Shown one piece after another: positions 1-64,000 of a DNA stretch of 64,000 bases. A program made the position numbers and the translations under genes. The notes beneath the pieces were generated by a model that was not told where the DNA came from, searched no databases, and worked only from the letters and a program-made list of their open reading frames with translations. Numbering within the stretch: the stretch's first letter is position 1; each line of letters starts with the position of its first letter. The stretch covers positions 5,795 through 69,794 of the forward strand of contig CAYWQH010000008.1 of assembly GCA_964460855.1 (NCBI GenBank). Direction: 5' to 3'. The DNA comes from an uncultured Candidatus Saccharibacteria bacterium (lineage in GTDB: Bacteria > Patescibacteriota > Saccharimonadia > Saccharimonadales > UBA10212).

Positions 1-1478
1 AAGACAACCACGAGCGCCTGAAAGTCGGCGAGTTCTTTATTGAACTAATCCGCGTAACGCACTCGATCCCCGGTAGCACCATGGTTGTCGTTGATACCCC
101 GGTTGGCCGGTTGATTAACACCGGAGATTTTCGCCTCGACCCTAACCCCTTGGACCACGAACGGACCGACGCCGAGCGGCTCAATGAGCTAAGTAAAGAA
201 GGCGTGCTGCTACTTATGAGCGAAAGTACTACTACCGAGCGCCCTGGCCGCACGCCCAGCGAAAGTACCATCGAACAGAGCTTTAAAGATATTATGGACC
301 GCGCCCCGGGCCGGATTTTTATCGGCCTGTTCAGCACCAATATGAACCGCGTACAGATGATCATCAATGCCGCTGTCCACCACGGAAAGAACGTGACCAT
401 GGATGGCCGGAGCATGATCAGCACCTTAGAAATGGCCGTGCGCAACGGCTTCGTTAAGATTCCTAAGGGCACTTTCGTACCGATTGCCAACGTAGCAAAT
501 ATGAAAGACAACGACGTGGTAGTCGTTTGTACCGGCAGCCAGGGCGAGCCCAACTCCGCCTTGGTGCGGATGAGCGCCGGCGACCATAAGCACGTCAAAC
601 TTAAAGAGCAAGATACCGTAATTCTATCCAGCACGCCTATTCCGGAGTCGGGCAACGACTCGCTAATTGGCGCCATGGTCGACGACCTGATGCGCAAAGG
701 CGTGCACGTATTCCGCCACGAAACTTACGTAATTGACGGTTGCGGCCCGCTGCACGTCAGCGGCCATGCCAGCATGGACGAGTACGCCGAGATGATCGAA
801 ATGGTCAAACCCAAATTCTTTATGCCCATTTACGGCCCTTACCGCAGCAAAAAACGGCATATCGATATCGCTATTGAACACGGCGTACCGCGCAAAGATA
901 CGATCAACGCTGAAAATGGCGATATAGTTGCTTTAACTAAAGACAAGATGGAAATCGTCGGCAATGTGCCGCACGGTACGGTATTAGTCGACCAGACCGG
1001 CGCCATTGTAAGCAGCGTTGTCGTTAAAGACCGCGTGCTATTGGCCGAAGAAGGCCTGGTGGCAGTTGTGCTAACCGTCGATAAACGCACCGGCATGCTA
1101 TTGACCAGCCCGGATATTATCAGCCGCGGCTTCATTTACATGAAAGATTCCGAAGAGCTGATGAACTTATTCCGAGCCGAATTGCGCCGGGCAGTGCAGC
1201 AGCGCTTCAAGCGCGTCGAGCTGGACCGCTTTAAAGCCGAACTCAAAGATTACATTACCCACTTCTTGTACGAACAGACCCAGCGCAGCCCGATTGTCAT
1301 ACCGGTAGTTAATGTAATAGGTGGCCGGCCGGAGAAGATGAACGGCACTAACGGCAACCAGCAAAACGGCAAGGCAGCCGGCCCTCCAAAGAGCCCCGAA
1401 GACGTCGCGCTGGAGCAGCAAAAACGCTTCGCCCAGCTGCGCCAGCAACTCCTCAACCAAGACGCGCGCGTTGACTAA
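1..1478 (+). CDS. rnj: Ribonuclease J (beta-CASP metallo-beta-lactamase RNase), 5' end cut by window edge
   Basis: The frame is open from nt 3 (..ELIRVTHSIPGSTMVVVDTP..), upstream of the ATG at 81. Motifs THSIPGS, TGDFRLD, VSGHAS and a C-terminal RNase J domain are typical of the RNase J family. The track ORF is 81..1478. Confidence 0.85.
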   Translation, partial: DNHERLKVGEFFIELIRVTHSIPGSTMVVVDTPVGRLINTGDFRLDPNPLDHERTDAERLNELSKEGVLLLMSESTTTERPGRTPSESTIEQSFKDIMDRAPGRIFIGLFSTNMNRVQMIINAAVHHGKNVTMDGRSMISTLEMAVRNGFVKIPKGTFVPIANVANMKDNDVVVVCTGSQGEPNSALVRMSAGDHKHVKLKEQDTVILSSTPIPESGNDSLIGAMVDDLMRKGVHVFRHETYVIDGCGPLHVSGHASMDEYAEMIEMVKPKFFMPIYGPYRSKKRHIDIAIEHGVPRKDTINAENGDIVALTKDKMEIVGNVPHGTVLVDQTGAIVSSVVVKDRVLLAEEGLVAVVLTVDKRTGMLLTSPDIISRGFIYMKDSEELMNLFRAELRRAVQQRFKRVELDRFKAELKDYITHFLYEQTQRSPIVIPVVNVIGGRPEKMNGTNGNQQNGKAAGPPKSPEDVALEQQKRFAQLRQQLLNQDARVD

Positions 1479-1484
1479 GCTCAA

Positions 1485-1680
1485 CGCAATTCATCGCAGC
1501 CAGCTCCGCTCACTAGATATTGCTGCAGTAAAACCAGTCTTTACCTTCGGAACTCCTCGACTCCGGTAAACCAAAAAACCGGAGTCTCGTCAGACAACCG
1601 AAGGGATCCGACTTCGTCGGACCAGACTGTTTTACTACATCAATTCAGGTTCGCTGCGCAGTGGCTTCGAGCGAATTGCG
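1485..1680. repeat. ~195-bp long imperfect palindrome (structured intergenic element) downstream of rnj
   Basis: The left arm cgcaattcatcgcagcc...gcagtaaaaccagtct...gactccgg pairs with the right arm ccggagtc...agactgttttactac...ggcttcgagcgaattgcg. The centre is ccggtaaaccaaaaaaccgg at ~1575. Confidence 0.6.
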
Positions 1681-1776
1681 CTTCGCTTTTCTATCCGGCA
1701 TTTGTCATCACACTCTATGTTTAAATAAATTTGCTGGGCAGCGGGCTTCAAAAAAATGAAAATAGTATTAAACTAG

Positions 1777-2514
1777 TTGATTATGGCAGGGGAAGCCCAA
1801 TTTGGCCGCGGCGAACGCGGCAGTTCGCGGCGCAGTTTAGACATTAAAGACCATTTGCGCGCCGAACCTTACAACCAAGTCCAAATCCAAGCAGAAATGC
1901 TGGAATTTTTTACTGATGCCGAAGATGAGCAAAAAAATCCTATATACCAGGGATTTTCTGAATGCGCCCATTACTTAATTGAGCAGCTGCAGATTCCTCT
2001 CAATGATGACAAAGATAAATTTGACTCGGTAAAACTTATGCTAACCCCGAACCGCTACCCGTTCGCAAAGGGTAAAAATGCCGGCGTGGTAGTCGACCAT
2101 ATGACTAAACCCAGTAGCGAACTGCTTGAATATGCCTATGATCTGGTCGGCTCGCCAGCATATGTAAGGAATGACAGCCGGGACGGAGAGTTATCCGGTT
2201 GCCGCTTGAGCGTCGGAAGTTACCAAGGGCGCGCCGTGTATCTTGTTGAAAACTTCAAAGACAAGGACGGAACGGTGCAGCTGGAATGGGTTTTGGTTAA
2301 CAGGGCTCTCGCCCAACATTTCTTTACTGTCTTAGGCACCAATGAAAGGGCGCAGCTGGCCAGGCAATTATATGAACAATCGATTATTGAAATACCCGAG
2401 GTACCGCCAGAAGTTAACCGTGCGAATAAAGTATTCTATATCGCCGGCTGCATTGGGCTTAAAGATATACCGGTAAAAGAGATGCCGTTACTGCCGCCAG
2501 GCGGGGAATCTTAA
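1777..2514 (+). CDS. Hypothetical protein (no recognisable family)
   Basis: 245-aa ORF in the track. The TTG at 1777 is followed by an ATG at 1783, which is the more likely start. Amino-acid composition is ordinary and there is no overlapping better ORF. Confidence 0.55.
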   Translation: MIMAGEAQFGRGERGSSRRSLDIKDHLRAEPYNQVQIQAEMLEFFTDAEDEQKNPIYQGFSECAHYLIEQLQIPLNDDKDKFDSVKLMLTPNRYPFAKGKNAGVVVDHMTKPSSELLEYAYDLVGSPAYVRNDSRDGELSGCRLSVGSYQGRAVYLVENFKDKDGTVQLEWVLVNRALAQHFFTVLGTNERAQLARQLYEQSIIEIPEVPPEVNRANKVFYIAGCIGLKDIPVKEMPLLPPGGES

Positions 2515-2613
2515 ACATTAGCTTGATAACTAAGCACTATTGTGTTATAATTACAACGTTGTATCAAACAAGCTACCAAATATCAAAATAAGCGTATAAA
2601 GTATACTAACCTT

Positions 2614-4836
2614 ATGGCTAAGAAGAAAACAAAGAAGGGCCGCAAGCCCGCCCCCGAACCAAAAGAGCCGTCGATGTTCTGGCGCGGCGCGCTGGCCGTA
2701 ACCCTTATAGTTGTGGCCATAGTTTTAATATTTGGCGCTTTTACTTCCGCGCCATTACCAAAAAGTATCTGGAACGGCGACTGGAGCGCGTTGGGCGCGG
2801 CTGCCGTTTTAACTCCGATAATTTTAATGTATTTTGGCGTGCTTAAATTCGGCAACGAAGACCACAAAGTACCGCGCGGCAAATTCTTTGGCGCTATCGG
2901 CTCAGTTATACTGGCAGCCGCATTATTCGACGCCTTATTTATGACAACCGATCCCAGCACTGGCGCAACCAGCGGCGGCCACGGCGGGGCGCTGGGCAGC
3001 GGCCTGGGTAATTTTTTAGTTAGCCTAATGGGCAAACCGCTGGCTGTAATTATTTTATTGCTGCTGCTGGCCGCCTTGACCATGCTGACCCTTGGCATTG
3101 CGCCTAACGACCTGTTAGATAAGCTAAAGAGGCAAAAGCCGGAAGGCGAAGAAGACCTGGGGGCGTTAAAGTCGCGGATGCCCGGCTTTAAGCTTAACGA
3201 AGGCGTGCCGGTAGAACACCACGACGAAAGCCCCGAGCCGCAACCGGTGCCGCGCCTGGCCAGCTTGCGCAATACCGCCCAAAAAATGACTACGCAAGAA
3301 GACCACGCCGCCCTAACCACTACTAGCGACGCCGACTGGCAATTTCCTCCATTGGACTTATTGAGCCAAAAACAGGAAAAAGCCGATGCCGGCAACGTCC
3401 AAGCCAATGCCGAAACCATTAAAGAAACTTTCAATAATTTCAATATCGAAGTTGACGTCGATGGCGCCAACGTAGGCCCGCGGGTAACGCAATTTACCCT
3501 TAAGCCGCCGACCGGGGTAAAGCTGACTAAACTTACTGCCCTAGAAAATAACCTGGCCCTCGACCTGGCCGCCCATAGTATCCGCATGGAAGCGCCGATT
3601 CCCGGCAAACGGCAGGTGGGTATTGAAGTGCCTAATGTAAAGCCGGCCAATGTAACAGTCCATAGCTTATTAACCAGCCGCGAGTGGCGCGATATTAAGA
3701 GCCCGCTGGGCTTTGCCATCGGCAAAGATATATCCGGCGTTCCGGTTGCCGGCAACCTCGAAACCATGCCGCATTTGCTGATTGCCGGCCAGACCGGTTC
3801 GGGTAAATCGGTAATGATCAATACTTTGCTGACAAGCTTGTTGTACCGCAATTCGCCGTCGGATATGAAACTTATATTGGTCGACCCCAAGCAAGTAGAA
3901 ATGGCCCTTTATAGCGATATCCCGCACTTGCTGGCACCGGTAATTAACGAACCCGAAAAATGTATTAGCGCCCTGAAGTGGGCGGTAGCAGAAATGGAAC
4001 GCCGGCTTAAAGCTTTCGCCGAAGTTAAAAAGCGTAACATTGCCGAATATAACACCCTCAAAAAAGACGAGGGCATGCCTTATATCGTTATTGTTATTGA
4101 TGAGTTGGCCGACCTGATGATGATGGCCGCCCGCGACGTAGAAGCTTTAGTTGTGCGCCTGGCCCAAAAAGCCCGGGCTGCCGGCATCCACTTAGTACTG
4201 GCCACCCAGCGCCCGAGTGTTGACGTCATTACCGGCTTAATTAAAGCCAACGTGCCGGCCCGCATCGCCTTTACCGTGGTTAGCCAGGTAGACAGCCGCA
4301 CTATTATCGACCAAATTGGAGCCGAAAAACTGCTGGGCCGCGGCGATGCGCTTTATAACATTCCGGAGTTCATCAAGCCCAAGCGCGTCCAGGGCGCATT
4401 CATATCTGACGGCGAAACTACTAAAGTTTGCGACTTCTTGCGGATGCAGCGCCCGCCGCAGTATGACGACGAAGTTATCAGCCAGCCGGTACAGCTTAAC
4501 GGCCGCGGCGGCGTGGTTGCGCCGACCGACGGCGGCGACGAGCCGATGGACGACATGTGGCGCGAGGCCGTTGCCGTAGTTATCCAAAACCGCAAAGCCA
4601 GCACTAGTTTACTGCAGCGCAAGTTGCGCCTCGGTTATGGCCGGGCCAGCCGCATAATCGACCTCATGGAAGAGCAGGGCATAATTAGCCACGCCGACGG
4701 CAGCAAGCCGCGCGAAGTATTGGTGCGCAGCATCGACGACGTATTCGCCGCCGAACCGGCCGAAGTTGCCGTCGCCAGCCAAGGTGACGTTTACGACGAC
4801 ATGCCCGACGAGCCCGAAGACACCGTTAATATATAA
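2614..4836 (+). CDS. ftsK: DNA translocase FtsK/SpoIIIE
   Basis: N-terminal TM segments, Walker A GQTGSGKSVMINTLL, Walker B VIVIDELADLMM, ATQRPSVDVITG, and a C-terminal gamma wHTH ASTSLLQRKLRLGYGRASRIIDLMEEQGII. Confidence 0.92.
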   Translation: MAKKKTKKGRKPAPEPKEPSMFWRGALAVTLIVVAIVLIFGAFTSAPLPKSIWNGDWSALGAAAVLTPIILMYFGVLKFGNEDHKVPRGKFFGAIGSVILAAALFDALFMTTDPSTGATSGGHGGALGSGLGNFLVSLMGKPLAVIILLLLLAALTMLTLGIAPNDLLDKLKRQKPEGEEDLGALKSRMPGFKLNEGVPVEHHDESPEPQPVPRLASLRNTAQKMTTQEDHAALTTTSDADWQFPPLDLLSQKQEKADAGNVQANAETIKETFNNFNIEVDVDGANVGPRVTQFTLKPPTGVKLTKLTALENNLALDLAAHSIRMEAPIPGKRQVGIEVPNVKPANVTVHSLLTSREWRDIKSPLGFAIGKDISGVPVAGNLETMPHLLIAGQTGSGKSVMINTLLTSLLYRNSPSDMKLILVDPKQVEMALYSDIPHLLAPVINEPEKCISALKWAVAEMERRLKAFAEVKKRNIAEYNTLKKDEGMPYIVIVIDELADLMMMAARDVEALVVRLAQKARAAGIHLVLATQRPSVDVITGLIKANVPARIAFTVVSQVDSRTIIDQIGAEKLLGRGDALYNIPEFIKPKRVQGAFISDGETTKVCDFLRMQRPPQYDDEVISQPVQLNGRGGVVAPTDGGDEPMDDMWREAVAVVIQNRKASTSLLQRKLRLGYGRASRIIDLMEEQGIISHADGSKPREVLVRSIDDVFAAEPAEVAVASQGDVYDDMPDEPEDTVNI

Positions 4837-4913
4837 GACATAACTAAATTGACTTTTTAGCATAAGCATGCTACAATACTTGTATTGTCAATTTAAAATA
4901 AAAAAAGCAAAAT

Positions 4914-5528
4914 ATGAGTGAAGTTACTCCAACACCAGAAAAACGCATTAAAACCGATAAGCAAATAGCCAAGCAAATTGCCCGGATTTCCAAGAAACTT
5001 GGCGACCGCGCAATGATTGCTGGAGCAGTCCCATACAATAATCGTAGTAATTCCAATACTGAGCCTACGGTAAAGGTTAGTTATGACGCCGGTTATCACG
5101 AAGATTCGGGTTGGTTTAAGCATGTCGAAGTAGGACACGAGACTGAAACTAGGCAAGGTCCTTCAGGAGTACACTTTCAACATCGAGAAAATCAGGATCC
5201 CATTAAGGATCATGGCAGCGAAGAAGTAAGTGTAAGCACTTATGATTACAAAAAACATAAGTATCCTGCAGGTGCAGGTAGAAATACCGTTATTGGCGCT
5301 ATGATTGATGGGCCGAATATACCAAAAGGAACACGAGTTGGTGGCCGGGAATACAAAGCTGCCGGTTATGAAGATGAACACGGCAGTGATGTTCGGTTAA
5401 CGAACGATCAACTTGTATCCCAGGCTGCTGGTGCCTTAAATGATATACGCGGTAAGATTAATGAAGGTAATGTGGTAAGGGAACACGTTAGAATTAACCC
5501 TAACCACCCGGATTTTAAGCGAAAATAA
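4914..5528 (+). CDS. Hypothetical hydrophilic protein
   Basis: 204-aa ORF with no TM segment and no motif I recognise. It is the first of three consecutive orphan ORFs between ftsK and rpsF. Confidence 0.5.
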   Translation: MSEVTPTPEKRIKTDKQIAKQIARISKKLGDRAMIAGAVPYNNRSNSNTEPTVKVSYDAGYHEDSGWFKHVEVGHETETRQGPSGVHFQHRENQDPIKDHGSEEVSVSTYDYKKHKYPAGAGRNTVIGAMIDGPNIPKGTRVGGREYKAAGYEDEHGSDVRLTNDQLVSQAAGALNDIRGKINEGNVVREHVRINPNHPDFKRK

Positions 5529-5616
5529 TTAGCCGCTTCGCTTGTTGTTAATTAAACGCTTGTATAAAACGCCCAAGCTTTTATATTGAAGACAGAACAC
5601 AAAAAAGGAGGGTAAG

Positions 5617-6480
5617 TTGGCGGAAAAACTATTCTCACCCGGAAGCTGGATGGAAGTGCCAGCTGCCTTTGCCTCTCAACTAGAGTCTCCAACGGAGACT
5701 CTTTTTTTAAACCCTGATACAGAAAATGATTACGCGCCTGTAGATGAATTAACCGGTTTGCCGCTACCCATAGCCCCTATTCGGAACTTACCTGAAAACA
5801 CAAGGCACCACGCGTTTTGGCTGCCTCCGCTGGAAAATAGTTATTTCACTGCTACGCTGGGCGGCAGGGCTATCAAACATTGCCGAATTCAAATGGTAAA
5901 CGCCAAGCTACATAACGACCGTGATTTTGGAGTGCATGCCAACTACATCGGGACACCAGTACCCGAAACCGAACCTATGCAGTTCAAAACAGGACTGTTT
6001 GGACGCGCCGTGTATATTCCAGAAGTAGGACTGCACTTTACAGAAGATGGATACGTAGAAGCTCCATTAGAAGCTTGGCAGTTAAACAGGTTAAGAAGAC
6101 CGCGGGGGACGGGTGCATACCGGGATATAAGGTTTGGCTCGCAGGATGTACAGGCCTTTTTTGCCGAATATGTCACAAGTTTCAACTTTGCACATCTAAA
6201 TAGGAAGTTGTTGAGCGACATGCTAAGCAAGAACGATGCGCAATCGGTCAATAAAATTACCCAAGAAGGAATTGATATGGCTACACAAGAAATTAACCCC
6301 ACTTACGCTGAATTGTACGCTGCCGGCCTATTGCATCCCGAGGCGCCGGCTAGCGCCAGCCAATTTGTAGATATTGTGCTAGGCTCGCCAGACAAATCAG
6401 ATAACAGATACACCCGATTAGCGCCATTAATAAGACAGAGTGTAATGAAGACTTTACAAATAATACCGGTCGCCAGTTGA
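5617..6480 (+). CDS. Hypothetical protein
   Basis: 287-aa ORF with a TTG start preceded by a strong RBS, aaggaggg (5605-5612). No family recognised. Confidence 0.6.
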   Translation: MAEKLFSPGSWMEVPAAFASQLESPTETLFLNPDTENDYAPVDELTGLPLPIAPIRNLPENTRHHAFWLPPLENSYFTATLGGRAIKHCRIQMVNAKLHNDRDFGVHANYIGTPVPETEPMQFKTGLFGRAVYIPEVGLHFTEDGYVEAPLEAWQLNRLRRPRGTGAYRDIRFGSQDVQAFFAEYVTSFNFAHLNRKLLSDMLSKNDAQSVNKITQEGIDMATQEINPTYAELYAAGLLHPEAPASASQFVDIVLGSPDKSDNRYTRLAPLIRQSVMKTLQIIPVAS

Positions 6481-6535
6481 GTTAAAAATGAATTGCTATA
6501 TTGCTTAATATGAAAGAAGTTATATAGTTTGGTGT

Positions 6536-7003
6536 ATGGATAGGCCTAAGCTATTTGACGGAAGCGAACATCCGGATTGGGAACCATCCGCAGAAATCAA
6601 GCCGGACGTGCCAATAGACGAGCAGCGCCATATCCTAACTTTTTTACAAGACGAATTAGTTGCGAAGTTAGCCGAAACCGGCGCGGTGGAAAAAATTTAT
6701 AGCAAGTCAAAAATTGAGAGAAGCAAGAACACCCGCATTTTTCCACGGTTTGTAAGGCTTAGGGGCCCTACCGAGAAGGACGGCATTATCCAAATGATAA
6801 TAGACGTAAGCGCAGATGGTTTGAGTCCTGAACGTGATTACATCGATATCGCCAAGGTACAAGAAAATGGCGGCGCGCTTGCCGAGGGAATAACCGAGCA
6901 TGAAGCCATAACCATCTGGAAACTAATAAGCGAATTAGATGAACTCAAAGCTGAATTTATTCTTTCACATTTAGATGACGATCTAGGTGAAATTATTGAC
7001 TAA
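6536..7003 (+). CDS. Hypothetical acidic protein
   Basis: 155-aa ORF with an acidic C-terminus (LDDDLGEIID). No family recognised. Confidence 0.5.
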   Translation: MDRPKLFDGSEHPDWEPSAEIKPDVPIDEQRHILTFLQDELVAKLAETGAVEKIYSKSKIERSKNTRIFPRFVRLRGPTEKDGIIQMIIDVSADGLSPERDYIDIAKVQENGGALAEGITEHEAITIWKLISELDELKAEFILSHLDDDLGEIID

Positions 7004-7101
7004 CAGGGGTCAATAGTATACAGTAGCTTAGTTACAAACTAACTTCAGCCCCGGACAAACTCAACAGGTGCCGCGGCCGATACCAAAGGAAGGAAGTCAT
7101 T

Positions 7102-7506
7102 TTGGCTAATCAGTATGAGATTGCCGTGCTTTACCATCCCGATTTAGAAATCGACCTGGAAAAAGCCACTAAAAAAGTCGAAAAGATTATTGCCGACAAC
7201 AAAGGCAAAATCACCAACTCCGATAATTGGGGCAAGCGCAAGCTGGCCTATAAAATCAATGCTAGTGACTACGCGATTTACGTTTTTTATACGGTAGAAT
7301 TGCCGCCCGAAAACGTCCGCAAAGTTGAGCAAACGATGAACATTACCGACGAAGTGGTCCGCTTTTTGATCACCCGTCCGGACCTCAAAGCCATCGCCAA
7401 AGCCGAAGCCCTGAAGGCCGAAAAAGCCAAGCGGGCAGCCGAGCGCGGCGACGACGAAAAGTCCGACTCCGATGCCGAAGACGAAGACAGCGGCAGCGAG
7501 GAATAG
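7102..7506 (+). CDS. rpsF: 30S ribosomal protein bS6
   Basis: YEIAVLYHPDLE...WGKRKLAYKINASDYAIYVFY with an acidic C-terminal tail. TTG start with RBS aaggaaggaag. Located in an rpsF-ssb-rpsR arrangement. Confidence 0.9.
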   Translation: MANQYEIAVLYHPDLEIDLEKATKKVEKIIADNKGKITNSDNWGKRKLAYKINASDYAIYVFYTVELPPENVRKVEQTMNITDEVVRFLITRPDLKAIAKAEALKAEKAKRAAERGDDEKSDSDAEDEDSGSEE

Positions 7507-7554
7507 TATACTTAGAACATACTAATAGACATATGTCTTATAAGGAGAAATGAC

Positions 7555-8025
7555 ATGGCAAGAAGCTTTAACCAAGTAACTTTAATGGGCAACTTAACCC
7601 GCGACCCGGAACTGCGCACAACGCCCAGCGGCCAAAGCGTTTGCAGCTTTAGCCTGGCACTTAACCGCAGCTACAAGGGCAGCGACGGCAACTGGCAGGA
7701 AGCCACCGACTTTATAGATATAGTCGCGTGGGGCCCGCTAGGCGAAAGGGTAGCCCAATATTTGAGCAAAGGCCGCCCGGCCTTAGTCAGCGGCCGGCTG
7801 CAAAGCCGCAGCTGGGAACAAGACGGCCAAAAACGCAGCAAAGTAGAAGTGGTCGCCCAGGACGTAACGTTCTTAGGCAGCCCCGGCGGCCAAAGTGGCA
7901 GCACCGGCCAGGCGCCAGTGAGCGAACCGGCTCCGGTAGCGGCCAGCAAGAGTAAAAAAGAAGACGACGTCGTAATTGAAGACATCGGCGACGAACCTAT
8001 AAACCTAGACGACATCCCATTCTAG
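7555..8025 (+). CDS. ssb: Single-stranded DNA-binding protein
   Basis: OB-fold N-terminus MARSFNQVTLMGNLTRDPELRTTPSG, a Gly/Pro-rich linker and the canonical acidic tip DDIPF. Confidence 0.92.
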   Translation: MARSFNQVTLMGNLTRDPELRTTPSGQSVCSFSLALNRSYKGSDGNWQEATDFIDIVAWGPLGERVAQYLSKGRPALVSGRLQSRSWEQDGQKRSKVEVVAQDVTFLGSPGGQSGSTGQAPVSEPAPVAASKSKKEDDVVIEDIGDEPINLDDIPF

Positions 8026-8189
8026 AACCTTCACAACGCGAACTACTTATCCGGCAAAGCCGTATATGTAGCTCGCTCTTGGCGCATCGCGGTGTTAGCT
8101 TCGTGCGCGGCTCGCTCTCCGTACATTAAAGTACGGTTCGCTCGCTGCTCCTCGCTGCCTAGCGCTGCATCCAAGTGTGAAGGTCTAGA
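8020..8189. repeat. ~170-bp element bounded by 14-bp terminal inverted repeats between ssb and rpsR
   Basis: tctagaaccttcaca (8020-) pairs with tgtgaaggtctaga (-8189). Inside are an internal hairpin ccgtacattaaagtacgg and repeated GCTCGCTC-type motifs. The left end overlaps the ssb stop codon. Confidence 0.6.
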
Positions 8190-8214
8190 CAAAGAAATTT
8201 AAGGAGACATAACA

Positions 8215-8418
8215 ATGGCTAAGATTTTTAAACATAAGACTGACGTAGCATATTTTGACTACAAGGACTTTAAGACCTTGCAGCGCTACATTAACCAGTT
8301 CGGCCAAATCGAACAGCGCAAAAAAACCGGTTTAACCGAAAGCAAGCAGCGCCAGCTGGCCCGCGCCATCAAGCGCGCCCGCCACATCGGCTTGCTGCCT
8401 TTTGTCGCCAGCAATTAA
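8215..8418 (+). CDS. rpsR: 30S ribosomal protein bS18
   Basis: YFDYKDFKTLQRYINQFGQIEQRKKTGLTESKQRQLARAIKRARHIGLLPF. Confidence 0.92.
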   Translation: MAKIFKHKTDVAYFDYKDFKTLQRYINQFGQIEQRKKTGLTESKQRQLARAIKRARHIGLLPFVASN

Positions 8419-8419
8419 G

Positions 8420-8836
8420 ATGATCGAAACCGCCGGCGCCTTGTTTAAGTTGCCCGACAGCCGTTTGGTGCTGCAGCGCCGCGACGGCCACGGCAAAAGC
8501 CCGCACAAACTAGGTGTTTTCGGCGGCCGGTTAGAAGGGGGCGAGGGGCCGCTTAACGGCGTAATGCGCGAAATCAGCGAAGAAACTAACCTGGATGTTA
8601 GCCGGCTGCATTTCAAGCCTTTGACAATAATCGAGACTTCCAACCAAGGGTTGAGCGATGAAGAAGTCCGGGTGCATATTTACGAAGTTGACCTGACGGA
8701 CGCCGATTTTGAAGTTTACGAAGGCGTAGGTTCCGAAATCCACCAGTTGGCGGATTTAATGAACCGCGACGACCTGGATTATTACTTTCAAATTTTAGTA
8801 ACGCAGCTAGTTGAAGCGCAAAAGGTAAAAGTTTAA
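8420..8836 (+). CDS. NUDIX hydrolase
   Basis: Nudix box GGRLEGGEGPLNGVMREISEETNL (GX5EX7REUXEEXGU). An ATG at 8420, just after the rpsR stop, is preferred over the track TTG at 8402. Confidence 0.8.
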   Translation: MIETAGALFKLPDSRLVLQRRDGHGKSPHKLGVFGGRLEGGEGPLNGVMREISEETNLDVSRLHFKPLTIIETSNQGLSDEEVRVHIYEVDLTDADFEVYEGVGSEIHQLADLMNRDDLDYYFQILVTQLVEAQKVKV

Positions 8837-9400
8837 ATGGCTTTCGGAATTACAGACCTTAAAAAAGGCGTAGTCTTTCAGATGGACGGCGAGCCGTTCC
8901 GGGTAGTTGAATACCGCCAAAAAGTCATGGGCCGCGGCGGTTCAATCGTTTCGGTGCGCATCAAAAGCTTAACCGACGGCCGGGTATACGAGCGGACATT
9001 TAAAGGCAACGAGGCTATCGAACCAGCTGATGTCACTTTAAAAACCGTCCAATTTTTATACGCCGACGGCAATAATTTCTATTTTATGGATAACGCCAAT
9101 TACGAACAGTTCCAGGTTGCGGCGGCCGACATGGAGGATAAAAAAGGCTTTATGAAGGAAGGCGACGACGTCAGCGCCCAGCTATTCGACGGCCGGGTGA
9201 TAAATATCGAATTACCCAAAAATGTTTGGCTCAAAGTGGAGCACACCGAAAATGTGGTGCGCGGTGACACCGCCAACGCTTTTAACAAAGATGCCACGCT
9301 CGAAACCGGCATCAGCATCAAGGTGCCGGCTTTTATTAAAACCGGCGACGTAATTAGCGTCGACACGTCCACCGGCGCCTACCGCGAACGCCAAAAGTAA
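8837..9400 (+). CDS. efp: Elongation factor P
   Basis: 187 aa. MAFGITDLKKGVVFQMDGEPFRVVEYRQKVMGRGGSIVSVRIKSL matches the EF-P KOW/OB architecture. Confidence 0.92.
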   Translation: MAFGITDLKKGVVFQMDGEPFRVVEYRQKVMGRGGSIVSVRIKSLTDGRVYERTFKGNEAIEPADVTLKTVQFLYADGNNFYFMDNANYEQFQVAAADMEDKKGFMKEGDDVSAQLFDGRVINIELPKNVWLKVEHTENVVRGDTANAFNKDATLETGISIKVPAFIKTGDVISVDTSTGAYRERQK

Positions 9401-9407
9401 AACTATT

Positions 9408-10124
9408 ATGAGTAAAAACCGGCTTGATACGGAATTAGTGCGGCGCCAGTTAGTTTCTACCCGGTCACAGGCCGAAAGCTATATTAAGATGGGCAAAGTC
9501 AAAGTAGACGGGCAGGCAGCTTCTAAACCGGGCCAGCCGGTATCTGCCAGCTCCAAAATTCAATTAGACGTTGAGGAGCAATTCGTTAACCGGGCGGCGC
9601 TTAAGCTGGCCGGCGTAGCTGAAAATTTACGGCTTAGCTTTAAAGATAAAACCGTTTTGGATGTCGGCAGCAGCACCGGCGGCTTTACCGATTTCGCCCT
9701 GCGCCGCGGCGCCAAAAAAGTAATTGCCGTAGACGTTGGCAAAGGCCAGCTGCACCCCAGCTTGCATAGCGACCCGAGGATTGAGCTCCACGAGCAAACC
9801 GATATCCGCGATTTTGAAACTCCAGAAAAAATTGATTTCGTTTTAATAGATACCAGCTTTATCAGCCTGCGGCAGGTGTTGCCGGCTTGCCAAAAATTTT
9901 TGGCTGCCGATACCCAGGTTGCCGCTTTGCTAAAGCCGCAGTTCGAAGCCGGGCCGCAAGACGTTAACAAGGGAATCATTAAAAACGATACTATTCGCCG
10001 CCGGATTATGAAAGATTTCGAACACTGGCTGCAAGGCAGATACGTGCTGCTGGATAAAGCCGACAGCCCGGTGGCCGGCGAAAAGGGCAACCGCGAACGT
10101 TTTTACCTATTGCGTTTAGTTTAA
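9408..10124 (+). CDS. tlyA: TlyA-family rRNA 2'-O-methyltransferase (S4 domain + FtsJ-like MTase)
   Basis: S4-like N-terminus RLDTELVRRQLVSTRSQAESYIKMGKVKVDG and SAM motif LDVGSSTGGFTDFALRRGAKKVIAVDVG. Confidence 0.85.
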   Translation: MSKNRLDTELVRRQLVSTRSQAESYIKMGKVKVDGQAASKPGQPVSASSKIQLDVEEQFVNRAALKLAGVAENLRLSFKDKTVLDVGSSTGGFTDFALRRGAKKVIAVDVGKGQLHPSLHSDPRIELHEQTDIRDFETPEKIDFVLIDTSFISLRQVLPACQKFLAADTQVAALLKPQFEAGPQDVNKGIIKNDTIRRRIMKDFEHWLQGRYVLLDKADSPVAGEKGNRERFYLLRLV

Positions 10125-10188
10125 GAACTGTTATCATAGCCATAAGCTTTACGCTCAAATAAATAATAAGCAAATACAAAACTGGGAG

Positions 10189-11154
10189 ATGTCAAAACAC
10201 CTTAGGAGGTGGCCTAAGCCATCGTCGTATAAACATACGACTGGCGTTATTGAAAAACGCAAGTCGTCTTTAAGGTATATCCTGCCGCTAATAATTATTG
10301 TAAACGGCGCGGTACTGTTGGCATTTATGCAGCTAAGCCGCCAATATGACGCTTCGGCGGCCAGTACCGGCCTCAATGACCAGCCCGTTAAAGTCGAAAA
10401 ACTGCCCGACCCTAAAACTCCGGCTGCATCCGCCCCAATCCAGGAGAAGGTTGCTTACCAGGATGCCGGCTTACAGCAAATATTGGATGACTGGAGTGCC
10501 CAGCACCCGGGAACTGATTGGTCGGTTGTAGTCCGCGGTATGGACGGCGACAACCGCAGCGCTTCGGTGCGCGCCAAATCCTGGTATAACCCGGCTAGCC
10601 TATATAAGTTGCTGCTGACATACAACTTTTTTCAGCGCTACGGCCTTGATGATTTAGACAGCCACAACTTATACCTAAACGGCAATAAACGCACCTATCG
10701 TTCTTGTTTTGAAGCGATGATTAAAATATCAGATAACCCCTGCGGCGAAGCTTTCGGTAACCAATTGGGATGGGGCAGGCTGGATGCCAGCTTGCGAACC
10801 GTGGGCTTAAAAGAAACCCAGCTAAACCGCAAAGATACGATATTCACCAATGCGTCGGATGTTTCACTTTATCTTGAAAAGTTATATAACGGCACGCTGC
10901 TGAGCAAAGAAAAACGCGATTACCTTATTGGCTTGATGCAGCAGCAAAAATTCCGCTCCGGCATTCCAGCTGGTTGCCAAAGCTGTATTATCGCCGACAA
11001 AACCGGTGACTTAACTAATGTGCGCCACGATGCCGCTATAGTTAACAGCAAAGGCCATACTTATATTTTGGTAATCATGACTTCCGGTGCCCAGTATAAG
11101 CAAATAGCCGAGTTGACCCAGCTGATAAACAACTACATGACCACCAACCCTTAA
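10189..11154 (+). CDS. Membrane-anchored serine hydrolase, class A beta-lactamase-like
   Basis: N-terminal TM helix, then SxxK (SLYK), SDN (ISDN) and KTG (DKTGD) motifs in the canonical order. Confidence 0.7.
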   Translation: MSKHLRRWPKPSSYKHTTGVIEKRKSSLRYILPLIIIVNGAVLLAFMQLSRQYDASAASTGLNDQPVKVEKLPDPKTPAASAPIQEKVAYQDAGLQQILDDWSAQHPGTDWSVVVRGMDGDNRSASVRAKSWYNPASLYKLLLTYNFFQRYGLDDLDSHNLYLNGNKRTYRSCFEAMIKISDNPCGEAFGNQLGWGRLDASLRTVGLKETQLNRKDTIFTNASDVSLYLEKLYNGTLLSKEKRDYLIGLMQQQKFRSGIPAGCQSCIIADKTGDLTNVRHDAAIVNSKGHTYILVIMTSGAQYKQIAELTQLINNYMTTNP

Positions 11155-12242
11155 ACGTTGAATTTAAATTCGACGACGTCGTTGGGCTGCATCACGTAAG
11201 TCTTGCCTTCGGTGCGCATTTTGCCGGCCGCCTTAGCGGCCGTTTCCGAACCGGCCGCCACTAAATCTTCATACGAAACGACCTGGGCGGCAATAAAGCC
11301 GCGTTCGAAATCGGTATGGATAACCCCGGCGGCCTGCGGGGCGGTGGCGCCTTTGGCAACTGTCCAGGCCCGCACTTCTTTTTCGCCGGCGGTTAAATAG
11401 CTTTGCAAACCCAACGTGTCATATGCTTCGCGGATTAATATAACCAGGCCGCTTTCGGCCTGGCCGTAGCTGTCCAGCATTTCTTGCCGCTCAAATTCGT
11501 CGAGCACCCGCAGTTCGTTTTCCAGTTTGGCAGTAATGCAAATTGATTGGGCGGGCGAAACCATAACGGCCAGCTTTTGTTGGGCAGGCCGGTCGGCCAG
11601 GGTTTCTTCATCGACATTAAAAACATAAATTACCGGTTTCATCGTTATCAGCTGTAATTCCTGCTTAAGCCACGACCAGCTTTCTTCATCGAATTCTGCC
11701 TGGCGGGCGACCAGCGTCTGGCCGCTGTCCAGCAAATCTTTGGCTTGGTTAAAGGCATCGGAAAAAGCTTTAAGTTTTGGGTTAGCCCTAGCTTCTTTTT
11801 CCAGGATTGGCTGGCGTTTAGTAACCGTTTGCAAATCGGCTAGCACCAGCTCGGTATTAATTACTTCTATATCCTTTTCCGGGTTATGATTGTCGTCCAC
11901 ATGCTGGACGTTCGGGTCGCCGAAAGCCCTGACGACATGGGCGATGGCGTTGGCCGTGCGGATATTTGCCAAGAACTGGTTGCCCAGGCCTTCGCCCTTG
12001 CTGGCGCCGGCAACTAAGCCGGCAATATCTACGAACTCCACCGTAGCCGGCACGATTTTTTGGGTGTTATACATTTTAGCCAGCACGTCCAGCCGCTCAT
12101 CGGGAATCGGCACCACGCCAGTATTCGGCTCGATCGTCGCAAACGGGTAGTTGGCCGCCAGAGCATTATTGTCGGTTAAAGCGTTAAACAGGGTAGACTT
12201 GCCAACGTTAGGTAGGCCCACTATTCCGATAGATAAAGACAT
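11151..12242 (-). CDS. ychF: Ribosome-binding ATPase YchF
   Basis: MSLSIGIVGLPNVGKSTLFNALT with the P-loop, a TGS-like C-terminus, 363 aa. Confidence 0.92.
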   Translation of the reverse strand: MSLSIGIVGLPNVGKSTLFNALTDNNALAANYPFATIEPNTGVVPIPDERLDVLAKMYNTQKIVPATVEFVDIAGLVAGASKGEGLGNQFLANIRTANAIAHVVRAFGDPNVQHVDDNHNPEKDIEVINTELVLADLQTVTKRQPILEKEARANPKLKAFSDAFNQAKDLLDSGQTLVARQAEFDEESWSWLKQELQLITMKPVIYVFNVDEETLADRPAQQKLAVMVSPAQSICITAKLENELRVLDEFERQEMLDSYGQAESGLVILIREAYDTLGLQSYLTAGEKEVRAWTVAKGATAPQAAGVIHTDFERGFIAAQVVSYEDLVAAGSETAAKAAGKMRTEGKTYVMQPNDVVEFKFNV

Positions 12243-12383
12243 GCGGCTATTTTAACAGAGGTAATAATAAAATAAGTATTTTTAAGGTTGAATTGGCGAA
12301 CTGCTAGTGCTACGGTGTAAGTAACGTTTGTTTATTAAGCAAACTCGCAATCTCAAAAAACCAAAGACAAAAGGAATGGTCGA

Positions 12384-13091
12384 ATGTCTCCTTATAAACT
12401 TCCATCAGAAGGCTTTTCTGGCGGTGAATTAATTTGTGGTCCCTGTGAATTTGAACGCCATTACGTCAAAAGAATAGGTGTGAATCAATTATTGCCTAAC
12501 CCAGATGCCCATCCGCATTTTGATCCGCAAGACGTGCCGGTTCTATATGAAAAAAGCCGCGAGTTAGTGAAAGGCCTTGAAAACCCGGTTTTGCATATAG
12601 ATCTTAACGGCCAATTCCCTTGGGAACAAACCGCCACTTTAATGGCGGCCCGCCAGGCCGGCGCCGAAGTAGTATTTGATAATCAACCGGAACGCACAAG
12701 GGTATTTAGTATGAACTGCCATCGCTTCAGCCGACAAACCGAAGTATACCCAAGTAATGGCTTACTTTTTGTTTATGAGGAGAGTATTGATATCGAAAGT
12801 TTAAGGCACGCTACTTTAGACATTAGCCTGCTGTCAGGTACTGATCTCGATCTGGCTAATTTAGAATTGCCTCATGTAAATGCCGACGTATTGAGCATTA
12901 CTACCCATCCTGAGACTGAGCATATTTTGCCGTCGATGGTACGCTCTTACGTAGAAGGCAATCAATTACAAGCAGTTAGCGCCGGGATAAAAGGCCTATC
13001 CGATAGTATCGGAAGAAAAAATGATGATCGCTGTATTGTAGTTTGGGCCCAACCTGGCCAAGAAGTACTGCTAGGCGCCCAGCTTTACTAA
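12384..13091 (+). CDS. Hypothetical protein
   Basis: 235-aa ORF with no family recognised. The upstream sequence aaaaggaatgg is a plausible RBS. Confidence 0.5.
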   Translation: MSPYKLPSEGFSGGELICGPCEFERHYVKRIGVNQLLPNPDAHPHFDPQDVPVLYEKSRELVKGLENPVLHIDLNGQFPWEQTATLMAARQAGAEVVFDNQPERTRVFSMNCHRFSRQTEVYPSNGLLFVYEESIDIESLRHATLDISLLSGTDLDLANLELPHVNADVLSITTHPETEHILPSMVRSYVEGNQLQAVSAGIKGLSDSIGRKNDDRCIVVWAQPGQEVLLGAQLY

Positions 13092-13139
13092 GCATAAACG
13101 GCTTGCGGCTATCTTAAACCGCCTCTATAATGCTTAATC

Positions 13140-13730
13140 ATGCAACCCGGACCGGCGGTGGGATCTGCCTCTTTTTGGCAAAAAAATAAGCATTTAATTA
13201 TGTACGCGGCCATATTAATTGTTTTTTTAAGCGCGGCCGCGGTAGTAGCGGTAAATTACCGAAACTCCCATAAATCATCAGATATCACCGATGCCGACCG
13301 GCGGACTAATGCCGACAAGCAATTACAAGACATCAAAAACGAAGGCAGCTCCACCCAGAACAAGCGCGAATACGCCGCGGTATTAGCTGACGAAGGCCGC
13401 TACAACGATGCTAAAGACGCTTACCTGGCAATCATCGCCGCCGGCCAAGGTAACCAGGACGACGCCGTTGGCGTCATGAACATCTGCACGTTGCGGCAGG
13501 TAAGCGGCCAGGTGGCATGCCTTACTACTGCCGAGCAGCAGGTACTTAAATTTAAAGACAGCCTGACTTTTAATAACGCTTATGCCGCCGGCCAATTGCT
13601 GGAACAAAACGGGCGAAAAGCTTCGGCCAAACAAATGTTTATGAGGGCACTGGCAGTTTACCCCAACCCTAATAACGACGAGTACATTATGACCCAACAG
13701 CAGTTAACGGATCACGCTAATGGGCTTTAG
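13140..13730 (+). CDS. Membrane-anchored TPR-like protein (module A, small partner)
   Basis: One N-terminal TM helix (LIMYAAILIVFLSAAAVVAV) followed by helical-repeat-like sequence. It overlaps the next gene by 11 nt. It has the same architecture and position as 16817..17440. Confidence 0.55.
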   Translation: MQPGPAVGSASFWQKNKHLIMYAAILIVFLSAAAVVAVNYRNSHKSSDITDADRRTNADKQLQDIKNEGSSTQNKREYAAVLADEGRYNDAKDAYLAIIAAGQGNQDDAVGVMNICTLRQVSGQVACLTTAEQQVLKFKDSLTFNNAYAAGQLLEQNGRKASAKQMFMRALAVYPNPNNDEYIMTQQQLTDHANGL

Positions 13731-16700
13731 TAAGAAGAAGCTTTTAATGGCCGGCGGAATGTTTTTGTTTGCTTTGGTGTTGTTTGGCCGTGGCCAGCCG
13801 GCCAGCGCGGCGACCTTAACCTGGCCCAACCCCAGTGACTTCACCCGCAATGACGTGCAGATGGTGGTGGCCAATATAGGCCCTACTTATCTTTTAGACG
13901 CCCCCGAATCGCGCATCCATATTTTTACCCAAAACCGCAGCGGATCGGTAGTTATTAAAAATGCTGGTTATTGCGACCCTAACGATAGGGGCGGGGTGCA
14001 AACCGAATTTATCTTATATTCTACCGGCCCGCAAGAAATCGGCTTGGTTAAAAGGCTGGATGCCGCTAACGCCAGCTGCAACTCCGGCACTCTTCAGCTT
14101 AACTGGAGGGGCCTTAACCCCAATTCGAAATCGGCCGTTCCCGGCCACGAAGCTTACTACGTGCTGGAATTCGCAGCCCTGGCCAAAAGCTCCAACCAAG
14201 GCTGGAACATGTTTTATTTACAAATGGATGACAGCGGCGGTCCCGATTTTTACGGCCGTCCGATCCAGGCGTTCAGTTTTTACGCCGGCGCGCCCGATAA
14301 ATTCGCCCTTAAAGAGCCGGGAAATGGAATCCCCGGCACAAAAGAGAACTTTAGAATTAAATTCGCGCCGACTTGCGATGTATCGGCGGCGTCGCGGAAA
14401 AATAAAACCATTAGCTGGTTCGACGCCGATGCCGGCCAGGCCAACCAGAATTTTGAAAACCCGGTTGTAACCAGGTTTATAGAATCGCCCAATGACAGTA
14501 TCGGTACCATCGATCCTTTGAATATCAGGACTGGTAATAACGTGGGCGGCTCCCAACAGGTAAAGCTTCACGGCAAGCATACATATACTTGGACCTGGTA
14601 CGACATTTATAGCGCTAACGGCATCCAGTTCCATATACCGTATGACAGTTTTAACGCCGAGCTGCCGTGTTTGCCGCCGGATAATGCCGTATGCACCACC
14701 GCTAACAATAACTTAACTTTGGCCCTAAATACTTCCCGGCCAGTTAACCTGAACATCCAAAATACCGGCGGCATTAGATGGGACAATGCCGCCTGGCAAT
14801 GGCGCCAATACCTGCCAACGGCCGGGCCTTTTAATAATTACCCGCTCAATAAGTTCCCGGTATTTCCCAACCAGACCCGAACCGTTACATACGTGATTCC
14901 CGCCAGGGGAGCGCCGGCTAACAATGTGGTTTACGAAGTTTGGCCCACCTATAACGGTGCCAAATTGGGCAGTTCGCCGTGCCGGATTACGGTTAATTAC
15001 GCCAACACGCCAAGCGGCGGTTTCGTGGCCAGTCAAACTCCTTGTACGGCAGTAAATGTCCGGTTGTTTTTCCGGGATGCCGCCGGCCGGCCGACTAACG
15101 CTTCGGCCAATGCCAGGATTACTTACGCTTCAAAAAATAATGCCGGGGCGGTTGTAAAAACATACGCCCCGGTAACTTTTGTGGTAACTTCGGCTAACAA
15201 CCACGTAGTATCCAGGAACCCTTATGTGGACGTAGCGGGGCTATCGAGGAACGGCAAGGTTACTGCTTCGCTGGAAGGCCAGGGCAGTGACGGGTCATGG
15301 TCACCGCTGCCGCCCAGCTTTACCTTTGGCCCGTGCATTGACATAACGCCAACCTGCCAATCGGATGCCACGGCGCCCGAGCCCGAAGAGCCGGTTACCG
15401 GCTCAACATTTAGCGCCTACGCTAAATTTACCAACCGTACGTCGGTAGATACCCCGGCAGGGCAGTATACGGTCCACGTCAGTTGGGACCCGCAAATAAA
15501 CATTGCCGCGCCAAACCCCAGTGATTTTAGCGCGGTAGTACCAAAGCTTAATTCACCGGCGGCATCGTTTGGCTTTACCGGCAATACTGCCTTTACCGTA
15601 ACCGGAACCGGCGGATCTATTACGCTTACGGTTGTTTATGTCGGCGACCCGGCAGATATCAGCCCTACCAGCAAAACCTGTAAAATCCAGATTAAACCGG
15701 CTAGCCGGCCTTATATCTGGGTACAGGGCGACGACGCCAATGCCGGCGGTGAGTGGCCTTATGTTTTACCTAAAAATTGTGTGCGCAGCGCCAATATAAA
15801 TACTTACGGCCGGATTTCCGTGCCCGGCGGCGGGCCCAACGGCCGCTACGGATCCAGCACCGATTTCGCGGCCCTGGCCACGGGTGATATTTTCGGCAGC
15901 GTAACTGATGGCAACGCCAGGGTGGCGTTTTATAGCGGTAACGCTATTGGCGACCCGGCGCCGACAACTAATCTTAATTTTGCTAATGTCGGGTCATTTA
16001 TGAACTCCACGGTATTTGGCGGCCATTTTGGCGCCAATGATTGCCTGACGGATTACTTTAGCGATTACGACAACGCTGTTAAAAACGGAACGGTGCCTGT
16101 GTTGCCTCCCCCAACGGGCATCAGCGACACCAGCGGCATCCACTACTACGACACTAACGGAGGTACGGCCGTTATTAACGGCATGACCTTGTCGGAAGGC
16201 GATGTAGCCACCATATACATTAATGGCGACGCTATTATTGCCGGGGACATCCGCTACAATACCACCGCCGGCTTAACCACCAATATTGCCAACTGGCCCT
16301 ATTTTAAACTGGTCGTTAAAGGCAATATTTATATCGACCAAAACGCCGTAAAAGAATTGAACGGGCTGTATGTGGCCCAGCCCACAACTACCGTGAACCC
16401 GCCCGACGACGGGGTTATTTATGATTGCGCCAACGCTAACGCGCCGGTGCCATTGGCTACGCTTACGGCCGACCAGTGCTTTAACCAGCTAAAAGTAAAC
16501 GGCGCGTTTATCGCCCAAAAAATCGCCATGGCCCGCACCGGCGTCGATGGCGCCCGTAAAACCTCAACTGTATCCGAAACCAGGGCGGGGCGCCAGTTCA
16601 ACTCCAGCCGCGGCGTCGGCGAACCGACCGAAATATTTAACCTTAGCCCGGAGTTAGTGATAGGCATACCAAATGTGTCGGGCGGCAATAATAACGGCTG

Positions 16701-16746
16701 CCAATTCTGCTACGACAATTTAGTAAGCTTGCCGCCCATCTTTTAG
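13720..16746 (+). CDS. Large secreted/surface protein (module A), paralog of 17421..20507
   Basis: Signal peptide MGFSKKKLLMAGGMFLFALVLFGRGQPASA|AT. It shares blocks with the next large ORF: FRIKFAPTCD/YRLKFAPPCN, RPYIWVQGDDANAGGEW/RPYLKVFGDNAAAGGDW, WPYFKLVVKGNIY/WPYFKLVVMGNIY, DCFNQL, EPTEIFNLSPE, and the C-terminus SLPPIF/SLPPTF. Confidence 0.75.
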   Translation: MGFSKKKLLMAGGMFLFALVLFGRGQPASAATLTWPNPSDFTRNDVQMVVANIGPTYLLDAPESRIHIFTQNRSGSVVIKNAGYCDPNDRGGVQTEFILYSTGPQEIGLVKRLDAANASCNSGTLQLNWRGLNPNSKSAVPGHEAYYVLEFAALAKSSNQGWNMFYLQMDDSGGPDFYGRPIQAFSFYAGAPDKFALKEPGNGIPGTKENFRIKFAPTCDVSAASRKNKTISWFDADAGQANQNFENPVVTRFIESPNDSIGTIDPLNIRTGNNVGGSQQVKLHGKHTYTWTWYDIYSANGIQFHIPYDSFNAELPCLPPDNAVCTTANNNLTLALNTSRPVNLNIQNTGGIRWDNAAWQWRQYLPTAGPFNNYPLNKFPVFPNQTRTVTYVIPARGAPANNVVYEVWPTYNGAKLGSSPCRITVNYANTPSGGFVASQTPCTAVNVRLFFRDAAGRPTNASANARITYASKNNAGAVVKTYAPVTFVVTSANNHVVSRNPYVDVAGLSRNGKVTASLEGQGSDGSWSPLPPSFTFGPCIDITPTCQSDATAPEPEEPVTGSTFSAYAKFTNRTSVDTPAGQYTVHVSWDPQINIAAPNPSDFSAVVPKLNSPAASFGFTGNTAFTVTGTGGSITLTVVYVGDPADISPTSKTCKIQIKPASRPYIWVQGDDANAGGEWPYVLPKNCVRSANINTYGRISVPGGGPNGRYGSSTDFAALATGDIFGSVTDGNARVAFYSGNAIGDPAPTTNLNFANVGSFMNSTVFGGHFGANDCLTDYFSDYDNAVKNGTVPVLPPPTGISDTSGIHYYDTNGGTAVINGMTLSEGDVATIYINGDAIIAGDIRYNTTAGLTTNIANWPYFKLVVKGNIYIDQNAVKELNGLYVAQPTTTVNPPDDGVIYDCANANAPVPLATLTADQCFNQLKVNGAFIAQKIAMARTGVDGARKTSTVSETRAGRQFNSSRGVGEPTEIFNLSPELVIGIPNVSGGNNNGCQFCYDNLVSLPPIF

Positions 16747-16816
16747 AGGTAACATGAAATTGCTAATTACAGCATTAGCGATATAATTTAATTAAGCTTA
16801 TATTGGCAGGAATATA

Positions 16817-17440
16817 TTGTTGCTCGCGAAACTCAAGAACCATAAACCATTAGGCATAATCGCCATTATCATCGCGGTAGTTTGTTTAGGCGCGGCGGTA
16901 TTCGGCGGCTATAAGTTGTTTAAAAACCACCGGGATAGCCAGGCCCGGAAAGTTAGCAATTCGTTTAAACAAGAAAACAGCCCTAACGCCCCGGCATCAG
17001 TTCAGGAACAAGCTTTAAACAAAGGCCAGATCCAAAGCACGGACGGGGGTGGCAACCTCGCCGTCGCCGAAGATTATTTAAGAGAAAAAAATTATGACAA
17101 AGCCGCCGAAGTAGTAAAACCGCTAGCCAACGACCCAACCAAGAAACGCCCTTATACCTGCGAAATAATGATAAAAGTTTATGTCGGCAAAGGGCAAACG
17201 TCCGAAAAAAACGCCGCCGCCAGTTACTGTGCCGGGCAGTGCCTGCAAGACGTATATCCTGGCAACGACGGCAAAGTTTACCAATACTACTGCGCCGCCA
17301 AAGTTTACAAGTTCGTGGGCGATACCGCTAACGCCAAAAAATACTTTAAAATGCTAGTTGACTATGTCGATGCCAACCCCGATTTAAAAAATAATGAATC
17401 AATACCGGAAATTTACGGCAATGCTAAAGCTAACTCATAA
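16817..17440 (+). CDS. Membrane-anchored TPR-like protein (module B, small partner)
   Basis: TTG start, one TM helix (IIAIIIAVVCLGAAVFGG), and helical repeat-like sequence (EDYLREKNYDKAAEVVKPLA). It overlaps the next gene by 20 nt. Confidence 0.55.
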   Translation: MLLAKLKNHKPLGIIAIIIAVVCLGAAVFGGYKLFKNHRDSQARKVSNSFKQENSPNAPASVQEQALNKGQIQSTDGGGNLAVAEDYLREKNYDKAAEVVKPLANDPTKKRPYTCEIMIKVYVGKGQTSEKNAAASYCAGQCLQDVYPGNDGKVYQYYCAAKVYKFVGDTANAKKYFKMLVDYVDANPDLKNNESIPEIYGNAKANS

Positions 17441-20400
17441 TCGGCTGCTAATAGTAATAGGTATTTTTGTATTGGCCGGCGCGTTATTCGCCATGTTGAG
17501 CGGCGGCAAAGCCGCGGCCTTAAATAATACATACCCGGATACAGTACATGACACCAGCTTTACGGGTCAACCGGGCAATGTAAACGCCCAAATTATAATG
17601 TCTGACGTCGGCCAGTTGAATGCCCCGACATCCGAGGTTGCGGTATATACCACCGATCCGAAAGCAAGCTTTTATATCGAAGGCGGGGCAAACGACTGCG
17701 GAAATTCGGACAGCGGCAATGTTACGGTGCGCTGGTCGTTTATAACTGATACTAAAACCAGCGGTTGGGTAGTTACTAAAGTAGTCCAGTCAGCGCGCCA
17801 AGGCGCTGTAGGCGGCGCTAACACAGACAATTCATGCCTGCCGTATTTGGTTACATTAACTTTGCCGCCTGATAGCACTGGCTCGAAGCAAATTGGTGAC
17901 CGGTGGTACTACGTTTGGCGGGTGCAGACGAATTTGGTCGCCAGTTCCGGGGGTTTAAACGCTTTCCATTACCTGGTTAATGAAAACTTATTACCCGGAG
18001 CGCCGGCCGGTATAATTGCTCCATTCTCGCTTGGCGTCTATAACAGTGATTACGCAAATTACGGAGTAAACGACCAGGAAGTGCCTTTGAAAAACCGGGG
18101 TATACTAGCCTGTTTGCCGGGCGCCAAACTACCGCCCTGCACAAATTCCGGCGTGTACCGCCTTAAATTCGCCCCCCCTTGCAACCAGGCCTGGGACGGC
18201 AGGACCCAGCGGGCCTACCTGCAATGGTTTGACGACGATTATGGCAGCCCCGAAGAACCGCCCAGCTCGCCGATTCGTTTGCAGCTGCTGGACGAAACCA
18301 CCGGCGCTTTGGTGCCGTTAACCCACTATTTGCCTGCCACCCCGGCCGGCACGGCCACTACCATCGCGGCCGATGCCGGCAACCAGATTCCCGGAGCGGC
18401 TTATTTCTTCCCGCAAACCGAACATAAATATACTTGGATCGTATCCAATGTGCACCCCAATAATGGCTGGGAATTCCGCCAGCCATTCGATGGCATCAAC
18501 CACGAAACAAACTGCCAGCATATTAGTTGCACAGTAACCGGCCCGGCGACGGTTTTTCCAAACTCGTCATATACTGCGGTAGTACATGTTAAGAACAGTG
18601 GGAAAGGCGGCCTCGATACCAGATTTGGTGTTACTGATTCCGCTACGCCGCTGAGCCAAACTAACATTTCACCGACCATCCCGCCCGGAGGTACGGGTAA
18701 CATCCCTATTGCCATGACATCAGGAACACCACCGGGGAGTTATACTGTCGGCTTCACCGTGTATAACCACATTCCGCCGCTAAACATGCCCGGGCAAGTA
18801 GCTGCCCAATGCTCGCTGCCTATCCAAATCATTCCGCAGCCTAAACCGAGGTTTACGGCCGCGCCTACTGCTACCTGTACTTTAGTGCAGTTTAGGGCCC
18901 AGTATGACCCGCCCAACAACAACATTCCGCTCAAAGTCCATTTACAAATTTCGGATTTGTCAAACGGAAGTGTCGTTGTAGATAATCCTAATTGGGTTAT
19001 TCCGCCGCCATATTCTGCTGCCGCAGAACAATTTGACCCATTTGGCAATTTGCCGGGAACTGCAACAAAAATATACCCGCATAAAACTTATTCGGTAACC
19101 CTGTCGCTATTTGATCCCAGCGGCGCGCCAGTAGCCGGATCGGATAATACCGTAAATATTAATGGCGGGCAGCCGTGTATAACTCCCAGTTGCAGCATTA
19201 GCGGCAATCCCGAGCCCGGCGAAGTATCGCAAGGCATAAGCTATAAAGTCGACAACAACACCGACCAAACTTACAACCAGCCAAACTATTTCTTCACTTT
19301 CGACGTATCGCCAGGGCCTCTCCCGGTAGATGTACCGGCCGGGCCGCCGTTTCCTAGGTCTTCGAATCCGGTCCAGCCTACTTTACCGCCATTCGGCAGC
19401 GCGGGGCTTACGGTTAACGCCACTCTTAACCATATTTTAGGAGGGTCCCTGGCCGTAACCCCTTGTAGAATCACCGCTTCAACCCGCCCGTACCTCAAAG
19501 TGTTCGGCGATAACGCCGCGGCCGGCGGCGACTGGCAAAATGTGTCGCCTGGCAAATGCGACAAAGCCAGCAGCAACATCAACACCTACGGCCGCTTTAC
19601 TATACCGGGAGTTGCCGGCCCGCCTTCCGGCGGATATGGATCCACCGGTGAGTTCGCCGCCCTGGCTTCGGGCAGCATTTTCGGCAGCCTAACCGACGAG
19701 TCGCCGCCCATGGCAGCTTTTTACTCCGGCATAAACCGAAACATTGTAGTCCCGCCCGATGCATCACTTAACTTTTCCAATACAGGGCCGTTCGCCGCCG
19801 GAATTTTTGGCGGCAAATTCGGCCAAACCAGTTGTTTTGTTGATTATTTTGCCGGATACACCAACGCCGTTAAAGCCGGTGCGCCAACTATTACCGGTGA
19901 TTTGCCTGGCAATCCGGCCAACGGAAACTACTACTTTAACAACGGCGGATCCGGCCCGGTAAACATTGGCGGCTTGGACTTAAAAGAAGGCCAGCAAATA
20001 ACCGTTTACGTTAACGGCGACGTTACAATAAGCGGCGACATCACTTTTAACCCTGGCAGCGGATACAGCCCCAAAACTAACGACTGGCCATATTTCAAAT
20101 TGGTAGTAATGGGTAATATATATGTTAAAGATTCGGTAACTAAACTGGCCGGTTTTTACATTGCCCAGCCGCAAAATGATGGCAGCGCCGGCAGGTTTTA
20201 CGATTGCGCCAATGGCACTACGCCGGTATCACTGAGTTCAATGACGCTTAACGACTGCTTTAACCAACTGACAATAAACGGGGCGCTGTTAGCCCAGCGG
20301 CTGGCGCCGGGCCGTACCGGCGTCAGCAGTACCCTCAAAGCTTCTACCCTAAGCGATACCGACCTGGCTAACCGTTTTAACAAAGAACCAACCGAAGTCT

Positions 20401-20507
20401 TTAGCTTAACGCCCGAAATTATCGTTGGTACGCCATTTACCTCCGGCGGATCCGGCTGTGGCAATATTTGCCTGGACAGCATAAGCAGCTTGCCGCCAAC
20501 CTTTTAG
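17421..20507 (+). CDS. Large secreted/surface protein (module B), paralog of 13720..16746
   Basis: The track ORF starts at 17394. The ATG at 17421 gives signal peptide MLKLTHNRLLIVIGIFVLAGALFAMLSGGKAAA|LN. The conserved C-terminal ~340 aa are shared with module A. Confidence 0.75.
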   Translation: MLKLTHNRLLIVIGIFVLAGALFAMLSGGKAAALNNTYPDTVHDTSFTGQPGNVNAQIIMSDVGQLNAPTSEVAVYTTDPKASFYIEGGANDCGNSDSGNVTVRWSFITDTKTSGWVVTKVVQSARQGAVGGANTDNSCLPYLVTLTLPPDSTGSKQIGDRWYYVWRVQTNLVASSGGLNAFHYLVNENLLPGAPAGIIAPFSLGVYNSDYANYGVNDQEVPLKNRGILACLPGAKLPPCTNSGVYRLKFAPPCNQAWDGRTQRAYLQWFDDDYGSPEEPPSSPIRLQLLDETTGALVPLTHYLPATPAGTATTIAADAGNQIPGAAYFFPQTEHKYTWIVSNVHPNNGWEFRQPFDGINHETNCQHISCTVTGPATVFPNSSYTAVVHVKNSGKGGLDTRFGVTDSATPLSQTNISPTIPPGGTGNIPIAMTSGTPPGSYTVGFTVYNHIPPLNMPGQVAAQCSLPIQIIPQPKPRFTAAPTATCTLVQFRAQYDPPNNNIPLKVHLQISDLSNGSVVVDNPNWVIPPPYSAAAEQFDPFGNLPGTATKIYPHKTYSVTLSLFDPSGAPVAGSDNTVNINGGQPCITPSCSISGNPEPGEVSQGISYKVDNNTDQTYNQPNYFFTFDVSPGPLPVDVPAGPPFPRSSNPVQPTLPPFGSAGLTVNATLNHILGGSLAVTPCRITASTRPYLKVFGDNAAAGGDWQNVSPGKCDKASSNINTYGRFTIPGVAGPPSGGYGSTGEFAALASGSIFGSLTDESPPMAAFYSGINRNIVVPPDASLNFSNTGPFAAGIFGGKFGQTSCFVDYFAGYTNAVKAGAPTITGDLPGNPANGNYYFNNGGSGPVNIGGLDLKEGQQITVYVNGDVTISGDITFNPGSGYSPKTNDWPYFKLVVMGNIYVKDSVTKLAGFYIAQPQNDGSAGRFYDCANGTTPVSLSSMTLNDCFNQLTINGALLAQRLAPGRTGVSSTLKASTLSDTDLANRFNKEPTEVFSLTPEIIVGTPFTSGGSGCGNICLDSISSLPPTF

Positions 20508-20539
20508 GGGAACTATGGTGGTAATTAATAAAATGCTTA

Positions 20540-20548
20540 TGATATAAT
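20540..20548 (+). promoter_or_regulatory. Candidate extended -10 promoter (TGaTATAAT) for the pil operon
   Basis: tgatataat lies at 20540-20548, ~120 nt upstream of the pilM ATG. The -35 region is poor (ggtaat). Confidence 0.3.
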
Positions 20549-20668
20549 CGGAATCAATTATGAGTCTCGCACGACCCTCAGTGGCAAACTATACCTGTTG
20601 GGCAAAAGGGCGCCGGGACAGTAAGGTTACAAATATGCAAAAGGAAAAACCAAAAAGGGCCTAATAGA

Positions 20669-21709
20669 ATGAGCATACTGAGTGGGGTATCAGATTTCTT
20701 TGGCCTGGATCTTGGCACATCGGCAGTCCGCATCGTCCAATTAAGGGGCGGGGGGCCGGTTAAAGCATACGACCGGCATTACCAGGAAGCCGTCGACAGT
20801 AAGCTGGCCATGAGCGATTCCAAAGCCGACCAGCAGCGCCTGGCCCAGTCGGTGCGCGAAATTATCGGCAAGGCCGGCATCACTACGCGCAACGTTGCCG
20901 TAGGTATTCCGTCATCCCGGGTTTTTACCGCTGTTGTGGATTTTGATAACCTGCCGGTCGAAGAGCTGGCAAAAACCATTAAATACCAGGCCGACTCGCT
21001 TATACCTACACCATTATCGGAGTCCAAATTAGACTGGGCCAAATTAGGCCAGTCGCCCAAAGACCCGGCCAAAATAGAAGTTTTACTATCAAGTGTGACT
21101 AATTCTTACGTAGAGAGCCGCCTGGACATGCTCGAATCCATCGGGCTCAATGTTATAGCTTTCGAACCGGACAGCATGGCGCTGATGCGGGCCATTATTC
21201 CTATTGATGCGGCCGCGCCGCAAATGGTAATTGATATGGGCAATAAATCCACCGATTTGGTTATTTCCATGGGCGGGGCACCGCGGCTGGTGCGCTCCAT
21301 ACCCACCGGTACCGAAGCCATCGTAAAGGCCGCCATCCAAAACCTTAACATCGACGAAAAGCAGGCCGAACAGTTCGTATTTAAATTCGGGCTCAGCAAA
21401 GACAAGCTGGAAGGGCAGATATATAACGCCGTTATCAGCACCGTAGACATACTTATGGGTGAAATCGAAAAGTCCATTAAGTTTTTCCAGACCCGCTACG
21501 TAAACAACAAACTGGACCGCATAATTGTTACCGGCGGGGCTTCGGCCTTACCGGAGTTTCCGCTGTACGTGGCCAATAAGTTTGCCATTAGCGTCGAAAT
21601 CGGCAATGCCTGGCGCAATGTCGGTTTCCCGGCCAGCAAACAAAATGAACTGCTGGCTGTGTCTAACCACTTTGGCGTGGCAGTTGGTTTGGCGGAGAGG
21701 CTCGAATGA
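20669..21709 (+). CDS. pilM: Type IV pilus assembly protein PilM (actin-like ATPase fold)
   Basis: FGLDLGTSAVRIVQL N-terminal phosphate-1 motif, IVTGGASALPEF near the C-terminus. It is followed by pilN/pilO-like genes with 4-nt overlap. Confidence 0.85.
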   Translation: MSILSGVSDFFGLDLGTSAVRIVQLRGGGPVKAYDRHYQEAVDSKLAMSDSKADQQRLAQSVREIIGKAGITTRNVAVGIPSSRVFTAVVDFDNLPVEELAKTIKYQADSLIPTPLSESKLDWAKLGQSPKDPAKIEVLLSSVTNSYVESRLDMLESIGLNVIAFEPDSMALMRAIIPIDAAAPQMVIDMGNKSTDLVISMGGAPRLVRSIPTGTEAIVKAAIQNLNIDEKQAEQFVFKFGLSKDKLEGQIYNAVISTVDILMGEIEKSIKFFQTRYVNNKLDRIIVTGGASALPEFPLYVANKFAISVEIGNAWRNVGFPASKQNELLAVSNHFGVAVGLAERLE

Positions 21710-22407
21710 TCCAGTTTAACCTTTTGCCCGATATCAAGCTCGATTACATAAAAGCCGAGCGCACCAAAAAGATGGTGATCTTAATCGCTTTGGCTGCAAC
21801 CGGGGCGGCGCTAGCAATCTTAGTGCTTTTGGTCCTGCAAGTTTACGTGGTTCAAAAAGCCCAGATGTCCAGCGTAGATAAATCGATTAAAACCAGCAGC
21901 GATACGCTTAAAAACACCAAGGATGTAGATAAAATATTGACCGTCCAAAACCAATTGAATGCCTTAGGCAACTTGCATCAAAAAAAGCCGCAAATTTCCC
22001 GCCTGTTTGGCTTTTTATCGCAGCTAACTCCTTCGCAAGTTAAAATCAGCAATCTTAAATTAGACAATACAGCGGCTACCATCAATTTGAGCGGTACTGC
22101 TGACAACCAGCCTACAATCAATAAATTTATCGATACCCTAAAGTTCACTACCTATAAATTTGACGGTTCTACCACAACGTCAAAAGCATTCAGCAATGTA
22201 GTGCAGCAGTCGTATGCGCCAAGCGACAAGGGGCCGACTTTTACGCTGCAATTCAGCTATGACCCGACTATTTTTGACATCACCAAGAAAAACCTGGCCT
22301 TAAGCATACCCAACACTTACACGACACGCTCAATTACCGAACAGCCCGATAACAGCTTGTTTAACAGCAGCCAGTCAAATGTAGATACAAGCGAGGAGCA
22401 CCAGTAA
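21706..22407 (+). CDS. pilN: PilN-like pilus assembly protein
   Basis: MIQFNLLPD motif, a single TM helix, then a coiled-coil. Translationally coupled to pilM. Confidence 0.7.
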   Translation: MIQFNLLPDIKLDYIKAERTKKMVILIALAATGAALAILVLLVLQVYVVQKAQMSSVDKSIKTSSDTLKNTKDVDKILTVQNQLNALGNLHQKKPQISRLFGFLSQLTPSQVKISNLKLDNTAATINLSGTADNQPTINKFIDTLKFTTYKFDGSTTTSKAFSNVVQQSYAPSDKGPTFTLQFSYDPTIFDITKKNLALSIPNTYTTRSITEQPDNSLFNSSQSNVDTSEEHQ

Positions 22408-22408
22408 T

Positions 22409-23089
22409 ATGGCAAACATGCACTTTACCTCTAAACGCTTACAGCTTGATAAAACTAATTCATCGGTAGTTATAGTAGCCGCAATAACCACTGTAGTTTT
22501 CGTATTTTCCCTGGTAGCCGCCCACGCCCTTTACAACCAAAGCCGCTACCAAAGCAAAGTATTATCGGCCAAGCATAAAGCCGACAAGCAGCTTAAAGAT
22601 AATGTTACGGCGCTGTCGCAACTGGAGAATGAGTACACGATTTTTGATAAAGCCGACACCAATGTTATCGGCGGAAACGGCAGCCCGGCAGCTACCGGTG
22701 ACCGCGACGGTAATAACGCCCGCATTGTTCTGGACGCCTTACCGAGCCGTTACGATTACCCGGCCTTAATAAGCAGCGTCGAAAAAATGATGCAAGCCCG
22801 CCAGATTAAAATCGCTTCAATTACCGGTACGGACGACGAAATCAACCAGGAAACCAAATCCAGCGAAACGTCGCCGGCCGTCCAGACCATGGGCTTTAGC
22901 ATTGCCGGGGATGCCAGCTATACTTCCGTAAAAGCCCTTATCGGCGACTTCGAATCTTCTATCCGGCCATTCAGCTTAAAAACCCTCACTTTAACGGGCA
23001 GCGACGCCGATATGAACGTATCTTCGGATGTCGAAACCTACTTCCAGCCAGCTAAAAACCTTAACTTAACTACCGAGGTGGTCAAGTAA
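22409..23089 (+). CDS. pilO: PilO-like pilus assembly protein
   Basis: Single TM helix followed by a coiled-coil (KADKQLKDNVTALSQLENEY). Its position after pilN supports the call; sequence assignment is by architecture only. Confidence 0.5.
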   Translation: MANMHFTSKRLQLDKTNSSVVIVAAITTVVFVFSLVAAHALYNQSRYQSKVLSAKHKADKQLKDNVTALSQLENEYTIFDKADTNVIGGNGSPAATGDRDGNNARIVLDALPSRYDYPALISSVEKMMQARQIKIASITGTDDEINQETKSSETSPAVQTMGFSIAGDASYTSVKALIGDFESSIRPFSLKTLTLTGSDADMNVSSDVETYFQPAKNLNLTTEVVK

Positions 23090-23352
23090 TGAAACAAAAA
23101 GATTTATTGTTAATTATCGTTATCGCTATTTTTGCCGGTGTATTTTCATTGCTGTTATCCAACTTAATATTTGGCGGGCCCAAAAAGCATAACGCCCAGG
23201 TGCCGGTAGTAGATAAAATAACTTCTGATTTCGTCGATACCAAAGACCCTAAATACAGTTTCTTTAACAGCAACGCGTTGAACCCGACGGTTCTGATTAA
23301 AATCGACAATAATTCCAACACATCTCCTATAGGCACATCACAGGGCAGGTAG
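23089..23352 (+). CDS. Small single-pass membrane protein in the pil operon
   Basis: 87 aa with N-terminal TM helix LLLIIVIAIFAGVFSLLLSNLIF. Its start overlaps the pilO stop (taatg). Confidence 0.5.
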   Translation: MKQKDLLLIIVIAIFAGVFSLLLSNLIFGGPKKHNAQVPVVDKITSDFVDTKDPKYSFFNSNALNPTVLIKIDNNSNTSPIGTSQGR

Positions 23353-23361
23353 GCTTGCCCG

Positions 23362-25206
23362 ATGAATGTCATTTCGCCGACAATCCAGCGCCACGTAGAA
23401 GAAGAGCTGGTTAAAAGCGGCTTGCTGACCCAGGAAAAACTGGACGGCCTGGTAGATAAAGCCGCCAAAGGCGGCCACCCCGTGCTGCAGATGATGGTCC
23501 AAGAAGGCCACTTAACCGACGAAGACCTCACCAAAACCATCGCCCACGTCATTAAAGTGCCGTACGTAAATTTAACCAGCGCCCGGGTAGACCCTAAAAC
23601 GCTCGATTTGCTGCCTCGTGAGCTGGCCGAGCACTATATGGCCGTGCCGCTGGGCGAAATGCAAAATAAGCTGGTGGTGGCCATGCTGGAGGCCGATAAC
23701 GTCCAAGCCGTAGACTTCTTAAGCAATAAGATCGGCCGGCCGCTCAAAGTTTATGCCGCTTCCGAAGCCGGCATTAAATACGTTTTAGGCCAGTACCAAC
23801 ACGCGCTGGAAACCGGCGTGGAATCTATATTAGGCACCGAAGACGAAGAAACCCCCGACGAGCTCAAAGCCGCTTCCGACTTAAAAGAAGGCGACAACGG
23901 CGGTACGAAAGACCAGGGCAAAGACAAGGCCAAAGATAAAGACAAAGACGTAAAAGTCATCGTCCAGGATTCGCCAATCAGCAAAGCTTTGGCAGCCATC
24001 ATGGATTACGCCGCCAAAAACCGGGCCAGCGATATCCACATGGAACCCAGCGAAAGGGAATTTATGATCCGCTGCCGCATAGATGGCGTGCTGCGCGAAG
24101 TTATGAAACTGCCCAAAAGCGTCGAGCCGGCCCTCGTTAGCCGCGTTAAAATTTTATCTAACTTAAAAATCGACGAACACCGCGTGCCGCAAGACGGCCA
24201 ATTCACCATTCAGGTCGACAAGCGGCCGATTGATTTGCGTATAGCCATCAGCCCGGTAGTTTGGGGCGAACAAGTGGTAATGCGTTTGCTGGATAAGACC
24301 GGCACCAGTTTGAAACTCGAAGACATGGGTTATGCCGGACGGGCCCTGCGGACCATCCGACGTGGCCTAGAGAGGCCCAACGGCATGATTTTAACTTCCG
24401 GGCCTACCGGGTCCGGTAAATCGACCTCGATGTACGCCTTAATCCAGGAGATTAAGGACGAATCGATAAATATCGTTACGCTAGAAGACCCGGTGGAATA
24501 TAAAATCGGCGGCATCAACCAGATCCAGGTTAACCCCGAAGTCGGCTTAACTTTTGCCACGGGCTTGCGCTCAATCCTGCGCCAGGACCCCGACGTGATT
24601 ATGGTTGGTGAAATACGCGATAAAGAAACGGCAACTTTAGCGGTACAGGCCGCTTTAACCGGCCACTTAGTTTTCAGCACCTTGCACACCAACAGCGCGG
24701 CCGGTATTTTGCCGCGTTTGCTCGATATGGATATCGAACCGTTTTTGATTGCCAGCACCGTGCATACCGTCATCGGCCAAAGGCTGGTGCGGCGGATTGT
24801 GCCGGGCGGCGACACTTACCAAAGCGATAAGGCCGAGACCGAAGCAATACAAGCTACGCTGGGAGATTTGCTGCCGAAAACCAAAGATGAAATGTCGGAG
24901 GTGGCCAACGACTTGGGGTACAAGAGCTTGCCACTGGCTACCCAAAATGCTTATACTTTAGCCAAGGGTAAGGAAACACCGGATAACCCTACCGGTTTTA
25001 AAGGGCGCATGGGCTTATACGAAGTCTTTGAAGTCACAGAAGAAGTCCAAGACTTAATTCTTAAGCGTTCAACCAGTGGCCAAATACAGGATATGGCGAT
25101 TTCGCAGGGCATGGTAAGCATGCGCCAGGACGGCTATTTGAAAGCCCTGGCCGGCTTAACTTCCTTGACCGAAGTAAACAGAGTAGCGGCAGTTGATAAT
25201 GCATAG
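23362..25206 (+). CDS. pilB: Type IV pilus extension ATPase PilB (GspE family)
   Basis: N-terminal T2SSE_N-like domain, Walker A SGPTGSGKSTSMYAL, Asp box LEDPVEY, Walker B DVIMVGEIRD, His box LVFSTLHTN. Confidence 0.9.
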   Translation: MNVISPTIQRHVEEELVKSGLLTQEKLDGLVDKAAKGGHPVLQMMVQEGHLTDEDLTKTIAHVIKVPYVNLTSARVDPKTLDLLPRELAEHYMAVPLGEMQNKLVVAMLEADNVQAVDFLSNKIGRPLKVYAASEAGIKYVLGQYQHALETGVESILGTEDEETPDELKAASDLKEGDNGGTKDQGKDKAKDKDKDVKVIVQDSPISKALAAIMDYAAKNRASDIHMEPSEREFMIRCRIDGVLREVMKLPKSVEPALVSRVKILSNLKIDEHRVPQDGQFTIQVDKRPIDLRIAISPVVWGEQVVMRLLDKTGTSLKLEDMGYAGRALRTIRRGLERPNGMILTSGPTGSGKSTSMYALIQEIKDESINIVTLEDPVEYKIGGINQIQVNPEVGLTFATGLRSILRQDPDVIMVGEIRDKETATLAVQAALTGHLVFSTLHTNSAAGILPRLLDMDIEPFLIASTVHTVIGQRLVRRIVPGGDTYQSDKAETEAIQATLGDLLPKTKDEMSEVANDLGYKSLPLATQNAYTLAKGKETPDNPTGFKGRMGLYEVFEVTEEVQDLILKRSTSGQIQDMAISQGMVSMRQDGYLKALAGLTSLTEVNRVAAVDNA

Positions 25207-25233
25207 AAACAAAAGATAAAGGACGGTGGGAAA

Positions 25234-26301
25234 ATGGCGGCACAACCAAGAATCGAAATCTTACTGGAAGAAGTAGTAAAGCGCAAAGCGTCAGACTTGC
25301 ACTTGCAAGTCGGCCTGCCTCCTATGTTGCGTGTAGATGGCTCTTTAGTTCCGGTTACCGGCGCTGAGGCTTTAACCGAAGAATCCATCGAAGTCCTGAT
25401 TTTTGCCATTTTAGACGAAGACCAAAAGCAAATCCTGCTCAAAGACAAAGAATTCGACTTTAGCTTCGCGTTTGGCGACTTGGGCCGATTTAGGGTCAAC
25501 GCTTTCCACGAGCGGGGCAACCTGGCCGCCGCCCTGCGTTTAATTCCCAACGAAATTGTCAGTATCGAACAACTGGGGTTGCCACAGGTAGTTAATAAGT
25601 TCGCCGATTATCCCAGGGGTTTGGTTTTGGTAACCGGGCCCACCGGCTCCGGTAAATCTACCACTCTGGCCTCCTTGGTTAAAAAGATTAACCTCGAACG
25701 CGCCGCCCATATTATCACCATCGAAGATCCTATCGAGTACACCCACACGTCGAAGCGCTCAGTTATTGTCCAGCGCGAAGTGCATTACGACACCTATAGC
25801 TTCTCTGCCGCGCTGCGGTCCAGCTTGCGCGAAGACCCGGATGTTGTCTTAATTGGCGAAATGCGCGACCTCGAAACTATCGCCGCGGCCATTACCATTG
25901 CCGAAACCGGCCACCTGGTGTTCGCCACGCTGCACACCAACAGTGCCGCCCAGAGTATCGACCGTATGATCGACGTATTCCCGCCCCACCAGCAGCCGCA
26001 GGTCAGGGCCCAGCTAAGCAACATCTTAATGGCGATTTGCTCGCAGCGCCTGATACCGGCCATTGGCGGCGGGCGGGTAGCTGCAGCCGAAATCCTGATA
26101 GCCACGCCGGCCGTGCGCAATATCGTGCGCGAAGGCAAAAGCCACCAGCTGGACGCCGTAATCCAAACCGGCGCCGAATACGGCATGCAAAGCATGGACA
26201 AAACTTTGGTTAACCTGATCCACAGCGGCGTAATATCGTACGACGAAGCCCGCAATTATGCCGTTGACTTGCAAGAAATAGACCGGTTGATGAGGGGCTA
26301 A
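25234..26301 (+). CDS. pilT: Twitching-motility retraction ATPase PilT
   Basis: 355 aa with ASDLHLQVGLPP, Walker A TGPTGSGKSTTLASL, AHIITIEDPIEY, VVLIGEMRD, LVFATLHTNSA. Confidence 0.9.
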   Translation: MAAQPRIEILLEEVVKRKASDLHLQVGLPPMLRVDGSLVPVTGAEALTEESIEVLIFAILDEDQKQILLKDKEFDFSFAFGDLGRFRVNAFHERGNLAAALRLIPNEIVSIEQLGLPQVVNKFADYPRGLVLVTGPTGSGKSTTLASLVKKINLERAAHIITIEDPIEYTHTSKRSVIVQREVHYDTYSFSAALRSSLREDPDVVLIGEMRDLETIAAAITIAETGHLVFATLHTNSAAQSIDRMIDVFPPHQQPQVRAQLSNILMAICSQRLIPAIGGGRVAAAEILIATPAVRNIVREGKSHQLDAVIQTGAEYGMQSMDKTLVNLIHSGVISYDEARNYAVDLQEIDRLMRG

Positions 26302-26305
26302 TTAG

Positions 26306-27523
26306 GTGCTGACTTATACTTATACGGCCCGCGACCCGGCTACCGGCCAAAAAATTACCGCTAACCTGGAGGCCGACAGCGAAAAGGGAGCCGCCAAACT
26401 AATAAAAGACCAGGGCTACGCGCCGCTGGAAATTACCCTCAAAAGAGAGGGCAGCGCGATTTTTGGCAACTTTTTTAAGCGCATCCCTACAAAAGATAAG
26501 GTAGTTTTTTCGCGCCAGCTGTCTACTTTAATTAATGCCGGCTTACCCTTAGTCCAAAGCTTACGCACCGTAGCCACCCAAACCAATAACAAAAACCTCA
26601 AACTTGTTATCAATTCGGTTATTACGGATGTCGAAGGCGGCGCTTCATTTTCTAAATCGCTCGAGAAATTTCCAAATGTTTTCAGCCAGGTATTTACCAG
26701 TTTGGTAGCGGCCGGCGAAGCTTCCGGAACGCTGGATAAAGCGCTGGAAAGGCTGGCCAACCAGCAAGAAAAAGACGCCGAAATTATGGCGAAAGTGCGC
26801 GGGGCCATGGTTTATCCGGCAATCGTCCTGTTAGTTATGCTGTGTGTTGGACTGTTTATGATCGTTAAAGTTCTGCCGCAAGTCCAGTCAATTTATAAGG
26901 GCTTGCCGGGCGTAAGTTTACCGCTTTTAACCCGGGTCCTGCTGGCGGTTTCGCATTTTATATCCCACTATTGGTGGCTATGCATTATCGGCATAATTAT
27001 TATCGGCTTTTTTACCACCAGGTGGGCCCGCAGCGGACCCGGCAAAATATTTGTCGATAGGGCTAAAATGCGCATGCCGCCGTTCGGGCCGTTGTTTATG
27101 AAATTATATATGGCCCGCTTTTCGCGCACGGCAACTACTTTAGTCGGCAGCGGCGTGCCGCTTTTGCAGATGTTAAGCATTACGGCCGAGGCCGTCGATA
27201 ACTATCACATATCCAAATCCATAAATACGGCCGCCGAAAAAGTTAAGGGCGGCAAAGCCCTGTCCGACTGTTTAGAAGGCGACCCGAACTTCTTAACGCT
27301 GGTACCGCAAATGCTCCGTATCGGCGAGCAATCCGGCGCCATGGAAACCATGCTGGCCAAAACGGCTGATTACTATGAAAAAGAAGTAGATAACCAGATT
27401 AAAACAATCCAAACCATCATCGAGCCGGTACTAATGATAGTTATGGGTTTAATGGCCCTGATGATAGTCGGCGCCATATTGCTGCCGATTTATGGGCTGG
27501 CCGGCAAAAACATTATCCACTAG
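26306..27523 (+). CDS. pilC: Type IV pilus platform protein PilC (GspF family)
   Basis: GTG start and 405 aa. It has two T2SSF repeats (FSRQLSTLINAGLPLVQSL / FSRTATTLVGSGVPLLQML) and three TM regions. Confidence 0.9.
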   Translation: MLTYTYTARDPATGQKITANLEADSEKGAAKLIKDQGYAPLEITLKREGSAIFGNFFKRIPTKDKVVFSRQLSTLINAGLPLVQSLRTVATQTNNKNLKLVINSVITDVEGGASFSKSLEKFPNVFSQVFTSLVAAGEASGTLDKALERLANQQEKDAEIMAKVRGAMVYPAIVLLVMLCVGLFMIVKVLPQVQSIYKGLPGVSLPLLTRVLLAVSHFISHYWWLCIIGIIIIGFFTTRWARSGPGKIFVDRAKMRMPPFGPLFMKLYMARFSRTATTLVGSGVPLLQMLSITAEAVDNYHISKSINTAAEKVKGGKALSDCLEGDPNFLTLVPQMLRIGEQSGAMETMLAKTADYYEKEVDNQIKTIQTIIEPVLMIVMGLMALMIVGAILLPIYGLAGKNIIH

Positions 27524-27534
27524 ATATCCACTAG
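27514..27534 (+). promoter_or_regulatory. Tandem direct repeat TATCCACTAG x2 (11-bp period), DnaA-box-like; candidate protein-binding site
   Basis: tatccactag sits at 27514-27523 and again at 27525-27534. The first copy reads TTATCCACT with its 5' neighbour. CCACTAGTGG (27528-27537) is a perfect palindrome. The repeat spans the pilC stop and lies upstream of the pilA promoter. Confidence 0.4.
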
Positions 27535-27549
27535 TGGGCATCAGGGGTA

Positions 27550-27578
27550 TTGCAAAAACGAAGCGATAGGGCTATTAT
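27550..27578 (+). promoter_or_regulatory. Candidate sigma70-type promoter of pilA
   Basis: -35 TTGCAA (27550-55), an exact 17-nt spacer, -10 TATTAT (27573-78), ~50 nt upstream of the pilA ATG. Confidence 0.45.
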
Positions 27579-27627
27579 TTTAGCCATAAGCATAATAAAA
27601 CCGTATAAGGGGGCAAAGGGCTTAACA

Positions 27628-28113
27628 ATGAAAAAAGAATATCAACAAAAGCGGGCAGCAGGCTTCACCATCATCGAAGTCCTGATCGTGTTGGCTATTG
27701 CCGGATTGATCCTTCTGATCGTCTTCCTGGCCGTTCCTGCTTTGCAGCGTAACCAAAGAAACACCGCTCGTAAAAACGATGTAGCACGCATCGGCGGGGC
27801 AGCAACCGAGTTCGTATCAAATAACAACGGTACAATGCCGGTAGGTACTGACAACACTACTATCAGCAACTCAGCAGGTACGTTGGCGCAGTATGACTTC
27901 AAAGCTAACCCAGCTAAGCTGATAATCGTTACCCAGGCAACTGCTGGAGCGACTACCATTACCGCCATAGATACAATGCGTATTGTAACTGCAGCGCAAT
28001 GTGGCGCATCCGGTGTAACATCAACAGGAAGCCCACGGCAATTGGCTATCCAGTACGCGGTTGAAAACTCAACCTCGGCTACTACTGGTACACCAGCTTG
28101 CGTAGCTCTGTAA
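27628..28113 (+). CDS. pilA: Major type IV pilin (prepilin)
   Basis: The internal ATG at 27628 with RBS aagggggcaaaggg gives MKKEYQQKRAAG|FTIIEVLIVLAIAGL. This is a class III signal peptide with G-1, F+1 and E+5. The track ORF starts earlier, at 27550. Confidence 0.85.
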   Translation: MKKEYQQKRAAGFTIIEVLIVLAIAGLILLIVFLAVPALQRNQRNTARKNDVARIGGAATEFVSNNNGTMPVGTDNTTISNSAGTLAQYDFKANPAKLIIVTQATAGATTITAIDTMRIVTAAQCGASGVTSTGSPRQLAIQYAVENSTSATTGTPACVAL

Positions 28114-28138
28114 TATAGCTTAAACAGAAAATCGATTT

Positions 28139-28168
28139 AGAGCGGCCAACCGGCCGCTCTTTATTTTT
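28139..28168 (+). terminator. Rho-independent terminator after pilA
   Basis: Stem agagcggcc / ggccgctct with a 4-nt loop (28139-28160), followed by ttatttttat. Confidence 0.75.
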
Positions 28169-28172
28169 ATGC

Positions 28173-29033
28173 TTGGCGCGTGCTAGGCTGGTGTCAATGG
28201 TTCTTTTTATTCTCTTAGTTTTCGGTATTGCTTTGGGTAGTTTTATAAATGCCCTGGTTTGGCGCCTGCATGAGCAAACTAAAAAATCGTCAAAAAGCCG
28301 TAAAAAAAGCCAGAATTTATCTATTATTAACGGCCGGTCAATGTGCCCGGACTGCAAACACCAGCTATCAGCCAAAGACCTGGTACCAGTATTTAGTTGG
28401 CTGTGGCTAAAGGGTAGGTGCCGTTATTGCCATAAGCCCATCTCAGCCGTTTACCCGGCAATTGAACTTCTAACCGGCATAATATTCGCCTTAAGCTATA
28501 TTTTCTGGCCAGTAGGGCTTAATACCGCCCATAACCAGGCCATTTTCATTACCTTTTTGCTTTGCGCCGTCGGCTTAATCGCCATGGCAATTTACGACAT
28601 CAAATGGATGCTGCTGCCGGACCGTATATTATTCCCAACGGCTTACATTGCCTGGGCTGGAACCTTGCTTGCCTTAATACTGGCCCATGGCAGCCGCTGG
28701 CATGAGCTTAAGCTGCTTCTTGCCGGTGTGGCCGTAGCCAGCGGCGTATTCTTAGCGTTGTATCTGTTATCAAGTGGCGAATGGATCGGCTTTGGCGATG
28801 TTAAGTTAGGTTTAGTTACCGGAGTATTATTGGCTACGCCGGCCAAAGCCTTGATGATGATCTTCGCCGCCTCGGTGTTGGGCTGCCTGGTAATAATCCC
28901 GGCCCTAATTGCCGGCAAAAGCAAACTTACCAGTAAAATACCGTTCGGCCCATATCTGATAGCCGCCACGTGGCTGGTGGTGCTGTTTGGCGATAAATTA
29001 ATTCATTGGTATACCGGTTACCTCCAACTCTAA
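28173..29033 (+). CDS. pilD: Prepilin peptidase (A24 family) PilD
   Basis: Polytopic membrane protein. N-terminal Cys motifs CPDC...CRYC and catalytic Asp motifs (IYDIKW.. and GFGDVKLG). Start is TTG 28173 or ATG 28197. Confidence 0.88.
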   Translation: MARARLVSMVLFILLVFGIALGSFINALVWRLHEQTKKSSKSRKKSQNLSIINGRSMCPDCKHQLSAKDLVPVFSWLWLKGRCRYCHKPISAVYPAIELLTGIIFALSYIFWPVGLNTAHNQAIFITFLLCAVGLIAMAIYDIKWMLLPDRILFPTAYIAWAGTLLALILAHGSRWHELKLLLAGVAVASGVFLALYLLSSGEWIGFGDVKLGLVTGVLLATPAKALMMIFAASVLGCLVIIPALIAGKSKLTSKIPFGPYLIAATWLVVLFGDKLIHWYTGYLQL

Positions 29034-29072
29034 GCTATTCCTTCTAAACTGCTTGTGCTATATACTTAAGGG

Positions 29073-29909
29073 ATGAAAATCGACAAGGGTGGATATACTA
29101 TTGTCGAAGTGCTGATAGTACTGGCCGTCAGTAGCTTGATATTCCTGTCTGCCGTATTGGCCGTCCAGGGGCGTTCGGCCCGCACCGGTTTCGATACCGG
29201 CATGCGCGAAATAGACTCCAAACTGCAGGATTGGCTCAACGATACTACTACCGGATATTACCCGGGCGCCGGCCAAAACGGCTGCCAAAGCAAGCCTCCT
29301 TCTAACCGGCCCAGCGTTGACCCTAAATACTCTAAACCAAGCGACCCTAATTATGTGCCCGAATGTGTATTTTTAGGCAAAGCTATCCACGCGCCCGCCG
29401 ACAGCCGTAAGATTTTTGCCTATACCGTTCTTGGCAACCGGCTATTTACTTCGTCCACAGGCTCCGTTTCTTTAGTAAACAGTATGCTCGAAGCCAAACC
29501 CGAACCAATCGCCGAACCGGTAAACCTAACCGACACTTACGAATTGCCGGAAGGCATTACCGTAAAAAGAATCGTTGACCCCAGCGGCAGCAAGTACATG
29601 GCCGGTTATTACATCAAATTTGACGGCGGCTCCAGCGGCGGCACCAACTCTACGGCGGTAGACACCTACCTTTATAACGCTGACGGTTTCGGCACCATGG
29701 AAAATGGCAAAGACGACAGTGTGGTTAAATGCATCGAAGATACGGGTTTACCATCAGGCGGAAAGTGCATTGGTGATGACGCGCCAGTACCGGCAAATAC
29801 CAAATGGACAATTTGCTTCGACTCTAACTCCGGCCGTACCGCCCAAATTAGCATTCTTAATAATGGTGTTTCGCTAACGACAAAATTGGATTATGATAAT
29901 GCTTGTTAG
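29073..29909 (+). CDS. Minor pilin / pseudopilin with prepilin-type N-terminus
   Basis: MKIDKGG|YTIVEVLIVLAVSSLIF, with G-1 and E+5. Confidence 0.7.
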   Translation: MKIDKGGYTIVEVLIVLAVSSLIFLSAVLAVQGRSARTGFDTGMREIDSKLQDWLNDTTTGYYPGAGQNGCQSKPPSNRPSVDPKYSKPSDPNYVPECVFLGKAIHAPADSRKIFAYTVLGNRLFTSSTGSVSLVNSMLEAKPEPIAEPVNLTDTYELPEGITVKRIVDPSGSKYMAGYYIKFDGGSSGGTNSTAVDTYLYNADGFGTMENGKDDSVVKCIEDTGLPSGGKCIGDDAPVPANTKWTICFDSNSGRTAQISILNNGVSLTTKLDYDNAC

Positions 29910-29912
29910 TAG

Positions 29913-30350
29913 GTGGTTAAAATGCTAAAACCGGTAAAGTTTAACTCCCAGCGCGGCGATACTATCATCGAAGTGCTGATCTGCCTGGCGATTTTAGGCC
30001 TTGTGCTGGGCAGCTCTTATTCTTTGGCCAACCGCAGTTTGCAGCAAACATTGCTGGCCAGGGAGCATACCGAAGTTATTAAGATCTTATCGGGGCAAAT
30101 AGAACGGTTTAAAGCCGACGCCGCTGACCGCCAAAATACCACTAAATATTGTTATAACCCCGGGCCGTTCGACAATAGCGACCCGTCCAAGTGTTTATTC
30201 AATAATTTATACCGGGTAAGTATAAAGTGGACCCCAGGCGATGCGACCGCTATACCGCCAGCCCCGGAAGTTTATACTTTCCAGGCCCAATGGGACTCGC
30301 TAGGCAGCGATAGTTCCACGCAACAGGAGCAGATATTTTACCGCCCATGA
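29913..30350 (+). CDS. Minor pilin with prepilin-type N-terminus
   Basis: ..NSQRG|DTIIEVLICLAILGLVLG, with E+5. Start is GTG 29913 or ATG 29922. Confidence 0.7.
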   Translation: MVKMLKPVKFNSQRGDTIIEVLICLAILGLVLGSSYSLANRSLQQTLLAREHTEVIKILSGQIERFKADAADRQNTTKYCYNPGPFDNSDPSKCLFNNLYRVSIKWTPGDATAIPPAPEVYTFQAQWDSLGSDSSTQQEQIFYRP

Positions 30351-31027
30351 GTAACCACAGCTTAAAATTAAACCCCAGCGGCGGATTTACTATCGTCGAG
30401 CTGATGATTGCCACCCTTATATTCTCCATGATGCTGATTATAACTATGACTGCCTTTATCCAAATCGGCCGGATATTCTATAAAACGCTTATTATTTCGC
30501 GTACCAACGAGGTAGCCCGTAATATAAGCGATGACGTTGCCGAAAACCTTAGGACTTTAAACTATAAGGCGCCGGATGCGCCCCAAGGCAGCATAAATTC
30601 GACAGTCCGCTACGTTTGCATCAATAATAACTTTTACTTCTTCGAAATCGGCTCGCAGTACATTTCTACTTCATCCGATCCGCATGCCCAAGTTGGCTTG
30701 CGCAAATTCACAGCCACCGATTGCTCCGCCAGCCAGGCGCCCAATTATTACGCCCAAGCCTCCCAGCTGCTTGGCGAGCGCATGCGGGTTAGCAAATTCC
30801 AGCTAGGCGACACCGCCGTAGCTTCTAACGCCGCGCCTGGCAGCTGCCCGGCGGCTTCTGCCTGCCAGTTAAATATTAGAATTGCTTATGGTGACAACGA
30901 CCTGCTGGCTAGCCGCAGTGGTGATCCGGCCGGGCCGGGGGCACAGGATGCTACTTGCCAGGGCTTGCCGAGCGGTTCGGAATTTTGTGCGGTAAGCGAA
31001 CTTCAAACAGCGGTGTTAGGAAGGTAA
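30347..31027 (+). CDS. Minor pilin with prepilin-type N-terminus
   Basis: ..NPSGG|FTIVELMIATLIFSMML, with E+5. It overlaps the previous gene by 4 nt. Confidence 0.7.
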   Translation: MSNHSLKLNPSGGFTIVELMIATLIFSMMLIITMTAFIQIGRIFYKTLIISRTNEVARNISDDVAENLRTLNYKAPDAPQGSINSTVRYVCINNNFYFFEIGSQYISTSSDPHAQVGLRKFTATDCSASQAPNYYAQASQLLGERMRVSKFQLGDTAVASNAAPGSCPAASACQLNIRIAYGDNDLLASRSGDPAGPGAQDATCQGLPSGSEFCAVSELQTAVLGR

Positions 31028-31028
31028 T

Positions 31029-32201
31029 ATGATAAGCAAACCAATTTTTTATACTAAAACCAGCCGCCAATCCGGCTTCGCGTCTATTGTAATTGTAATG
31101 GCGTTTACGCTAATATTGGCGCTTATAACCCTTGGTATGACCCGAATTGCCGGCCGCGAAACCCGCCAGGCACTGGACCGCCAGCTCAGCGCCCAGGCAT
31201 ACTATTCGGCGGAGACCGGCATTAACGATGCTCGTAACGCCATAAATAAAGATCCCACCAACATTCCTACTAATATCCATTGCGACGACGCCACGGCCGA
31301 CCCTAATTTTTATAAGGACAATCATATCTTAAACGCCGGCTACGCCGAATATACCTGCCTATTGATTAATGCCCAAACCGGCGATGTACTTAAAGATATT
31401 ACAGTTGATGGTTCGCCAACCGTATTTACCGTTAAGTACGCCAAACCTATCCAAACCCTGGTGTTCAACTGGAAGTCATCCCCGTTAAACAAGCAGGCTT
31501 CCAGCGCCGCGCCCAGTAACCCGTTCCGCACCGATTTTAAAAACCCCGTTGATACCCTTGGCAACTGGTCTACCCAAAATAATAACTATACGAATACACC
31601 GCTGCTTAAAGTGTCGATTTATCCGGTCAGCGGAAACGCGGGCAATAACATGCCCAGCGGGCCTCCGGGCGCCAATACCTTGCAAAGCCGGGCTAGAACT
31701 TTCTTTTTGTATCCTACCGCCAGTTCGGTAGGCGGCGGCGGTACTGCCGACTGGGCCCTGGCCAACAACGGTTCACAGTTAAACGGCAAATGCTTCAACA
31801 CTTCACCGCCGCCTACCTATAACACCTATAGCTGCAGCGTAAGCATCAAAACCGTAGGTGTCGACGGCTTGACGCCTCCGGACATCGATAGCTACGTAAT
31901 TAGGGTATCAACACTTTACTCATCAGCCAGCCTGGACTTGGAAGGTTTAACCGGCAGTAATGTAACCGATACTACCGGCACCCAGGCCGTCATAGATTCC
32001 ACCGGCAAGGGCGCGGACGTTTATAAACGGCTAAAGGTAAGCATACCGCTGGGCACTAACGCCAACCGCGATGTACTGGTTTACCCGGATGCGGCTATTA
32101 GGACGTCCGATTCTATCTGTAAGCGGTTCAGGGTTCCGCTGGATGGATCTACCGTCGGCGGCCCAGAAGCCGGGGTCACCGACTCAGCCTGTAACTTTTA
32201 A
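31029..32201 (+). CDS. PilX-like large minor pilin (no E+5)
   Basis: RQSG|FASIVIVMAFTLILALITLGM is a hydrophobic N-terminus lacking Glu at +5, as in PilX-type proteins. It is the last gene of the pilin block. Confidence 0.55.
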   Translation: MISKPIFYTKTSRQSGFASIVIVMAFTLILALITLGMTRIAGRETRQALDRQLSAQAYYSAETGINDARNAINKDPTNIPTNIHCDDATADPNFYKDNHILNAGYAEYTCLLINAQTGDVLKDITVDGSPTVFTVKYAKPIQTLVFNWKSSPLNKQASSAAPSNPFRTDFKNPVDTLGNWSTQNNNYTNTPLLKVSIYPVSGNAGNNMPSGPPGANTLQSRARTFFLYPTASSVGGGGTADWALANNGSQLNGKCFNTSPPPTYNTYSCSVSIKTVGVDGLTPPDIDSYVIRVSTLYSSASLDLEGLTGSNVTDTTGTQAVIDSTGKGADVYKRLKVSIPLGTNANRDVLVYPDAAIRTSDSICKRFRVPLDGSTVGGPEAGVTDSACNF

Positions 32202-32207
32202 TAATAA

Positions 32208-33122
32208 TTAATCGGATTTTCGATGGAACCTGCTATGAACTTCTTTTAAGTGCGGGTCGGTTACATGCGTGTAAATCTGGGTGGTAGATATATTGCTATG
32301 GCCCAGCATCGATTGCACCGACCTTAGATCGGCGCCGTTCATTAAGAGGTCGGTAGCGAATGAGTGGCGCAGGGTATGGGGGCTGACATGTTTGGTAATT
32401 CCGGCCAGCAGGGCATAACGGCCAACCATCCGTTGTACGCTGCGGGCAGTTAGCCGGTGGTAATTGCCCGATGTATCGACTTTCTTATTGCCGGCGTATC
32501 TAATAAACAGTGGTTTAGTATTATCTTCGCGCTTGGCCAAGTATAGCTCAATCCATTTGGCGGCATCCGGGCTGATAAATATCGGCCGGTCTTTTTGGCC
32601 TTTGCCGCGCACCATAAATTCGCGCCTTTTCAAATTAATGTGTTCACGGTCCAAACCAACTAGTTCAGACACCCGTAACCCACTGCTAAATAATAGTTCG
32701 AGTATGGCCCGGTCGCGCATGCCCGGTACCGTGTCTACTTTTGGTTGTTCAAAAAGCCGGGCCAGTTCATCCTGGTTCAAAAAAGTCACTTGGGTCCGTG
32801 TAGTCCGCGCCAATTCGATCTTATCCGGGGCCAGGGCAGGAATATTGGACTTCGCACAATATCGTAAAAAACTCCTTAAGGCTATCAAATGGTAATTTTG
32901 TGTCGTCTTCGATAGCTCATCGCTGGTGTTGGTTCCCAACCGGTTTAGCCACAGCCGCCATTTCCTTATAAGTTCGGCGTCTATATCCTTAACTTTAATG
33001 TCGCCGGCAAAGTCAGACAACCTTATCAGGTAGTGGTGGTAGTTCTCGATGGTTTTTTGTGAGCGGTTCTGTTCGATCTCCATGTATTCTAAAAATCGGC
33101 TAACCGCGGCTTCGTAATCCAT
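32208..33122 (-). CDS. Tyrosine recombinase XerC/XerD family
   Basis: 304 aa. N-terminal SAM-like domain and C-terminal catalytic motifs RDRAILELLFSSGLRVSEL, HTLRHSFATDLL, LGHSNISTTQIYTHV. Confidence 0.85.
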   Translation of the reverse strand: MDYEAAVSRFLEYMEIEQNRSQKTIENYHHYLIRLSDFAGDIKVKDIDAELIRKWRLWLNRLGTNTSDELSKTTQNYHLIALRSFLRYCAKSNIPALAPDKIELARTTRTQVTFLNQDELARLFEQPKVDTVPGMRDRAILELLFSSGLRVSELVGLDREHINLKRREFMVRGKGQKDRPIFISPDAAKWIELYLAKREDNTKPLFIRYAGNKKVDTSGNYHRLTARSVQRMVGRYALLAGITKHVSPHTLRHSFATDLLMNGADLRSVQSMLGHSNISTTQIYTHVTDPHLKEVHSRFHRKSD

Positions 33123-33239
33123 ACATGTATTTTAACAAATGCTAATTTTAAACTGTTTTTAAGCAATTGAATAAAAAAGTAGTGCAAAAATTACAGCTAA
33201 TATATTTGCTATAATAGGGGTAAATTTGAAAGGTATGAT

Positions 33240-33749
33240 ATGGAACGAACACTAATTATCCTCAAACCCGATGCCGTACAACGCGGCATCGTTGGCGAAG
33301 TACTCAGCCGCTTCGAAAAAGCCGGCCTTAAAATTGTAGCCATGAAAATGGTCGCTCCGGACAAAGAGCATTTTCACGCTCACTATGAAGGCATTAGCAA
33401 ATTGATCAGCCGGTGGGGCGAAGACATTTACAATATAACGTTGTCGCATATGACCGAATCGCCGGTAATCGCGGCCGTACTAGAGGGAATTGACAGTGTA
33501 GAGCATGTCCGAAAGATGGTTGGAACCACAGACCCTAAAGAATCAGCTCCGGGCACTATCAGGGGTGACTATACTCATGTGCCTCGGGCAGATACTAACA
33601 AGCGGGGCAGCACGCTTCCGAATATAATCCACGCTTCAGGGAATGCCGAAGAAGCGGCTGAAGAGATAAAATTATGGTTTGGGGATAATGAAATTTACGG
33701 GTACCAAACGGCCCACGAAGAGACTGTAAAAGGCCGCATTCCTAGTTAA
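33240..33749 (+). CDS. ndk: Nucleoside-diphosphate kinase
   Basis: MERTLIILKPDAVQRGIVGEVLSRFEKAGLKIVAMK and active-site NIIHASG. Confidence 0.9.
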   Translation: MERTLIILKPDAVQRGIVGEVLSRFEKAGLKIVAMKMVAPDKEHFHAHYEGISKLISRWGEDIYNITLSHMTESPVIAAVLEGIDSVEHVRKMVGTTDPKESAPGTIRGDYTHVPRADTNKRGSTLPNIIHASGNAEEAAEEIKLWFGDNEIYGYQTAHEETVKGRIPS

Positions 33750-33770
33750 GAAGTAATATTATCTGTAAAA

Positions 33771-33876
33771 GCCAGTTCGGGTCCTTCGACTCATTGTCTT
33801 TCGGCTATTCGATCTGGATCATTCGACTCGGCTTGGTTTACCATGAGCGAGGCTCGAGTAATCGAGCCGAGTCGAA
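33771..33876. repeat. tRNA-trailing structured repeat, copy a
   Basis: gccagttcgggtccttcgac...ggatcattcgactcg...ggtttaccatgagcga...gagtcgaatggtg abuts the 3' end of minus-strand tRNA-Arg. The blocks are shared with 36746-36850. Confidence 0.7.
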
Positions 33877-33951
33877 TGGTGCCCCCACCACGATTCGAAC
33901 GTAGAGCTTCTCCTTAGGACGGAGCTGTTTTATCCATTGAACTATGGGGGC
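33877..33951 (-). tRNA. tRNA-Arg (anticodon CCT), CCA encoded
   Basis: The reverse complement gcccccatagttcaatggataaaacagctccgtcctaaggagaagctctacgttcgaatcgtggtgggggcacca folds as a cloverleaf. Acceptor gccccca/tgggggc, T-loop ttcgaat, anticodon loop gtCCTaa. Confidence 0.85.
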
Positions 33952-34027
33952 CTGAACAGGTATACTTTACCATATTTTTATAGCTCTACCTCTGGACTGG
34001 CAAGCATAAAAGCATTACCCTAATATC

Positions 34028-34543
34028 ATGGCAACAAAGTACTTTAAAGAACAGTTTGACGACGAAGACGTGCTTTTAGTATTCCGTAAACACCCGGTGG
34101 TTATGCGGCGCGGCCTGGTATACGCGATGTTCGGCTTATTATTAGGGGTTATTCCAGCCTTGGTAAAACCCGAGTATACCTATTTCTTTGGCGGGCTAGG
34201 CGCCGGTTTTCTATTAGCCATGATAATCTTTTTTCCTTATTGGGTGCGTTGGCACTTCAGCGTATATATAATGACCAACAAGCGCCTAATACAACAAACC
34301 AGGAGCCTTTTACAGGTTAGCGTAGTCGATATAAGCCTCGACCAAATCCAAATGGTAAATTACCAGGTATCAGGTTTGCAGGAAACTTTGCTGGGATTTG
34401 GTACAATAATGGTGCAAACTTACGTGGGCGATCTTGTAATTCGCGATGTCCATCATCCAGCGAAACTGCAAAAACAAATGATCCATATATTAAGGGACCT
34501 GGGTATCCACGCCTCAACCAAACCGGGGCTGGCCAGCGAATAA
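34028..34543 (+). CDS. Membrane protein with bacterial PH-like (YdbS/T-type) architecture
   Basis: 171 aa with two TM helices after FRKHPVVMRRGL, then a soluble beta-rich C-terminus. Assignment is by architecture only. Confidence 0.5.
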   Translation: MATKYFKEQFDDEDVLLVFRKHPVVMRRGLVYAMFGLLLGVIPALVKPEYTYFFGGLGAGFLLAMIIFFPYWVRWHFSVYIMTNKRLIQQTRSLLQVSVVDISLDQIQMVNYQVSGLQETLLGFGTIMVQTYVGDLVIRDVHHPAKLQKQMIHILRDLGIHASTKPGLASE

Positions 34544-34549
34544 ATTGCT

Positions 34550-35614
34550 ATGAAAAAACATATTTATAAAGTACTGCCTAAAAAAACCAAAGCCCATAAA
34601 GTGGCTGCGGCTGACGACGCCGAACCGGAAGTTGTCCCGCGCATTACCAACGAAACGGTCGCTGTCCACCGCGAAGAAGTGTTAAAGGGCGCCCGCAAGT
34701 ATATTTATCCGCTGCAGCACTCCAAGCACCGCATAGTTTTAATTACTACCGGTATCGTAATCGTTACTCTTCTTTCGTTCATGGCATATTGCGTCGTAGC
34801 CCTATACAAGGTTCAAAGCAGCAATGCCTTCCTTTACCGGGTCACCCAGGTTATCCCGTTTCCGGTAGCCCGCAGCGGTAGCAGCCTGGTTTATTACGAG
34901 AACTATCTATTCGAATTGCGCCATTATACCCACTATTACGAGCGTCAACTTCAGCAAGACTTAAACAGCGAAACCGGTAAACCGCAGTTGGTCCAGTACA
35001 AGCAAAAAGCCCTGCAGCAAGTTATAGACGATGCCTATGTAAAAAAGTTAGCCGCCCAAAATGGCGTTACGGTCAGCGATAAAGAAGTGCAGGAGCGTAT
35101 ACGCCTGGTGCGCGACCAAAACCGCCTGGGCAGCAACAACAAGGTATTCGAAGACGTACTGAAAGACTTCTGGGGCTGGTCGGTTAAAGACTTCGAGCGC
35201 AGCTTAAAGCAGGAAATATTAGCCGAAAAGGTCATAGCTAAGCTGGATACGGCAACCGACGCCAAGGCGGTTGCCGCCCAGGCCCAGATTAAAAATGGCG
35301 CTAACTTTAGTGACTTGGCAAAGAAAGTATCGGAAGACCCAACCTCAAAATCTACGGGTGGTGACTACGGCTTTTTGATCGATAAATCCAGCCGCGACGT
35401 CGCGCCACAGGTGGTAGACGAGCTATATAAGCTTAAAAAAGGCGAAACCTCCGACGTTATAAATACCGGCACCACCCTCGAAATCGTTAAAGTAATTGAT
35501 ATCAAGGATAACAAAATCCAGGCCTCGCATATTAGCTTCCAGCTCCAGGATATTTCCAAATATATTAACGACCTCAAAGAAAAACAAAAGACGACAACCT
35601 ATATCAAAGTGTGA
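34550..35614 (+). CDS. Membrane-anchored parvulin-type peptidyl-prolyl isomerase (PrsA/SurA-like)
   Basis: Single TM helix, then a SurA_N-like helical region, then the PpiC signature FSDLAKKVSEDPTSKSTGGDYGFL. Confidence 0.75.
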   Translation: MKKHIYKVLPKKTKAHKVAAADDAEPEVVPRITNETVAVHREEVLKGARKYIYPLQHSKHRIVLITTGIVIVTLLSFMAYCVVALYKVQSSNAFLYRVTQVIPFPVARSGSSLVYYENYLFELRHYTHYYERQLQQDLNSETGKPQLVQYKQKALQQVIDDAYVKKLAAQNGVTVSDKEVQERIRLVRDQNRLGSNNKVFEDVLKDFWGWSVKDFERSLKQEILAEKVIAKLDTATDAKAVAAQAQIKNGANFSDLAKKVSEDPTSKSTGGDYGFLIDKSSRDVAPQVVDELYKLKKGETSDVINTGTTLEIVKVIDIKDNKIQASHISFQLQDISKYINDLKEKQKTTTYIKV

Positions 35615-35667
35615 CAGGTTGCTAATTTAACTCCTTACTGCTAGTATTTAACCTGTTATTTGGCTAT

Positions 35668-35744
35668 GGGCTCGTGGTGTAGAGGCCTAACATGCCTCCC
35701 TGTCACGGAGGAGATCGCCGGTTCGAATCCGGTCGGGCCCGCCA
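35668..35744 (+). tRNA. tRNA-Asp (anticodon GTC), CCA encoded
   Basis: gggctcgtggtgtagaggcctaacatgcctccctGTCacggaggagatcgccggttcgaatccggtcgggcccgcca, with anticodon stem cctcc/ggagg. Confidence 0.9.
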
Positions 35745-35753
35745 AGTATGTTT

Positions 35754-35778
35754 CCCGCTTTGGTAGCGGGCTTTTTTA
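35754..35778 (+). terminator. Rho-independent terminator after tRNA-Asp
   Basis: cccgct-ttggt-agcggg followed by cttttttatt. Confidence 0.7.
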
Positions 35779-35918
35779 TTCAGGTCCGAATAATCAAGCA
35801 CCGCAATGCGTTATCCGGCCAGGCAAAGCTTATCACTAGACCAAACGTAAAAATTATGTTATAGTAACTTAGCTCAAGAACCCCTACAACCGATTGAGGT
35901 GAAACGATTAAGAGCAAG

Positions 35919-36440
35919 TTGGCCACCATCCGCGAAGCTCTTGGTTCGAACCGTGACGTCATCATGTTCGAACCTAAGCCGAGCCTGCAGCTGCCGAACC
36001 CCAACGGGTACTGGTTGCAGACCATCGACATCCGGGTCGCGCCCGACTACGGACTGTTCACGGTCAATGAGCTGCAGGCCTTCATGATGGGCCTGGTGAA
36101 GCTCGACCCAACATCGAAGGTAGACTTCCGAAGCAGGGGTGAATTCCTCCGCATCGGACAGCTGCACTTCGACGAGTCCATCGGTACCGAAACCGTGACG
36201 GGCAGCCGGACAATCCACATCACCGACCCCGACGTGCCGCTCCCGGACTTCTTCGAGAACGGCAAGACGGTCTTCGACGCCAGCAGGACTAACGACCTGA
36301 CGCGCCGAACATCCATCTGGGTCTATCCGGACCGCGACCACGCGGTGCGGGCGATGAAAGGAGAGGACGTATACAGCACCAGCAGCTTCCCTCGCATCAG
36401 GGGCAGCTACCGCCGGGCTAACATCGAACTGGGCCGCTAG
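35919..36440 (+). CDS. Orphan protein encoded in a high-GC, high-GC3 islet (probable foreign gene)
   Basis: 173-aa ORF. By eye, about 85% of third codon positions in this frame are G/C. The competing antisense ORF (35874..36503) is Ala/Arg/Gly/Val-rich, as expected for a shadow frame. The start is uncertain (TTG 35919 or ATG 35964). Confidence 0.6.
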   Translation: MATIREALGSNRDVIMFEPKPSLQLPNPNGYWLQTIDIRVAPDYGLFTVNELQAFMMGLVKLDPTSKVDFRSRGEFLRIGQLHFDESIGTETVTGSRTIHITDPDVPLPDFFENGKTVFDASRTNDLTRRTSIWVYPDRDHAVRAMKGEDVYSTSSFPRIRGSYRRANIELGR

Positions 36441-36447
36441 GGCACCC

Positions 36448-36473
36448 GTAAGGGCCGCCCCGGCGGCCCTTAC
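36448..36473 (+). terminator. GC-rich hairpin without U-tract downstream of the high-GC ORF
   Basis: gtaagggccgcc / ggcggcccttac is a 12-nt inverted repeat lying 8 nt after the stop codon. It is followed by taatttat, with no T-run. Confidence 0.45.
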
Positions 36474-36491
36474 TAATTTATAACCATTTTT

Positions 36492-36850
36492 CCAGAGGCG
36501 CACAGGCGAGGCAATAAGGATTATCCAGAGGCTCAGATTTGATTTCTAAGTAGGAAAAATAAGTACCAATATTATAATTTTCCGCTAACGCAGCAGTTCG
36601 GACCCTTCGACGCGCCGCCTCCCGGCGGCTTGCTCAGGATCATTTGACTCGATTAGCTTACAATTCATGACTCTCCAGAGGCGCACAGGCGGGATAAGCT
36701 TGGTATTTCTTTCGAGGAGCGCCAAAATTATAAAACCGCTAACACGCCAGTACGGGTCCTTCGACGCGAAGCCTTCCGGCTTCTTGCTCAGGATCATTCG
36801 ACTCGCTTAGTCCATGCATGGTTTACCATGAGCGAACGAAGTGAGTCGAA
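36492..36850. repeat. Imperfect tandem duplication (two units, ~183 and ~176 bp), each ending in a tRNA-trailing repeat core
   Basis: The exact 17-mer ccagaggcgcacaggcg occurs at 36492 and 36675. Shared blocks in the same order are ccgctaac, t[ta]cgg[ga][tc]ccttcgacgcg, and cttgctcaggatcatt[tc]gactcg. Confidence 0.8.
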
Positions 36851-36925
36851 TGGTGCGGGTGGCGGGAGTCGAACCCGCGTTTCAGCCTTGGGAAGGCTAC
36901 ATAATAGCCGTTATAAGACACCCGC
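36851..36925 (-). tRNA. tRNA-Gly (anticodon CCC), CCA encoded
   Basis: Reverse complement gcgggtgtcttataacggctattatgtagccttCCCaaggctgaaacgcgggttcgactcccgccacccgcacca. Acceptor gcgggtg/cacccgc, T-arm gcggg-ttcgact-cccgc. Confidence 0.8.
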
Positions 36926-36930
36926 ATTAC

Positions 36931-37006
36931 TGGAGCCACCAAGCGGGGTCGAACCGCTGACCTACGCTTTACGAAAGCGCCGCTCTACCAACTGAGCTAT
37001 GGTGGC
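36931..37006 (-). tRNA. tRNA-Thr (anticodon CGT), discriminator U, CCA encoded
   Basis: Reverse complement gccaccatagctcagttggtagagcggcgctttCGTaaagcgtaggtcagcggttcgaccccgcttggtggctcca forms a canonical cloverleaf. Confidence 0.9.
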
Positions 37007-37045
37007 ATTTTTGAACTAAAATCGAGTATAACAGAGCAGGTTGCT

Positions 37046-37486
37046 TTAGCTAAGCCTTCTGGCTTGCCTTTGTAAAACCAGTAAATAGGCGCCCAGTTCT
37101 TTCTGGCCGACCGATTTCAAGTAAAGTCTCAACTCACTGCGCAGCTGGCCTTCAATTGAGCTCACCAGCCTCAATCCTTTTGGCGTAATGACGGCGTATA
37201 TAATACGGCTGTCCTCCTCGTCATTTTGGCGACGGACATAATCGTTGCGCTCCAGCTCATTTAATAGCCTGGTGGCAATCGGCAGTTTAATATTCAGCAC
37301 CCGGGCAATTTGGGTTGGGGTTAGGCTTTGGGCCTCATTTAAAAAGCCCAAGAGCTTCCATTCCGAAAGGTTAATATGAAAGATCTTTAGTTGGTCCGTC
37401 ATGTACTTTTCGAAGGCCCGGTGGGCTTGGGACTCCAGCGCAGCCATAGCATATGAGGTCAATGAATTGGCCAAAGACTTAGTCAT
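37046..37486 (-). CDS. MarR-family transcriptional regulator
   Basis: 146 aa with wHTH LSEWKLLGFLNEAQSLTPTQIARVLNIKLPIATRLLNELERNDYVRRQNDEEDSRI. Confidence 0.85.
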   Translation of the reverse strand: MTKSLANSLTSYAMAALESQAHRAFEKYMTDQLKIFHINLSEWKLLGFLNEAQSLTPTQIARVLNIKLPIATRLLNELERNDYVRRQNDEEDSRIIYAVITPKGLRLVSSIEGQLRSELRLYLKSVGQKELGAYLLVLQRQARRLS

Positions 37487-37610
37487 GGCTTAATATTACG
37501 CCCGCTAAAAATAACTAGCAATGATAATAAAATTATATCTCTAAAACCAGTTGAAAATTTTTACTAAAACATGTCATTTAACGGATAAAAGAGTACAATA
37601 GAGCAAAAGC

Positions 37611-37967
37611 ATGAACGTACCGAGAAAATATTTACACAATCGGTTAATTTTGGGGCTGCTAACCATTTTAGCGGTCCTGCTGGTTATTGGCGTGGCGTCG
37701 GTTTTTTTGCGTTTTGACGCTTCTAAAAATCCAACGACTATCAGCACATACCGGCCTAATGTTTCCGGCAGCGGCCTGGTTAGCGGCAAGGCAATTGATA
37801 TATATGAGCTGGCAATTTTTATGATCGGCATCACGGCAGCTAACATCGTTTTAAGTATTAAGGTTTTTAATGTCCGCCATTATTTATCGGTATTCATCCT
37901 GGCTTCAACGGCTCTGCTGCTGGTTATTAGCATCATTGTTACAAATTCATTAATTTCTTTGCAGTAA
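37611..37967 (+). CDS. Small polytopic membrane protein
   Basis: 118 aa with about 3 TM helices. It is divergent from marR and lies immediately upstream of the GT2 gene. Confidence 0.55.
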   Translation: MNVPRKYLHNRLILGLLTILAVLLVIGVASVFLRFDASKNPTTISTYRPNVSGSGLVSGKAIDIYELAIFMIGITAANIVLSIKVFNVRHYLSVFILASTALLLVISIIVTNSLISLQ

Positions 37968-37971
37968 ACCC

Positions 37972-39558
37972 ATGAAATCCATCGAAATTCCGACTAAAGC
38001 CGAGAAGGACTGGCGCTACCGCCTGTTCGAAATTCTGCCCGGCACTTTAAGTTGGACAATCTTATTCTTGCCGCTGATTCTAAGCCAAATCAGCACCCGG
38101 ATAATCGCATACTTCGTTATCGCCTATCTGCTGCTGTGGTTCGTTAAGGCAGTGGGGTTGTCCTACCGGGCAATCCAGGGCGCCAGGGTATTGGATTTTC
38201 ACCGCAAACTGGACTGGTCGCGCCTCAATAATGACCTCGAAAGCTTGCATACGACGCTGCGCAAACCAGACTGGCACACCCACAACATCGCCCGCGTCAG
38301 CAATTTCGAGCCTGAAAGGATTATTAAACCAAGCGAAGTAATCCATATCGCCATGGTAGCTAACTATTCTGAAAAGCTCGAAGTAATGGAACCAACTATC
38401 CAATCGATACTGGCCAGCGATTATGACCCCAAGAAGATAATTTTGGTAATTGCCTACGAAGAGCGCGGCGGGCCAGAGATTGAAAAGCAGGACAATTATT
38501 TGATTAAGAAATATGGCAATAAATTCCTGTACGCCGCGGCTTATAAGCACCCCCGCGATACGCCAGGCGAGGTAAAAGGCAAGGGCGGCAACGTAACATA
38601 TGCCGGCCGACAAATCGAGAAATGGCTTAAAAAAGCTAAAATCGACCCGGCTAAAGTCCTGATTACCACTCTGGATTCAGATAACCGGCCCGATAAAAAA
38701 TACTTCGCGGCCCTTACGTACACTTTTTGCGTTACGGAATATCCAAAATATGTTTCCTACCAGCCGATTCCCATGTATCTAAATAATATCTGGGACGCCC
38801 CGGCGCCGATGAGGGTGATTGCTACCGGTAACTCGTTTTGGAATATCGTTTTGGCGCTCAGGCCCCACATGCTTCGCAATTTTTCGGCCCATGCCCAGCC
38901 AATGAACGCGCTAATCGAAACGGACTACTGGAGTGTCCGTACTATCGTAGAAGACGGCCACCAGTTCTGGCGTACTTATTTCCGGTTTGACGGCCGCCAC
39001 GATGTTTACCCCATATACGTGCCGATATACCAGGACGCCGTTCTGGCTACCGGGTACGTTCGGACTTTAAAGGCCCAGTTTATACAACTTCGCCGCTGGG
39101 CATATGGCGCGTCAGATATACCTTATGTTTTTTGCACCGGCTTTTTTAAGAAGAATAAAGTGCCCAAAATAGATTTAACGATGAAGTTTTTGCGCTTACT
39201 GGAAGGCCACTTGAGCTGGGCTACAGCGCCGTTAGTGCTGCTCATAGCGGCCTATATACCGCTTTTGATCCATCCCCGCAATTACGAAGCTAATCAGCTG
39301 CCGTATATAGCCAGCAGCCTGCAGCGGGTAGCGATGGCCGGTATTTTGGTAACTTTGTACTTGAGTTTACGCTTTTTGCCGCCTAAACCGGTACGTTACC
39401 GCCGCCACCGCACTTTATTTATGGTTATCCAGTGGATTTATCTGCCTATAACCACTATCGTTTATAACTCGTTTTCCGCTCTTTACTCCCAAACCAGGTT
39501 GATGCTGGGCAAATACCTGGAAAAATTCGACGTAACCGAAAAAGCCGTTAAGCGCTAA
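37972..39558 (+). CDS. Membrane-embedded processive family-2 glycosyltransferase (cellulose/chitin-synthase-like)
   Basis: N- and C-terminal TM bundles. DxD-like TLDSDN, and the Q(Q/R)xRW signature FIQLRRWAYGASD. Confidence 0.7.
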   Translation: MKSIEIPTKAEKDWRYRLFEILPGTLSWTILFLPLILSQISTRIIAYFVIAYLLLWFVKAVGLSYRAIQGARVLDFHRKLDWSRLNNDLESLHTTLRKPDWHTHNIARVSNFEPERIIKPSEVIHIAMVANYSEKLEVMEPTIQSILASDYDPKKIILVIAYEERGGPEIEKQDNYLIKKYGNKFLYAAAYKHPRDTPGEVKGKGGNVTYAGRQIEKWLKKAKIDPAKVLITTLDSDNRPDKKYFAALTYTFCVTEYPKYVSYQPIPMYLNNIWDAPAPMRVIATGNSFWNIVLALRPHMLRNFSAHAQPMNALIETDYWSVRTIVEDGHQFWRTYFRFDGRHDVYPIYVPIYQDAVLATGYVRTLKAQFIQLRRWAYGASDIPYVFCTGFFKKNKVPKIDLTMKFLRLLEGHLSWATAPLVLLIAAYIPLLIHPRNYEANQLPYIASSLQRVAMAGILVTLYLSLRFLPPKPVRYRRHRTLFMVIQWIYLPITTIVYNSFSALYSQTRLMLGKYLEKFDVTEKAVKR

Positions 39559-39982
39559 GTTTTATCTGGCGGTCCAGAAGTTCTTCGTGGGCCAATACAT
39601 ATCTTAAATGTGCCGCGCGGTTATATTGCTTTAATACTTTTGCAGCCGTTATGGCAATCTGTTGGGAAGTTACAGATGCTTGTTTACCAATAAGGCATTT
39701 ATTTACTACCGTATGAGCTAACTCAGAAGCCGCCAGGCAGCTTTTAACGTCTTTTTTGGCCAATGACCCAAGTAAACTGGCTTCCAGTTTTAAGCGGCTG
39801 AAAGGGGCTAACTGGTTGTCTTGGCCGGCAACTAAATAACTGGCCTGGGAATCTATGGCTTCAACAGAGGTAAATACGGCCTGGCAAACCAGACAGGCCC
39901 GGCGTCGCCAAACGCTGTTGCTCCGGCTTTGCTTCCGGGAGTTGGTTACCTTTGTGCGGCCCGCACAATATGCACATACCAT
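39548..39982 (-). CDS. nrdR: Transcriptional repressor NrdR (zinc ribbon + ATP-cone)
   Basis: MVCAYCAGRTKVTNSRKQSRSNSVWRRRACLVCQAVFTSVE (CxxC...CxxC). An ATP-cone-like remainder (APFSRLKLEASLLGSL ... AAHLRYVLAHEEL) is alignable to E. coli NrdR from memory. Confidence 0.8.
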   Translation of the reverse strand: MVCAYCAGRTKVTNSRKQSRSNSVWRRRACLVCQAVFTSVEAIDSQASYLVAGQDNQLAPFSRLKLEASLLGSLAKKDVKSCLAASELAHTVVNKCLIGKQASVTSQQIAITAAKVLKQYNRAAHLRYVLAHEELLDRQIKLSA

Positions 39983-39999
39983 GTCAATATATTGACATG
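39980..39999. promoter_or_regulatory. Perfect 20-bp palindrome with NrdR-box-like core overlapping the nrdR start codon
   Basis: catgtCAATATATTGacatg. The core CAATATATTG matches the published NrdR-box core CwAtATaTwG. The cat at 39980-82 is the complement of the nrdR ATG. Confidence 0.5.
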
Positions 40000-40014
40000 A
40001 CGCTAAACAAAAAG

Positions 40015-40044
40015 CTAGTGGATAAAAATTTCGGAAAGTGGATA
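40015..40044 (-). promoter_or_regulatory. Two inverted-orientation copies of TATCCACT(AG) / TTATCCACT, DnaA-box-like, in the nrdR upstream region
   Basis: ctagtggata (40015-40024) is the reverse complement of tatccactag. agtggata (40037-40044) is a second copy. Both read TTATCCACT on the minus strand, with starts ~20-22 bp apart. Confidence 0.4.
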
Positions 40045-40050
40045 ACCGGC

Positions 40051-40082
40051 AACATAAAAGTCCCGCAACAGAGCTGCGGGAC
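40051..40082 (-). terminator. Rho-independent terminator (minus strand) after the small ORF
   Basis: The minus strand reads gtcccgca-gctctgt-tgcgggac followed by cttttatgtt. It begins 18 nt after the stop of 40100..40210. Confidence 0.65.
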
Positions 40083-40099
40083 CTTATGTAAACTTCTTT

Positions 40100-40210
40100 C
40101 TAAGCTGCTTGCCTTAGCCGCTTGATGCGGCCGGGGCGAGACTTGGAAGAGGCAACCTCTTCATAAAACAACTTGAAAGTAGCAAGTGAACTGCCTTTTG
40201 TAGTACTCAC
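40100..40210 (-). CDS. Unannotated 36-aa basic small protein (below the ORF-track size cutoff)
   Basis: GTG start with SD gaggt 5 nt upstream. Translation is MSTTKGSSLATFKLFYEEVASSKSRPGRIKRLRQAA. It is followed by its own intrinsic terminator. No family recognised. Confidence 0.4.
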   Translation of the reverse strand: MSTTKGSSLATFKLFYEEVASSKSRPGRIKRLRQAA

Positions 40211-40285
40211 TTATTACCTCACGTTAACCCGGTTATGTTAACAGAAAATAGTAAAAAAGTCAAGGTTACTGTTACAATACTATGA

Positions 40286-41365
40286 ATGTCCGACCCCTGT
40301 TATGAATTGATTAAACAGCTTAACGGCCACCGTAGTGGCCGCCTTCGCACCCGCGCCGGAACGGTTAATACGCCGGTATTTATGCCGGTGGGTACCCGGG
40401 GCGCGGTAAAAAGCCTGGACCCCGAGTACCTTAGCCAAGTTAAATCGCAGATTATCCTGGGTAACACCTATCATTTACACCTGCAGCCTGGCGAAGCGAC
40501 TATCCGGAAGCTAGGCGGGCTACACCGCTTTATGAATTGGGCGGGCCCGATATTAACCGACTCAGGCGGCTTCCAGGTATTTTCGCTGGCTAATATCCGG
40601 ACTATTACCGAAGAAGGTGTAACCTTTAAAGACCCGATATCCGGCGCTAAAATTCTAATTACTCCCGAGATATCGGTGCAAATCCAAATTAAATTGGATT
40701 CAGATATTATTATGGCCTTTGACGATTTGACGGGCTTAGGCGAAAAAGATAAGGCCCGTACTAAAGAGGCAGTCGAAAGGACTCACCGCTGGCTGGAGCG
40801 GTCCGTCGCCGAATTTAAAAGGTTAACCAAAAAAACAAACAAAGCACAGCGGCCGTTGATATTTGGAATAGCCCAGGGCGGTTTAGATATTGGTTTACGC
40901 CAAAAAAGCATAGAATACGTGGCGCAGCAGCCAGTAGACGGCCTGGCGATTGGCGGCTTATCGGTAGGTGAGACCCGCGGCGAAATGCATCATGTTTTAA
41001 GGGAGCTTGCCCCCTTATATCCGAATCATTTACCAAGGTACCTAATGGGCGTAGGTGAGCCCGCTGATATGAGGTTTGCTATGGAGCACGGTATAGATAT
41101 GATGGATTGCGTTCTGCCTACCCGTAATGCCCGCCACGCTACAGCCTGGATAACAGGTGACAAGAAGATCCATTTAACTAATGCCAAGTATATTTCTGAT
41201 AAAAGCCCGGTTGATAAAGCCTGCGATTGCCAAACTTGCGTAAGAGGGTTTAGCAAAGGGTACTTGAGGCACTTATTTAAGGTGAATGATCCGCTGGCCG
41301 GCAGTCTGGTGTCGGTACACAATATCAGGTATTTGAATAGGATAACGGAAGAGTATAGGGGCTAG
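40286..41365 (+). CDS. tgt: Queuine tRNA-ribosyltransferase (tRNA-guanine transglycosylase)
   Basis: TPVFMPVGTRGAVKSL, ILTDSGGFQVFSL, LAIGGLSVGE, the Zn site CDCQTC, and VHNIRYL. Confidence 0.9.
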   Translation: MSDPCYELIKQLNGHRSGRLRTRAGTVNTPVFMPVGTRGAVKSLDPEYLSQVKSQIILGNTYHLHLQPGEATIRKLGGLHRFMNWAGPILTDSGGFQVFSLANIRTITEEGVTFKDPISGAKILITPEISVQIQIKLDSDIIMAFDDLTGLGEKDKARTKEAVERTHRWLERSVAEFKRLTKKTNKAQRPLIFGIAQGGLDIGLRQKSIEYVAQQPVDGLAIGGLSVGETRGEMHHVLRELAPLYPNHLPRYLMGVGEPADMRFAMEHGIDMMDCVLPTRNARHATAWITGDKKIHLTNAKYISDKSPVDKACDCQTCVRGFSKGYLRHLFKVNDPLAGSLVSVHNIRYLNRITEEYRG

Positions 41366-41400
41366 TTCGGGCCCTTCGACTCGCAGCCTTCCGGCTGCTC
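41361..41400. repeat. tRNA-trailing structured repeat, partial copy d
   Basis: gctagttcgggcccttcgactcgcagccttccggctgctc has the same 5' core as copies a-c. Its hairpin stem is gcagcc/ggctgc. It starts at the tgt stop codon. Confidence 0.6.
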
Positions 41401-41629
41401 AAATTAAATAGAATTAGCCAGTTTTGGGCGAACCATAAATTTGACCCACGAGTATTTTGACTGACGTAAAAATCTCGCGGGCCCGCCTCGCGGCGCTCGC
41501 CTTTCGCCCCTGTTAGGGGCTCAAACTCGCGCAACGCTGCGGCTGTTCAAATCCCACGCGAGCCAAGCAGTTGGCTCGCTTCCGCGCCCAGCCAAGAAAA
41601 TAGCCCACTTTATGAGTGAGCTATTTTCT

Positions 41630-41706
41630 TGGTGGGCGCGGAGGGATTTGAACCCCCGACTTTCACAACGTCAATGTGACGCTCTAGCCAACTGAGCTAC
41701 GCGCCC
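41630..41706 (-). tRNA. tRNA-Val (anticodon GAC), CCA encoded
   Basis: Reverse complement gggcgcgtagctcagttggctagagcgtcacattGACgttgtgaaagtcgggggttcaaatccctccgcgcccacca. Confidence 0.9.
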
Positions 41707-41839
41707 ATAAAGGCGGGCTAGAGCTATACTAAACCACCATAAGTTAAATCGCAAATAACTCATATGCGGTATATACCAAATAGACCACAAAAACCAATAA
41801 AAAACTACTAGCATTTTAATACTAGTCTATATATACTCA

Positions 41840-42077
41840 TGTGCAAGGTAGAGTTTTGCGATGTGTTATACTTATCGCTAGTAAGCGATGAAGTGGATTC
41901 ACCAACCATTGAGCTTCGTTGGCGGTGGTAGCGTACGAAAACGCGGCCTCACGAGTGTCCTCAAAAAACGACAGGGGAAAGTCCGGTGGAACCGCCCGTG
42001 CGGCCGCACATTGTGCGACACGGGTCCGAGACGCGCCAGAAAAGACATTTGATAATGTTTTTTCTAGCGCGTTTTTT
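41840..42077 (+). promoter_or_regulatory. Structured thrS 5' leader with T-box-like motif and intrinsic terminator (attenuator); possible Thr T-box riboswitch
   Basis: tccGGTGGAACCGCC (41981-41995) resembles the T-box core GGGUGGUACCGCG. Its UGGA would pair with the U73-CCA end of the tRNA-Thr in this window. A candidate specifier ACC-A lies at 41900. An 18-bp stem (42032-42071) plus TTTTTT sits just before the thrS RBS. Confidence 0.4.
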
Positions 42078-42100
42078 GTTAGATGAGCAGGAGTAACCAT

Positions 42101-43921
42101 ATGGCAGACACAAGTGACCCATTATATAAGCAGCGCCACAGCCTGGCGCACTTAACTGCCGCTGCGGTGCAGCGATTGTGGCCGCAGGCTAAGTTTGGCG
42201 TCGGTCCGGTCATTGATAACGGCTTTTATTACGACATCGATTTAGGTGATAAAACCCTTTCGGAAGAGGATTTGCCAGCCATAGAATCTGAAATCCAAAA
42301 GCTTATCCAGGATAATATAACTGTCGAGCAGTTTGATAAGCCCATTGATGAAGCGATCGAGTGGGCAAAAGCCTCAAACCAGCCCTATAAGCAGGAGCTA
42401 TTAAATGATTTAAAACGGTCCGGCACCACAGCCGCCAAAGACATTAACCCAGACGATTTAGGAGTAGCCAGCCAGGGCGAGGGCCAAATAGCTAGTGTAA
42501 GTTTTTATAAAATTGGTGAATTTACAGATTTATGCCGCGGCCCGCATGTTAGCAATAGTAGAGATGCGGGGGTATTTAAGCTCACCAAAGTAGCTGGTGC
42601 ATATTGGCGGGGCAACGAAAAGAATCCGCAAATGCAGCGCATTTACGGCGTCGGTTTCGCCAGCCAGCAAGACTTAGATAATTATTTACACCTACAAGAA
42701 GAGGCCAAAGCCCGTGACCACCGTAAAGTGGGCCGCGAGCTGGATCTTTTTACTTTTTCAGACCTGGTTGGCTCTGGCTTGCCATTATGGACGCCGCGCG
42801 GCACGATACTTAAAGACAAGCTAAACGGCCTGTCCCAACAACTGCGCCGGGATGTCGGCTACCAAGCTGTAACCATCCCATATTTAACTAAGCCGGACCT
42901 CTATAAAACCTCCGGGCACTGGGATAAGTTCGGCGACGAATTATTCCTGGTTGAGAGCCAGGAAACTTCCGACAGCTTCGTGCTTAAACCGATGAATTGC
43001 CCGCATCATACCCAAATTTACGCTTCCCAGCCACGCAGCTATAAGGAACTTCCTATCCGTTATATGGAAACTACCGGGCAGTACCGCGACGAAAAAACCG
43101 GTGAACTGCACGGGTTGTCGCGAGTTCGGTCGATTACGATTGATGATTGCCATGCTTTTTGCCGGGAAGAACAGATAGAGCAGGTCGCCAACGAATTAAT
43201 CGAAAAAGCGCTATATATATATGAACAAGTCGGTATGAAGCTTCGCTTTAGGCTTTCATTCCGGGACGACGGCGAAGGCTATCTGGGCGACAAGGCCCTT
43301 TGGGATAAAGCCCAGGCTATTATTGAGCAATTAGCCAAAGACAATAAGCTGGATTATTTCGTTGCCCCAGGCGAAGCGGCATTTTATGGCCCAAAAATAG
43401 ACTATATTGCAGAAGATTCTTTGGGCCGCGAATGGCAGCTGGCCACCGTCCAAGTAGATTTTGTACAGCCCGAGCGCTTTGGGTTGGAATATACCGACGA
43501 AAATGGCCAAGCCAAGCGACCGGTAATGATTCATTCGGCATTGCTTGGTTCGGCTGAGCGCTTTTTAAGTGTTTATATCGAGCATACTTCTGGCTGGTTC
43601 CCGTTTTGGATGGCGCCCGAACAGGTACGGATATTAAGCATCAACGACTCTGTCGAGGGCTATATCGATGAAATCGAAGCGGTGTTGCGGGGTATCGTAC
43701 TCGATAAACCCCTTAAATATAATGAATTGCGCTATAGTATCGACAGCCGCAACGAATCTCTAGGTAAAAAAATCAAGGAAGCATCAGCTTATAAAATTCC
43801 GGTCCAGCTGATTATTGGCCCTAAAGATGTCGAAGCCCGACAAATTAGTATACGCTTAAAAGATAAAGAAGAAAAAATACCTTTCGACGAGCTGAAAAGC
43901 TATATTGAGAACCACCAGTAA
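42101..43921 (+). CDS. thrS: Threonine--tRNA ligase (no N-terminal TGS domain)
   Basis: The ATG at 42101 follows RBS gcaggag by 7 nt; the track start is 42083. It begins directly in the editing/SAD domain (RHSLAHLTAAAVQRLWPQAKFGVGPVIDNGFYYD). Class II motifs and an anticodon-binding C-terminus are present. Confidence 0.9.
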   Translation: MADTSDPLYKQRHSLAHLTAAAVQRLWPQAKFGVGPVIDNGFYYDIDLGDKTLSEEDLPAIESEIQKLIQDNITVEQFDKPIDEAIEWAKASNQPYKQELLNDLKRSGTTAAKDINPDDLGVASQGEGQIASVSFYKIGEFTDLCRGPHVSNSRDAGVFKLTKVAGAYWRGNEKNPQMQRIYGVGFASQQDLDNYLHLQEEAKARDHRKVGRELDLFTFSDLVGSGLPLWTPRGTILKDKLNGLSQQLRRDVGYQAVTIPYLTKPDLYKTSGHWDKFGDELFLVESQETSDSFVLKPMNCPHHTQIYASQPRSYKELPIRYMETTGQYRDEKTGELHGLSRVRSITIDDCHAFCREEQIEQVANELIEKALYIYEQVGMKLRFRLSFRDDGEGYLGDKALWDKAQAIIEQLAKDNKLDYFVAPGEAAFYGPKIDYIAEDSLGREWQLATVQVDFVQPERFGLEYTDENGQAKRPVMIHSALLGSAERFLSVYIEHTSGWFPFWMAPEQVRILSINDSVEGYIDEIEAVLRGIVLDKPLKYNELRYSIDSRNESLGKKIKEASAYKIPVQLIIGPKDVEARQISIRLKDKEEKIPFDELKSYIENHQ

Positions 43922-44259
43922 TGCCGCGCGTCGATGAAGATTTTAAGGATAAGGTATATAGTTTTGTGGCCCAAATTCCCAAGGGCAGGCTAATGACTTA
44001 CGGACAGCTGGCAGCCCTGGCCGGGGCCGCCTGGGCGGCTTGGGAAGTCGGGCAAATCGCCCATACCGGGCCGGCGGATTTGCCATGGCAGCGGGTAGTT
44101 AATAAAAAAGGCGGGCTGGCCAGCGGCTATCCCGGCGGGCGTGAAGGCCACCGCCAAGCCCTTTTAAAGGAAGGGATACAGGTAGGCGAGGACGACACCG
44201 TAGAAGTTGAGAGGTTATTATGGTGGCCAGAAAGTCACGGACCCAACAAGTTATTGTAA
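43921..44259 (+). CDS. Alkyltransferase-like protein (MGMT DNA-binding domain, catalytic Cys replaced by Trp)
   Basis: MTYGQLAALAG helix, and LPWQRVV in place of the canonical PCHRVV (Trp56 codon tgg at 44086-88). Confidence 0.7.
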   Translation: MPRVDEDFKDKVYSFVAQIPKGRLMTYGQLAALAGAAWAAWEVGQIAHTGPADLPWQRVVNKKGGLASGYPGGREGHRQALLKEGIQVGEDDTVEVERLLWWPESHGPNKLL

Positions 44260-45104
44260 TAGCCGGCCCCACGGCCAGCGGAAAGTCGGCAGTCGCTATG
44301 CGGCTGGCCCAACAGATGCCGGCCGAAATAATTTGCGCCGACTCGCGTACAATTTACCAGGGAATGGATATTGGAACGGCCAAACCAAGCCGGTTAGACC
44401 GGCAACTTACACCTCACTGGGGGCTGGACTTGGTAAAACCCGGGCAAAGGTTTACGGCCCACGATTTTAAAGAGTATTCTAACAAGCTGTTACCAGAGAT
44501 AGCCAGCCGGCATAATATCCCAATTATTGTTGGCGGCAGTGGTTTATATATAGATGCAGTAGCCTACAATTTTAGTTTTCGCCCAGGTTACGACCCGGAT
44601 AAACGGTCCGAATTAGAAAATAAAAGCATCGAAGAACTAACACAAATGATAAGTCAGGCATCGTTAATTATGCCGGCTAATTATAAGAACAAACGACACT
44701 TAATCAGGACTATTGAAGCGGAAGGGGCAAGTATAAAAAAATCTGCCCTGCGCGACGGATTTCATATATTCGGTATTATGCCAAGGGATGAATTAATAAA
44801 AGCAGCAATTAAAAAGCGGATAGACGCCATGTATACGAAGGGTTTTTTAGACGAAGTTAAAAGCCTGGCTGAAACGTATGGCGATGACTTTGGCGGGGTA
44901 GGCGGCATTGGATATGGCAGCGCGCTTCGGCATATTCGCGGCCAAATTTCCGAAGATCAAGCCAAGCAAGAATTTTCCAGCGGCGACTGGCAATACGCCC
45001 GCCGGCAAAAAACCTGGTTTAAAAGGAACAAAGATATAGAGTGGTTTCATTCGCCTGAACAAGCTTTTGATAAGATTCAGTTGTTCATGGCAAAACATCA
45101 ATAG
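44220..45104 (+). CDS. miaA: tRNA dimethylallyltransferase
   Basis: VIVIAGPTASGKSAVAMRLA, ICADSRTIYQGMDIGTAKPS, IIVGGSGLYI. It overlaps the upstream gene by 40 nt. Confidence 0.88.
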   Translation: MVARKSRTQQVIVIAGPTASGKSAVAMRLAQQMPAEIICADSRTIYQGMDIGTAKPSRLDRQLTPHWGLDLVKPGQRFTAHDFKEYSNKLLPEIASRHNIPIIVGGSGLYIDAVAYNFSFRPGYDPDKRSELENKSIEELTQMISQASLIMPANYKNKRHLIRTIEAEGASIKKSALRDGFHIFGIMPRDELIKAAIKKRIDAMYTKGFLDEVKSLAETYGDDFGGVGGIGYGSALRHIRGQISEDQAKQEFSSGDWQYARRQKTWFKRNKDIEWFHSPEQAFDKIQLFMAKHQ

Positions 45105-45149
45105 CTACAGCTATTAACTATCTGATACAATACTTGCAAGCAGGTACAC

Positions 45150-45764
45150 ATGATCGAGCAACTTTTTGGATCGAAAACCAGGGTAAAATTATTACAGCTT
45201 TTTTACGGTAACCCAAACCGGGCATTTTATGTGCGCGAAATTACCCGCAAGATTAACGAACAAATAAATTCGGTCCGACGTGAGCTATCCAACTTACTAA
45301 GCATTGGCATAATTACCTCTGAAACTAACAACAATAAACTCTATTACGAGGTTAACCAACAATTTGCCCATTACCAGGCCTTATCGGCCATGTTCGGCGG
45401 CAAAGCGGCAACTGTGCCTGTGTCTTCTTCGTTGAAGCCAAAACAGCAAAGCGGTGAAGAATCAGAAATCGTCAAAGATATAAAAGCATTGGGCAGGATA
45501 GACCTGGCAATATTGCTGGGCCAGTTTACCAGGGATGATTTTAGCAGCATCGACTTGCTTGTTGTAGGCGATATAAACCAAACTAAAGTTAACCATTTTA
45601 TTTCTGACCTGGAAGATAAGGAGAATAAAGAAATCCGCTATGCAATTATGTCTCCGTCCGAATATAAGTACCGGCTTCAAATTAATGACCGTTTCATTAA
45701 CAGCGTACTTTCCGCCAAAAAACAGGTCTTAATTAATGAGCAAGATTTGCAAGTAAGCCGCTAA
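45150..45764 (+). CDS. Winged-helix (ArsR/MarR-like) transcriptional regulator with an uncharacterised C-terminal domain
   Basis: FGSKTRVKLLQLFYGNPNRAFYVREITRKINEQINSVRRELSNLLSIGII. Confidence 0.55.
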   Translation: MIEQLFGSKTRVKLLQLFYGNPNRAFYVREITRKINEQINSVRRELSNLLSIGIITSETNNNKLYYEVNQQFAHYQALSAMFGGKAATVPVSSSLKPKQQSGEESEIVKDIKALGRIDLAILLGQFTRDDFSSIDLLVVGDINQTKVNHFISDLEDKENKEIRYAIMSPSEYKYRLQINDRFINSVLSAKKQVLINEQDLQVSR

Positions 45765-45777
45765 CCGGGAGAATTAG

Positions 45778-46401
45778 ATGGATATTCAATTTTATGGAGC
45801 CAACTGTTTACGTATCAGCACGAAAAAAGCTTCGATAGTAGTAGACGACAACCTGGCTGACTTGGGCGCCAAATCTATAACAAAATCAGACGATATCGCG
45901 CTGCACACCTCGCCCCATATAAAAGAAACTGAAAGCCGGTTTTTAGCGGCAATGCCAGGCGAATATGAGATATCCGGGGTGGTAATCCAAGGTATAGCCG
46001 CCAGGGCTTTTACGGATCATGAACACGAAAAATCGGCGGTTATTTTTAAAATTAACGCCGATGATAATAAACTGGTTGTGCTTGGACATATAGACCCAGG
46101 CCTATCCGAAGAACAGTTAGAGGCAATTGGTACGGTTGATATATTGATAATTCCAGTAGGTAACGGAGGCTATACCATTGGCGGTGACGGAGCTCTTAAA
46201 TTAATACGCAAGATAGAGCCAAAACTAGTAGTGCCTACCCATTACGCCGATAGCAAATTGAAATTCGAAGTACCCCAGCAGCCGCTGGATGCGGCCATAA
46301 AAGACATGGGCATGGAAATATCCGAAACTGTCCCTAGATTAAAACCAAAAACAACAGAATATACAGATGTTACCCGTTTAGTAGTTATAGAAAAGCAATA
46401 A
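45778..46401 (+). CDS. Metallo-beta-lactamase-fold hydrolase (UPF0173-like)
   Basis: 207 aa. MDIQFYGANCLRISTKKASIVVDD ... ILIIPVGNGGYTIGGDGALKLIRKIEPKLVVPTHY. Confidence 0.6.
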   Translation: MDIQFYGANCLRISTKKASIVVDDNLADLGAKSITKSDDIALHTSPHIKETESRFLAAMPGEYEISGVVIQGIAARAFTDHEHEKSAVIFKINADDNKLVVLGHIDPGLSEEQLEAIGTVDILIIPVGNGGYTIGGDGALKLIRKIEPKLVVPTHYADSKLKFEVPQQPLDAAIKDMGMEISETVPRLKPKTTEYTDVTRLVVIEKQ

Positions 46402-46590
46402 TTAAAGCAAACCGCGTTTTTTCAGCGTGCGGATAGCATGGGTGCTGAGTTGTAACTTAACTTTGCGCCCATCAACAATAACAGTTTTGGACTGCAGGTT
46501 TGGCTTCCAAACTTTTTTAGTATGGCGCTGCGAAAAACTAACATTGCTGCCATACTGCTTGCCTTTACCGGTTAAATCACACTTTTGCAT
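46402..46590 (-). CDS. rpmB: 50S ribosomal protein bL28
   Basis: MQKCDLTGKGKQYGSNVSFSQRHTKKVWKPNLQ... Confidence 0.9.
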   Translation of the reverse strand: MQKCDLTGKGKQYGSNVSFSQRHTKKVWKPNLQSKTVIVDGRKVKLQLSTHAIRTLKKRGLL

Positions 46591-46671
46591 AGTATATAAG
46601 TATAAGTTTCAAGGGTTTATTGTACGTTTTTTAAGGTGTAGCGTCAAGAGTAAACAATTACGCTATACTAA

Positions 46672-47307
46672 ATGTTGATGAGCGATACCGTCTATACTTT
46701 AATATTAGCTATTCCCGCAATTCTTGTGGCAATAACCATTCATGAAGCGATGCATGCTGTCGTTAGTGATAGGCTAGGTGATGATACTGCGCGGTTGGAC
46801 GGCCGGATTACATTAAACCCAATCCATCATATTGATCCGTTTGGAAGTGTTTTGTTGCCCCTAATTCTAATTTTATTGCACTTACCAGTAATCGGTGCTG
46901 CCAAACCGGTTCAGATAAACAAACTTCGCTTAAAATATGATGATTTCGGCGCGGCGATTGTTGCCGCGGCCGGCCCGGCGTCCAATCTGGTTTTAGCTTT
47001 ATTGGGTGCCGTACTTTTTAGAGTAATGAACGTTCACAGCGGGGCTGCGGCTGATTTTCTTACCCTTTTTGTATCTATTAATGTCGGTTTCTTCGTGTTT
47101 AACCTTATTCCGTTCCCGCCATTAGATGGTTCGCGGATTTTATATGCTTTAGCTCCCGAGCCGGTGCAGGAATTCATGGATATGATTGAAGCCTACGGGA
47201 TAACAGCCTTTTTAATATTTTTCATTCTTTTTTACCAATTCTTCAGCCCGGTTATCGGCAATATTATTAATCACATTTTGAATGTTTTACTGCCAGTTAA
47301 CCTCTAA
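46672..47307 (+). CDS. Site-2 protease family (M50) membrane metalloprotease
   Basis: HExxH at ITIHEAMHAV, several TM helices, and a downstream NLIPFPPLDGSRIL motif. Confidence 0.8.
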   Translation: MLMSDTVYTLILAIPAILVAITIHEAMHAVVSDRLGDDTARLDGRITLNPIHHIDPFGSVLLPLILILLHLPVIGAAKPVQINKLRLKYDDFGAAIVAAAGPASNLVLALLGAVLFRVMNVHSGAAADFLTLFVSINVGFFVFNLIPFPPLDGSRILYALAPEPVQEFMDMIEAYGITAFLIFFILFYQFFSPVIGNIINHILNVLLPVNL

Positions 47308-47568
47308 GCTATAATACAAGTGTCGGTCTTGGTACGATTGATTTTCTGAATACATAAATTGAGGGAGTCCAATATGCGTAGCCGCTTGTGGGCAGCACGT
47401 GCGGACACCCACTTTGCTAACAAGCAGAGTGAATCAAGTGCCAAACCGACCCTTGTTATATTTAGAGCATTTCTAATTCTTTGCGTCGCATGAGAATATA
47501 ACGATAGGGAAAAAGAGCAGCGAGCTTGGTCCCGAAGTTTACGAGGGACTCGGCAATGCCGACGAGCG

Positions 47569-47598
47569 ATGAGAAAAAACCGTCAGGTTTTGTCTCAT
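47569..47598 (+). terminator. Hairpin with short T-run immediately upstream of tRNA-Pro
   Basis: atgagaaaaaacc-gtca-ggttttgtctcat (13-bp stem, 1 mismatch), then ttctcttt. Confidence 0.35.
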
Positions 47599-47606
47599 TT
47601 CTCTTT

Positions 47607-47683
47607 CGGGGATTGGCGCAGTTGGCTAGCGCGTACGGCTGGGGGCCGTGAGGTCGCAGGTTCAAGTCCTGTATCCCCGACCA
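47607..47683 (+). tRNA. tRNA-Pro (anticodon GGG), CCA encoded
   Basis: cggggattggcgcagttggctagcgcgtacggctGGGggccgtgaggtcgcaggttcaagtcctgtatccccgacca. Confidence 0.9.
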
Positions 47684-47708
47684 ATTAACACAGATCGGCA
47701 GCAAATAA

Positions 47709-48425
47709 ATGTGGCAGGAAATAGACAACCAACTTTACAAAAAATTTCATTTTTCTAATTATCAAATGGCGGTTAAATTTTTAAGTCAAATGGCGGTTGC
47801 CGCTGAAAAAGCAAACCATCATCCGGTCATGCGCCTTAGCTATGACAGCGTTGAAGTTTGGTTTACGACGCATGACCAAAATAATAAAGTTACTAGTCTG
47901 GACCATGAAATGTCCAAAGCAGCGGATACTCTATACAGTAATAATAATTCCCAAAATGATACAAAACTGGCAGCTTCAGTTGCTAATAAGACAACATCAA
48001 AAGATATTAAATTTACAGAGGTAAAAATCTATACTGACGGCGGATCCAGGGGCAATCCCGGGCCTTCGGCAGCAGCTTTTGTTGTAGAGGATATGGATGG
48101 AAACGTTGTAGAAAAATCAGGTGACTATATTGGCATTACTACCAATAACCAAGCCGAATACCAGGCCCTTAAAAAGGCTTTGGACCGGGCTATTAGCTTA
48201 GGCGTAAAAAAGGTTCATATATATATGGATAGCCTGCTTGTGGTTAACCAAATTAATGGATTATTCAAAGTTAAGAACCGTGACTTGTGGCCAATATATG
48301 AAAAAGTAAATGAGCTTAAAGGCAAATTTTCGGTAATTACATTCCAGCAAGTGCCGCGACAGTTAAATAAAATTGCCGATGCTGAAGTAAACCGGATTTT
48401 AGACGAGCAAGTAAAAAGTGTATAA
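47709..48425 (+). CDS. Fusion protein: pterin-4a-carbinolamine dehydratase (PCD/DCoH)-like domain + RNase H (type 1) domain
   Basis: The N-terminus has FLSQMAVAAEKANHHPVMRLSYDSVEVWFTTHD (HHP signature). After a low-complexity linker comes KIYTDGGSRGNPGPSAAAFVV, NNQAEYQALKKAL, IYMDSLLVVNQ, NKIADAEVN (DEDD residues). Confidence 0.75.
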   Translation: MWQEIDNQLYKKFHFSNYQMAVKFLSQMAVAAEKANHHPVMRLSYDSVEVWFTTHDQNNKVTSLDHEMSKAADTLYSNNNSQNDTKLAASVANKTTSKDIKFTEVKIYTDGGSRGNPGPSAAAFVVEDMDGNVVEKSGDYIGITTNNQAEYQALKKALDRAISLGVKKVHIYMDSLLVVNQINGLFKVKNRDLWPIYEKVNELKGKFSVITFQQVPRQLNKIADAEVNRILDEQVKSV

Positions 48426-48431
48426 TATAGC

Positions 48432-48784
48432 GCGCAGGATTATTGGCTGATCGCCCCGCTTTAGCGGGGAGGAAAGTCCGGGCAGCTAAGGGCAGGACAG
48501 TTGCTAACGGCAACCGGGGGTAACCCTAGGGAAAGTGCCACAGAAACAATACAACCAGGTAGAAATACCGGGAAATGGTGAAACGAGTGGGGTAAAAGCC
48601 CACAGTTCCTCACGGTGACGTCAGGAAAAGGTAAACCCTGTCTGCTGCAAGGGATGGACATGCCGCTTTAAAACGGATGGTGCGCCCGCCAAGTCCATCA
48701 AATATCCGCTTGAGCTACATGGCAACATGAGGTCTAGATAGATGATTGGCTAAAACAGAACCCGGCTTACGGATAATCCCGCAC
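48432..48784 (+). ncRNA. rnpB: RNase P RNA (bacterial type A)
   Basis: CR-I GAGGAAAGTCCGGGC (48468-), GGTAAACCC, and CR-V ACAGAACCCGGCTTA (48755-). P1 pairs gcaggattat with ataatcccgc. End coordinates are accurate to about 5 nt. Confidence 0.9.
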
Positions 48785-48786
48785 AT

Positions 48787-48815
48787 AAAAATACCGCTTA
48801 AAAGCGGTATTTTTA
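48787..48815. terminator. Bidirectional intrinsic terminator between rnpB and rplT
   Basis: aaaa-ataccgc-ttaaaa-gcggtat-ttttat has an A-run on one side and a T-run on the other. Confidence 0.75.
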
Positions 48816-48831
48816 TACTTTAAAATTAAAT

Positions 48832-49176
48832 TTATTTTTTAACTGTAGATACGATTTCTTTAAAAGCTTGAGGCTCATTGGTAGCCAGTTCGCTCAAAAT
48901 TTTGCGATTCAAAGAAACGCCGGACTGTTTCAGTTGGGAGATTAACCGGCTGTAAGTTGTACCATTCAGGCGGGCAGCAGCATTTATGCGGGCATTCCAT
49001 AAGCTGCGGAAAGACCGCTTACGATTACGGCGGTCGCGATAGGCGAACTGTAACGAACGGGTGGCGGCCTGCTTGCCGCGCCTAATACTGCTGCGGTTCG
49101 GCCGGCTCATTCCTTTAGTGGTTCTGCGGATTTTATTATGACGGCGTGAAGTTGCTACGCCTCGCTTAACTCTCAC
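48832..49176 (-). CDS. rplT: 50S ribosomal protein bL20
   Basis: MRVKRGVATSRRHNKIRRTTKG...FAYRDRRNRKRSFRSLWNARINAAAR. Confidence 0.92.
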   Translation of the reverse strand: MRVKRGVATSRRHNKIRRTTKGMSRPNRSSIRRGKQAATRSLQFAYRDRRNRKRSFRSLWNARINAAARLNGTTYSRLISQLKQSGVSLNRKILSELATNEPQAFKEIVSTVKK

Positions 49177-49179
49177 TTT

Positions 49180-49374
49180 TTATACTCCTAATTTCATCTT
49201 CAAATTTTTAGCTTGCTGGCCGGAAATGGTTTCTACACCGGCGTATTTACGTTTACGGGCAGCACTTTTCTTTTGCAGAAAATGAGTGCCTGTAGCATGG
49301 CGCCTCATAACTTTACCAGTTTTTGTAATGGTAATTTTTTTCTTAACGCTTCTATGTGGTTTTAACTTTGGCAT
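49180..49374 (-). CDS. rpmI: 50S ribosomal protein bL35
   Basis: MPKLKPHRSVKKKITITKTGKVMRRHATGTHFLQKKS. Confidence 0.9.
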   Translation of the reverse strand: MPKLKPHRSVKKKITITKTGKVMRRHATGTHFLQKKSAARKRKYAGVETISGQQAKNLKMKLGV

Positions 49375-49879
49375 TGTTGCTCCTAATAACGAAATTTAGT
49401 TGTTTTCCAGTAAGTTGGGGCGGTTGGTCGGCGATAACAGTATCTCCCAACATCTGCTGGACTTTATCAGCTAAGGTAAAGCCAATTTCTTTATGGGCCA
49501 GTTCTCGGCCGCGGTAAACAATTGTTACACGTACTTTATGGCCGGCTTCCAGGAAGGCGTTGATCTTTTTAATCTTAACCCCGAGGTCGTGCTCGCCGAT
49601 TTTTAAACCCATTCTTATTTGCTTAAGGTCCAGTTGTTTGCTGCTCTTCCGGTTTTTTTGAAGTTGTTTGGTGCGCTGGTAGTTATACTTGCCCCAATTA
49701 ACCATTTTGACGACCGGAGGTTTAGCATCTGGCGAAACTTCAACTAAATCTAACCCGGCTTCCTCGGCGGCACTTATGGCTTCGGCGCGTGTCAGCACAC
49801 CTAATTGTTTGCCGTCGTCGGTGATAACTCTAAGTTGAGGCGCCTGAATTGCATCATTCAGGCGTGGTAGTTTGCTAAT
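49352..49879 (-). CDS. infC: Translation initiation factor IF-3, probable AUU start
   Basis: INDAIQAPQLRVITDDGKQLGVL...LDLVEVSPDAKPPVVKMVNWGKYNY. SD aggag (49887-91) lies 7 nt upstream of ATT at 49879-77. The track instead extends the ORF to a TTG at 49924. It overlaps rpmI by 23 nt. Confidence 0.85.
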   Translation of the reverse strand: MSKLPRLNDAIQAPQLRVITDDGKQLGVLTRAEAISAAEEAGLDLVEVSPDAKPPVVKMVNWGKYNYQRTKQLQKNRKSSKQLDLKQIRMGLKIGEHDLGVKIKKINAFLEAGHKVRVTIVYRGRELAHKEIGFTLADKVQQMLGDTVIADQPPQLTGKQLNFVIRSNNAKVKTT

Positions 49880-49944
49880 ACTTTTACTCCTTGCACTTTT
49901 TAGATCATAACAGATAAGCGCCAAAAGTTCAATAATGCTATTAG

Positions 49945-51450
49945 TTACTTTTCGCGGTACTGCAATGCTTCGCCAATATGGGCTTGGTTTATAGCCTCGG
50001 ACAGCTCCAAATCAGCGATGGTTCGGGCAACTTTGATCGTTTTCATGTAGGCCCTGGCCGACATTTTAAGCCGGGCTGCTGCTGCATCCAAGTATTCCTT
50101 GGCCTCGCTGCTTAAATGTGCAAGTTGTTTTATCTCGTCATTTGATATTGTCGAGTTAAAGCGTTTACATCCAAACCGGCTATTTTGCATATCTTCGGCG
50201 CGGCGTACCATGCTCATGTAACTATCATTAACGCTAGTAGGCTGGTTTTGCAGTAGCTTGTCATGCTCGACTTCTTCCACCGCTACATGTATATCTATGC
50301 GGTCTTTAATCGGTCCTGAAAGCCGAGCCTGGTATGCCCTGATTGCCGCTGCACTACAGCTGCATTCTTTTAGCGAACCGTAATATCCGCAGGGGCACGA
50401 ATTCTGTGTTGCAATTAGCATGAAGTTGGCAGGGTACTCTACGCTGCTTTTGATACGAGTTACGGAAATACGTCTTTCTTCTAGCGGTTGGCGCAGCGCT
50501 TCGATGCTGGATCGGTTGAATTCCGGCAGTTCATCCAGAAATAGAACGCCGCAATGTGCCAGGCTTATTTCGCCGGGCTTTGGCGAAGCGCTGCCCCCGG
50601 TTAAAGAGATGGTACTGGCGCTATGGTGGGGCGCCCTGAAAGGAGGATTTGTAACTATCGAATTATAATTTGCATTTCCGAGGCTATGAAGATGGGTAAC
50701 TTCTATCATCTCTTGCTTGTCTAAAGGGGGCAATAAGCTGCGCAGGGCTTTCGCCAGCATAGTCTTACCCGTGCCGGGTGGCCCGTATAACAAAATATTG
50801 TGCCGGCCGGCTGCAGCGATTATAAGGGCCCTTTTAGCAAGTTCCTGGCCGGCAATGGATGCCAGCGTAACTTCGCCAGGCACTCTTACGCCTTTAGCCG
50901 CAGCACTAAACTCGCTAGAATGGACGTTTTTTGCGGGCTTTAAGCCAGTAAGATCCAAATATATATCGTTTAAGCTATTAAAAGTCGTAATATTAATATC
51001 AGGAACTAAGCTAGCTTGCGTTAAATTATCATAAGGAATATAAAAGTCTTTTATACCAAATTGTTTAGCAGCCAGTAACTTGCCTATAATTCCTCGTATC
51101 GGCCTGATCTTTCCATCTAGGCTCAACTCGCCTAAGAAGATTTTATTAACGGTCCGGCCGGCTTCTACTTGTTTGGACGCTAATAAAATACTTACTGCCA
51201 TAGCCAGATCCATGGAAGTACCTTCTTTTGGAATATCACCCGGAGCCAAATTAATAACTATTCTTTTGCGCGGAAAGTTAAGACCCGAAGCATTAAAGCT
51301 GGCCCTTAGCCGGTCTTTGGCTTCTCCAACCGCGCGCGAAGCTATGCCAATAATATTAACGCTGGGCAAGCCCGAAGTAATATGGCACTCAACATCAATT
51401 AAACTGCCACCATCCAAGTTATCAACGATACTTTTTATGCCTTTTGACAT
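49945..51450 (-). CDS. comM: YifB/ComM-family Mg-chelatase-like AAA+ ATPase
   Basis: Lon-like N-terminal domain (ECHITSGLPSVNIIGIASRAVGEAKDRL), Walker A LLYGPPGTGKTMLAKAL, Walker B GVLFLDELPEF. Confidence 0.88.
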   Translation of the reverse strand: MSKGIKSIVDNLDGGSLIDVECHITSGLPSVNIIGIASRAVGEAKDRLRASFNASGLNFPRKRIVINLAPGDIPKEGTSMDLAMAVSILLASKQVEAGRTVNKIFLGELSLDGKIRPIRGIIGKLLAAKQFGIKDFYIPYDNLTQASLVPDINITTFNSLNDIYLDLTGLKPAKNVHSSEFSAAAKGVRVPGEVTLASIAGQELAKRALIIAAAGRHNILLYGPPGTGKTMLAKALRSLLPPLDKQEMIEVTHLHSLGNANYNSIVTNPPFRAPHHSASTISLTGGSASPKPGEISLAHCGVLFLDELPEFNRSSIEALRQPLEERRISVTRIKSSVEYPANFMLIATQNSCPCGYYGSLKECSCSAAAIRAYQARLSGPIKDRIDIHVAVEEVEHDKLLQNQPTSVNDSYMSMVRRAEDMQNSRFGCKRFNSTISNDEIKQLAHLSSEAKEYLDAAAARLKMSARAYMKTIKVARTIADLELSEAINQAHIGEALQYREK

Positions 51451-51487
51451 ATTTAATTAATTATTGCACTTTATCCCAACAATTAAA

Positions 51488-51519
51488 ATACCCCGGTTTG
51501 TCCGGGGTATTTTGTTTTT
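51488..51519. terminator. Strong hairpin with flanking A/T runs in the comM upstream region
   Basis: ataccccgg-tttgt-ccggggtat then tttgtttttg. It is preceded by aattaaa, so it is terminator-like on both strands. Confidence 0.5.
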
Positions 51520-51576
51520 GTTAGGGTGTGTATTGAGGTGTTACGACGTATCTTTGTTTGTGTACTTCTTGGCTGG

Positions 51577-51603
51577 AACAACGGCTTGCGAGAAGCCGTT
51601 GTT
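51577..51603 (+). terminator. Second hairpin of a three-hairpin cluster
   Basis: aacaacggctt-gcgag-aagccgttgtt (11-bp stem). A T-rich stretch, ggtttttgttttg, lies 8 nt downstream. Confidence 0.35.
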
Positions 51604-52524
51604 ACGATACGGTTTTTGTTTTGAGCACTTTTTTTATTCAAGTGCCGTTTTCATCTTATAAATTAGTCTTTTTACTGTCAATACGATTATGTTAAAAAGC
51701 ATAAAAAAGCTGTGTATAACTATCAATCGGAATAATTAATTTAATAAGGGCAGGGGGATGTTGCATAGGCAAATTGCTGCGAATTCTGGGTATATTTAGA
51801 ACTTAGCCGTTTATATGACAATGGGATAATACTAAATTAAACGGCAGTTCATATATATAAGTAATTGGATAATTTAGTTAACTTGCAGCCCAATCATATA
51901 AATTAATGACTGTTAGCAGAACTTGGCTATAGCCCGAAAATATATGTAACATCTGATGTTTTTTAGGGCATTGCTCCGGCAGCCTCTATTTAGGTTAAAG
52001 ATATTTTTACTAGCAAATGTAGATGCGACTAGATAACTTAGGTACAAAGAGTATGCGTGTATGAATGTTTATAGTCGACAGCCCGTAGGCGCAAACAAAC
52101 ATAATAATGAACGTACATCGCAAAACATTTTTCTATATTCCATTGCAAACATTTTAAAGCCGATAAATAAATGCTAGATGGATAAAAACAACCGCTATTT
52201 AATTAAGCAATTTAAGACTAAAGGCTGTATACAACATATAAATATTAAGCCGATAGGCTGTTAACAATTTGTTCAGAATAATGATTTGATAATAATATAT
52301 CGAATTTACAACTTGCCTAAATCCACCGCTTTTATTGTTGACTAATTATGGCACAGTATATTTAAGCAACTGTTACGTTGTAAATTAACCGTCTAATGAT
52401 ATATGGCCCAAAGCACAATAATTAACTAAACACTTTACATTACTTACAACGTAAATATATTTAGTGGGGCATGATTATAACAACACTTATAAGATATAGG
52501 TAGTAAATAACACAACTATAATTG

Positions 52525-52553
52525 TTGACTAATAGTGAATCAGGTGCTAATTT
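52525..52553 (+). promoter_or_regulatory. Candidate promoter of the 52714-56514 operon (TTGACT, 17 nt, TGcTAATTT)
   Basis: -35 TTGACT (52525-30), 17-nt spacer, extended -10 tgcTAATTT (52545-53). The 13-mer attgttgactaat also occurs at 52334-46. Confidence 0.4.
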
Positions 52554-52713
52554 AAGTGCATGAAGCCAAAATAAATAAATGTCTTCTTTACAGCATAGCT
52601 GGATAACGCTCTCTAACGAGAGCGGTCAGTCTGCCAAACGGCGGTAAGCGCTAAATAGTTTTAACAAATAGGGCGCATTTACCGCCTTGGCACCAAGCTT
52701 ATAAAATGGAAAT

Positions 52714-53061
52714 ATGGACGACACAAAGCCCACTATAAATAAAAAGCCAGCCGCAATTGCGGTTGGTTGTTTTTTAATTTTGTTGCTAATAACTTTTGCT
52801 TACAACCCGAATAATAACGTCACCGCGATAATAATTTTTTTTCCACTTATGTTTGGACTATTACTAAGCAGCTCAATATATGTCGTCAGCCATTTTAAGC
52901 CGCTCGGGCACCGCAGGCTTATATATAAATTGGCAGTCGTAGAGGGCGCGGCGATATTAGCGTTAATGTTTTATTCTGTAAAATCACTACATTTAATAGA
53001 CGTTACAGTTATAATATTAATAACGTTTGGACTGATCTTTTATATAGACAGACGTTTTTAG
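52714..53061 (+). CDS. Small polytopic membrane protein
   Basis: 115 aa with about 4 hydrophobic helices. First gene after the 1.25-kb AT-rich gap. Confidence 0.55.
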   Translation: MDDTKPTINKKPAAIAVGCFLILLLITFAYNPNNNVTAIIIFFPLMFGLLLSSSIYVVSHFKPLGHRRLIYKLAVVEGAAILALMFYSVKSLHLIDVTVIILITFGLIFYIDRRF

Positions 53062-53101
53062 GCAACTTTTATCACCAGTAAGTATTTGGGCAGGGTATAA
53101 T

Positions 53102-53539
53102 TTGCATATGAATCCTAGTAGTAGCGAAGCTCAACATAGCTTGGAGCTGCCAAATCCAGAGCAGGGCCAAGAAGTAGACAATAATAAGATAGAAGCTGCC
53201 GGGGCTGCAGCTGAAGCCGGCAAGGCCGAAGCTGCTAACCAGGGTTCTCCGTCTGCAACTTCCGCACCAGCTACCGATCAGGCATCAGCCGATGCGTCGA
53301 GCTTAGCATTACCAGCAGCGCCAATAAAAGATAAATCATCCACTTCTAGCAAGGCTTCTTCGGTAGCTGATGATGTCGATCTGATAGAAAAAGAATGGGT
53401 CGACCGGGCTAAACATATAGTTGAAAAAACTAAAGACGACCCATATTTGCAGAATAAGGAAATGAATAAAGCTAAAGCCGAATATATCGAGACACGGTGG
53501 AATAAGAAAATAAAATTAGCTGATGAACAGCCGAGGTAA
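53102..53539 (+). CDS. Hypothetical protein with disordered Ala/Ser-rich N-terminus and conserved-looking helical C-terminus
   Basis: 145 aa (TTG 53102 or ATG 53108). The stop overlaps the next start (taatg), indicating translational coupling to the ATPase. Confidence 0.5.
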   Translation: MHMNPSSSEAQHSLELPNPEQGQEVDNNKIEAAGAAAEAGKAEAANQGSPSATSAPATDQASADASSLALPAAPIKDKSSTSSKASSVADDVDLIEKEWVDRAKHIVEKTKDDPYLQNKEMNKAKAEYIETRWNKKIKLADEQPR

Positions 53540-56514
53540 TGAACTTTCTTGTTTTTATATTAATTACGTTTCTGGCTATCGCTGTTATTGGCGTTAGCAT
53601 TGCCTACTTTTATATAAGGAAAATTAACCGGGAACAGAAAAACTATGAGCGGGGCTTAAAAATGGTGCCCTTACTTATACATTTGCCACCCCCAAGTGAC
53701 GACACTGACTCGCAGGGACGCGACAAAAGGGATGTAGTAGATGAAAACGTTTCGAAAGCCCAGATCTTATATAATATCCTGTCCAGTACTTTTAAGAAGG
53801 GTTTTAAGTCCAAATATTACGGTCAGCGGCATATTGCTTTTGAAATAGTCGCCCAAAAAGGTTTTGTTCAGTTTTATACAGCCGTACCTGTTACGTTATT
53901 AGATGTTGTACAACAAGCTATCCTAAGCGCCTATCCTTCGGCTCGGCTGGAAGAAGTAGCAGAGCACAATGTATTTAGCCCTGTGGGGCGCATAAGCGGT
54001 ACTCTAGGCGGCGAACTAGTACTAAAAGAAAACTACGCCTATCCGATCGCTACTTTCCAAGATTTAAAGCGCGATGCCATGCAATCGTTGTTAAGTGCCT
54101 TGTCGACACTCGAAAAAGACGATGGGGTAGGCATACAGATATTGATCAGGCCGGCAGACCCTGGCTGGCGTAAGCGGGCCACTTCGGTGAGTGATAAAAA
54201 ACGTAAAGGCGGCAAAAATTCCAGTTCATTACCAGCTGCCATTGGTGTATTCGGCCAGGCTGTTACCGCTTTAAACAAGCCGCCGGAAAGCAAGAATGAT
54301 AAGGATAGCACTCCGGATAAGCCTTTATCTTCGCTGGACCAATCGATAGTTGATGCTATAGACGATAAAACCAGGCATCCCGGATACGAAGTATTGATAA
54401 GGGTTGTAGCTTCGTCAAACCTTACCCAGCGCTCACAGAGCATTCTTAATAATATTATCGCAACGTTTTCTTTGTTTGACGCTCCGGGTAGAAACGGCTT
54501 TAAGTTCATCCCGGCCAAAGACATAGACAGCTTCGTAACGGCTTACATATTAAGGTTCTTCCCCCAGGAAAATAAAAATACGATCTTAAACAGCGTGGAA
54601 CTTTCAACTCTATTCCATTTTCCGGATCAGAGTAATATCCCGACGACCCAGCTTGAGAGGCAAGCTTCCAAGCAAGTTGACGGGCCCCGAAATATTTCTG
54701 AAGACGGCTTGCTGTTGGGATATAACGTTTTTAGGGGTGCTAAGAAGGCCATAAGGCTAAGCCTTAACGACCGCCGGCGGCATATGTACGTTGTTGGCCA
54801 AACGGGTACGGGTAAATCGACCTTCCTGGAAAACCTGGCGCTGCAGGATATGTTAGAAGGCCGGGGTTTCGCGTTCGTCGACCCCCATGGTGATACCGTA
54901 GAAAAGCTTATGGCTATGGTTCCTAAAGAGAGAACAGAAGATGTAATTTATTTTTCGCCGGCCGATATGGAATACCCGATGGGCTTAAATATGTTTGAGT
55001 TCCACAGCCCTGAGCAAAAGGACTTTTTAATCCAAGAAGCTATAAATATGCTCTACAAGCTGTACGACCCGCAGCACCAGGGAATTATCGGTCCAAGGTA
55101 TGAGCACTGGTTCAGGAACGCTGCACTTACACTGATGGCTGATCCCGAAGGATCGACTTTTATCGATATCCCTAATGTATTCCAGGATTCGAAGTATTTA
55201 AAGCAGAAACTACAATACGTAAAAGACCAGACCGTCCTGGACTTTTGGAATAAAGAGATGGCCCAAACCAGCGACTTCCATAAAAGTGAAGTTATGGGTT
55301 GGTTTGTCAGCAAGTTCGGCGCTTTCCGCAGCAACGAAATGATGCGTAATATTATCGGCCAAACGAAAAGTTCATACAATTTACGCACTATCATGGACGA
55401 AGGCAAAATACTTTTCGTTAACTTAAGCAAAGGACGGACTGGCGAACTAAATTCTAAACTTTTGGGCATGATTTTCGTAATGAAAATACAAGCCGCCGCT
55501 ATGAGCCGGGCCAGCATAACCGAAGAAGAGCGAAACGATTTTTGTTTGTATGTAGACGAGTTCCAGAACTTCTCTACCGACTCTATCGCCGATATCTTAA
55601 GCGAGGCCAGGAAATACCGACTTAATCTCGCAGTAGCCAACCAGTTCACCACCCAATTAACTGATCAAATCCGCGATGCAGTTTTTGGAAATGTTGGTAC
55701 TATCGTATCCCATCGCGTAGGTACGGCAGACGCTGAAGCTTTAGCCAAAGTTTTCCAGCCGATATTTGATATAGAAGATTTGCAGCGCATACCTAATGCA
55801 AATAGTATCGTACGAATGTTAATTGGCGGTGTACCGACGCAGCCGTTTAGCATGGCGAACTTACCACCGCTAGGCAAACCGAATATGCAGCTAGCAGATG
55901 CCTTAAAACAGCTCTCTGCAGCCAAATACGGCCGCCCTAAGGCTGTCGTAGAAGCTGAAATATTTAAGCGACTGGCCGTTAAAGAAGACGCTACCAAAGC
56001 AGCAGGGGCCGCATTTGACGCGTTTAACGTTCCTGGCAGGCCGGCACCTACAATACCAGGATCACCCACAACCCCCAGTGCCCCCGGATCAGGCTCGTCT
56101 TTTCTGGACGAATGGCTGGCAAAGCGTAAAGCCCAGCTCAAACAGCAGGAATCCATTTATGCCACACCGTACGGCACTAAAAGTAACGAAGATCCGGCAG
56201 CTGAATTAAAAGGAGTGGCTAACGCCCAGGTTGAACCACCTACCGTTAAAAAAGTCGATCCAATTGAACAACCACCAGCTAAAGTGGAAGCTAAACCAGC
56301 CGGATTAGTGGAAAGGGCTGAGACTGCCCAACCAACTACTGCCAATAAGCCGGCAAAAATGGCGTTGCCGGCAATCGACTTGAGTAAAACTGAGCACGAA
56401 GTCCATTTAGGCTCGGCGCCTACTGACGAAGTGCAAACGATCTATATCGATAAAGACGGCAATTTAGTTTACGACGAAGGCGTGGCGCCGGCTGCCCCAA
56501 ACCCCCAAAAATAG
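53539..56514 (+). CDS. Membrane-anchored VirD4/TraD-like (type IV coupling protein-like) P-loop NTPase
   Basis: One N-terminal TM helix. Walker A YVVGQTGTGKSTFLENL, FVDPHGD, Walker B LYVDEFQNF, ARKYRLNLAVANQFTTQL, and a Pro/Ala-rich C-terminal tail. Confidence 0.65.
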   Translation: MNFLVFILITFLAIAVIGVSIAYFYIRKINREQKNYERGLKMVPLLIHLPPPSDDTDSQGRDKRDVVDENVSKAQILYNILSSTFKKGFKSKYYGQRHIAFEIVAQKGFVQFYTAVPVTLLDVVQQAILSAYPSARLEEVAEHNVFSPVGRISGTLGGELVLKENYAYPIATFQDLKRDAMQSLLSALSTLEKDDGVGIQILIRPADPGWRKRATSVSDKKRKGGKNSSSLPAAIGVFGQAVTALNKPPESKNDKDSTPDKPLSSLDQSIVDAIDDKTRHPGYEVLIRVVASSNLTQRSQSILNNIIATFSLFDAPGRNGFKFIPAKDIDSFVTAYILRFFPQENKNTILNSVELSTLFHFPDQSNIPTTQLERQASKQVDGPRNISEDGLLLGYNVFRGAKKAIRLSLNDRRRHMYVVGQTGTGKSTFLENLALQDMLEGRGFAFVDPHGDTVEKLMAMVPKERTEDVIYFSPADMEYPMGLNMFEFHSPEQKDFLIQEAINMLYKLYDPQHQGIIGPRYEHWFRNAALTLMADPEGSTFIDIPNVFQDSKYLKQKLQYVKDQTVLDFWNKEMAQTSDFHKSEVMGWFVSKFGAFRSNEMMRNIIGQTKSSYNLRTIMDEGKILFVNLSKGRTGELNSKLLGMIFVMKIQAAAMSRASITEEERNDFCLYVDEFQNFSTDSIADILSEARKYRLNLAVANQFTTQLTDQIRDAVFGNVGTIVSHRVGTADAEALAKVFQPIFDIEDLQRIPNANSIVRMLIGGVPTQPFSMANLPPLGKPNMQLADALKQLSAAKYGRPKAVVEAEIFKRLAVKEDATKAAGAAFDAFNVPGRPAPTIPGSPTTPSAPGSGSSFLDEWLAKRKAQLKQQESIYATPYGTKSNEDPAAELKGVANAQVEPPTVKKVDPIEQPPAKVEAKPAGLVERAETAQPTTANKPAKMALPAIDLSKTEHEVHLGSAPTDEVQTIYIDKDGNLVYDEGVAPAAPNPQK

Positions 56515-56515
56515 A

Positions 56516-57085
56516 TTACTGGCTCTGCGGCTTTATATAATGCCAAATAAATTCCATAGCCAAGCCGATAATAAACCCGCCCAGTAAAAACATCAGGTAC
56601 CACGATGTATTGTAGGTGTAACCGAAGTGCTTTGTAATGTAAAAATATGCTGACGTACCCAATAAGGCCATCAAGCCGCCGCCCAATAAACCGGAGGGCC
56701 GGGCAACTGTTTTTGAACTTACTTCGCTAATACTATCTATTACCGGTTGATGGATAACCGAACTAAACATTTTTTGGTAGGCCGGCAAGCGCCGCCTGAT
56801 CCTTGACATGTTCCTTTGATAAGCCGAATCTTTCAACTCCCTTGTTATATAAGTATGTCCGGTAGCAGGCTCTTTTTCTCCATGGACATGATGTTCTTTG
56901 CCGCTGACCGCCTCTTTTTTGGCGGCATGGTGTAATTGTTCTATTTGATGCTGGGCATTATGCTCACGCTCCACTTTTGCAGCGTGTTGCAGCTTTTCGG
57001 CCAATAATTCCTGTGAACGGTGGTCGTTATGTGTTTCGGCCGGCGCGTGCCTCTCGTGGTGATTGTGGTGGATGGTTTCGCTCAT
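56516..57085 (-). CDS. His-rich membrane protein
   Basis: The N-terminal ~70 aa are rich in His (HHNHHERH.., EHHVHGEK). Two C-terminal TM helices. The stop lies 1 nt from the convergent ATPase stop. Confidence 0.55.
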   Translation of the reverse strand: MSETIHHNHHERHAPAETHNDHRSQELLAEKLQHAAKVEREHNAQHQIEQLHHAAKKEAVSGKEHHVHGEKEPATGHTYITRELKDSAYQRNMSRIRRRLPAYQKMFSSVIHQPVIDSISEVSSKTVARPSGLLGGGLMALLGTSAYFYITKHFGYTYNTSWYLMFLLGGFIIGLAMEFIWHYIKPQSQ

Positions 57086-57095
57086 ATTATAAATC

Positions 57096-58991
57096 CTAAC
57101 TGTCAGAACCAGCTTGGTCCGCCTTAATAATATCTAGCTCTTTTGCGATTAACCGGCTTCGGGCAAAGAAGTAGCCCGCAGCCAGGGCAACAATGAAACC
57201 GCACATTACTCCTAAGCCGGGCCCGGTATTGGGTAATTCATTGGAGGCAGTTTCTATATTCTTAACTAGCGGGCAGCTAACACTCATCTTTACTTCATTA
57301 CCATATAAGTTCGAAATCGTGCAGTTGTAGTCCGCTGAAACATTAGAGGGCCGGTTAGTGCTGGGAATTACTGCCTTAACTTTAACGGTTATTACTTTAA
57401 TGTCACTGCTGTTACCTTTGATAACGGCTGTATTCCACCTTAGGAACTTATCGCTTGTTAATGTAATACCTTGTTTCTCCAAGCTGGAAGGGTCAACTAT
57501 ATCGGCGTATTGCAAAACATTGCCAAAGAAGTCCTCGCCTTTATAGTTTTTAAAATCGGATGAAGTAACATTTTGGGTATTAAGGGTAAACTTCAGAACG
57601 TCATTGTTTTTAACTTTGGTACCGGAAGCATTCGACAAGTTCTCGGTCACATTAGCTACCGATTTGCTTTGAACTAATCGGGGCTCTTCACTGACATTCA
57701 GGCTTACAGGGCAGTTAACGGTATTAAAAAGTTTGCCGGTTGGTGATTTTAGCTGCGCGGTAACGTTTATCGTATGATTACCGGGCTTAAAGTTATTAAA
57801 TGTCTTAGTGTGGGTTGTTTGGCCAGTTTTATCCGAAGTGTCTAGCTTGGAGTTATTATCAATGCCATAGTTATATGCCTGGACCATAGCCCCGCCGCTT
57901 ACAAAAGTTTCTGTTTTTACACTAAAGTCATTATTTGATTTTGGCAGGAAAGCGCTGGAAGAAACACAATATCCGCTGGCAGTTACAGGCGGCGGGGTGC
58001 AAGCGGCCCCGGAACAAGGCGGATTTATAACAACAACGCAAGGTTGCTCAGAATCAGAAGAGCCAGTTTCCTTCGAACTTACTGTGGCCTGGTTGCAAAT
58101 TACAGTACCGCTTTTGAGCCGTGGTTTAACCTTAACGGTTAATATCCGGGAGCGGTTTATAGTTGTAAAGCCTAAGCTGTCCTTCTGGATAGTTAAAATT
58201 CCGCCGTTATTGCTGCTGATGCCTTCCAGGCTTACATAATCAAAGTTGGCGGCTACCCGGTCGGTCAGCTTAAAATTAGTGGCCAATGAATCTTCAACAG
58301 TATTACGAAACTCCAACCTGAATTTAACGGTATCGCCGGGCTTTACCTTATTAGGGGTTAACAGTGTTTTATGTACGGTAAGCTTCGGTTTTGGAGGCTT
58401 GGGCAAGTAAGGGCCGTGAAACGTAGCGTTACCGCAATCCTGAAGTATCCAAAAACCTACGCCAAACTGGTTAACTCCATGAAATGCTTTATAACTGCTG
58501 GACGGGCCCGTATCCCAGGCATGCAGCGGTCGTTGGTAAACGTTTAAGCTGCCGGATATTTTTACCGTACGCTCTCCCCAGTGGGTACTGCTTATACCAA
58601 AATCCGACAAAGGCAAACGTCCAATGCTCCACCAATCTGAACTGGTTGAAACAACTGTAGAGTTAGGGCTTTGGCCCGGTATATTGGCAATATTCTGACG
58701 GGTTATACCAAACTTACCGTATATTTCCCGGACATTGCCGGTGTTTGCGTCCCAGGCCCTTAGGATACTTTGCTTATTGCTAATGCCATCCAGTATATGA
58801 TTGGGCGATGCCGCCAGGGATTTTTGGGCGGGGTAGAGGGCGGCTAAAGTTTGTACTACCAAGGCCATCGCTATCAAAATAAAACCTAGTCGTCTAACGC
58901 CGGCTTCTTGGCGCAGCCGTTTACTATAAAAATTAACCTGGTGGATTAACCCCGGGTTATAGGGTAAGTTTGCGAGTAACTTTTTGAACAT
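57096..58991 (-). CDS. LPXTG-anchored surface protein with repeated Ig/DUF11-like beta domains
   Basis: N-terminal TM/signal (RRLGFILIAMALVVQTLAAL). C-terminal sorting signal LPNTG (57222-57236), then a hydrophobic stretch, then ARSR. Confidence 0.75.
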   Translation of the reverse strand: MFKKLLANLPYNPGLIHQVNFYSKRLRQEAGVRRLGFILIAMALVVQTLAALYPAQKSLAASPNHILDGISNKQSILRAWDANTGNVREIYGKFGITRQNIANIPGQSPNSTVVSTSSDWWSIGRLPLSDFGISSTHWGERTVKISGSLNVYQRPLHAWDTGPSSSYKAFHGVNQFGVGFWILQDCGNATFHGPYLPKPPKPKLTVHKTLLTPNKVKPGDTVKFRLEFRNTVEDSLATNFKLTDRVAANFDYVSLEGISSNNGGILTIQKDSLGFTTINRSRILTVKVKPRLKSGTVICNQATVSSKETGSSDSEQPCVVVINPPCSGAACTPPPVTASGYCVSSSAFLPKSNNDFSVKTETFVSGGAMVQAYNYGIDNNSKLDTSDKTGQTTHTKTFNNFKPGNHTINVTAQLKSPTGKLFNTVNCPVSLNVSEEPRLVQSKSVANVTENLSNASGTKVKNNDVLKFTLNTQNVTSSDFKNYKGEDFFGNVLQYADIVDPSSLEKQGITLTSDKFLRWNTAVIKGNSSDIKVITVKVKAVIPSTNRPSNVSADYNCTISNLYGNEVKMSVSCPLVKNIETASNELPNTGPGLGVMCGFIVALAAGYFFARSRLIAKELDIIKADQAGSDS

Positions 58992-59133
58992 ACGTACCTT
59001 TATTTTTTGTATGCGATATGCTAATGCTATTTAAACATAAAAAAATGTGTTCATACAAGGGTATGAGCATTGTTATTTGAGGCCATTTCTTCTATAATAT
59101 AAGGAAGAGTAATAGCTAATTTATTTTAATTGA

Positions 59134-61113
<1,980 letters not shown>

Positions 61114-61116
61114 ATT

Positions 61117-63669
61117 ATGGATGAGCAATTGCCCTTTGAACCTGCTAGCGGCGAAGCCGAAATCATAACGCCAACGCATTCTAAAAGTTTAGAATTGCGA
61201 ACTGTTGAAAACGTAATGGAGGATAATTACCTCCGTTATTCGATGAGCGTTATTGTTCAGCGGGCTTTGCCGGATGTTAGAGACGGCATGAAGCCGGTAC
61301 ACCGCCGCATTTTATATGTAATGAGCCTAAATAACCTTACGCACAGCGCTAAGTACCGTAAAAGTGCTACTGTTGTGGGCGACGTGATGGGTAACTACCA
61401 CCCCCATGGTGACGTAGCAATCTATGATGCCATGGTTCGTTTAGCCCAGGACTTTTCTACCAGATATATGCTTGTCGACGGGCAAGGCAATTATGGGTCA
61501 ATGGACGGCGACCCGCCGGCAGCCATGCGTTATACCGAAGCCAGGATGACCCGTATTTCAGAAGAAATGCTGGCAGATATTGATAAGGAAACCGTAGACT
61601 TCCGCGGCAACTATGACGATTCCAAGAAGGAGCCAACTGTATTACCAGCAAAACTGCCAAACCTATTACTTAACGGCCAAATGGGTATAGCTGTCGGCAT
61701 GGCTACAAATATTCCGCCGCATAACATCTCTGAACTAATCGATGCCACTATAATGCTGGTCGATAAGCCGAATGCTACTGTAGATGACCTTATGGAGCAC
61801 ATCCAAGGCCCCGATTTTCCAACAGGGGGCATTGTATATGGCAAAGAGTCAATTAGGACTTGCTTTGCGACCGGCAGGGGCGGGGTTATCGTCAGGGGTG
61901 TTGCCGATATAGAAGAAACCGGCAAAGGCGGACGTCACCGCATTGTTATTACGGAAATACCTTACGCCCTGAATAAGGCGTCTTTAATTGAAAAAATAGC
62001 CGAACTGGTAAATCATAAAGACCGTAAGATCACCGGCATCAGTGATATCCGAGACGAAAGCTCCCGCGGTACTGTCAGGATTGTAATCGACCTTAAAAAA
62101 GACGCTTATCCTAAGAAGTTACTGAACCAGTTATATAAACTGACACCGCTGCAGACAACCTTTCACTATAATATGCTGGCCCTGATAGACGGTATTCAAC
62201 CGCGGATATTGGGACTGCAGGATATTCTTCTGGAGTTTATCAAGCATCGCCAATCAGTAGTCCGGCGCCGGACCGAATTCGAACTGCGGAAAGCCAAGGA
62301 TCGCGCTCATATTCTTGAAGGCCTTAAAATCGCTTTAGACAATATTGATGAAGTTATCGCTACCATCCGGGCAAGTCAAACAACCGAAGAAGCCCAAGCT
62401 AATTTAATGAAAAAATTCAAACTGACCGACATCCAGGCTAGGGCCATACTTGGTATGCAGCTGCGCCAATTAGCCGGATTGGAGCGCAAAAAGATCGAAG
62501 ACGAATTAGCTGAATTAATTAAGCTGATAACTGAGCTGGAAGCAGTATTAGCTGATGAACGTCGTATTCTTGACATCATTAAGCAAGAGCTTAAAGAGAT
62601 GAAAAAACTCTACGGTGATGAGCGCCGAACTAAGATAATCGCACAGGAATTGAACAAACTAACAGAGGAAGATCTAGTTCCCGATGAACAAGTAGTTGTA
62701 ACTATAACATCAGCCAATTATATAAAAAGGAGCTCGATTGTAGATTACAAGAAACAAGGCCGGGGCGGTAAAGGCAAGCGTGGCATGACCACCCGCGAAG
62801 AAGATATGATCGAACATTTGGTTAACGCCAGTACCCATGACTTCTTACTTTTCTTTACCAACAAAGGGCGGGTGTTCCGGCTTAAGACTTACGAAGTTCC
62901 ATCAACCGGCTTAAATGCCAAAGGCGTAGCGCTGGTTAACTTATTGCAGTTGCAGCCAGAAGAGATCGTTACATCAGTAATCAATGTTTCTAAGCAAGAC
63001 GCAGCTACTCACTTATTTATGTGTACCAAGCGCGGAGTAGTAAAGAAAACACCTTTTGAGCAATACCAAAATGTACGCAACTCGGGTCTAATAGCAATTA
63101 ACCTAGACGACGGTGATGAACTTAAATGGATACGCATGACAACCGGCGACAACGAAGTAATCATATCTACTGCCCAGGGGCAGGCCAATAGGTTCCATGA
63201 AAAGAATGTACGTCCGATGGGCCGTGTATCTAGGGGCGTAAGGGGAATACGCTTAAGGGCTGGCGATGAAGTTATCGGAATGGATATTGTAGAAGATGAT
63301 TCGTCCTTATTCGTGATTAGCGAATTGGGCTACGGCAAGCGTACTAAGGTAAAACAATTTACCCCTCATTCCCGGGGTGGAGTTGGCATCCGTTCCGCAG
63401 TGGTAAACAGTAAGACCGGCAAATTGGTTGGCGTAAAGTCGTTAGTCGGCACCGAACAAGAAGTAATAATTATTTCGGCCATGGGCCAATCTATCCGTTT
63501 AGGTATGAAAAACATCCCGGAATTAGGCCGGGCAACGCAAGGCGTAAGAATTATGCGCTTAAACGATAGCGATACAGTAGTGTCCTTAGCCTTATTGGAA
63601 AAACAAGAAGATATCATCGATGAGGCAGACGCCGAAACACCTTTGGAGAACGTAGTTGTAGTACCTTAG
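61117..63669 (+). CDS. gyrA: DNA gyrase subunit A
   Basis: [37 protein letters not shown] (catalytic Tyr), GyrA-box-like [10 protein letters not shown], and a C-terminal beta-pinwheel. Confidence 0.95.
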
Positions 63670-63671
63670 CT

Positions 63672-64000
63672 ATGAGCGACTATATTTACCTGATTGCACC
63701 GCTTACCGCCTGGATACTGGCCCAGCTTATTAAAATTGGTCTCTCCATCCGTAAAAAAGGCTTTAGCTTATCTGAAACCTGGGAGTCCGGCGGTATGCCC
63801 AGCGCCCATACGGCCGGTATTATCGCGCTGCTAACAGTTATTGGGATTAGGTTTAGCGTTACCGACCCTCTATTTGCCATATGTTTTACGGTGGCAGGGA
63901 TAGTGATATATGACGCTATAGGCGTTAGGCGAACAGCGGGTGAAAACGCCTTAGCTATCAAACAAATAGAACGTAAATTAAAAGACCACCCCACTGTTAA
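63672..64000 (+). CDS. Divergent PAP2 / DUF212-type membrane protein (3' end cut by window edge)
   Basis: Not in the track because no stop is reached. MSDYIYLIAPLTAWILAQLIKI...SGGMPSAHTAGIIALL...IVIYDAIGVRR. The antisense track ORF 63686..63994 is its shadow. Confidence 0.65.
   Translation, partial: MSDYIYLIAPLTAWILAQLIKIGLSIRKKGFSLSETWESGGMPSAHTAGIIALLTVIGIRFSVTDPLFAICFTVAGIVIYDAIGVRRTAGENALAIKQIERKLKDHPTV

Follow-up and report, generated by a model that had tools for sequence, protein, structure and literature searches.

We describe what is probably a family of non-coding, structured insertion elements of ~105-130 nt that occupy tRNA 3' ends in Patescibacteria and act as mobile cassettes. 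It looks like a new, MITE/REP-like element that is restricted to tRNA 3' ends and co-transcribed as a trailer. Among the roles proposed by an earlier, sequence-only reading of the same DNA, that of a miniature mobile element targeting tRNA 3' ends is the best supported, by the CCA junction of all five full copies, by empty sites in relatives and by closely related strains with (L028/L030) and without (L029) the element. The window, that is, the whole 64-kb stretch of DNA analysed, comes from a genome that is Saccharimonadales-like.

The window contains four copies, two full (33761-33876 and 36746-36850) and two partial (36592-36651 and 41361-41400), all of which sit in tRNA trailers. They lie where the sequence-only reading had located them, except that the first extends ~10 nt further, to 33761. 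The conserved blocks are far from chance in the window: AGTTCGGGTCCTTCGACGC, with at most 3 mismatches, occurs four times against 0.00 expected and CAGGATCATTCGACTCG three times against 0.04, while the two exact occurrences of GGTTTACCATGAGCGA are not significant alone, as at least two matches appeared in 9 of 100 shuffles.

In tRNA sense, the element is composite. The CCA is directly followed by UUCGACUC, a variable insert with CGCUCAUGGUAAAC, then GAGUCGAAUGAUCC, UGAGC, a variable hairpin with a GNRA loop and GAGUCGAAGGACCC. The first and third blocks pair in a stem of 10-14 bp beginning at tRNA bases C75-A76. This stem, P1 (CAUUCGACUC/GAGUCGAAUG, at least 10 bp), uses these two tRNA bases for its first two pairs, and its variable apical insert usually contains the block UCGCUCAUGGUAAAC. 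P2 is a short helix (AUCC/GGAC) around conserved single strands (UGAGCRA and GAGUCGAA) and the variable GNRA hairpin, H. Each element carries the motif GAGTCGAAKGAYCC three times, once inverted and twice direct; TTCGACTC stands at the tRNA-proximal end and recurs inverted as GAGTCGAA in blocks B and C. Beyond block C, conserved sequence runs on for 10-35 nt (GAACTGGCTTTT...), and the true far terminus has no obvious inverted repeat.

The first full copy, w1, lies on the minus strand and follows immediately upon the CCA of tRNA-Arg(cct) (33877-33951, minus; promoter-like site at 34003-33974), whose C75 and A76 form the first two pairs of its P1. In plus coordinates, it comprises a tail (33761-33778; TGGCTTTTACAGAT, similar to the tail of the L028 copy), block C (GGGTCCTTCGACTC, 33779-33792), a degenerate hairpin H with four of six pairs and a GAAA loop in tRNA sense (33793-33808), the P2/B tail GGAT (33816-33819), the 3' strand of P1 (33820-33833), the X block (33835-33850), an extra palindrome (GGCTCGAGTAATCGAGCC, 33851-33868) and the 5' strand of P1 (33865-33878), which takes in A76 and C75. 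The second full copy, w3, also on the minus strand, immediately adjoins the 3' side of the CCA of tRNA-Gly(ccc) (36851-36925, minus). This is the last gene of a pair with tRNA-Thr(cgt) (36931-37006, minus), and the two genes form one transcription unit (36851-37006, minus) that runs into w3 and w2. Block C of w3 occupies 36754-36767, hairpin H (GAAGCC GGAA GGCUUC in tRNA sense) 36768-36783, the P2/B tail 36791-36794, the 3' strand of P1 36795-36804, the X block 36820-36835 and the 5' strand of P1 36843-36852. Covariance models R1 and R2 score w1 at 121 and 101 bits and w3 at 109 and 108 bits, respectively.

The partial copy w2 (36592-36651, minus; covariance-model matches of 40 and 77 bits) consists of B, UGAGC, H (GCCGCC GGGA GGCGGC) and C, and a degenerate X-like sequence reaches ~36686. 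It lies downstream of and next to w3, within a tandem duplication of ~154-182 nt, and compares with w3 at 83% (repeat family D1). The remnant w4 (41361-41400, minus; 31 and 43 bits) retains UGAGC, H (GCAGCC GGAA GGCUGC), C and the tail, and is cut short on the tRNA-proximal side. At the far end it overlaps the stop codon TAG (41363-41365) of tgt, a gene backed by a TGT Pfam match, and it is 230 nt away from tRNA-Val(gac) (41630-41706, minus). This tRNA has a trailer of its own (41592-41706), in which a hairpin CCAAGAAAAUAGC.../...GCUAUUUUCUUGG has 18 pairs counted from C74; it is not a copy of the element but shares its CCA-anchored architecture. The surroundings of the window copies are rearranged, the tRNA-Thr/Gly pair being inverted relative to L016. 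A GC-rich foreign island is present at 35900-36500.

The hairpin stems noted earlier (gccgcc/ggcggc, gaagcc/ggcttc and gcagcc/ggctgc) are as described. The accompanying T(C/T)CC loops are present as well, but in tRNA sense they read GGAA, GGGA and GAAA, that is, as GNRA tetraloops, and they are GNRA only on that strand. The covariation claimed for the stems is real, in that double substitutions keep pairing, although the copies are few and related: across 7 sequences, a small sample with two partial rows, 85% of cells pair versus 73% in shuffles, and nine pairs are changed on both sides, with slid controls at 23-44%. Compensatory changes occur in P1, P2 and H, and the L028 copy displays them in P1 (C-G to U-A) and in two P2 pairs. 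Folding z-scores are about -4. Hairpin H is absent or degenerate in three of the seven copies (w1, L005 and L028).

A function of the opposite (plus) strand could be envisaged: it might form a 3'-end, terminator or insulator structure that serves the convergent protein genes ndk and tgt, or an antisense RNA directed against the 3' end of the tRNA. The start of w1 22 nt past the ndk stop and the position of w4 on the tgt stop would fit such a function, as would the folding of the antisense strand, which is as good or better in three of five copies (-54.4 versus -44.5 kcal/mol for w1), and the recurrent A.C opposition in P2, which turns into G.U on the antisense. However, GNRA loops are confined to the tRNA strand, as is canonical pairing of w2, and the L005, L008 and L028 copies have no convergent gene, their neighbours being co-oriented with the tRNA. 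The association suggested with the stop codons of ndk and tgt is incidental, and we consider a plus-strand function very unlikely. There is no U tract on either strand, which also counts against that function: P1 is followed by AUCCUGAGC, without a terminator-like U tract, none follows P2, and no copy displays a minus-strand terminator-like site or the G+C-rich hairpin with U tract of an intrinsic terminator. The termination role proposed by the sequence-only reading is thus unsupported.

The five full copies come from at least three organisms and follow five different tRNA species; every one begins at the base after CCA and has CACCA directly 5' of it. The last block had been thought to run straight into the 3' ends of tRNA-Arg and tRNA-Gly; ARAGORN and Rfam place both genes in abutting position, but part of the block is tRNA, as the last 5 nt (TGGTG) of GAGTCGAATGGTG are C72-A73-C74-C75-A76 of the tRNAs themselves and the element proper begins just after CCA. 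Such an invariant +1 start would be expected of a self-cleaving or nuclease-guiding RNA that sets the tRNA 3' end by a cut right after A76, and the conserved unpaired UGAGC and GAGUCGAA around a variable GNRA hairpin are superficially ribozyme-like. Nevertheless, the hammerhead core is not matched (CUGAGCA instead of CUGAUGA, and the three-way junction is missing), an HDV-like nested fold fits only two of five copies, and the absence or degeneracy of H in three of seven copies points the same way. Searches of Rfam gave no match to the element, self-cleaving ribozymes included, at the gathering score or at E-values up to 10, the tRNAs aside. We regard RNA cleavage of this kind as extremely improbable. 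The idea of a new ncRNA motif is borne out by the empty Rfam result.

Three more full copies were found in other Patescibacteria contigs. Those of L005 and L008 begin immediately past the CCA of tRNA-Arg(gcg) and of tRNA-Ile(gat), respectively, the latter in an rRNA operon spacer, and both have co-oriented neighbours; that of L028/L030 follows a duplicated tRNA-Lys 3' end, with co-oriented neighbours in L028. Known copies thus amount to only five full and two partial ones. Covariance-model searches of ~220 kb of related loci revealed no further copy, and when 185,579 species genomes and JGI metagenomes were scanned with exact patterns, each set returned a single true match, indicating that the family is rare or that the patterns were too strict.

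Comparison with relatives shows that the element is an insertion, not an inherited trailer, because their tRNA sites are empty and near-identical strains are polymorphic. At the tRNA-Arg(cct) site of L015/L016, the ndk stop is followed by 6 nt and then by the tRNA-Arg CCA; at the tRNA-Gly(ccc) site of L016, CACCA continues directly into TCCACAG; and at the tRNA-Arg(gcg) site, L027 has a plain hairpin where L005 has the element. The element is present in L028/L030 and absent in L029, although their GAPDH protein is identical. Such presence/absence polymorphism at orthologous sites is typical of MITEs, whereas a target-site duplication at each copy was not observed: there is none at w1 or w3 upon comparison with the empty sites of L015/L016, and only the L028 copy is flanked on both sides by a 7-nt repeat, CCCACCA. 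Four independent Logan contigs stop at one shared base inside w1, which fits a repeat or a variable site.

These empty and polymorphic sites argue against a functional trailer RNA module, for instance a signal for processing or a small RNA derived from the trailer, selected in place and passed on by recombination or gene conversion, not transposition. Conservation speaks for such a module, since different organisms share the blocks with 100% identity but vary in the intervening segments, even the partial copy w2 has compensatory changes, and the X block stays complementary to UGAGCGA even where it has moved (L005). Hairpins anchored on the CCA are a general feature of these trailers, and L005, L025 and L027 have a conserved tRNA-Ala(ggc) trailer in common. 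Still, the tRNA flanks lack homology by which different tRNA genes could convert one another, and most tRNAs in the window do without the element. Selection in place as the whole explanation is therefore quite unlikely in our view, although the identical blocks could reflect in-place functional constraint, which would count against recent spread.

The L028 copy has its own peculiarity, as it lies inside an array of 75-nt units, each ending with the last 15 nt of tRNA-Lys, and the length of this array varies between strains. Together with the flanking CCCACCA repeats, this hints that the copies are scars left by integrative elements, or miniature derivatives of them, with site-specific recombination at tRNA 3' ends; they would be att-site arms or CIME-like elements with tandem accretion. 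The threefold GAGTCGAAKGAYCC motif, one inverted and two direct, would then represent putative recombinase arm-type binding sites, and the rearranged region with its foreign island in which the window copies lie would fit as well. Integrase att sites and CIME-type tandem accretion indeed target tRNA gene 3' ends, and L028 shares with them arrays separated by tRNA 3'-end copies. In contrast to these systems, the element has only ~100 bases, uses five different tRNAs, which have only CACCA in common, short for a recombinase core, and lacks a duplicated tRNA end at four of five full copies (w1, w3, L005 and L008); when the 1.5 kb downstream of the tRNA were scanned by script for a repeat of its last 9 nt, only L028-L030 had one. 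None of the copies has a gene for a transposase, integrase or reverse transcriptase beside it, and the only integrase-family gene, which is XerC/D-like (32208-33122), keeps its syntenic place in relatives without the element. With tRNA-end direct repeats missing outside L028-L030 and no linked integrase, the copies do not qualify as att sites, and a plain tandem duplication spanning tRNA end and trailer can explain the L028 array. An origin as integrative scars is, on balance, unlikely.

The mobile cassette that we favor resembles several known systems in part. Correia elements, MITEs of Neisseria, are non-coding, non-autonomous and ~100-150 bp long, vary between strains and have terminal inverted sequences that form a long hairpin when co-transcribed; they insert at TA with duplication, and hundreds of copies are scattered over intergenic regions. 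Our element is alike in size, non-coding and non-autonomous nature, co-transcribed hairpin and strain presence/absence, but its full copies all start after a tRNA CCA in one orientation, window sites carry no duplication and few copies are known. REPs have 20-40 nt and a GTAG-type head, are very numerous and are not tied to tRNA ends. REP/BIME sequences are short structured extragenic palindromes mobilised by RAYT transposases (PMC2817692). Similarities with the present family are the location of a structured extragenic repeat at transcription-unit 3' ends, the compensated stems and the direct and inverted arrangements. The element is, however, composite and 105-130 nt long, with 4 copies in 64 kb, and no RAYT-like ORF was seen near the copies in a Pfam scan limited to ORFs at 32-44 kb, so that an abundant 20-40-nt palindrome with its RAYT does not describe it.

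PATEs, which derive from IS200/IS605, insert 3' of a short fixed sequence in one orientation, without target duplication and with hairpins near their ends. The same holds here for the CACCA 5' of the five full copies, the single orientation, the missing duplication at window sites and the hairpins near the ends. Unlike the similar subterminal hairpins of PATEs, P1 and H are dissimilar and H is variable in sequence; CACCA alone cannot explain the exclusive tRNA association, and no TnpA/TnpB gene was found in the window. An autonomous element with the same ends and a transposase was found neither in the window nor in the compared loci or the viral, phage and plasmid collections. Finally, tRNA 3' external transcribed spacer RNAs such as 3'ETS-leuZ of E. 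coli are single-copy and vertically inherited. The element resembles them as a structured RNA in the 3' trailer of a tRNA transcript that could be released by tRNA processing, but differs in being a repeat family with empty orthologous sites.

A full copy in tRNA orientation, from the first base after the encoded CCA, would become the 3' trailer of the tRNA transcript. Co-transcription of this kind, and likewise any processing, is suggested by context, namely the co-oriented tRNA cluster, the rRNA operon spacer and the tRNA-sense GNRA loops; in this respect the trailer idea of the sequence-only reading persists, without its termination part. In 11 of 23 CCA-ending tRNAs, and in 4 of ~15 non-element trailers (background 3.8% per position, binomial tail ~0.002), a stem of 8 bp or more begins at C74 to +2. 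Since unrelated tRNA trailers in these genomes thus have hairpins anchored on the CA of CCA as well, the element copies the native trailer design. We envisage that it spread as a non-autonomous cassette on which an enzyme encoded elsewhere acted in trans, and that it moved either by inserting 3' of ...CACCA with no duplication of the target or by recombining site-specifically at the tRNA end. It may be tolerated or useful at this position because P1 mimics the CCA-anchored hairpin of native trailers, a hairpin that may itself signal 3'-end processing, or the end or insulation of the tRNA transcript.

The element is a non-coding structured repeat of about 105-130 nt, and the window holds four copies of it, all on the minus strand: w1 (33761-33876) and w3 (36746-36850) are full, w2 (36592-36651) and w4 (41361-41400) partial. 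These positions confirm those of the sequence-only reading. The 19-mer AGTTCGGGTCCTTCGACGC, with up to three mismatches, occurs four times in the 64 kb, always within an element copy, against an expectation of 0; the 17-mer CAGGATCATTCGACTCG occurs three times (0.04 expected), while the two exact occurrences of the 16-mer GGTTTACCATGAGCGA are not significant alone. ARAGORN and Rfam concordantly place six tRNA genes in the window, and by both tools the repeat abuts the 3' ends of minus-strand tRNA-Arg(cct) (33877-33951) and tRNA-Gly(ccc) (36851-36925). The last repeat block had been described as running into these tRNA ends. The abutment holds, but the TGGTG at the end of that block is C72-A73-C74-C75-A76 of the tRNAs, and the element proper starts with the base next after CCA. 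Copies w2 and w3 are tandem duplicates with 83% identity, in which two pairs of the variable hairpin H differ, both compensated. A decayed tRNA-Gly 3' end between w3 and w2, considered by analogy with L028, gave an ambiguous alignment and was not retained. Only in the window do copies lie close to stop codons, those of ndk and tgt, and this closeness is taken as incidental.

Elsewhere in the window, a type A bacterial RNase P RNA lies at 48435-48785 (243 bits). Two adjoining ORFs of about 1000 aa (13720-16746 and 17394-20507) have repeated DNA segments in common (73% over 81 nt), and a gene run with pilin-like N-terminal repeats of the GYTIVEVLIVLA type spans 27550-30350; together with the A24 prepilin peptidase of syntenic relatives, the ORF pair and the pilin-like repeats suggest a type IV pilus locus. 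Just past tRNA-Asp is a GC-rich island (35900-36500; 0.57-0.63 versus about 0.47 around it), carrying an ORF (35919-36440) to which Pfam gave no match, and a strong hairpin (36448-36473) at its end. The same interval in the relative L016 holds other genes, with the tRNA-Thr/Gly pair in reverse orientation. The island looks like foreign DNA inserted beside the tRNA. Between w4 and tRNA-Val, about 200 nt (41420-41630) are GC-rich and apparently structured, with a T-arm-like GGCTGTTCAAATCCCACGCGAGCCA on the plus strand. Neither an ARAGORN tRNA call nor an Rfam match was assigned to this stretch, which may be what is left of a decayed tRNA or else another RNA of no known family.

Copies in other genomes likewise start behind a tRNA CCA. 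Scanning 185,579 species genomes with an exact pattern returned one true match, on contig L005 of a Patescibacteria MAG, where the element lies directly past the CCA of tRNA-Arg(gcg) within a co-oriented tRNA cluster. The true match of a JGI metagenome scan, L008, has the element past the CCA of tRNA-Ile(gat) in an rRNA operon spacer, in the order tRNA-Ile, element, ORF, tRNA-Ala, 23S with a group I intron, 5S. All remaining matches of the two scans were chance occurrences in coding DNA. A covariance model trained on four copies detected a diverged 57-bit copy in L028 and L030, two loci found via GAPDH homologues of L005; apart from this one, covariance-model searches of related loci, about 220 kb in total, gave no further copies. 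In viral contigs, four exact patterns matched only by chance in coding DNA or at an unrelated phage palindrome, and a BLAST search of phage and plasmid collections with the element gave no match. Nor was any of 10 candidate spurious ORFs lying across the element found in the protein collection. The 23S rRNA gene of L008 extends over 5.4 kb (3034-8415) and harbours at least one group I intron (5114-5333), and the spacer ORF between its tRNA-Ile and tRNA-Ala, directly downstream of the element, encodes about 170 aa.

Comparison of related loci bears on how the element came to its sites. Homologues of the parvulin-type isomerase (SurA-like) of the window were found at 64-70% identity in Saccharimonadales-like genomes, on contigs that retain the gene order integrase, ndk, tRNA-Arg(cct), two genes, tRNA-Asp. 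In L015 and L016, 6 nt separate the ndk stop codon from the CCA of tRNA-Arg, whose 3' half is identical to that of the window, and the element is absent. The tRNA-Gly(ccc) of L016 ends in CACCCGCACCA followed by TCCACAGAAAAAAC, again without element. L027, which is related to L005, shares the tRNA-Arg(gcg) end of that locus, with a plain hairpin (GCCUUCGC-GCA-GCGAAGGC) behind it, and L029 lacks the element, yet its GAPDH protein is identical to that of L028. Hence, at four sites one genome carries the element while a relative has none, and the element is, as judged from these sequence comparisons, an insertion. Logan contigs of the window species are short and broken within the element or the tRNAs. 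Four independent contigs of this kind, from four sequencing runs (L001-L004), all end at 33850 inside w1, just ahead of the palindrome GGCTCGAGTAATCGAGCC in the loop of stem P1, which suggests either a repeat boundary or a variable site with population heterogeneity at the palindrome.

At the tRNA side the element opens with TTCGACTC directly after CCA. Read along the tRNA strand, block A (UUCGACUC) directly follows CCA and is succeeded by a variable insert, which in three copies contains block X (UCGCUCAUGGUAAAC), then by block B (GAGUCGAAUGAUCC), UGAGC(A/G)A, hairpin H of up to 6 bp, block C ((G/C)AGUCGAAGGACCC) and a tail that begins with GAACUGGCUUUU in the window copies. Pairing of A with B (CAUUCGACUC/GAGUCGAAUG), along with copy-specific extension pairs, forms P1, in whose first two pairs C75 and A76 of the tRNA are partners. 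P2 joins AUCC after B to GGAC in C and encloses H, which is intact in w2, w3, w4 and L008 and degenerate in w1, L005 and L028. On the tRNA strand the loops of H read GGAA, GGGA and GAAA, all of them GNRA loops; the T(C/T)CC reported earlier is their complement. Block X and UGAGCGA are complementary to one another, even in L005, where X lies downstream of C and not within P1; this marks a possible long-range X:UGAGCGA pairing.

The fold was assessed with a covariation test on seven aligned sequences, a 20-pair structure (P1, P2, H) and 500 shuffles. In this small sample, in which two of the seven rows are partial and have alignment filler as P1 cells, 85.4% of cells were paired versus 72.9% in the shuffles, none of the 500 being as high. 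Changes on both sides were observed in nine pairs, against 3.1 expected, and slid controls reached 23-44% pairing. In L028, a U-A pair replaces C-G at one position of P1, and compensatory changes affect two P2 pairs (GAUCC/GGACC to GACAC/GUGCC). Apparent selection of this kind could also arise from palindrome correction at the DNA level. The idea that A:B and A:C pairing make up a designed two-state switch was rejected, as the two differ in energy by anything between +3 and -19 kcal/mol, in an inconsistent pattern.

The strand on which such a structure would act can be approached from the loops and the surroundings of the copies. Neighbouring genes are co-oriented in L005, L008 and L028, and tRNA-Arg is preceded by a promoter-like site. 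Three of the five copies fold equally well or more stably on the opposite strand, where a recurrent A.C opposition in P2 would become G.U. The GNRA loops and the context favour the tRNA strand as the more probable functional one. The element is probably transcribed as a tRNA trailer, and a role at the RNA level is plausible but unproven.

Trailers without the element display a similar anchoring. Of the 23 distinct tRNA genes ending in CCA in the loci compared, 11 carry a stem of 8 bp or more with its 5' strand beginning between C74 and +2, in nine of them exactly at C75, and four of the 11 stems are unrelated to the element. Such trailer hairpins, anchored on C75-A76, follow tRNA-Val (window 41592-41629, 18 bp), tRNA-Ala(ggc) (L005 3483-3500; also L025 and L027), tRNA-Ala(tgc) (L008 1254-1292) and tRNA-Arg(gcg) (L027 near 3390-3413). 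The tRNA-Ala(ggc) trailer is nearly identical across its three loci, though their GAPDH identity is only about 65%. With a background of 3.8% per position for such a stem, the tail probability of 4/15 is about 0.002, an excess by which a hairpin anchored at the CA of CCA seems to be a native trailer feature, with P1 of the element looking like one instance. No U tract was found after the CCA-anchored hairpins, indicating that they are not classical terminators; we infer a role in 3'-end processing, and the hairpin may be a general tRNA 3'-end signal of Patescibacteria.

The suggestion of a new ncRNA motif is borne out in that no Rfam 15 family covers the element: tRNAs aside, the whole window at the gathering score gave no element match, and 33600-41800 and the L028 copy at an E-value of up to 10 gave matches to tRNAs only. 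A small conserved ORF was dismissed, as frames are unlike among copies when read by eye. The start TTCGACTC is T-loop-like but has no closing stem, which speaks against a tRNA-like or T-arm mimic. Hammerhead, HDV-like and k-turn cores misfit in key nucleotides or topology, with Rfam silent, and no internal promoter or terminator was detected in the element.

As to mobility, CACCA stands on the left of all five full copies, and no target duplication is present at w1 and w3 relative to the empty sites. Insertion 3' of a fixed short sequence without target duplication fits w1 and w3 and resembles IS200/IS605-type elements; in contrast to these, the two hairpins of the element are dissimilar, and CACCA by itself is insufficient for an exclusive association with tRNAs. 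The L028 copy sits inside a tandem array with a 75-nt period, with CCCACCA on either side. This array (L028 11292-11900, also in L030; compare L029 6590-6700) lies downstream of tRNA-Lys(ctt), and in each unit a hairpin trailer of 60 nt is joined to a copy of the final 15 nt of tRNA-Lys (CCACCTGACCCACCA). There are six downstream tRNA-end copies in L028/L030 and one in L029, so that array copy number differs among near-identical strains. The arrangement is reminiscent of site-specific integration with accretion, though plain tandem duplication of tRNA end and trailer would also give it. A syntenic Xer-like gene aside, no transposase, reverse transcriptase or integrase was found near any copy, and none of the known transposition or integration schemes accommodates all copies.

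In its defining features the element matches no single one of the known families tested; it behaves like a MITE or REP with an unusual, highly precise target. It constitutes a new Patescibacteria family of structured repeats, inserted exactly 3' of the tRNA CCA, and its nature is likely insertional and tRNA-end-specific. A more far-reaching proposal, which we regard as rather doubtful, is an undescribed non-autonomous cassette specific for tRNA 3' ends. It would recognise the finished end of a tRNA gene, insert exactly after A76 without target duplication, perhaps through an RNA or single-strand intermediate, and supply a working CCA-anchored trailer, either a processing signal or a regulatory RNA derived from the trailer, able to fold in two alternative ways, A:B and A:C.

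The observation is thus confirmed, and it extends beyond what the bare sequence had revealed to the sequence-only reading. Patescibacteria have tiny genomes in which few repeats have been described. To our knowledge there is no account of tRNA 3'-end finishing in this group, and we know of no small bacterial repeat that lands precisely past the CCA of unrelated tRNA genes. The element breaks short-read assemblies at tRNA loci and marks rearrangement hot spots, which is of use in strain typing and in quality checks of metagenome-assembled genomes. If the element is mobile, its precise landing would point to targeting by recognition of the tRNA end as such; should it work at the RNA level, its likeness to native trailers, with a hairpin pairing with the CA of CCA, would suggest that these organisms use a common signal, open to testing, in tRNA 3' maturation or in ending the transcript.

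Follow-up and report, generated by a model that had tools for sequence, protein, structure and literature searches.

Small RNAs of the protein-sequestering or seed type carry characteristic motifs, A-rich CA motifs in CrcZ and C-rich motifs in RsaE/RoxS. Promoters regulated by DnaA in Bacillus subtilis and Escherichia coli usually carry several DnaA boxes, and the L20 leader of B. subtilis (Rfam RF00558) reportedly has the layout set out by Choonee and colleagues in 2007, with a promoter, a structured leader and a terminator ahead of the infC operon. To our knowledge, almost nothing is known about gene regulation in Saccharibacteria and other Patescibacteria, and we know of no Hfq, Crc or comparable partner in Saccharibacteria. 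A recent review on these bacteria mentions riboswitches only as engineerable tools (PMC11665869), and the role of the VirD4-like ATPase family in their epibiotic lifestyle is still open (PMC12102498).

Here we analyzed the largest gene-free interval in a 64-kb stretch of Saccharibacteria DNA (the window). This gap (51451-52713) separates comM (49945-51450, minus strand) from an ORF of 115 aa (52714-53061, plus strand), whose product had no record in an exact-sequence look-up. Comparison with about 35 related Saccharibacteria loci, which represent a single class with a phylogenetically narrow close set and give models with an effective sequence number of about 2, divides the gap into a minus-strand RNA unit, a spacer and a plus-strand RNA. 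We consider it reasonably probable that the gap is a control region between outward-facing units, comprising two independent conserved noncoding RNAs with disposable AT-rich DNA between them. A regulatory hub with unannotated sRNAs had been among the suggestions of a first-pass annotation, made from the sequence alone, and the comparative data agree with it in that both ends of the gap are conserved structured-RNA transcription units.

Composition and surroundings of the gap

On a map of greedily placed ORFs and RNA genes, the gap measures 1263 nt, compared with 376 nt for the next largest; the median gap of the window is 27 nt long, and only 9 of 69 gaps exceed 150 nt. Its GC content is 33.4%, against 47.9% for the whole window, and its sole ORF of at least 60 aa is a 65-aa frame with a TTG start (51464-51661) that crosses hairpins. 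The first-pass annotation had thus described the locus accurately as an AT-rich, ORF-poor and oversized gap in a packed genome, with spacers elsewhere mostly below 150 nt and a single frame of 60 aa or more made of hairpins, and every item on its list of hairpins, repeat and promoter was found in the sequence. Its focus on the AT-rich bulk was less fortunate: the bulk is the least conserved part, unalignable even to the closest relative, and only two blocks of the gap are conserved (51574-51721 and 52617-52697).

The variable spacer between the two RNAs (51722-52510, 31% GC) contains no conserved sequence and no credible ORF. Spacer length ranges from 55 to 804 nt in close relatives, the longest being that of this window, and the long spacers have no detectable mutual similarity. 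Searches with the window spacer returned nothing from any of the fetched loci (blastn, tblastx) and no match to plasmids or phages (blastn). We think it very improbable that unannotated genes for small proteins or a decayed pseudogene occupy the gap. Several ORFs of 30-65 aa do occur in it, and the spacer of one relative (L163) has a called gene of 57 aa. However, tblastx matches among spacers are confined to their promoter and leader ends and fall in all frames and on both strands, indicating nucleotide rather than coding conservation; the window spacer has no translated match in any locus, and the 65-aa ORF is built of RNA hairpins.

An exact 13-mer, ATTGTTGACTAAT, occurs in the gap at 52334 and 52521, as the annotation had noted, and belongs to a 23-nt direct repeat with 19 of 23 positions identical (52324-52346 and 52511-52533). 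The upstream copy (52324-52346, plus strand) duplicates the -35 region of the leader promoter described below and has no good -10 at the right spacing. Because 28 of 1000 mononucleotide shuffles of the gap also contained an exact 13-mer repeat, the repeat is only modestly beyond chance. The approximately 800 nt between the two promoters would represent fast-evolving filler, derived in part from local duplication and probably devoid of sequence-specific function.

The surroundings of the gap are stable. About 30 Saccharibacteria loci share one arrangement, in which infC and comM are followed by the gap, the three-gene operon, two genes on the minus strand (189 and 631 aa) and gyrB. The operon that follows the gap encodes a small membrane protein, a protein of 145 aa and an ATPase of 991 aa with DUF8128 and a VirD4-like domain. 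This context bears on the proposal that the gap is an origin of transfer, or what is left of a decayed plasmid or integrative element, connected with a VirD4-like coupling-protein operon. The 991-aa protein is indeed distantly related to the coupling proteins TrwB, TraD and VirD4, and the gap is AT-rich and has inverted repeats. Nevertheless, the block shows the synteny of the core chromosome, flanked at one end by infC and comM and at the other by gyrB-gyrA; no relaxase or integrase domain was found in the neighbouring ORFs; the inverted repeats covary as RNA on defined strands; and homologs of the 991-aa protein are widespread in Saccharibacteria (7688 matches, 62-81% identity). Coupling-protein homologs of Patescibacteria are also usually located apart from virB4 (PMC12102498), which we counted against this proposal. 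The annotation had offered both the mobile-element and the oriT readings and had suggested scoring the block for presence or absence in relatives. Given that synteny from infC to gyrA is kept in about 30 loci, that the spacer matches no plasmid or phage and that no relaxase domain was found, we regard both readings as extremely unlikely.

The minus-strand RNA unit and its DnaA box

In the unit at the comM side (51646 to ~51478, minus strand), a conserved promoter is followed by a pair of covarying hairpins, a tail rich in CA and a terminator. Its promoter is of the sigma-70 type (51653-51681), with TTGACA as the -35 (51681-51676), a 17-nt spacer and TAAGAT as the -10 (51658-51653); TTGAC-N17-TAnnAT is found at a fixed distance from the first hairpin, hp2, in 17 of 17 close loci and also in distant loci. 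Judging from the position of the -10, the RNA would start at about 51646, so that hp2 (51624-51646; GCACUU...AAGUGC, with the conserved loop UGAAUAAAAAAA) would form its 5' end. The single-stranded A-rich motif CAAAACAAAAAC (51611-51623; consensus CAAAAACAAAAA) connects hp2 to hp1 (51577-51603), an 11-bp hairpin with the invariant loop CUCGC in the minus-strand reading. Compensatory changes affect 5 of the 11 pairs of hp1, and its G-U pairs are compatible with the minus strand only. A CA-rich, G/U-poor unstructured stretch follows (51514-51576; 48% A, 32% C), containing CACCUC (plus-strand positions 51535-51540) and repeated CAAAAC-like units; the corresponding stretch of relatives has the same composition, with ACUCCA or CCUCC motifs.

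The intrinsic terminator (51478-51513) has a stem formed by 51485-51496 and 51502-51513 and a U-tract at ~51478-51489. Its hairpin (51485-51513) comprises 12 perfect pairs between an A-run and a T-run; it was scanned as a plus-strand terminator, and its reverse complement is also followed by a U-run, which agrees with the earlier description of this stem-loop as terminator-like on both strands. In 17 related loci a hairpin with a U-run is found at the corresponding place, and its sequence differs from locus to locus.

Folded together as minus-strand RNA, these three hairpins, all of which the annotation had listed, give z = -5.8 against shuffles. An alignment of 17 sequences (A5) contains 15 pairs, with 98.4% of cells paired compared with 27-48% when the partner is slid, and six pairs with compensatory changes. 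The covariance model built for this RNA (R2) finds a single match per locus, always on the minus strand, with 18 matches at 80-96 bits and 16 distant ones at 30-50 bits. We rejected hp1/hp2 as a plus-strand RNA or a DNA cruciform: the alignment has 11 G-U cells, which fit the minus strand only and would be A-C mismatches on the plus strand. By eye, the hairpin of one locus (L095) favours the opposite strand, the lone sequence to do so.

The annotation had proposed an orphan sRNA or attenuators upstream of comM. The comparative data bear out a conserved structured-RNA unit at this place, and the two roles can be weighed against each other. One possibility, which we rate as unlikely, is that the unit is purely a cis leader or attenuator of comM-infC-rpmI-rplT, for example an L20 or IF3 feedback site, and that no sRNA is made. 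In the window clade, the unit lies immediately upstream of comM and is codirectional with it, the distance from terminator to ATG is 34-60 nt (34 nt to the ATG at 51450 in the window), and a promoter scan between terminator and comM ATG found none. The unit directly precedes infC in the loci without comM (L083, L091 and L097), and only in these, and the succession of promoter, structured leader, terminator and infC operon is like that of the B. subtilis L20 leader. On the other hand, in 10 distant loci a tmRNA gene on the opposite strand splits the unit from comM, and hp1 itself serves as the small RNA terminator. This plus-strand tmRNA gene converges on the unit, usually at 50-75 nt (260 nt in one locus). 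Searches with RF00558 gave nothing in the window (E up to 10) and nothing in four orthologous loci (E up to 1).

With a tmRNA gene in between, the unit cannot be a comM leader in the distant loci, and this arrangement, together with the use of hp1 as terminator, indicates that the ancestral unit was autonomous. We therefore describe the minus-strand unit as a stand-alone sRNA gene in distant relatives, a prediction from its own promoter and intrinsic terminator, both called from conservation, and from its independence of a downstream coding gene in those loci. Independence from comM is ambiguous in the window clade, where the unit abuts comM and the 34 nt between terminator and ATG make a cis (attenuator) role inseparable from a trans role. 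The sequence AATAAT at -15 to -10 may be a candidate for a weak comM promoter.

The preferred reading is thus that the promoter at 51681-51653 would drive a minus-strand RNA of ~170 nt, from 51646 to ~51478, most likely transcribed from its own gene and working through its conserved unpaired sequences by protein binding or RNA pairing. Since the unit lies directly before comM-infC-rpmI-rplT in the window clade, read-through of its terminator probably also feeds this operon. Transcription, the transcript ends and any action in trans are predictions from sequence features. The RNA is more strongly conserved in sequence than is usual for base-pairing sRNAs. Its CCUC/CUCC motif is similar to an anti-Shine-Dalgarno sequence; only ~29% of window genes have a Shine-Dalgarno-like sequence upstream and many look leaderless, which makes targeting of ribosome-binding sites by this motif less likely. 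No conserved complementarity was found between the sRNA and tmRNA, or, by inspection, between the hp1 loop and the plus-strand leader, and ARAGORN found no tmRNA in the window.

The -35 of the small RNA is preceded, at a distance of about 30 nt, by a conserved 12-mer, CTGTGTATAACT (51710-51721), containing a perfect DnaA box (TTATACACA, minus strand, 51711-51719). It is the only perfect TTATNCACA in the 64-kb window. A box is found at this position in 17 of the 18 close loci as well as in L094, and only the N of TTATNCACA varies (A, G or C); perfect boxes number 0.74 per kb within the region and 0.015 per kb elsewhere. Most distant loci lack the box. Such a placement suggests that the small RNA promoter is modulated by DnaA via this single conserved box, and the same sequence could instead be the site of another factor. 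The annotation had described several weak DnaA-box-like sites, all mismatched; boxes with at most one mismatch are not enriched in the gap (1 found, 2.2 expected), and one box is perfect.

The conserved box raises the question of a replication origin, which the annotation had entertained. The gap would then be oriC, an AT-rich unwinding region with DnaA boxes near gyrB-gyrA and an rRNA operon. It is AT-rich (31-33% GC, in which we saw neither a DnaA-trio motif nor a conserved unwinding element) and unusually long for the genome, it contains the conserved box, three relatives (L091, L163 and L085) have 4-7 boxes with at most one mismatch in the region, and gyrB, gyrA and 16S rRNA lie downstream on the plus strand. 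The window, however, has one box and no cluster. In 29 of 30 loci the GC skew of either flank is positive (means +0.074 and +0.064), with no difference between flanks (Wilcoxon p = 0.21), and in the window it changes sign near 40 kb, not at 51-52 kb. Only 55-130 nt separate the two promoters in four relatives (L086, L089, L090 and L092), and an origin here would place the ~48 kb of left-side genes, mostly on the plus strand, head-on to replication. A tblastn search with an approximate dnaA query found no dnaA in the window or in 85 loci. We give the oriC reading very little credence. In practical terms, finding a DnaA box in an extended AT-rich gap of a compact genome does not suffice to call an origin.

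The plus-strand leader

At the other end of the gap, a conserved promoter precedes a multi-helix RNA (~52560-52776, plus strand). The promoter region (52511-52553) contains the second copy of the 23-nt repeat and consists of TTGACT as the -35 (52525-52530), 17 nt and the extended -10 TGcTAATTT (-10 at 52548-52553). This is the promoter that the annotation had pointed out; it was not listed by a simple scanner, and most of 11 relatives have TTGAC[A/T]-N17-TAnnnT in alignment with it. The region has no excess of promoter-like sites (7 found, 7.0 expected), so the promoter calls depend on conservation.

The 5' part of the leader (52560-52606) forms a hairpin with the A-rich loop CCAAAAUAAAUAAAUG, a degenerate version of the GUAAGU-CAAAAACAAAAA-ACUUAC hairpin of relatives. 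The structured core (52607-52696; model R1, 77.8 bits, E = 2e-16) begins with P1 (CGCUC...GAGCG, 52607-52624), followed by the invariant linker GUCAGUC (52625-52631), an outer GCC/GGC helix (52633-35 / 52689-91) and P2 (52640-52686), which has an internal loop and an AU-rich terminal loop. P1 and P2 are the two hairpins that the annotation had placed at 52607-52624 and 52640-52686. Its description of a structured leader is supported by the fold (z = -3.9) and by an alignment of 16 sequences (A3) with 27 pairs and 92.9% pairing compared with 33-45% when slid; 14 pairs and 42 cells show compensatory changes, values reached by 0 of 500 shuffles, and the G-U pairs are consistent with the plus strand. 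Several unpaired stretches of the leader do not vary, namely GGUCAGUC, UAA (paired against AUUU) and, within the terminal loop, AUAGU.

In the 1.07 Mb searched, each locus has a single match to model R1, always ~1 kb upstream of the ATPase gene, and in all loci the leader is directly ahead of the VirD4-like ATPase operon and codirectional with it. What follows the core varies. A terminator-like hairpin with a T-run occurs 49 nt past the core in the window (52745-52776), inside the nominal 5' end of the 115-aa ORF, and in about 14 of 20 close relatives the core is likewise followed by such a hairpin, with no terminator in 4 of 20. Distant loci have a leader with no terminator and an ORF start 35-45 nt past the core. 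Using RNAduplex on the 5' arm of the terminator and the core, with a shuffled-arm control, we found no consistent antiterminator partner; the best partner varies by locus and is often no better than a shuffled arm.

A covarying fold with invariant unpaired positions and a constant place in the 5' UTR of one gene set are the features expected of a riboswitch-type element. The element could instead be a stand-alone, trans-acting small RNA that merely neighbours the operon and exerts no cis regulation. It has its own promoter, its own terminator in about 14 of 20 close loci, and a 5' module (hairpin with CAAAAACAAAAA) in common with the minus-strand sRNA, and the lack of a consistent antiterminator also fits this view. 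Yet its unvarying position and direction relative to the operon speak against it, as does the absence of a terminator in the distant loci, where the ORF begins so soon after the core. There is also no room for a second promoter, the ATG lying 22 nt after the terminator in L086 and 18 nt past the core in the window. We consider a purely trans-acting role improbable.

For the cis-acting leader that we prefer, the promoter at 52525-52553 would produce a leader of ~150-200 nt whose core (52607-52696) acts in cis on the downstream operon, most likely as a riboswitch-like or protein-binding attenuator. The choice would be between stopping at the 52745-52776 hairpin, or masking the nearby start codon, and reading on. 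The transcription of the leader, its ends and its ligand or binding factor are, like those of the small RNA, predictions.

Comparison with known systems

The two RNAs share the motif CAAAAACAAAAA near their 5' ends, and in ~1.1 Mb of related loci this motif is almost exclusive to them. A covariance-model search, one of the checks proposed by the annotation, applied at the gathering threshold, matched none of the Rfam 15 families in the gap; when E was allowed to reach 10, the window gave scattered sub-threshold matches only, the best being rimP (27.9 bits against a threshold of 47), and the orthologous regions of L086, L092, L003 and L104 gave none with E up to 1. Resemblances to boxA (CGCUCUUUA), the RfaH ops site (GGCGGTAG), SRP RNA domain IV (GGUCAGGUCC) and the tmRNA 3' end (GCUCCACCA) were dismissed, the positions concerned being covarying, paired or different in distant loci. 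A limited literature search (Saccharibacteria/Patescibacteria noncoding or structured RNA, riboswitch, Hfq) found neither RNA described. Both therefore appear to be undescribed and conserved across Saccharibacteria.

Conservation, strand, secondary structures, the placement of promoters and terminators, the single copy per locus and the absence of origin signatures are what the comparison shows. A bolder scheme, which we put forward as tentative and rather doubtful, is that the leader represents a new riboswitch class, with a small-molecule or ion ligand, gating the DUF8128 ATPase operon throughout Saccharibacteria; that the sRNA forms with it a class-wide post-transcriptional module; that one factor recognizes the shared CAAAAACAAAAA; and that DnaA links the module to the replication state in this clade. 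If true, this would count as one of the earliest native RNA regulatory circuits to be reported from the Candidate Phyla Radiation. The region in any case offers two concrete, testable RNA elements, one before a very strongly conserved ATPase related to coupling proteins and the other a highly conserved small RNA beside tmRNA or comM-infC. Cultivable, naturally transformable strains exist, so both RNAs can be directly deleted or mutated, and models R1 and R2 make it possible to annotate them across thousands of metagenome-assembled genomes.

Among known systems, bacterial oriC is matched by the gap in being AT-rich and intergenic and in having a DnaA box, but the gap has no box cluster, no skew sign change and no nearby dnaA, and the distance between the two promoters shrinks to 55-130 nt in some relatives. 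The likeness to DnaA-regulated promoters of the B. subtilis and E. coli regulons lies in a perfect TTATNCACA fixed upstream of a conserved promoter; here, in contrast, there is one box, and most distant Saccharibacteria have none.

The minus-strand RNA can be compared with two kinds of element. Like the L20 leader of Firmicutes, it places a promoter, a structured leader and a terminator before an infC/rpmI/rplT operon in the window clade, most directly in loci without comM; unlike it, it is not matched by the RF00558 covariance model, comM is interposed in most loci, and in distant loci a tmRNA gene is interposed and the unit ends before the operon. With the protein-sequestering or seed-type sRNAs CrcZ and RsaE/RoxS it has in common its own promoter, an intrinsic terminator, a 5' hairpin and an unstructured, G-poor, CA-rich region with CAAAAC-like repeats and a CUCC/CCUC motif. 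It differs from them in having no sequence relationship, in a class-wide conservation far above the usual, and in a genome whose use of Shine-Dalgarno sequences, judged from the window, is apparently low.

The plus-strand leader departs from known riboswitches in matching 0 of 4227 Rfam families, in having no conserved alternative pairing that we could find, and in preceding genes that give no metabolic clue. It nevertheless resembles riboswitches and structured 5'-leader attenuators in its covarying multi-helix fold with invariant unpaired nucleotides, in its 5' UTR placement before one conserved operon in the same direction, and in a lineage-dependent sequel, either an intrinsic terminator or a start codon adjoining the fold.

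A gene-free interval in a core chromosomal neighbourhood

The interval 51451-52713, 1263 nt long, exceeds every other gene-free stretch in the window; the second largest measures 376 nt and the median is 27 nt. Its GC content is 33%, compared with 48% for the window overall. It is bordered by comM (49945-51450, minus strand), encoding a YifB/ComM Mg-chelatase-like AAA ATPase, and by a plus-strand operon encoding three proteins: one of 115 aa with four predicted membrane helices, one of 145 aa without a family match, and a 991-aa ATPase with DUF8128 and a P-loop domain that is distant kin of the coupling proteins TrwB, TraD, and VirD4. The sole ORF of at least 60 aa in the gap passes through hairpins. 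All features listed by the first-pass annotation were found where it had placed them, and the gap is a real observation and an exceptional feature; its interesting content is the two ends rather than the AT-rich bulk. The exact 13-mer repeat is present, although only modestly beyond chance (28 of 1000 shuffles also yield one). Over 45000-64000, GC falls from ~50% to ~42-48% despite core genes (infC, gyrB, gyrA).

We compared 80 metagenome loci around homologues of the 991-aa protein and five loci from closer relatives. The best ComM relative in a collection of species-representative genomes, from a metagenome-assembled Candidatus Saccharibacteria genome, is only 51% identical; a search with the 991-aa protein gave 7688 homologues, with 64-81% identity among the best 120 listed. 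About 30 loci share the order infC, comM, gap, three-gene operon, two minus-strand genes (189 and 631 aa), gyrB, gyrA, followed in several by 16S rRNA. Judged from this gene order, the neighbourhood is core chromosome and not an island. The first-pass suggestion of a transfer origin or mobile-element remnant failed on this synteny, on the absence of a relaxase domain from neighbouring ORFs, and on the lack of plasmid or phage similarity.

In blastn comparisons with relatives, 51574-51721 and 52617-52697 are alignable and nothing between them is. Even in the closest relative (L163; ATPase 81% identical, first block 93%, second block 72%), ~790 nt of mid-gap cannot be aligned. The distance from a DnaA box to the plus-strand -35 element varies from 55 to 804 nt among close relatives, and the window's spacer between these sites is the longest and among the most AT-rich. 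Long spacers show no detectable similarity to one another, searches of the spacer against other loci, plasmids, and phages gave no match, and tblastx on the spacers revealed no coding signature; because of these properties, we regard the bulk of the gap as fast-evolving filler. In distant Saccharibacteria the spacers are likewise AT-rich (0.3-1.4 kb) and without conserved ORFs, conservation being limited to the ends. The 13-mer lies in a 23-nt direct repeat, which suggests that local duplication of a promoter region contributed to the spacer.

The idea that the gap is a replication origin was also abandoned: it has a single DnaA box without enrichment, 29 of 30 loci have positive GC skew to either side of the gap, the window's skew turns near 40 kb, dnaA was not found nearby, and the spacer is almost nil in some relatives. 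Within 39000-42000, negative GC skew gives way to positive, and the cumulative curve reaches its minimum near 39-41 kb. The turn falls in the vicinity of nrdR (39548-39982), tgt (40286-41365), and tRNA-Val (41630-41706). Lying ~11 kb left of the gap, it could mark the true replication origin, although the genes to its left are mostly on the plus strand.

Other features were noted in passing. Class A RNase P RNA (48435-48785, plus strand, 243 bits) adjoins rplT-rpmI-infC, a position kept in relatives. One ORF (47709-48425, plus strand) joins a pterin-4a-carbinolamine dehydratase domain to RNase H (RVT_3); locus L165 has the identical three domains, and the L164 homologue, truncated by the locus end, has RNase H and RVT_3 only. 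A weak 6S RNA match (L092 2319-2461; 33 bits, under the gathering score) adjoins tRNA-Pro, and the window counterpart (~47308-47606) received no Rfam call. Two ~1000-aa ORFs without Pfam match (13720-16746 and 17394-20507) are found immediately upstream of a type IV pilus cluster (20669-27523) encoding PilM, two T2SSE ATPases, and a PilC-like T2SSF protein.

A probable minus-strand small RNA upstream of comM

Alignment of 15-17 loci, read on the minus strand, defined an RNA unit, element A, extending from 51646 to ~51478. A TTGACA-N17-TAnnAT promoter (51681-51653), also recovered by a promoter scan, keeps a constant spacing to the RNA. It is followed by a 5' hairpin with a conserved loop (hp2, 51624-51646), the single-stranded motif CAAAA(A)CAAAAA (51611-51623), an 11-bp hairpin with an invariant CUCGC loop (hp1, 51577-51603), a CA-rich stretch (48% A, 32% C), and a terminator consisting of a strong hairpin and a U-run (51478-51513). 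Pairing is kept in 98.4% of cells, compared with 27-48% after sliding the partners; compensatory changes are seen at six pairs, and 11 G-U cells would be A-C mismatches if read from the other strand. These data indicate a minus-strand RNA rather than a DNA cruciform. Its fold in the window has z = -5.8. Searches with the model of element A (R2) gave a single hit in each locus, in every case minus-strand and located between comM and the operon; 16 of the loci hit are distant ones, scoring 30-50 bits. L001, L002, and L163, which are independent short-read (Logan) contigs, all stop exactly within the hp1 palindrome, so the region is prone to splitting in assemblies.

In distant loci, a plus-strand tmRNA gene lies between comM and element A and converges on the latter, usually at 50-75 nt (260 nt in one locus). 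Rfam found it in ten loci (L096 6104-6501; L104 4937-5331; also L098, L099, L103, and L106-L110) and ARAGORN in 2 of the nine loci run; it is absent from this position in the window clade and from the entire 64-kb window. The distant element A is a predicted RNA of ~95 nt that opens with a 5' hairpin, continues with CAAAAAUAAA and the conserved AAACUCCAC, and has hp1 for its terminator, with a U-run directly after it. This layout indicates that the ancestral form of element A was a small RNA gene standing on its own. In the window clade hp1 has become internal, with a CA-rich tail and second terminator after it; the latter has the same ACUCGCAA loop in L091, L092, and L111.

Element A ends 34 nt ahead of the comM ATG in the window, and read-through of its terminator probably contributes to comM-infC-rpmI-rplT expression. 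A weak promoter of comM's own may also act, given the many seemingly leaderless genes of this genome. Only ~29% of window ORFs have a Shine-Dalgarno-like sequence upstream, and a TATAAT-like hexamer precedes many start codons by 7-12 nt (e.g. 56516-57085, 13140, 46672, 40286), which suggests that leaderless mRNAs are common; the ATPase operon's long structured leader would stand out against such a background.

The window's only perfect DnaA box lies at 51711-51719. Of 18 close loci, 17 carry the sequence CTGTG[T/C]ATAACT ~30 nt upstream of the small RNA's -35 element, and L094 has the site as TTATCCACA; variation in TTATNCACA is confined to the N position. Perfect boxes occur at 0.74/kb in this region against 0.015/kb in the rest of the loci. 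The box is a putative regulatory-protein site, most simply for DnaA acting as a transcription factor.

A proposed structured leader of the ATPase operon

Element B occupies ~52560-52776 on the plus strand, downstream of a TTGAC[A/T]-N17-TAnnnT promoter (52525-52553) common to relatives, with an extended -10 in the window. Relatives also have in common a 5' hairpin with the CAAAAACAAAAA motif of element A as its loop, degenerate in the window, and a core. The core comprises P1 (CGCUC[variable hairpin]GAGCG), the invariant linker GUCAGUC, an outer GCC/GGC helix, and P2 (GGCGGUAAGCGCU ... GAGCGSAUUUACCGCC). Compensatory changes affect 14 of 27 pairs (42 cells), and 92.9% of cells pair compared with 33-45% when slid, values reached by none of 500 shuffles; G-U pairs are consistent with the plus strand. 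The model of element B (R1) matches exactly once per locus (1.07 Mb), always ~1 kb upstream of the ATPase gene. Its weak scores in distant loci are due to a large insertion within P2; these loci retain GCYC...GRGC-GGUCAGU-GCC...GGC and a UAAUAGU loop.

A terminator-like hairpin follows the core in ~14 of 20 loci, only 22 nt before the ATG in L086. The window's hairpin (52745-52776) falls within the nominal 5' end of the 115-aa ORF, whose ATG is 18 nt past the core; distant loci lack the terminator, and the ORF begins 35-45 nt past the core. The nominal start lies upstream of the strong terminator-like hairpin (52745-52768) and would make it coding, whereas the ATG of L086 and others comes after the equivalent hairpin. 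The match to L084 sets in at residue 24, and TTG codons in frame are present at 52780 and 52783, which leaves the true start uncertain. A conserved fold with varied downstream arrangements looks like a riboswitch family; a consistent antiterminator was sought and none was found.

CAAAAACAAAAA, or a one-base-shorter form, has 44 matches in ~1.1 Mb, nearly all in elements A and B, 10-35 nt from the predicted 5' ends of both RNAs in close and distant loci. This placement suggests that one factor serves both elements, be it an RNA-binding protein or one recognizing a DNA operator that would lie shortly after each start site.

Relation to known systems

Rfam yielded no known family matching the gap RNAs, and literature searches for elements A and B found no description. 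We have high confidence that both are conserved structured RNAs on their respective strands and moderate confidence in the modes of action proposed. A coupling-protein homologue of S. epibionticum, which may not be the orthologue of the 991-aa protein, is reported to be far from virB4 and non-essential (PMC12102498). Elements A and B are new RNA families of kinds that are themselves known. The action proposed for element B is that of a riboswitch or of a leader attenuator that binds a protein. Element A resembles sRNAs in its terminator end and unpaired CA-rich motifs; in this clade it shares the location of an L20-type leader, but it does not match that family model and the layout of distant loci argues against such a role.
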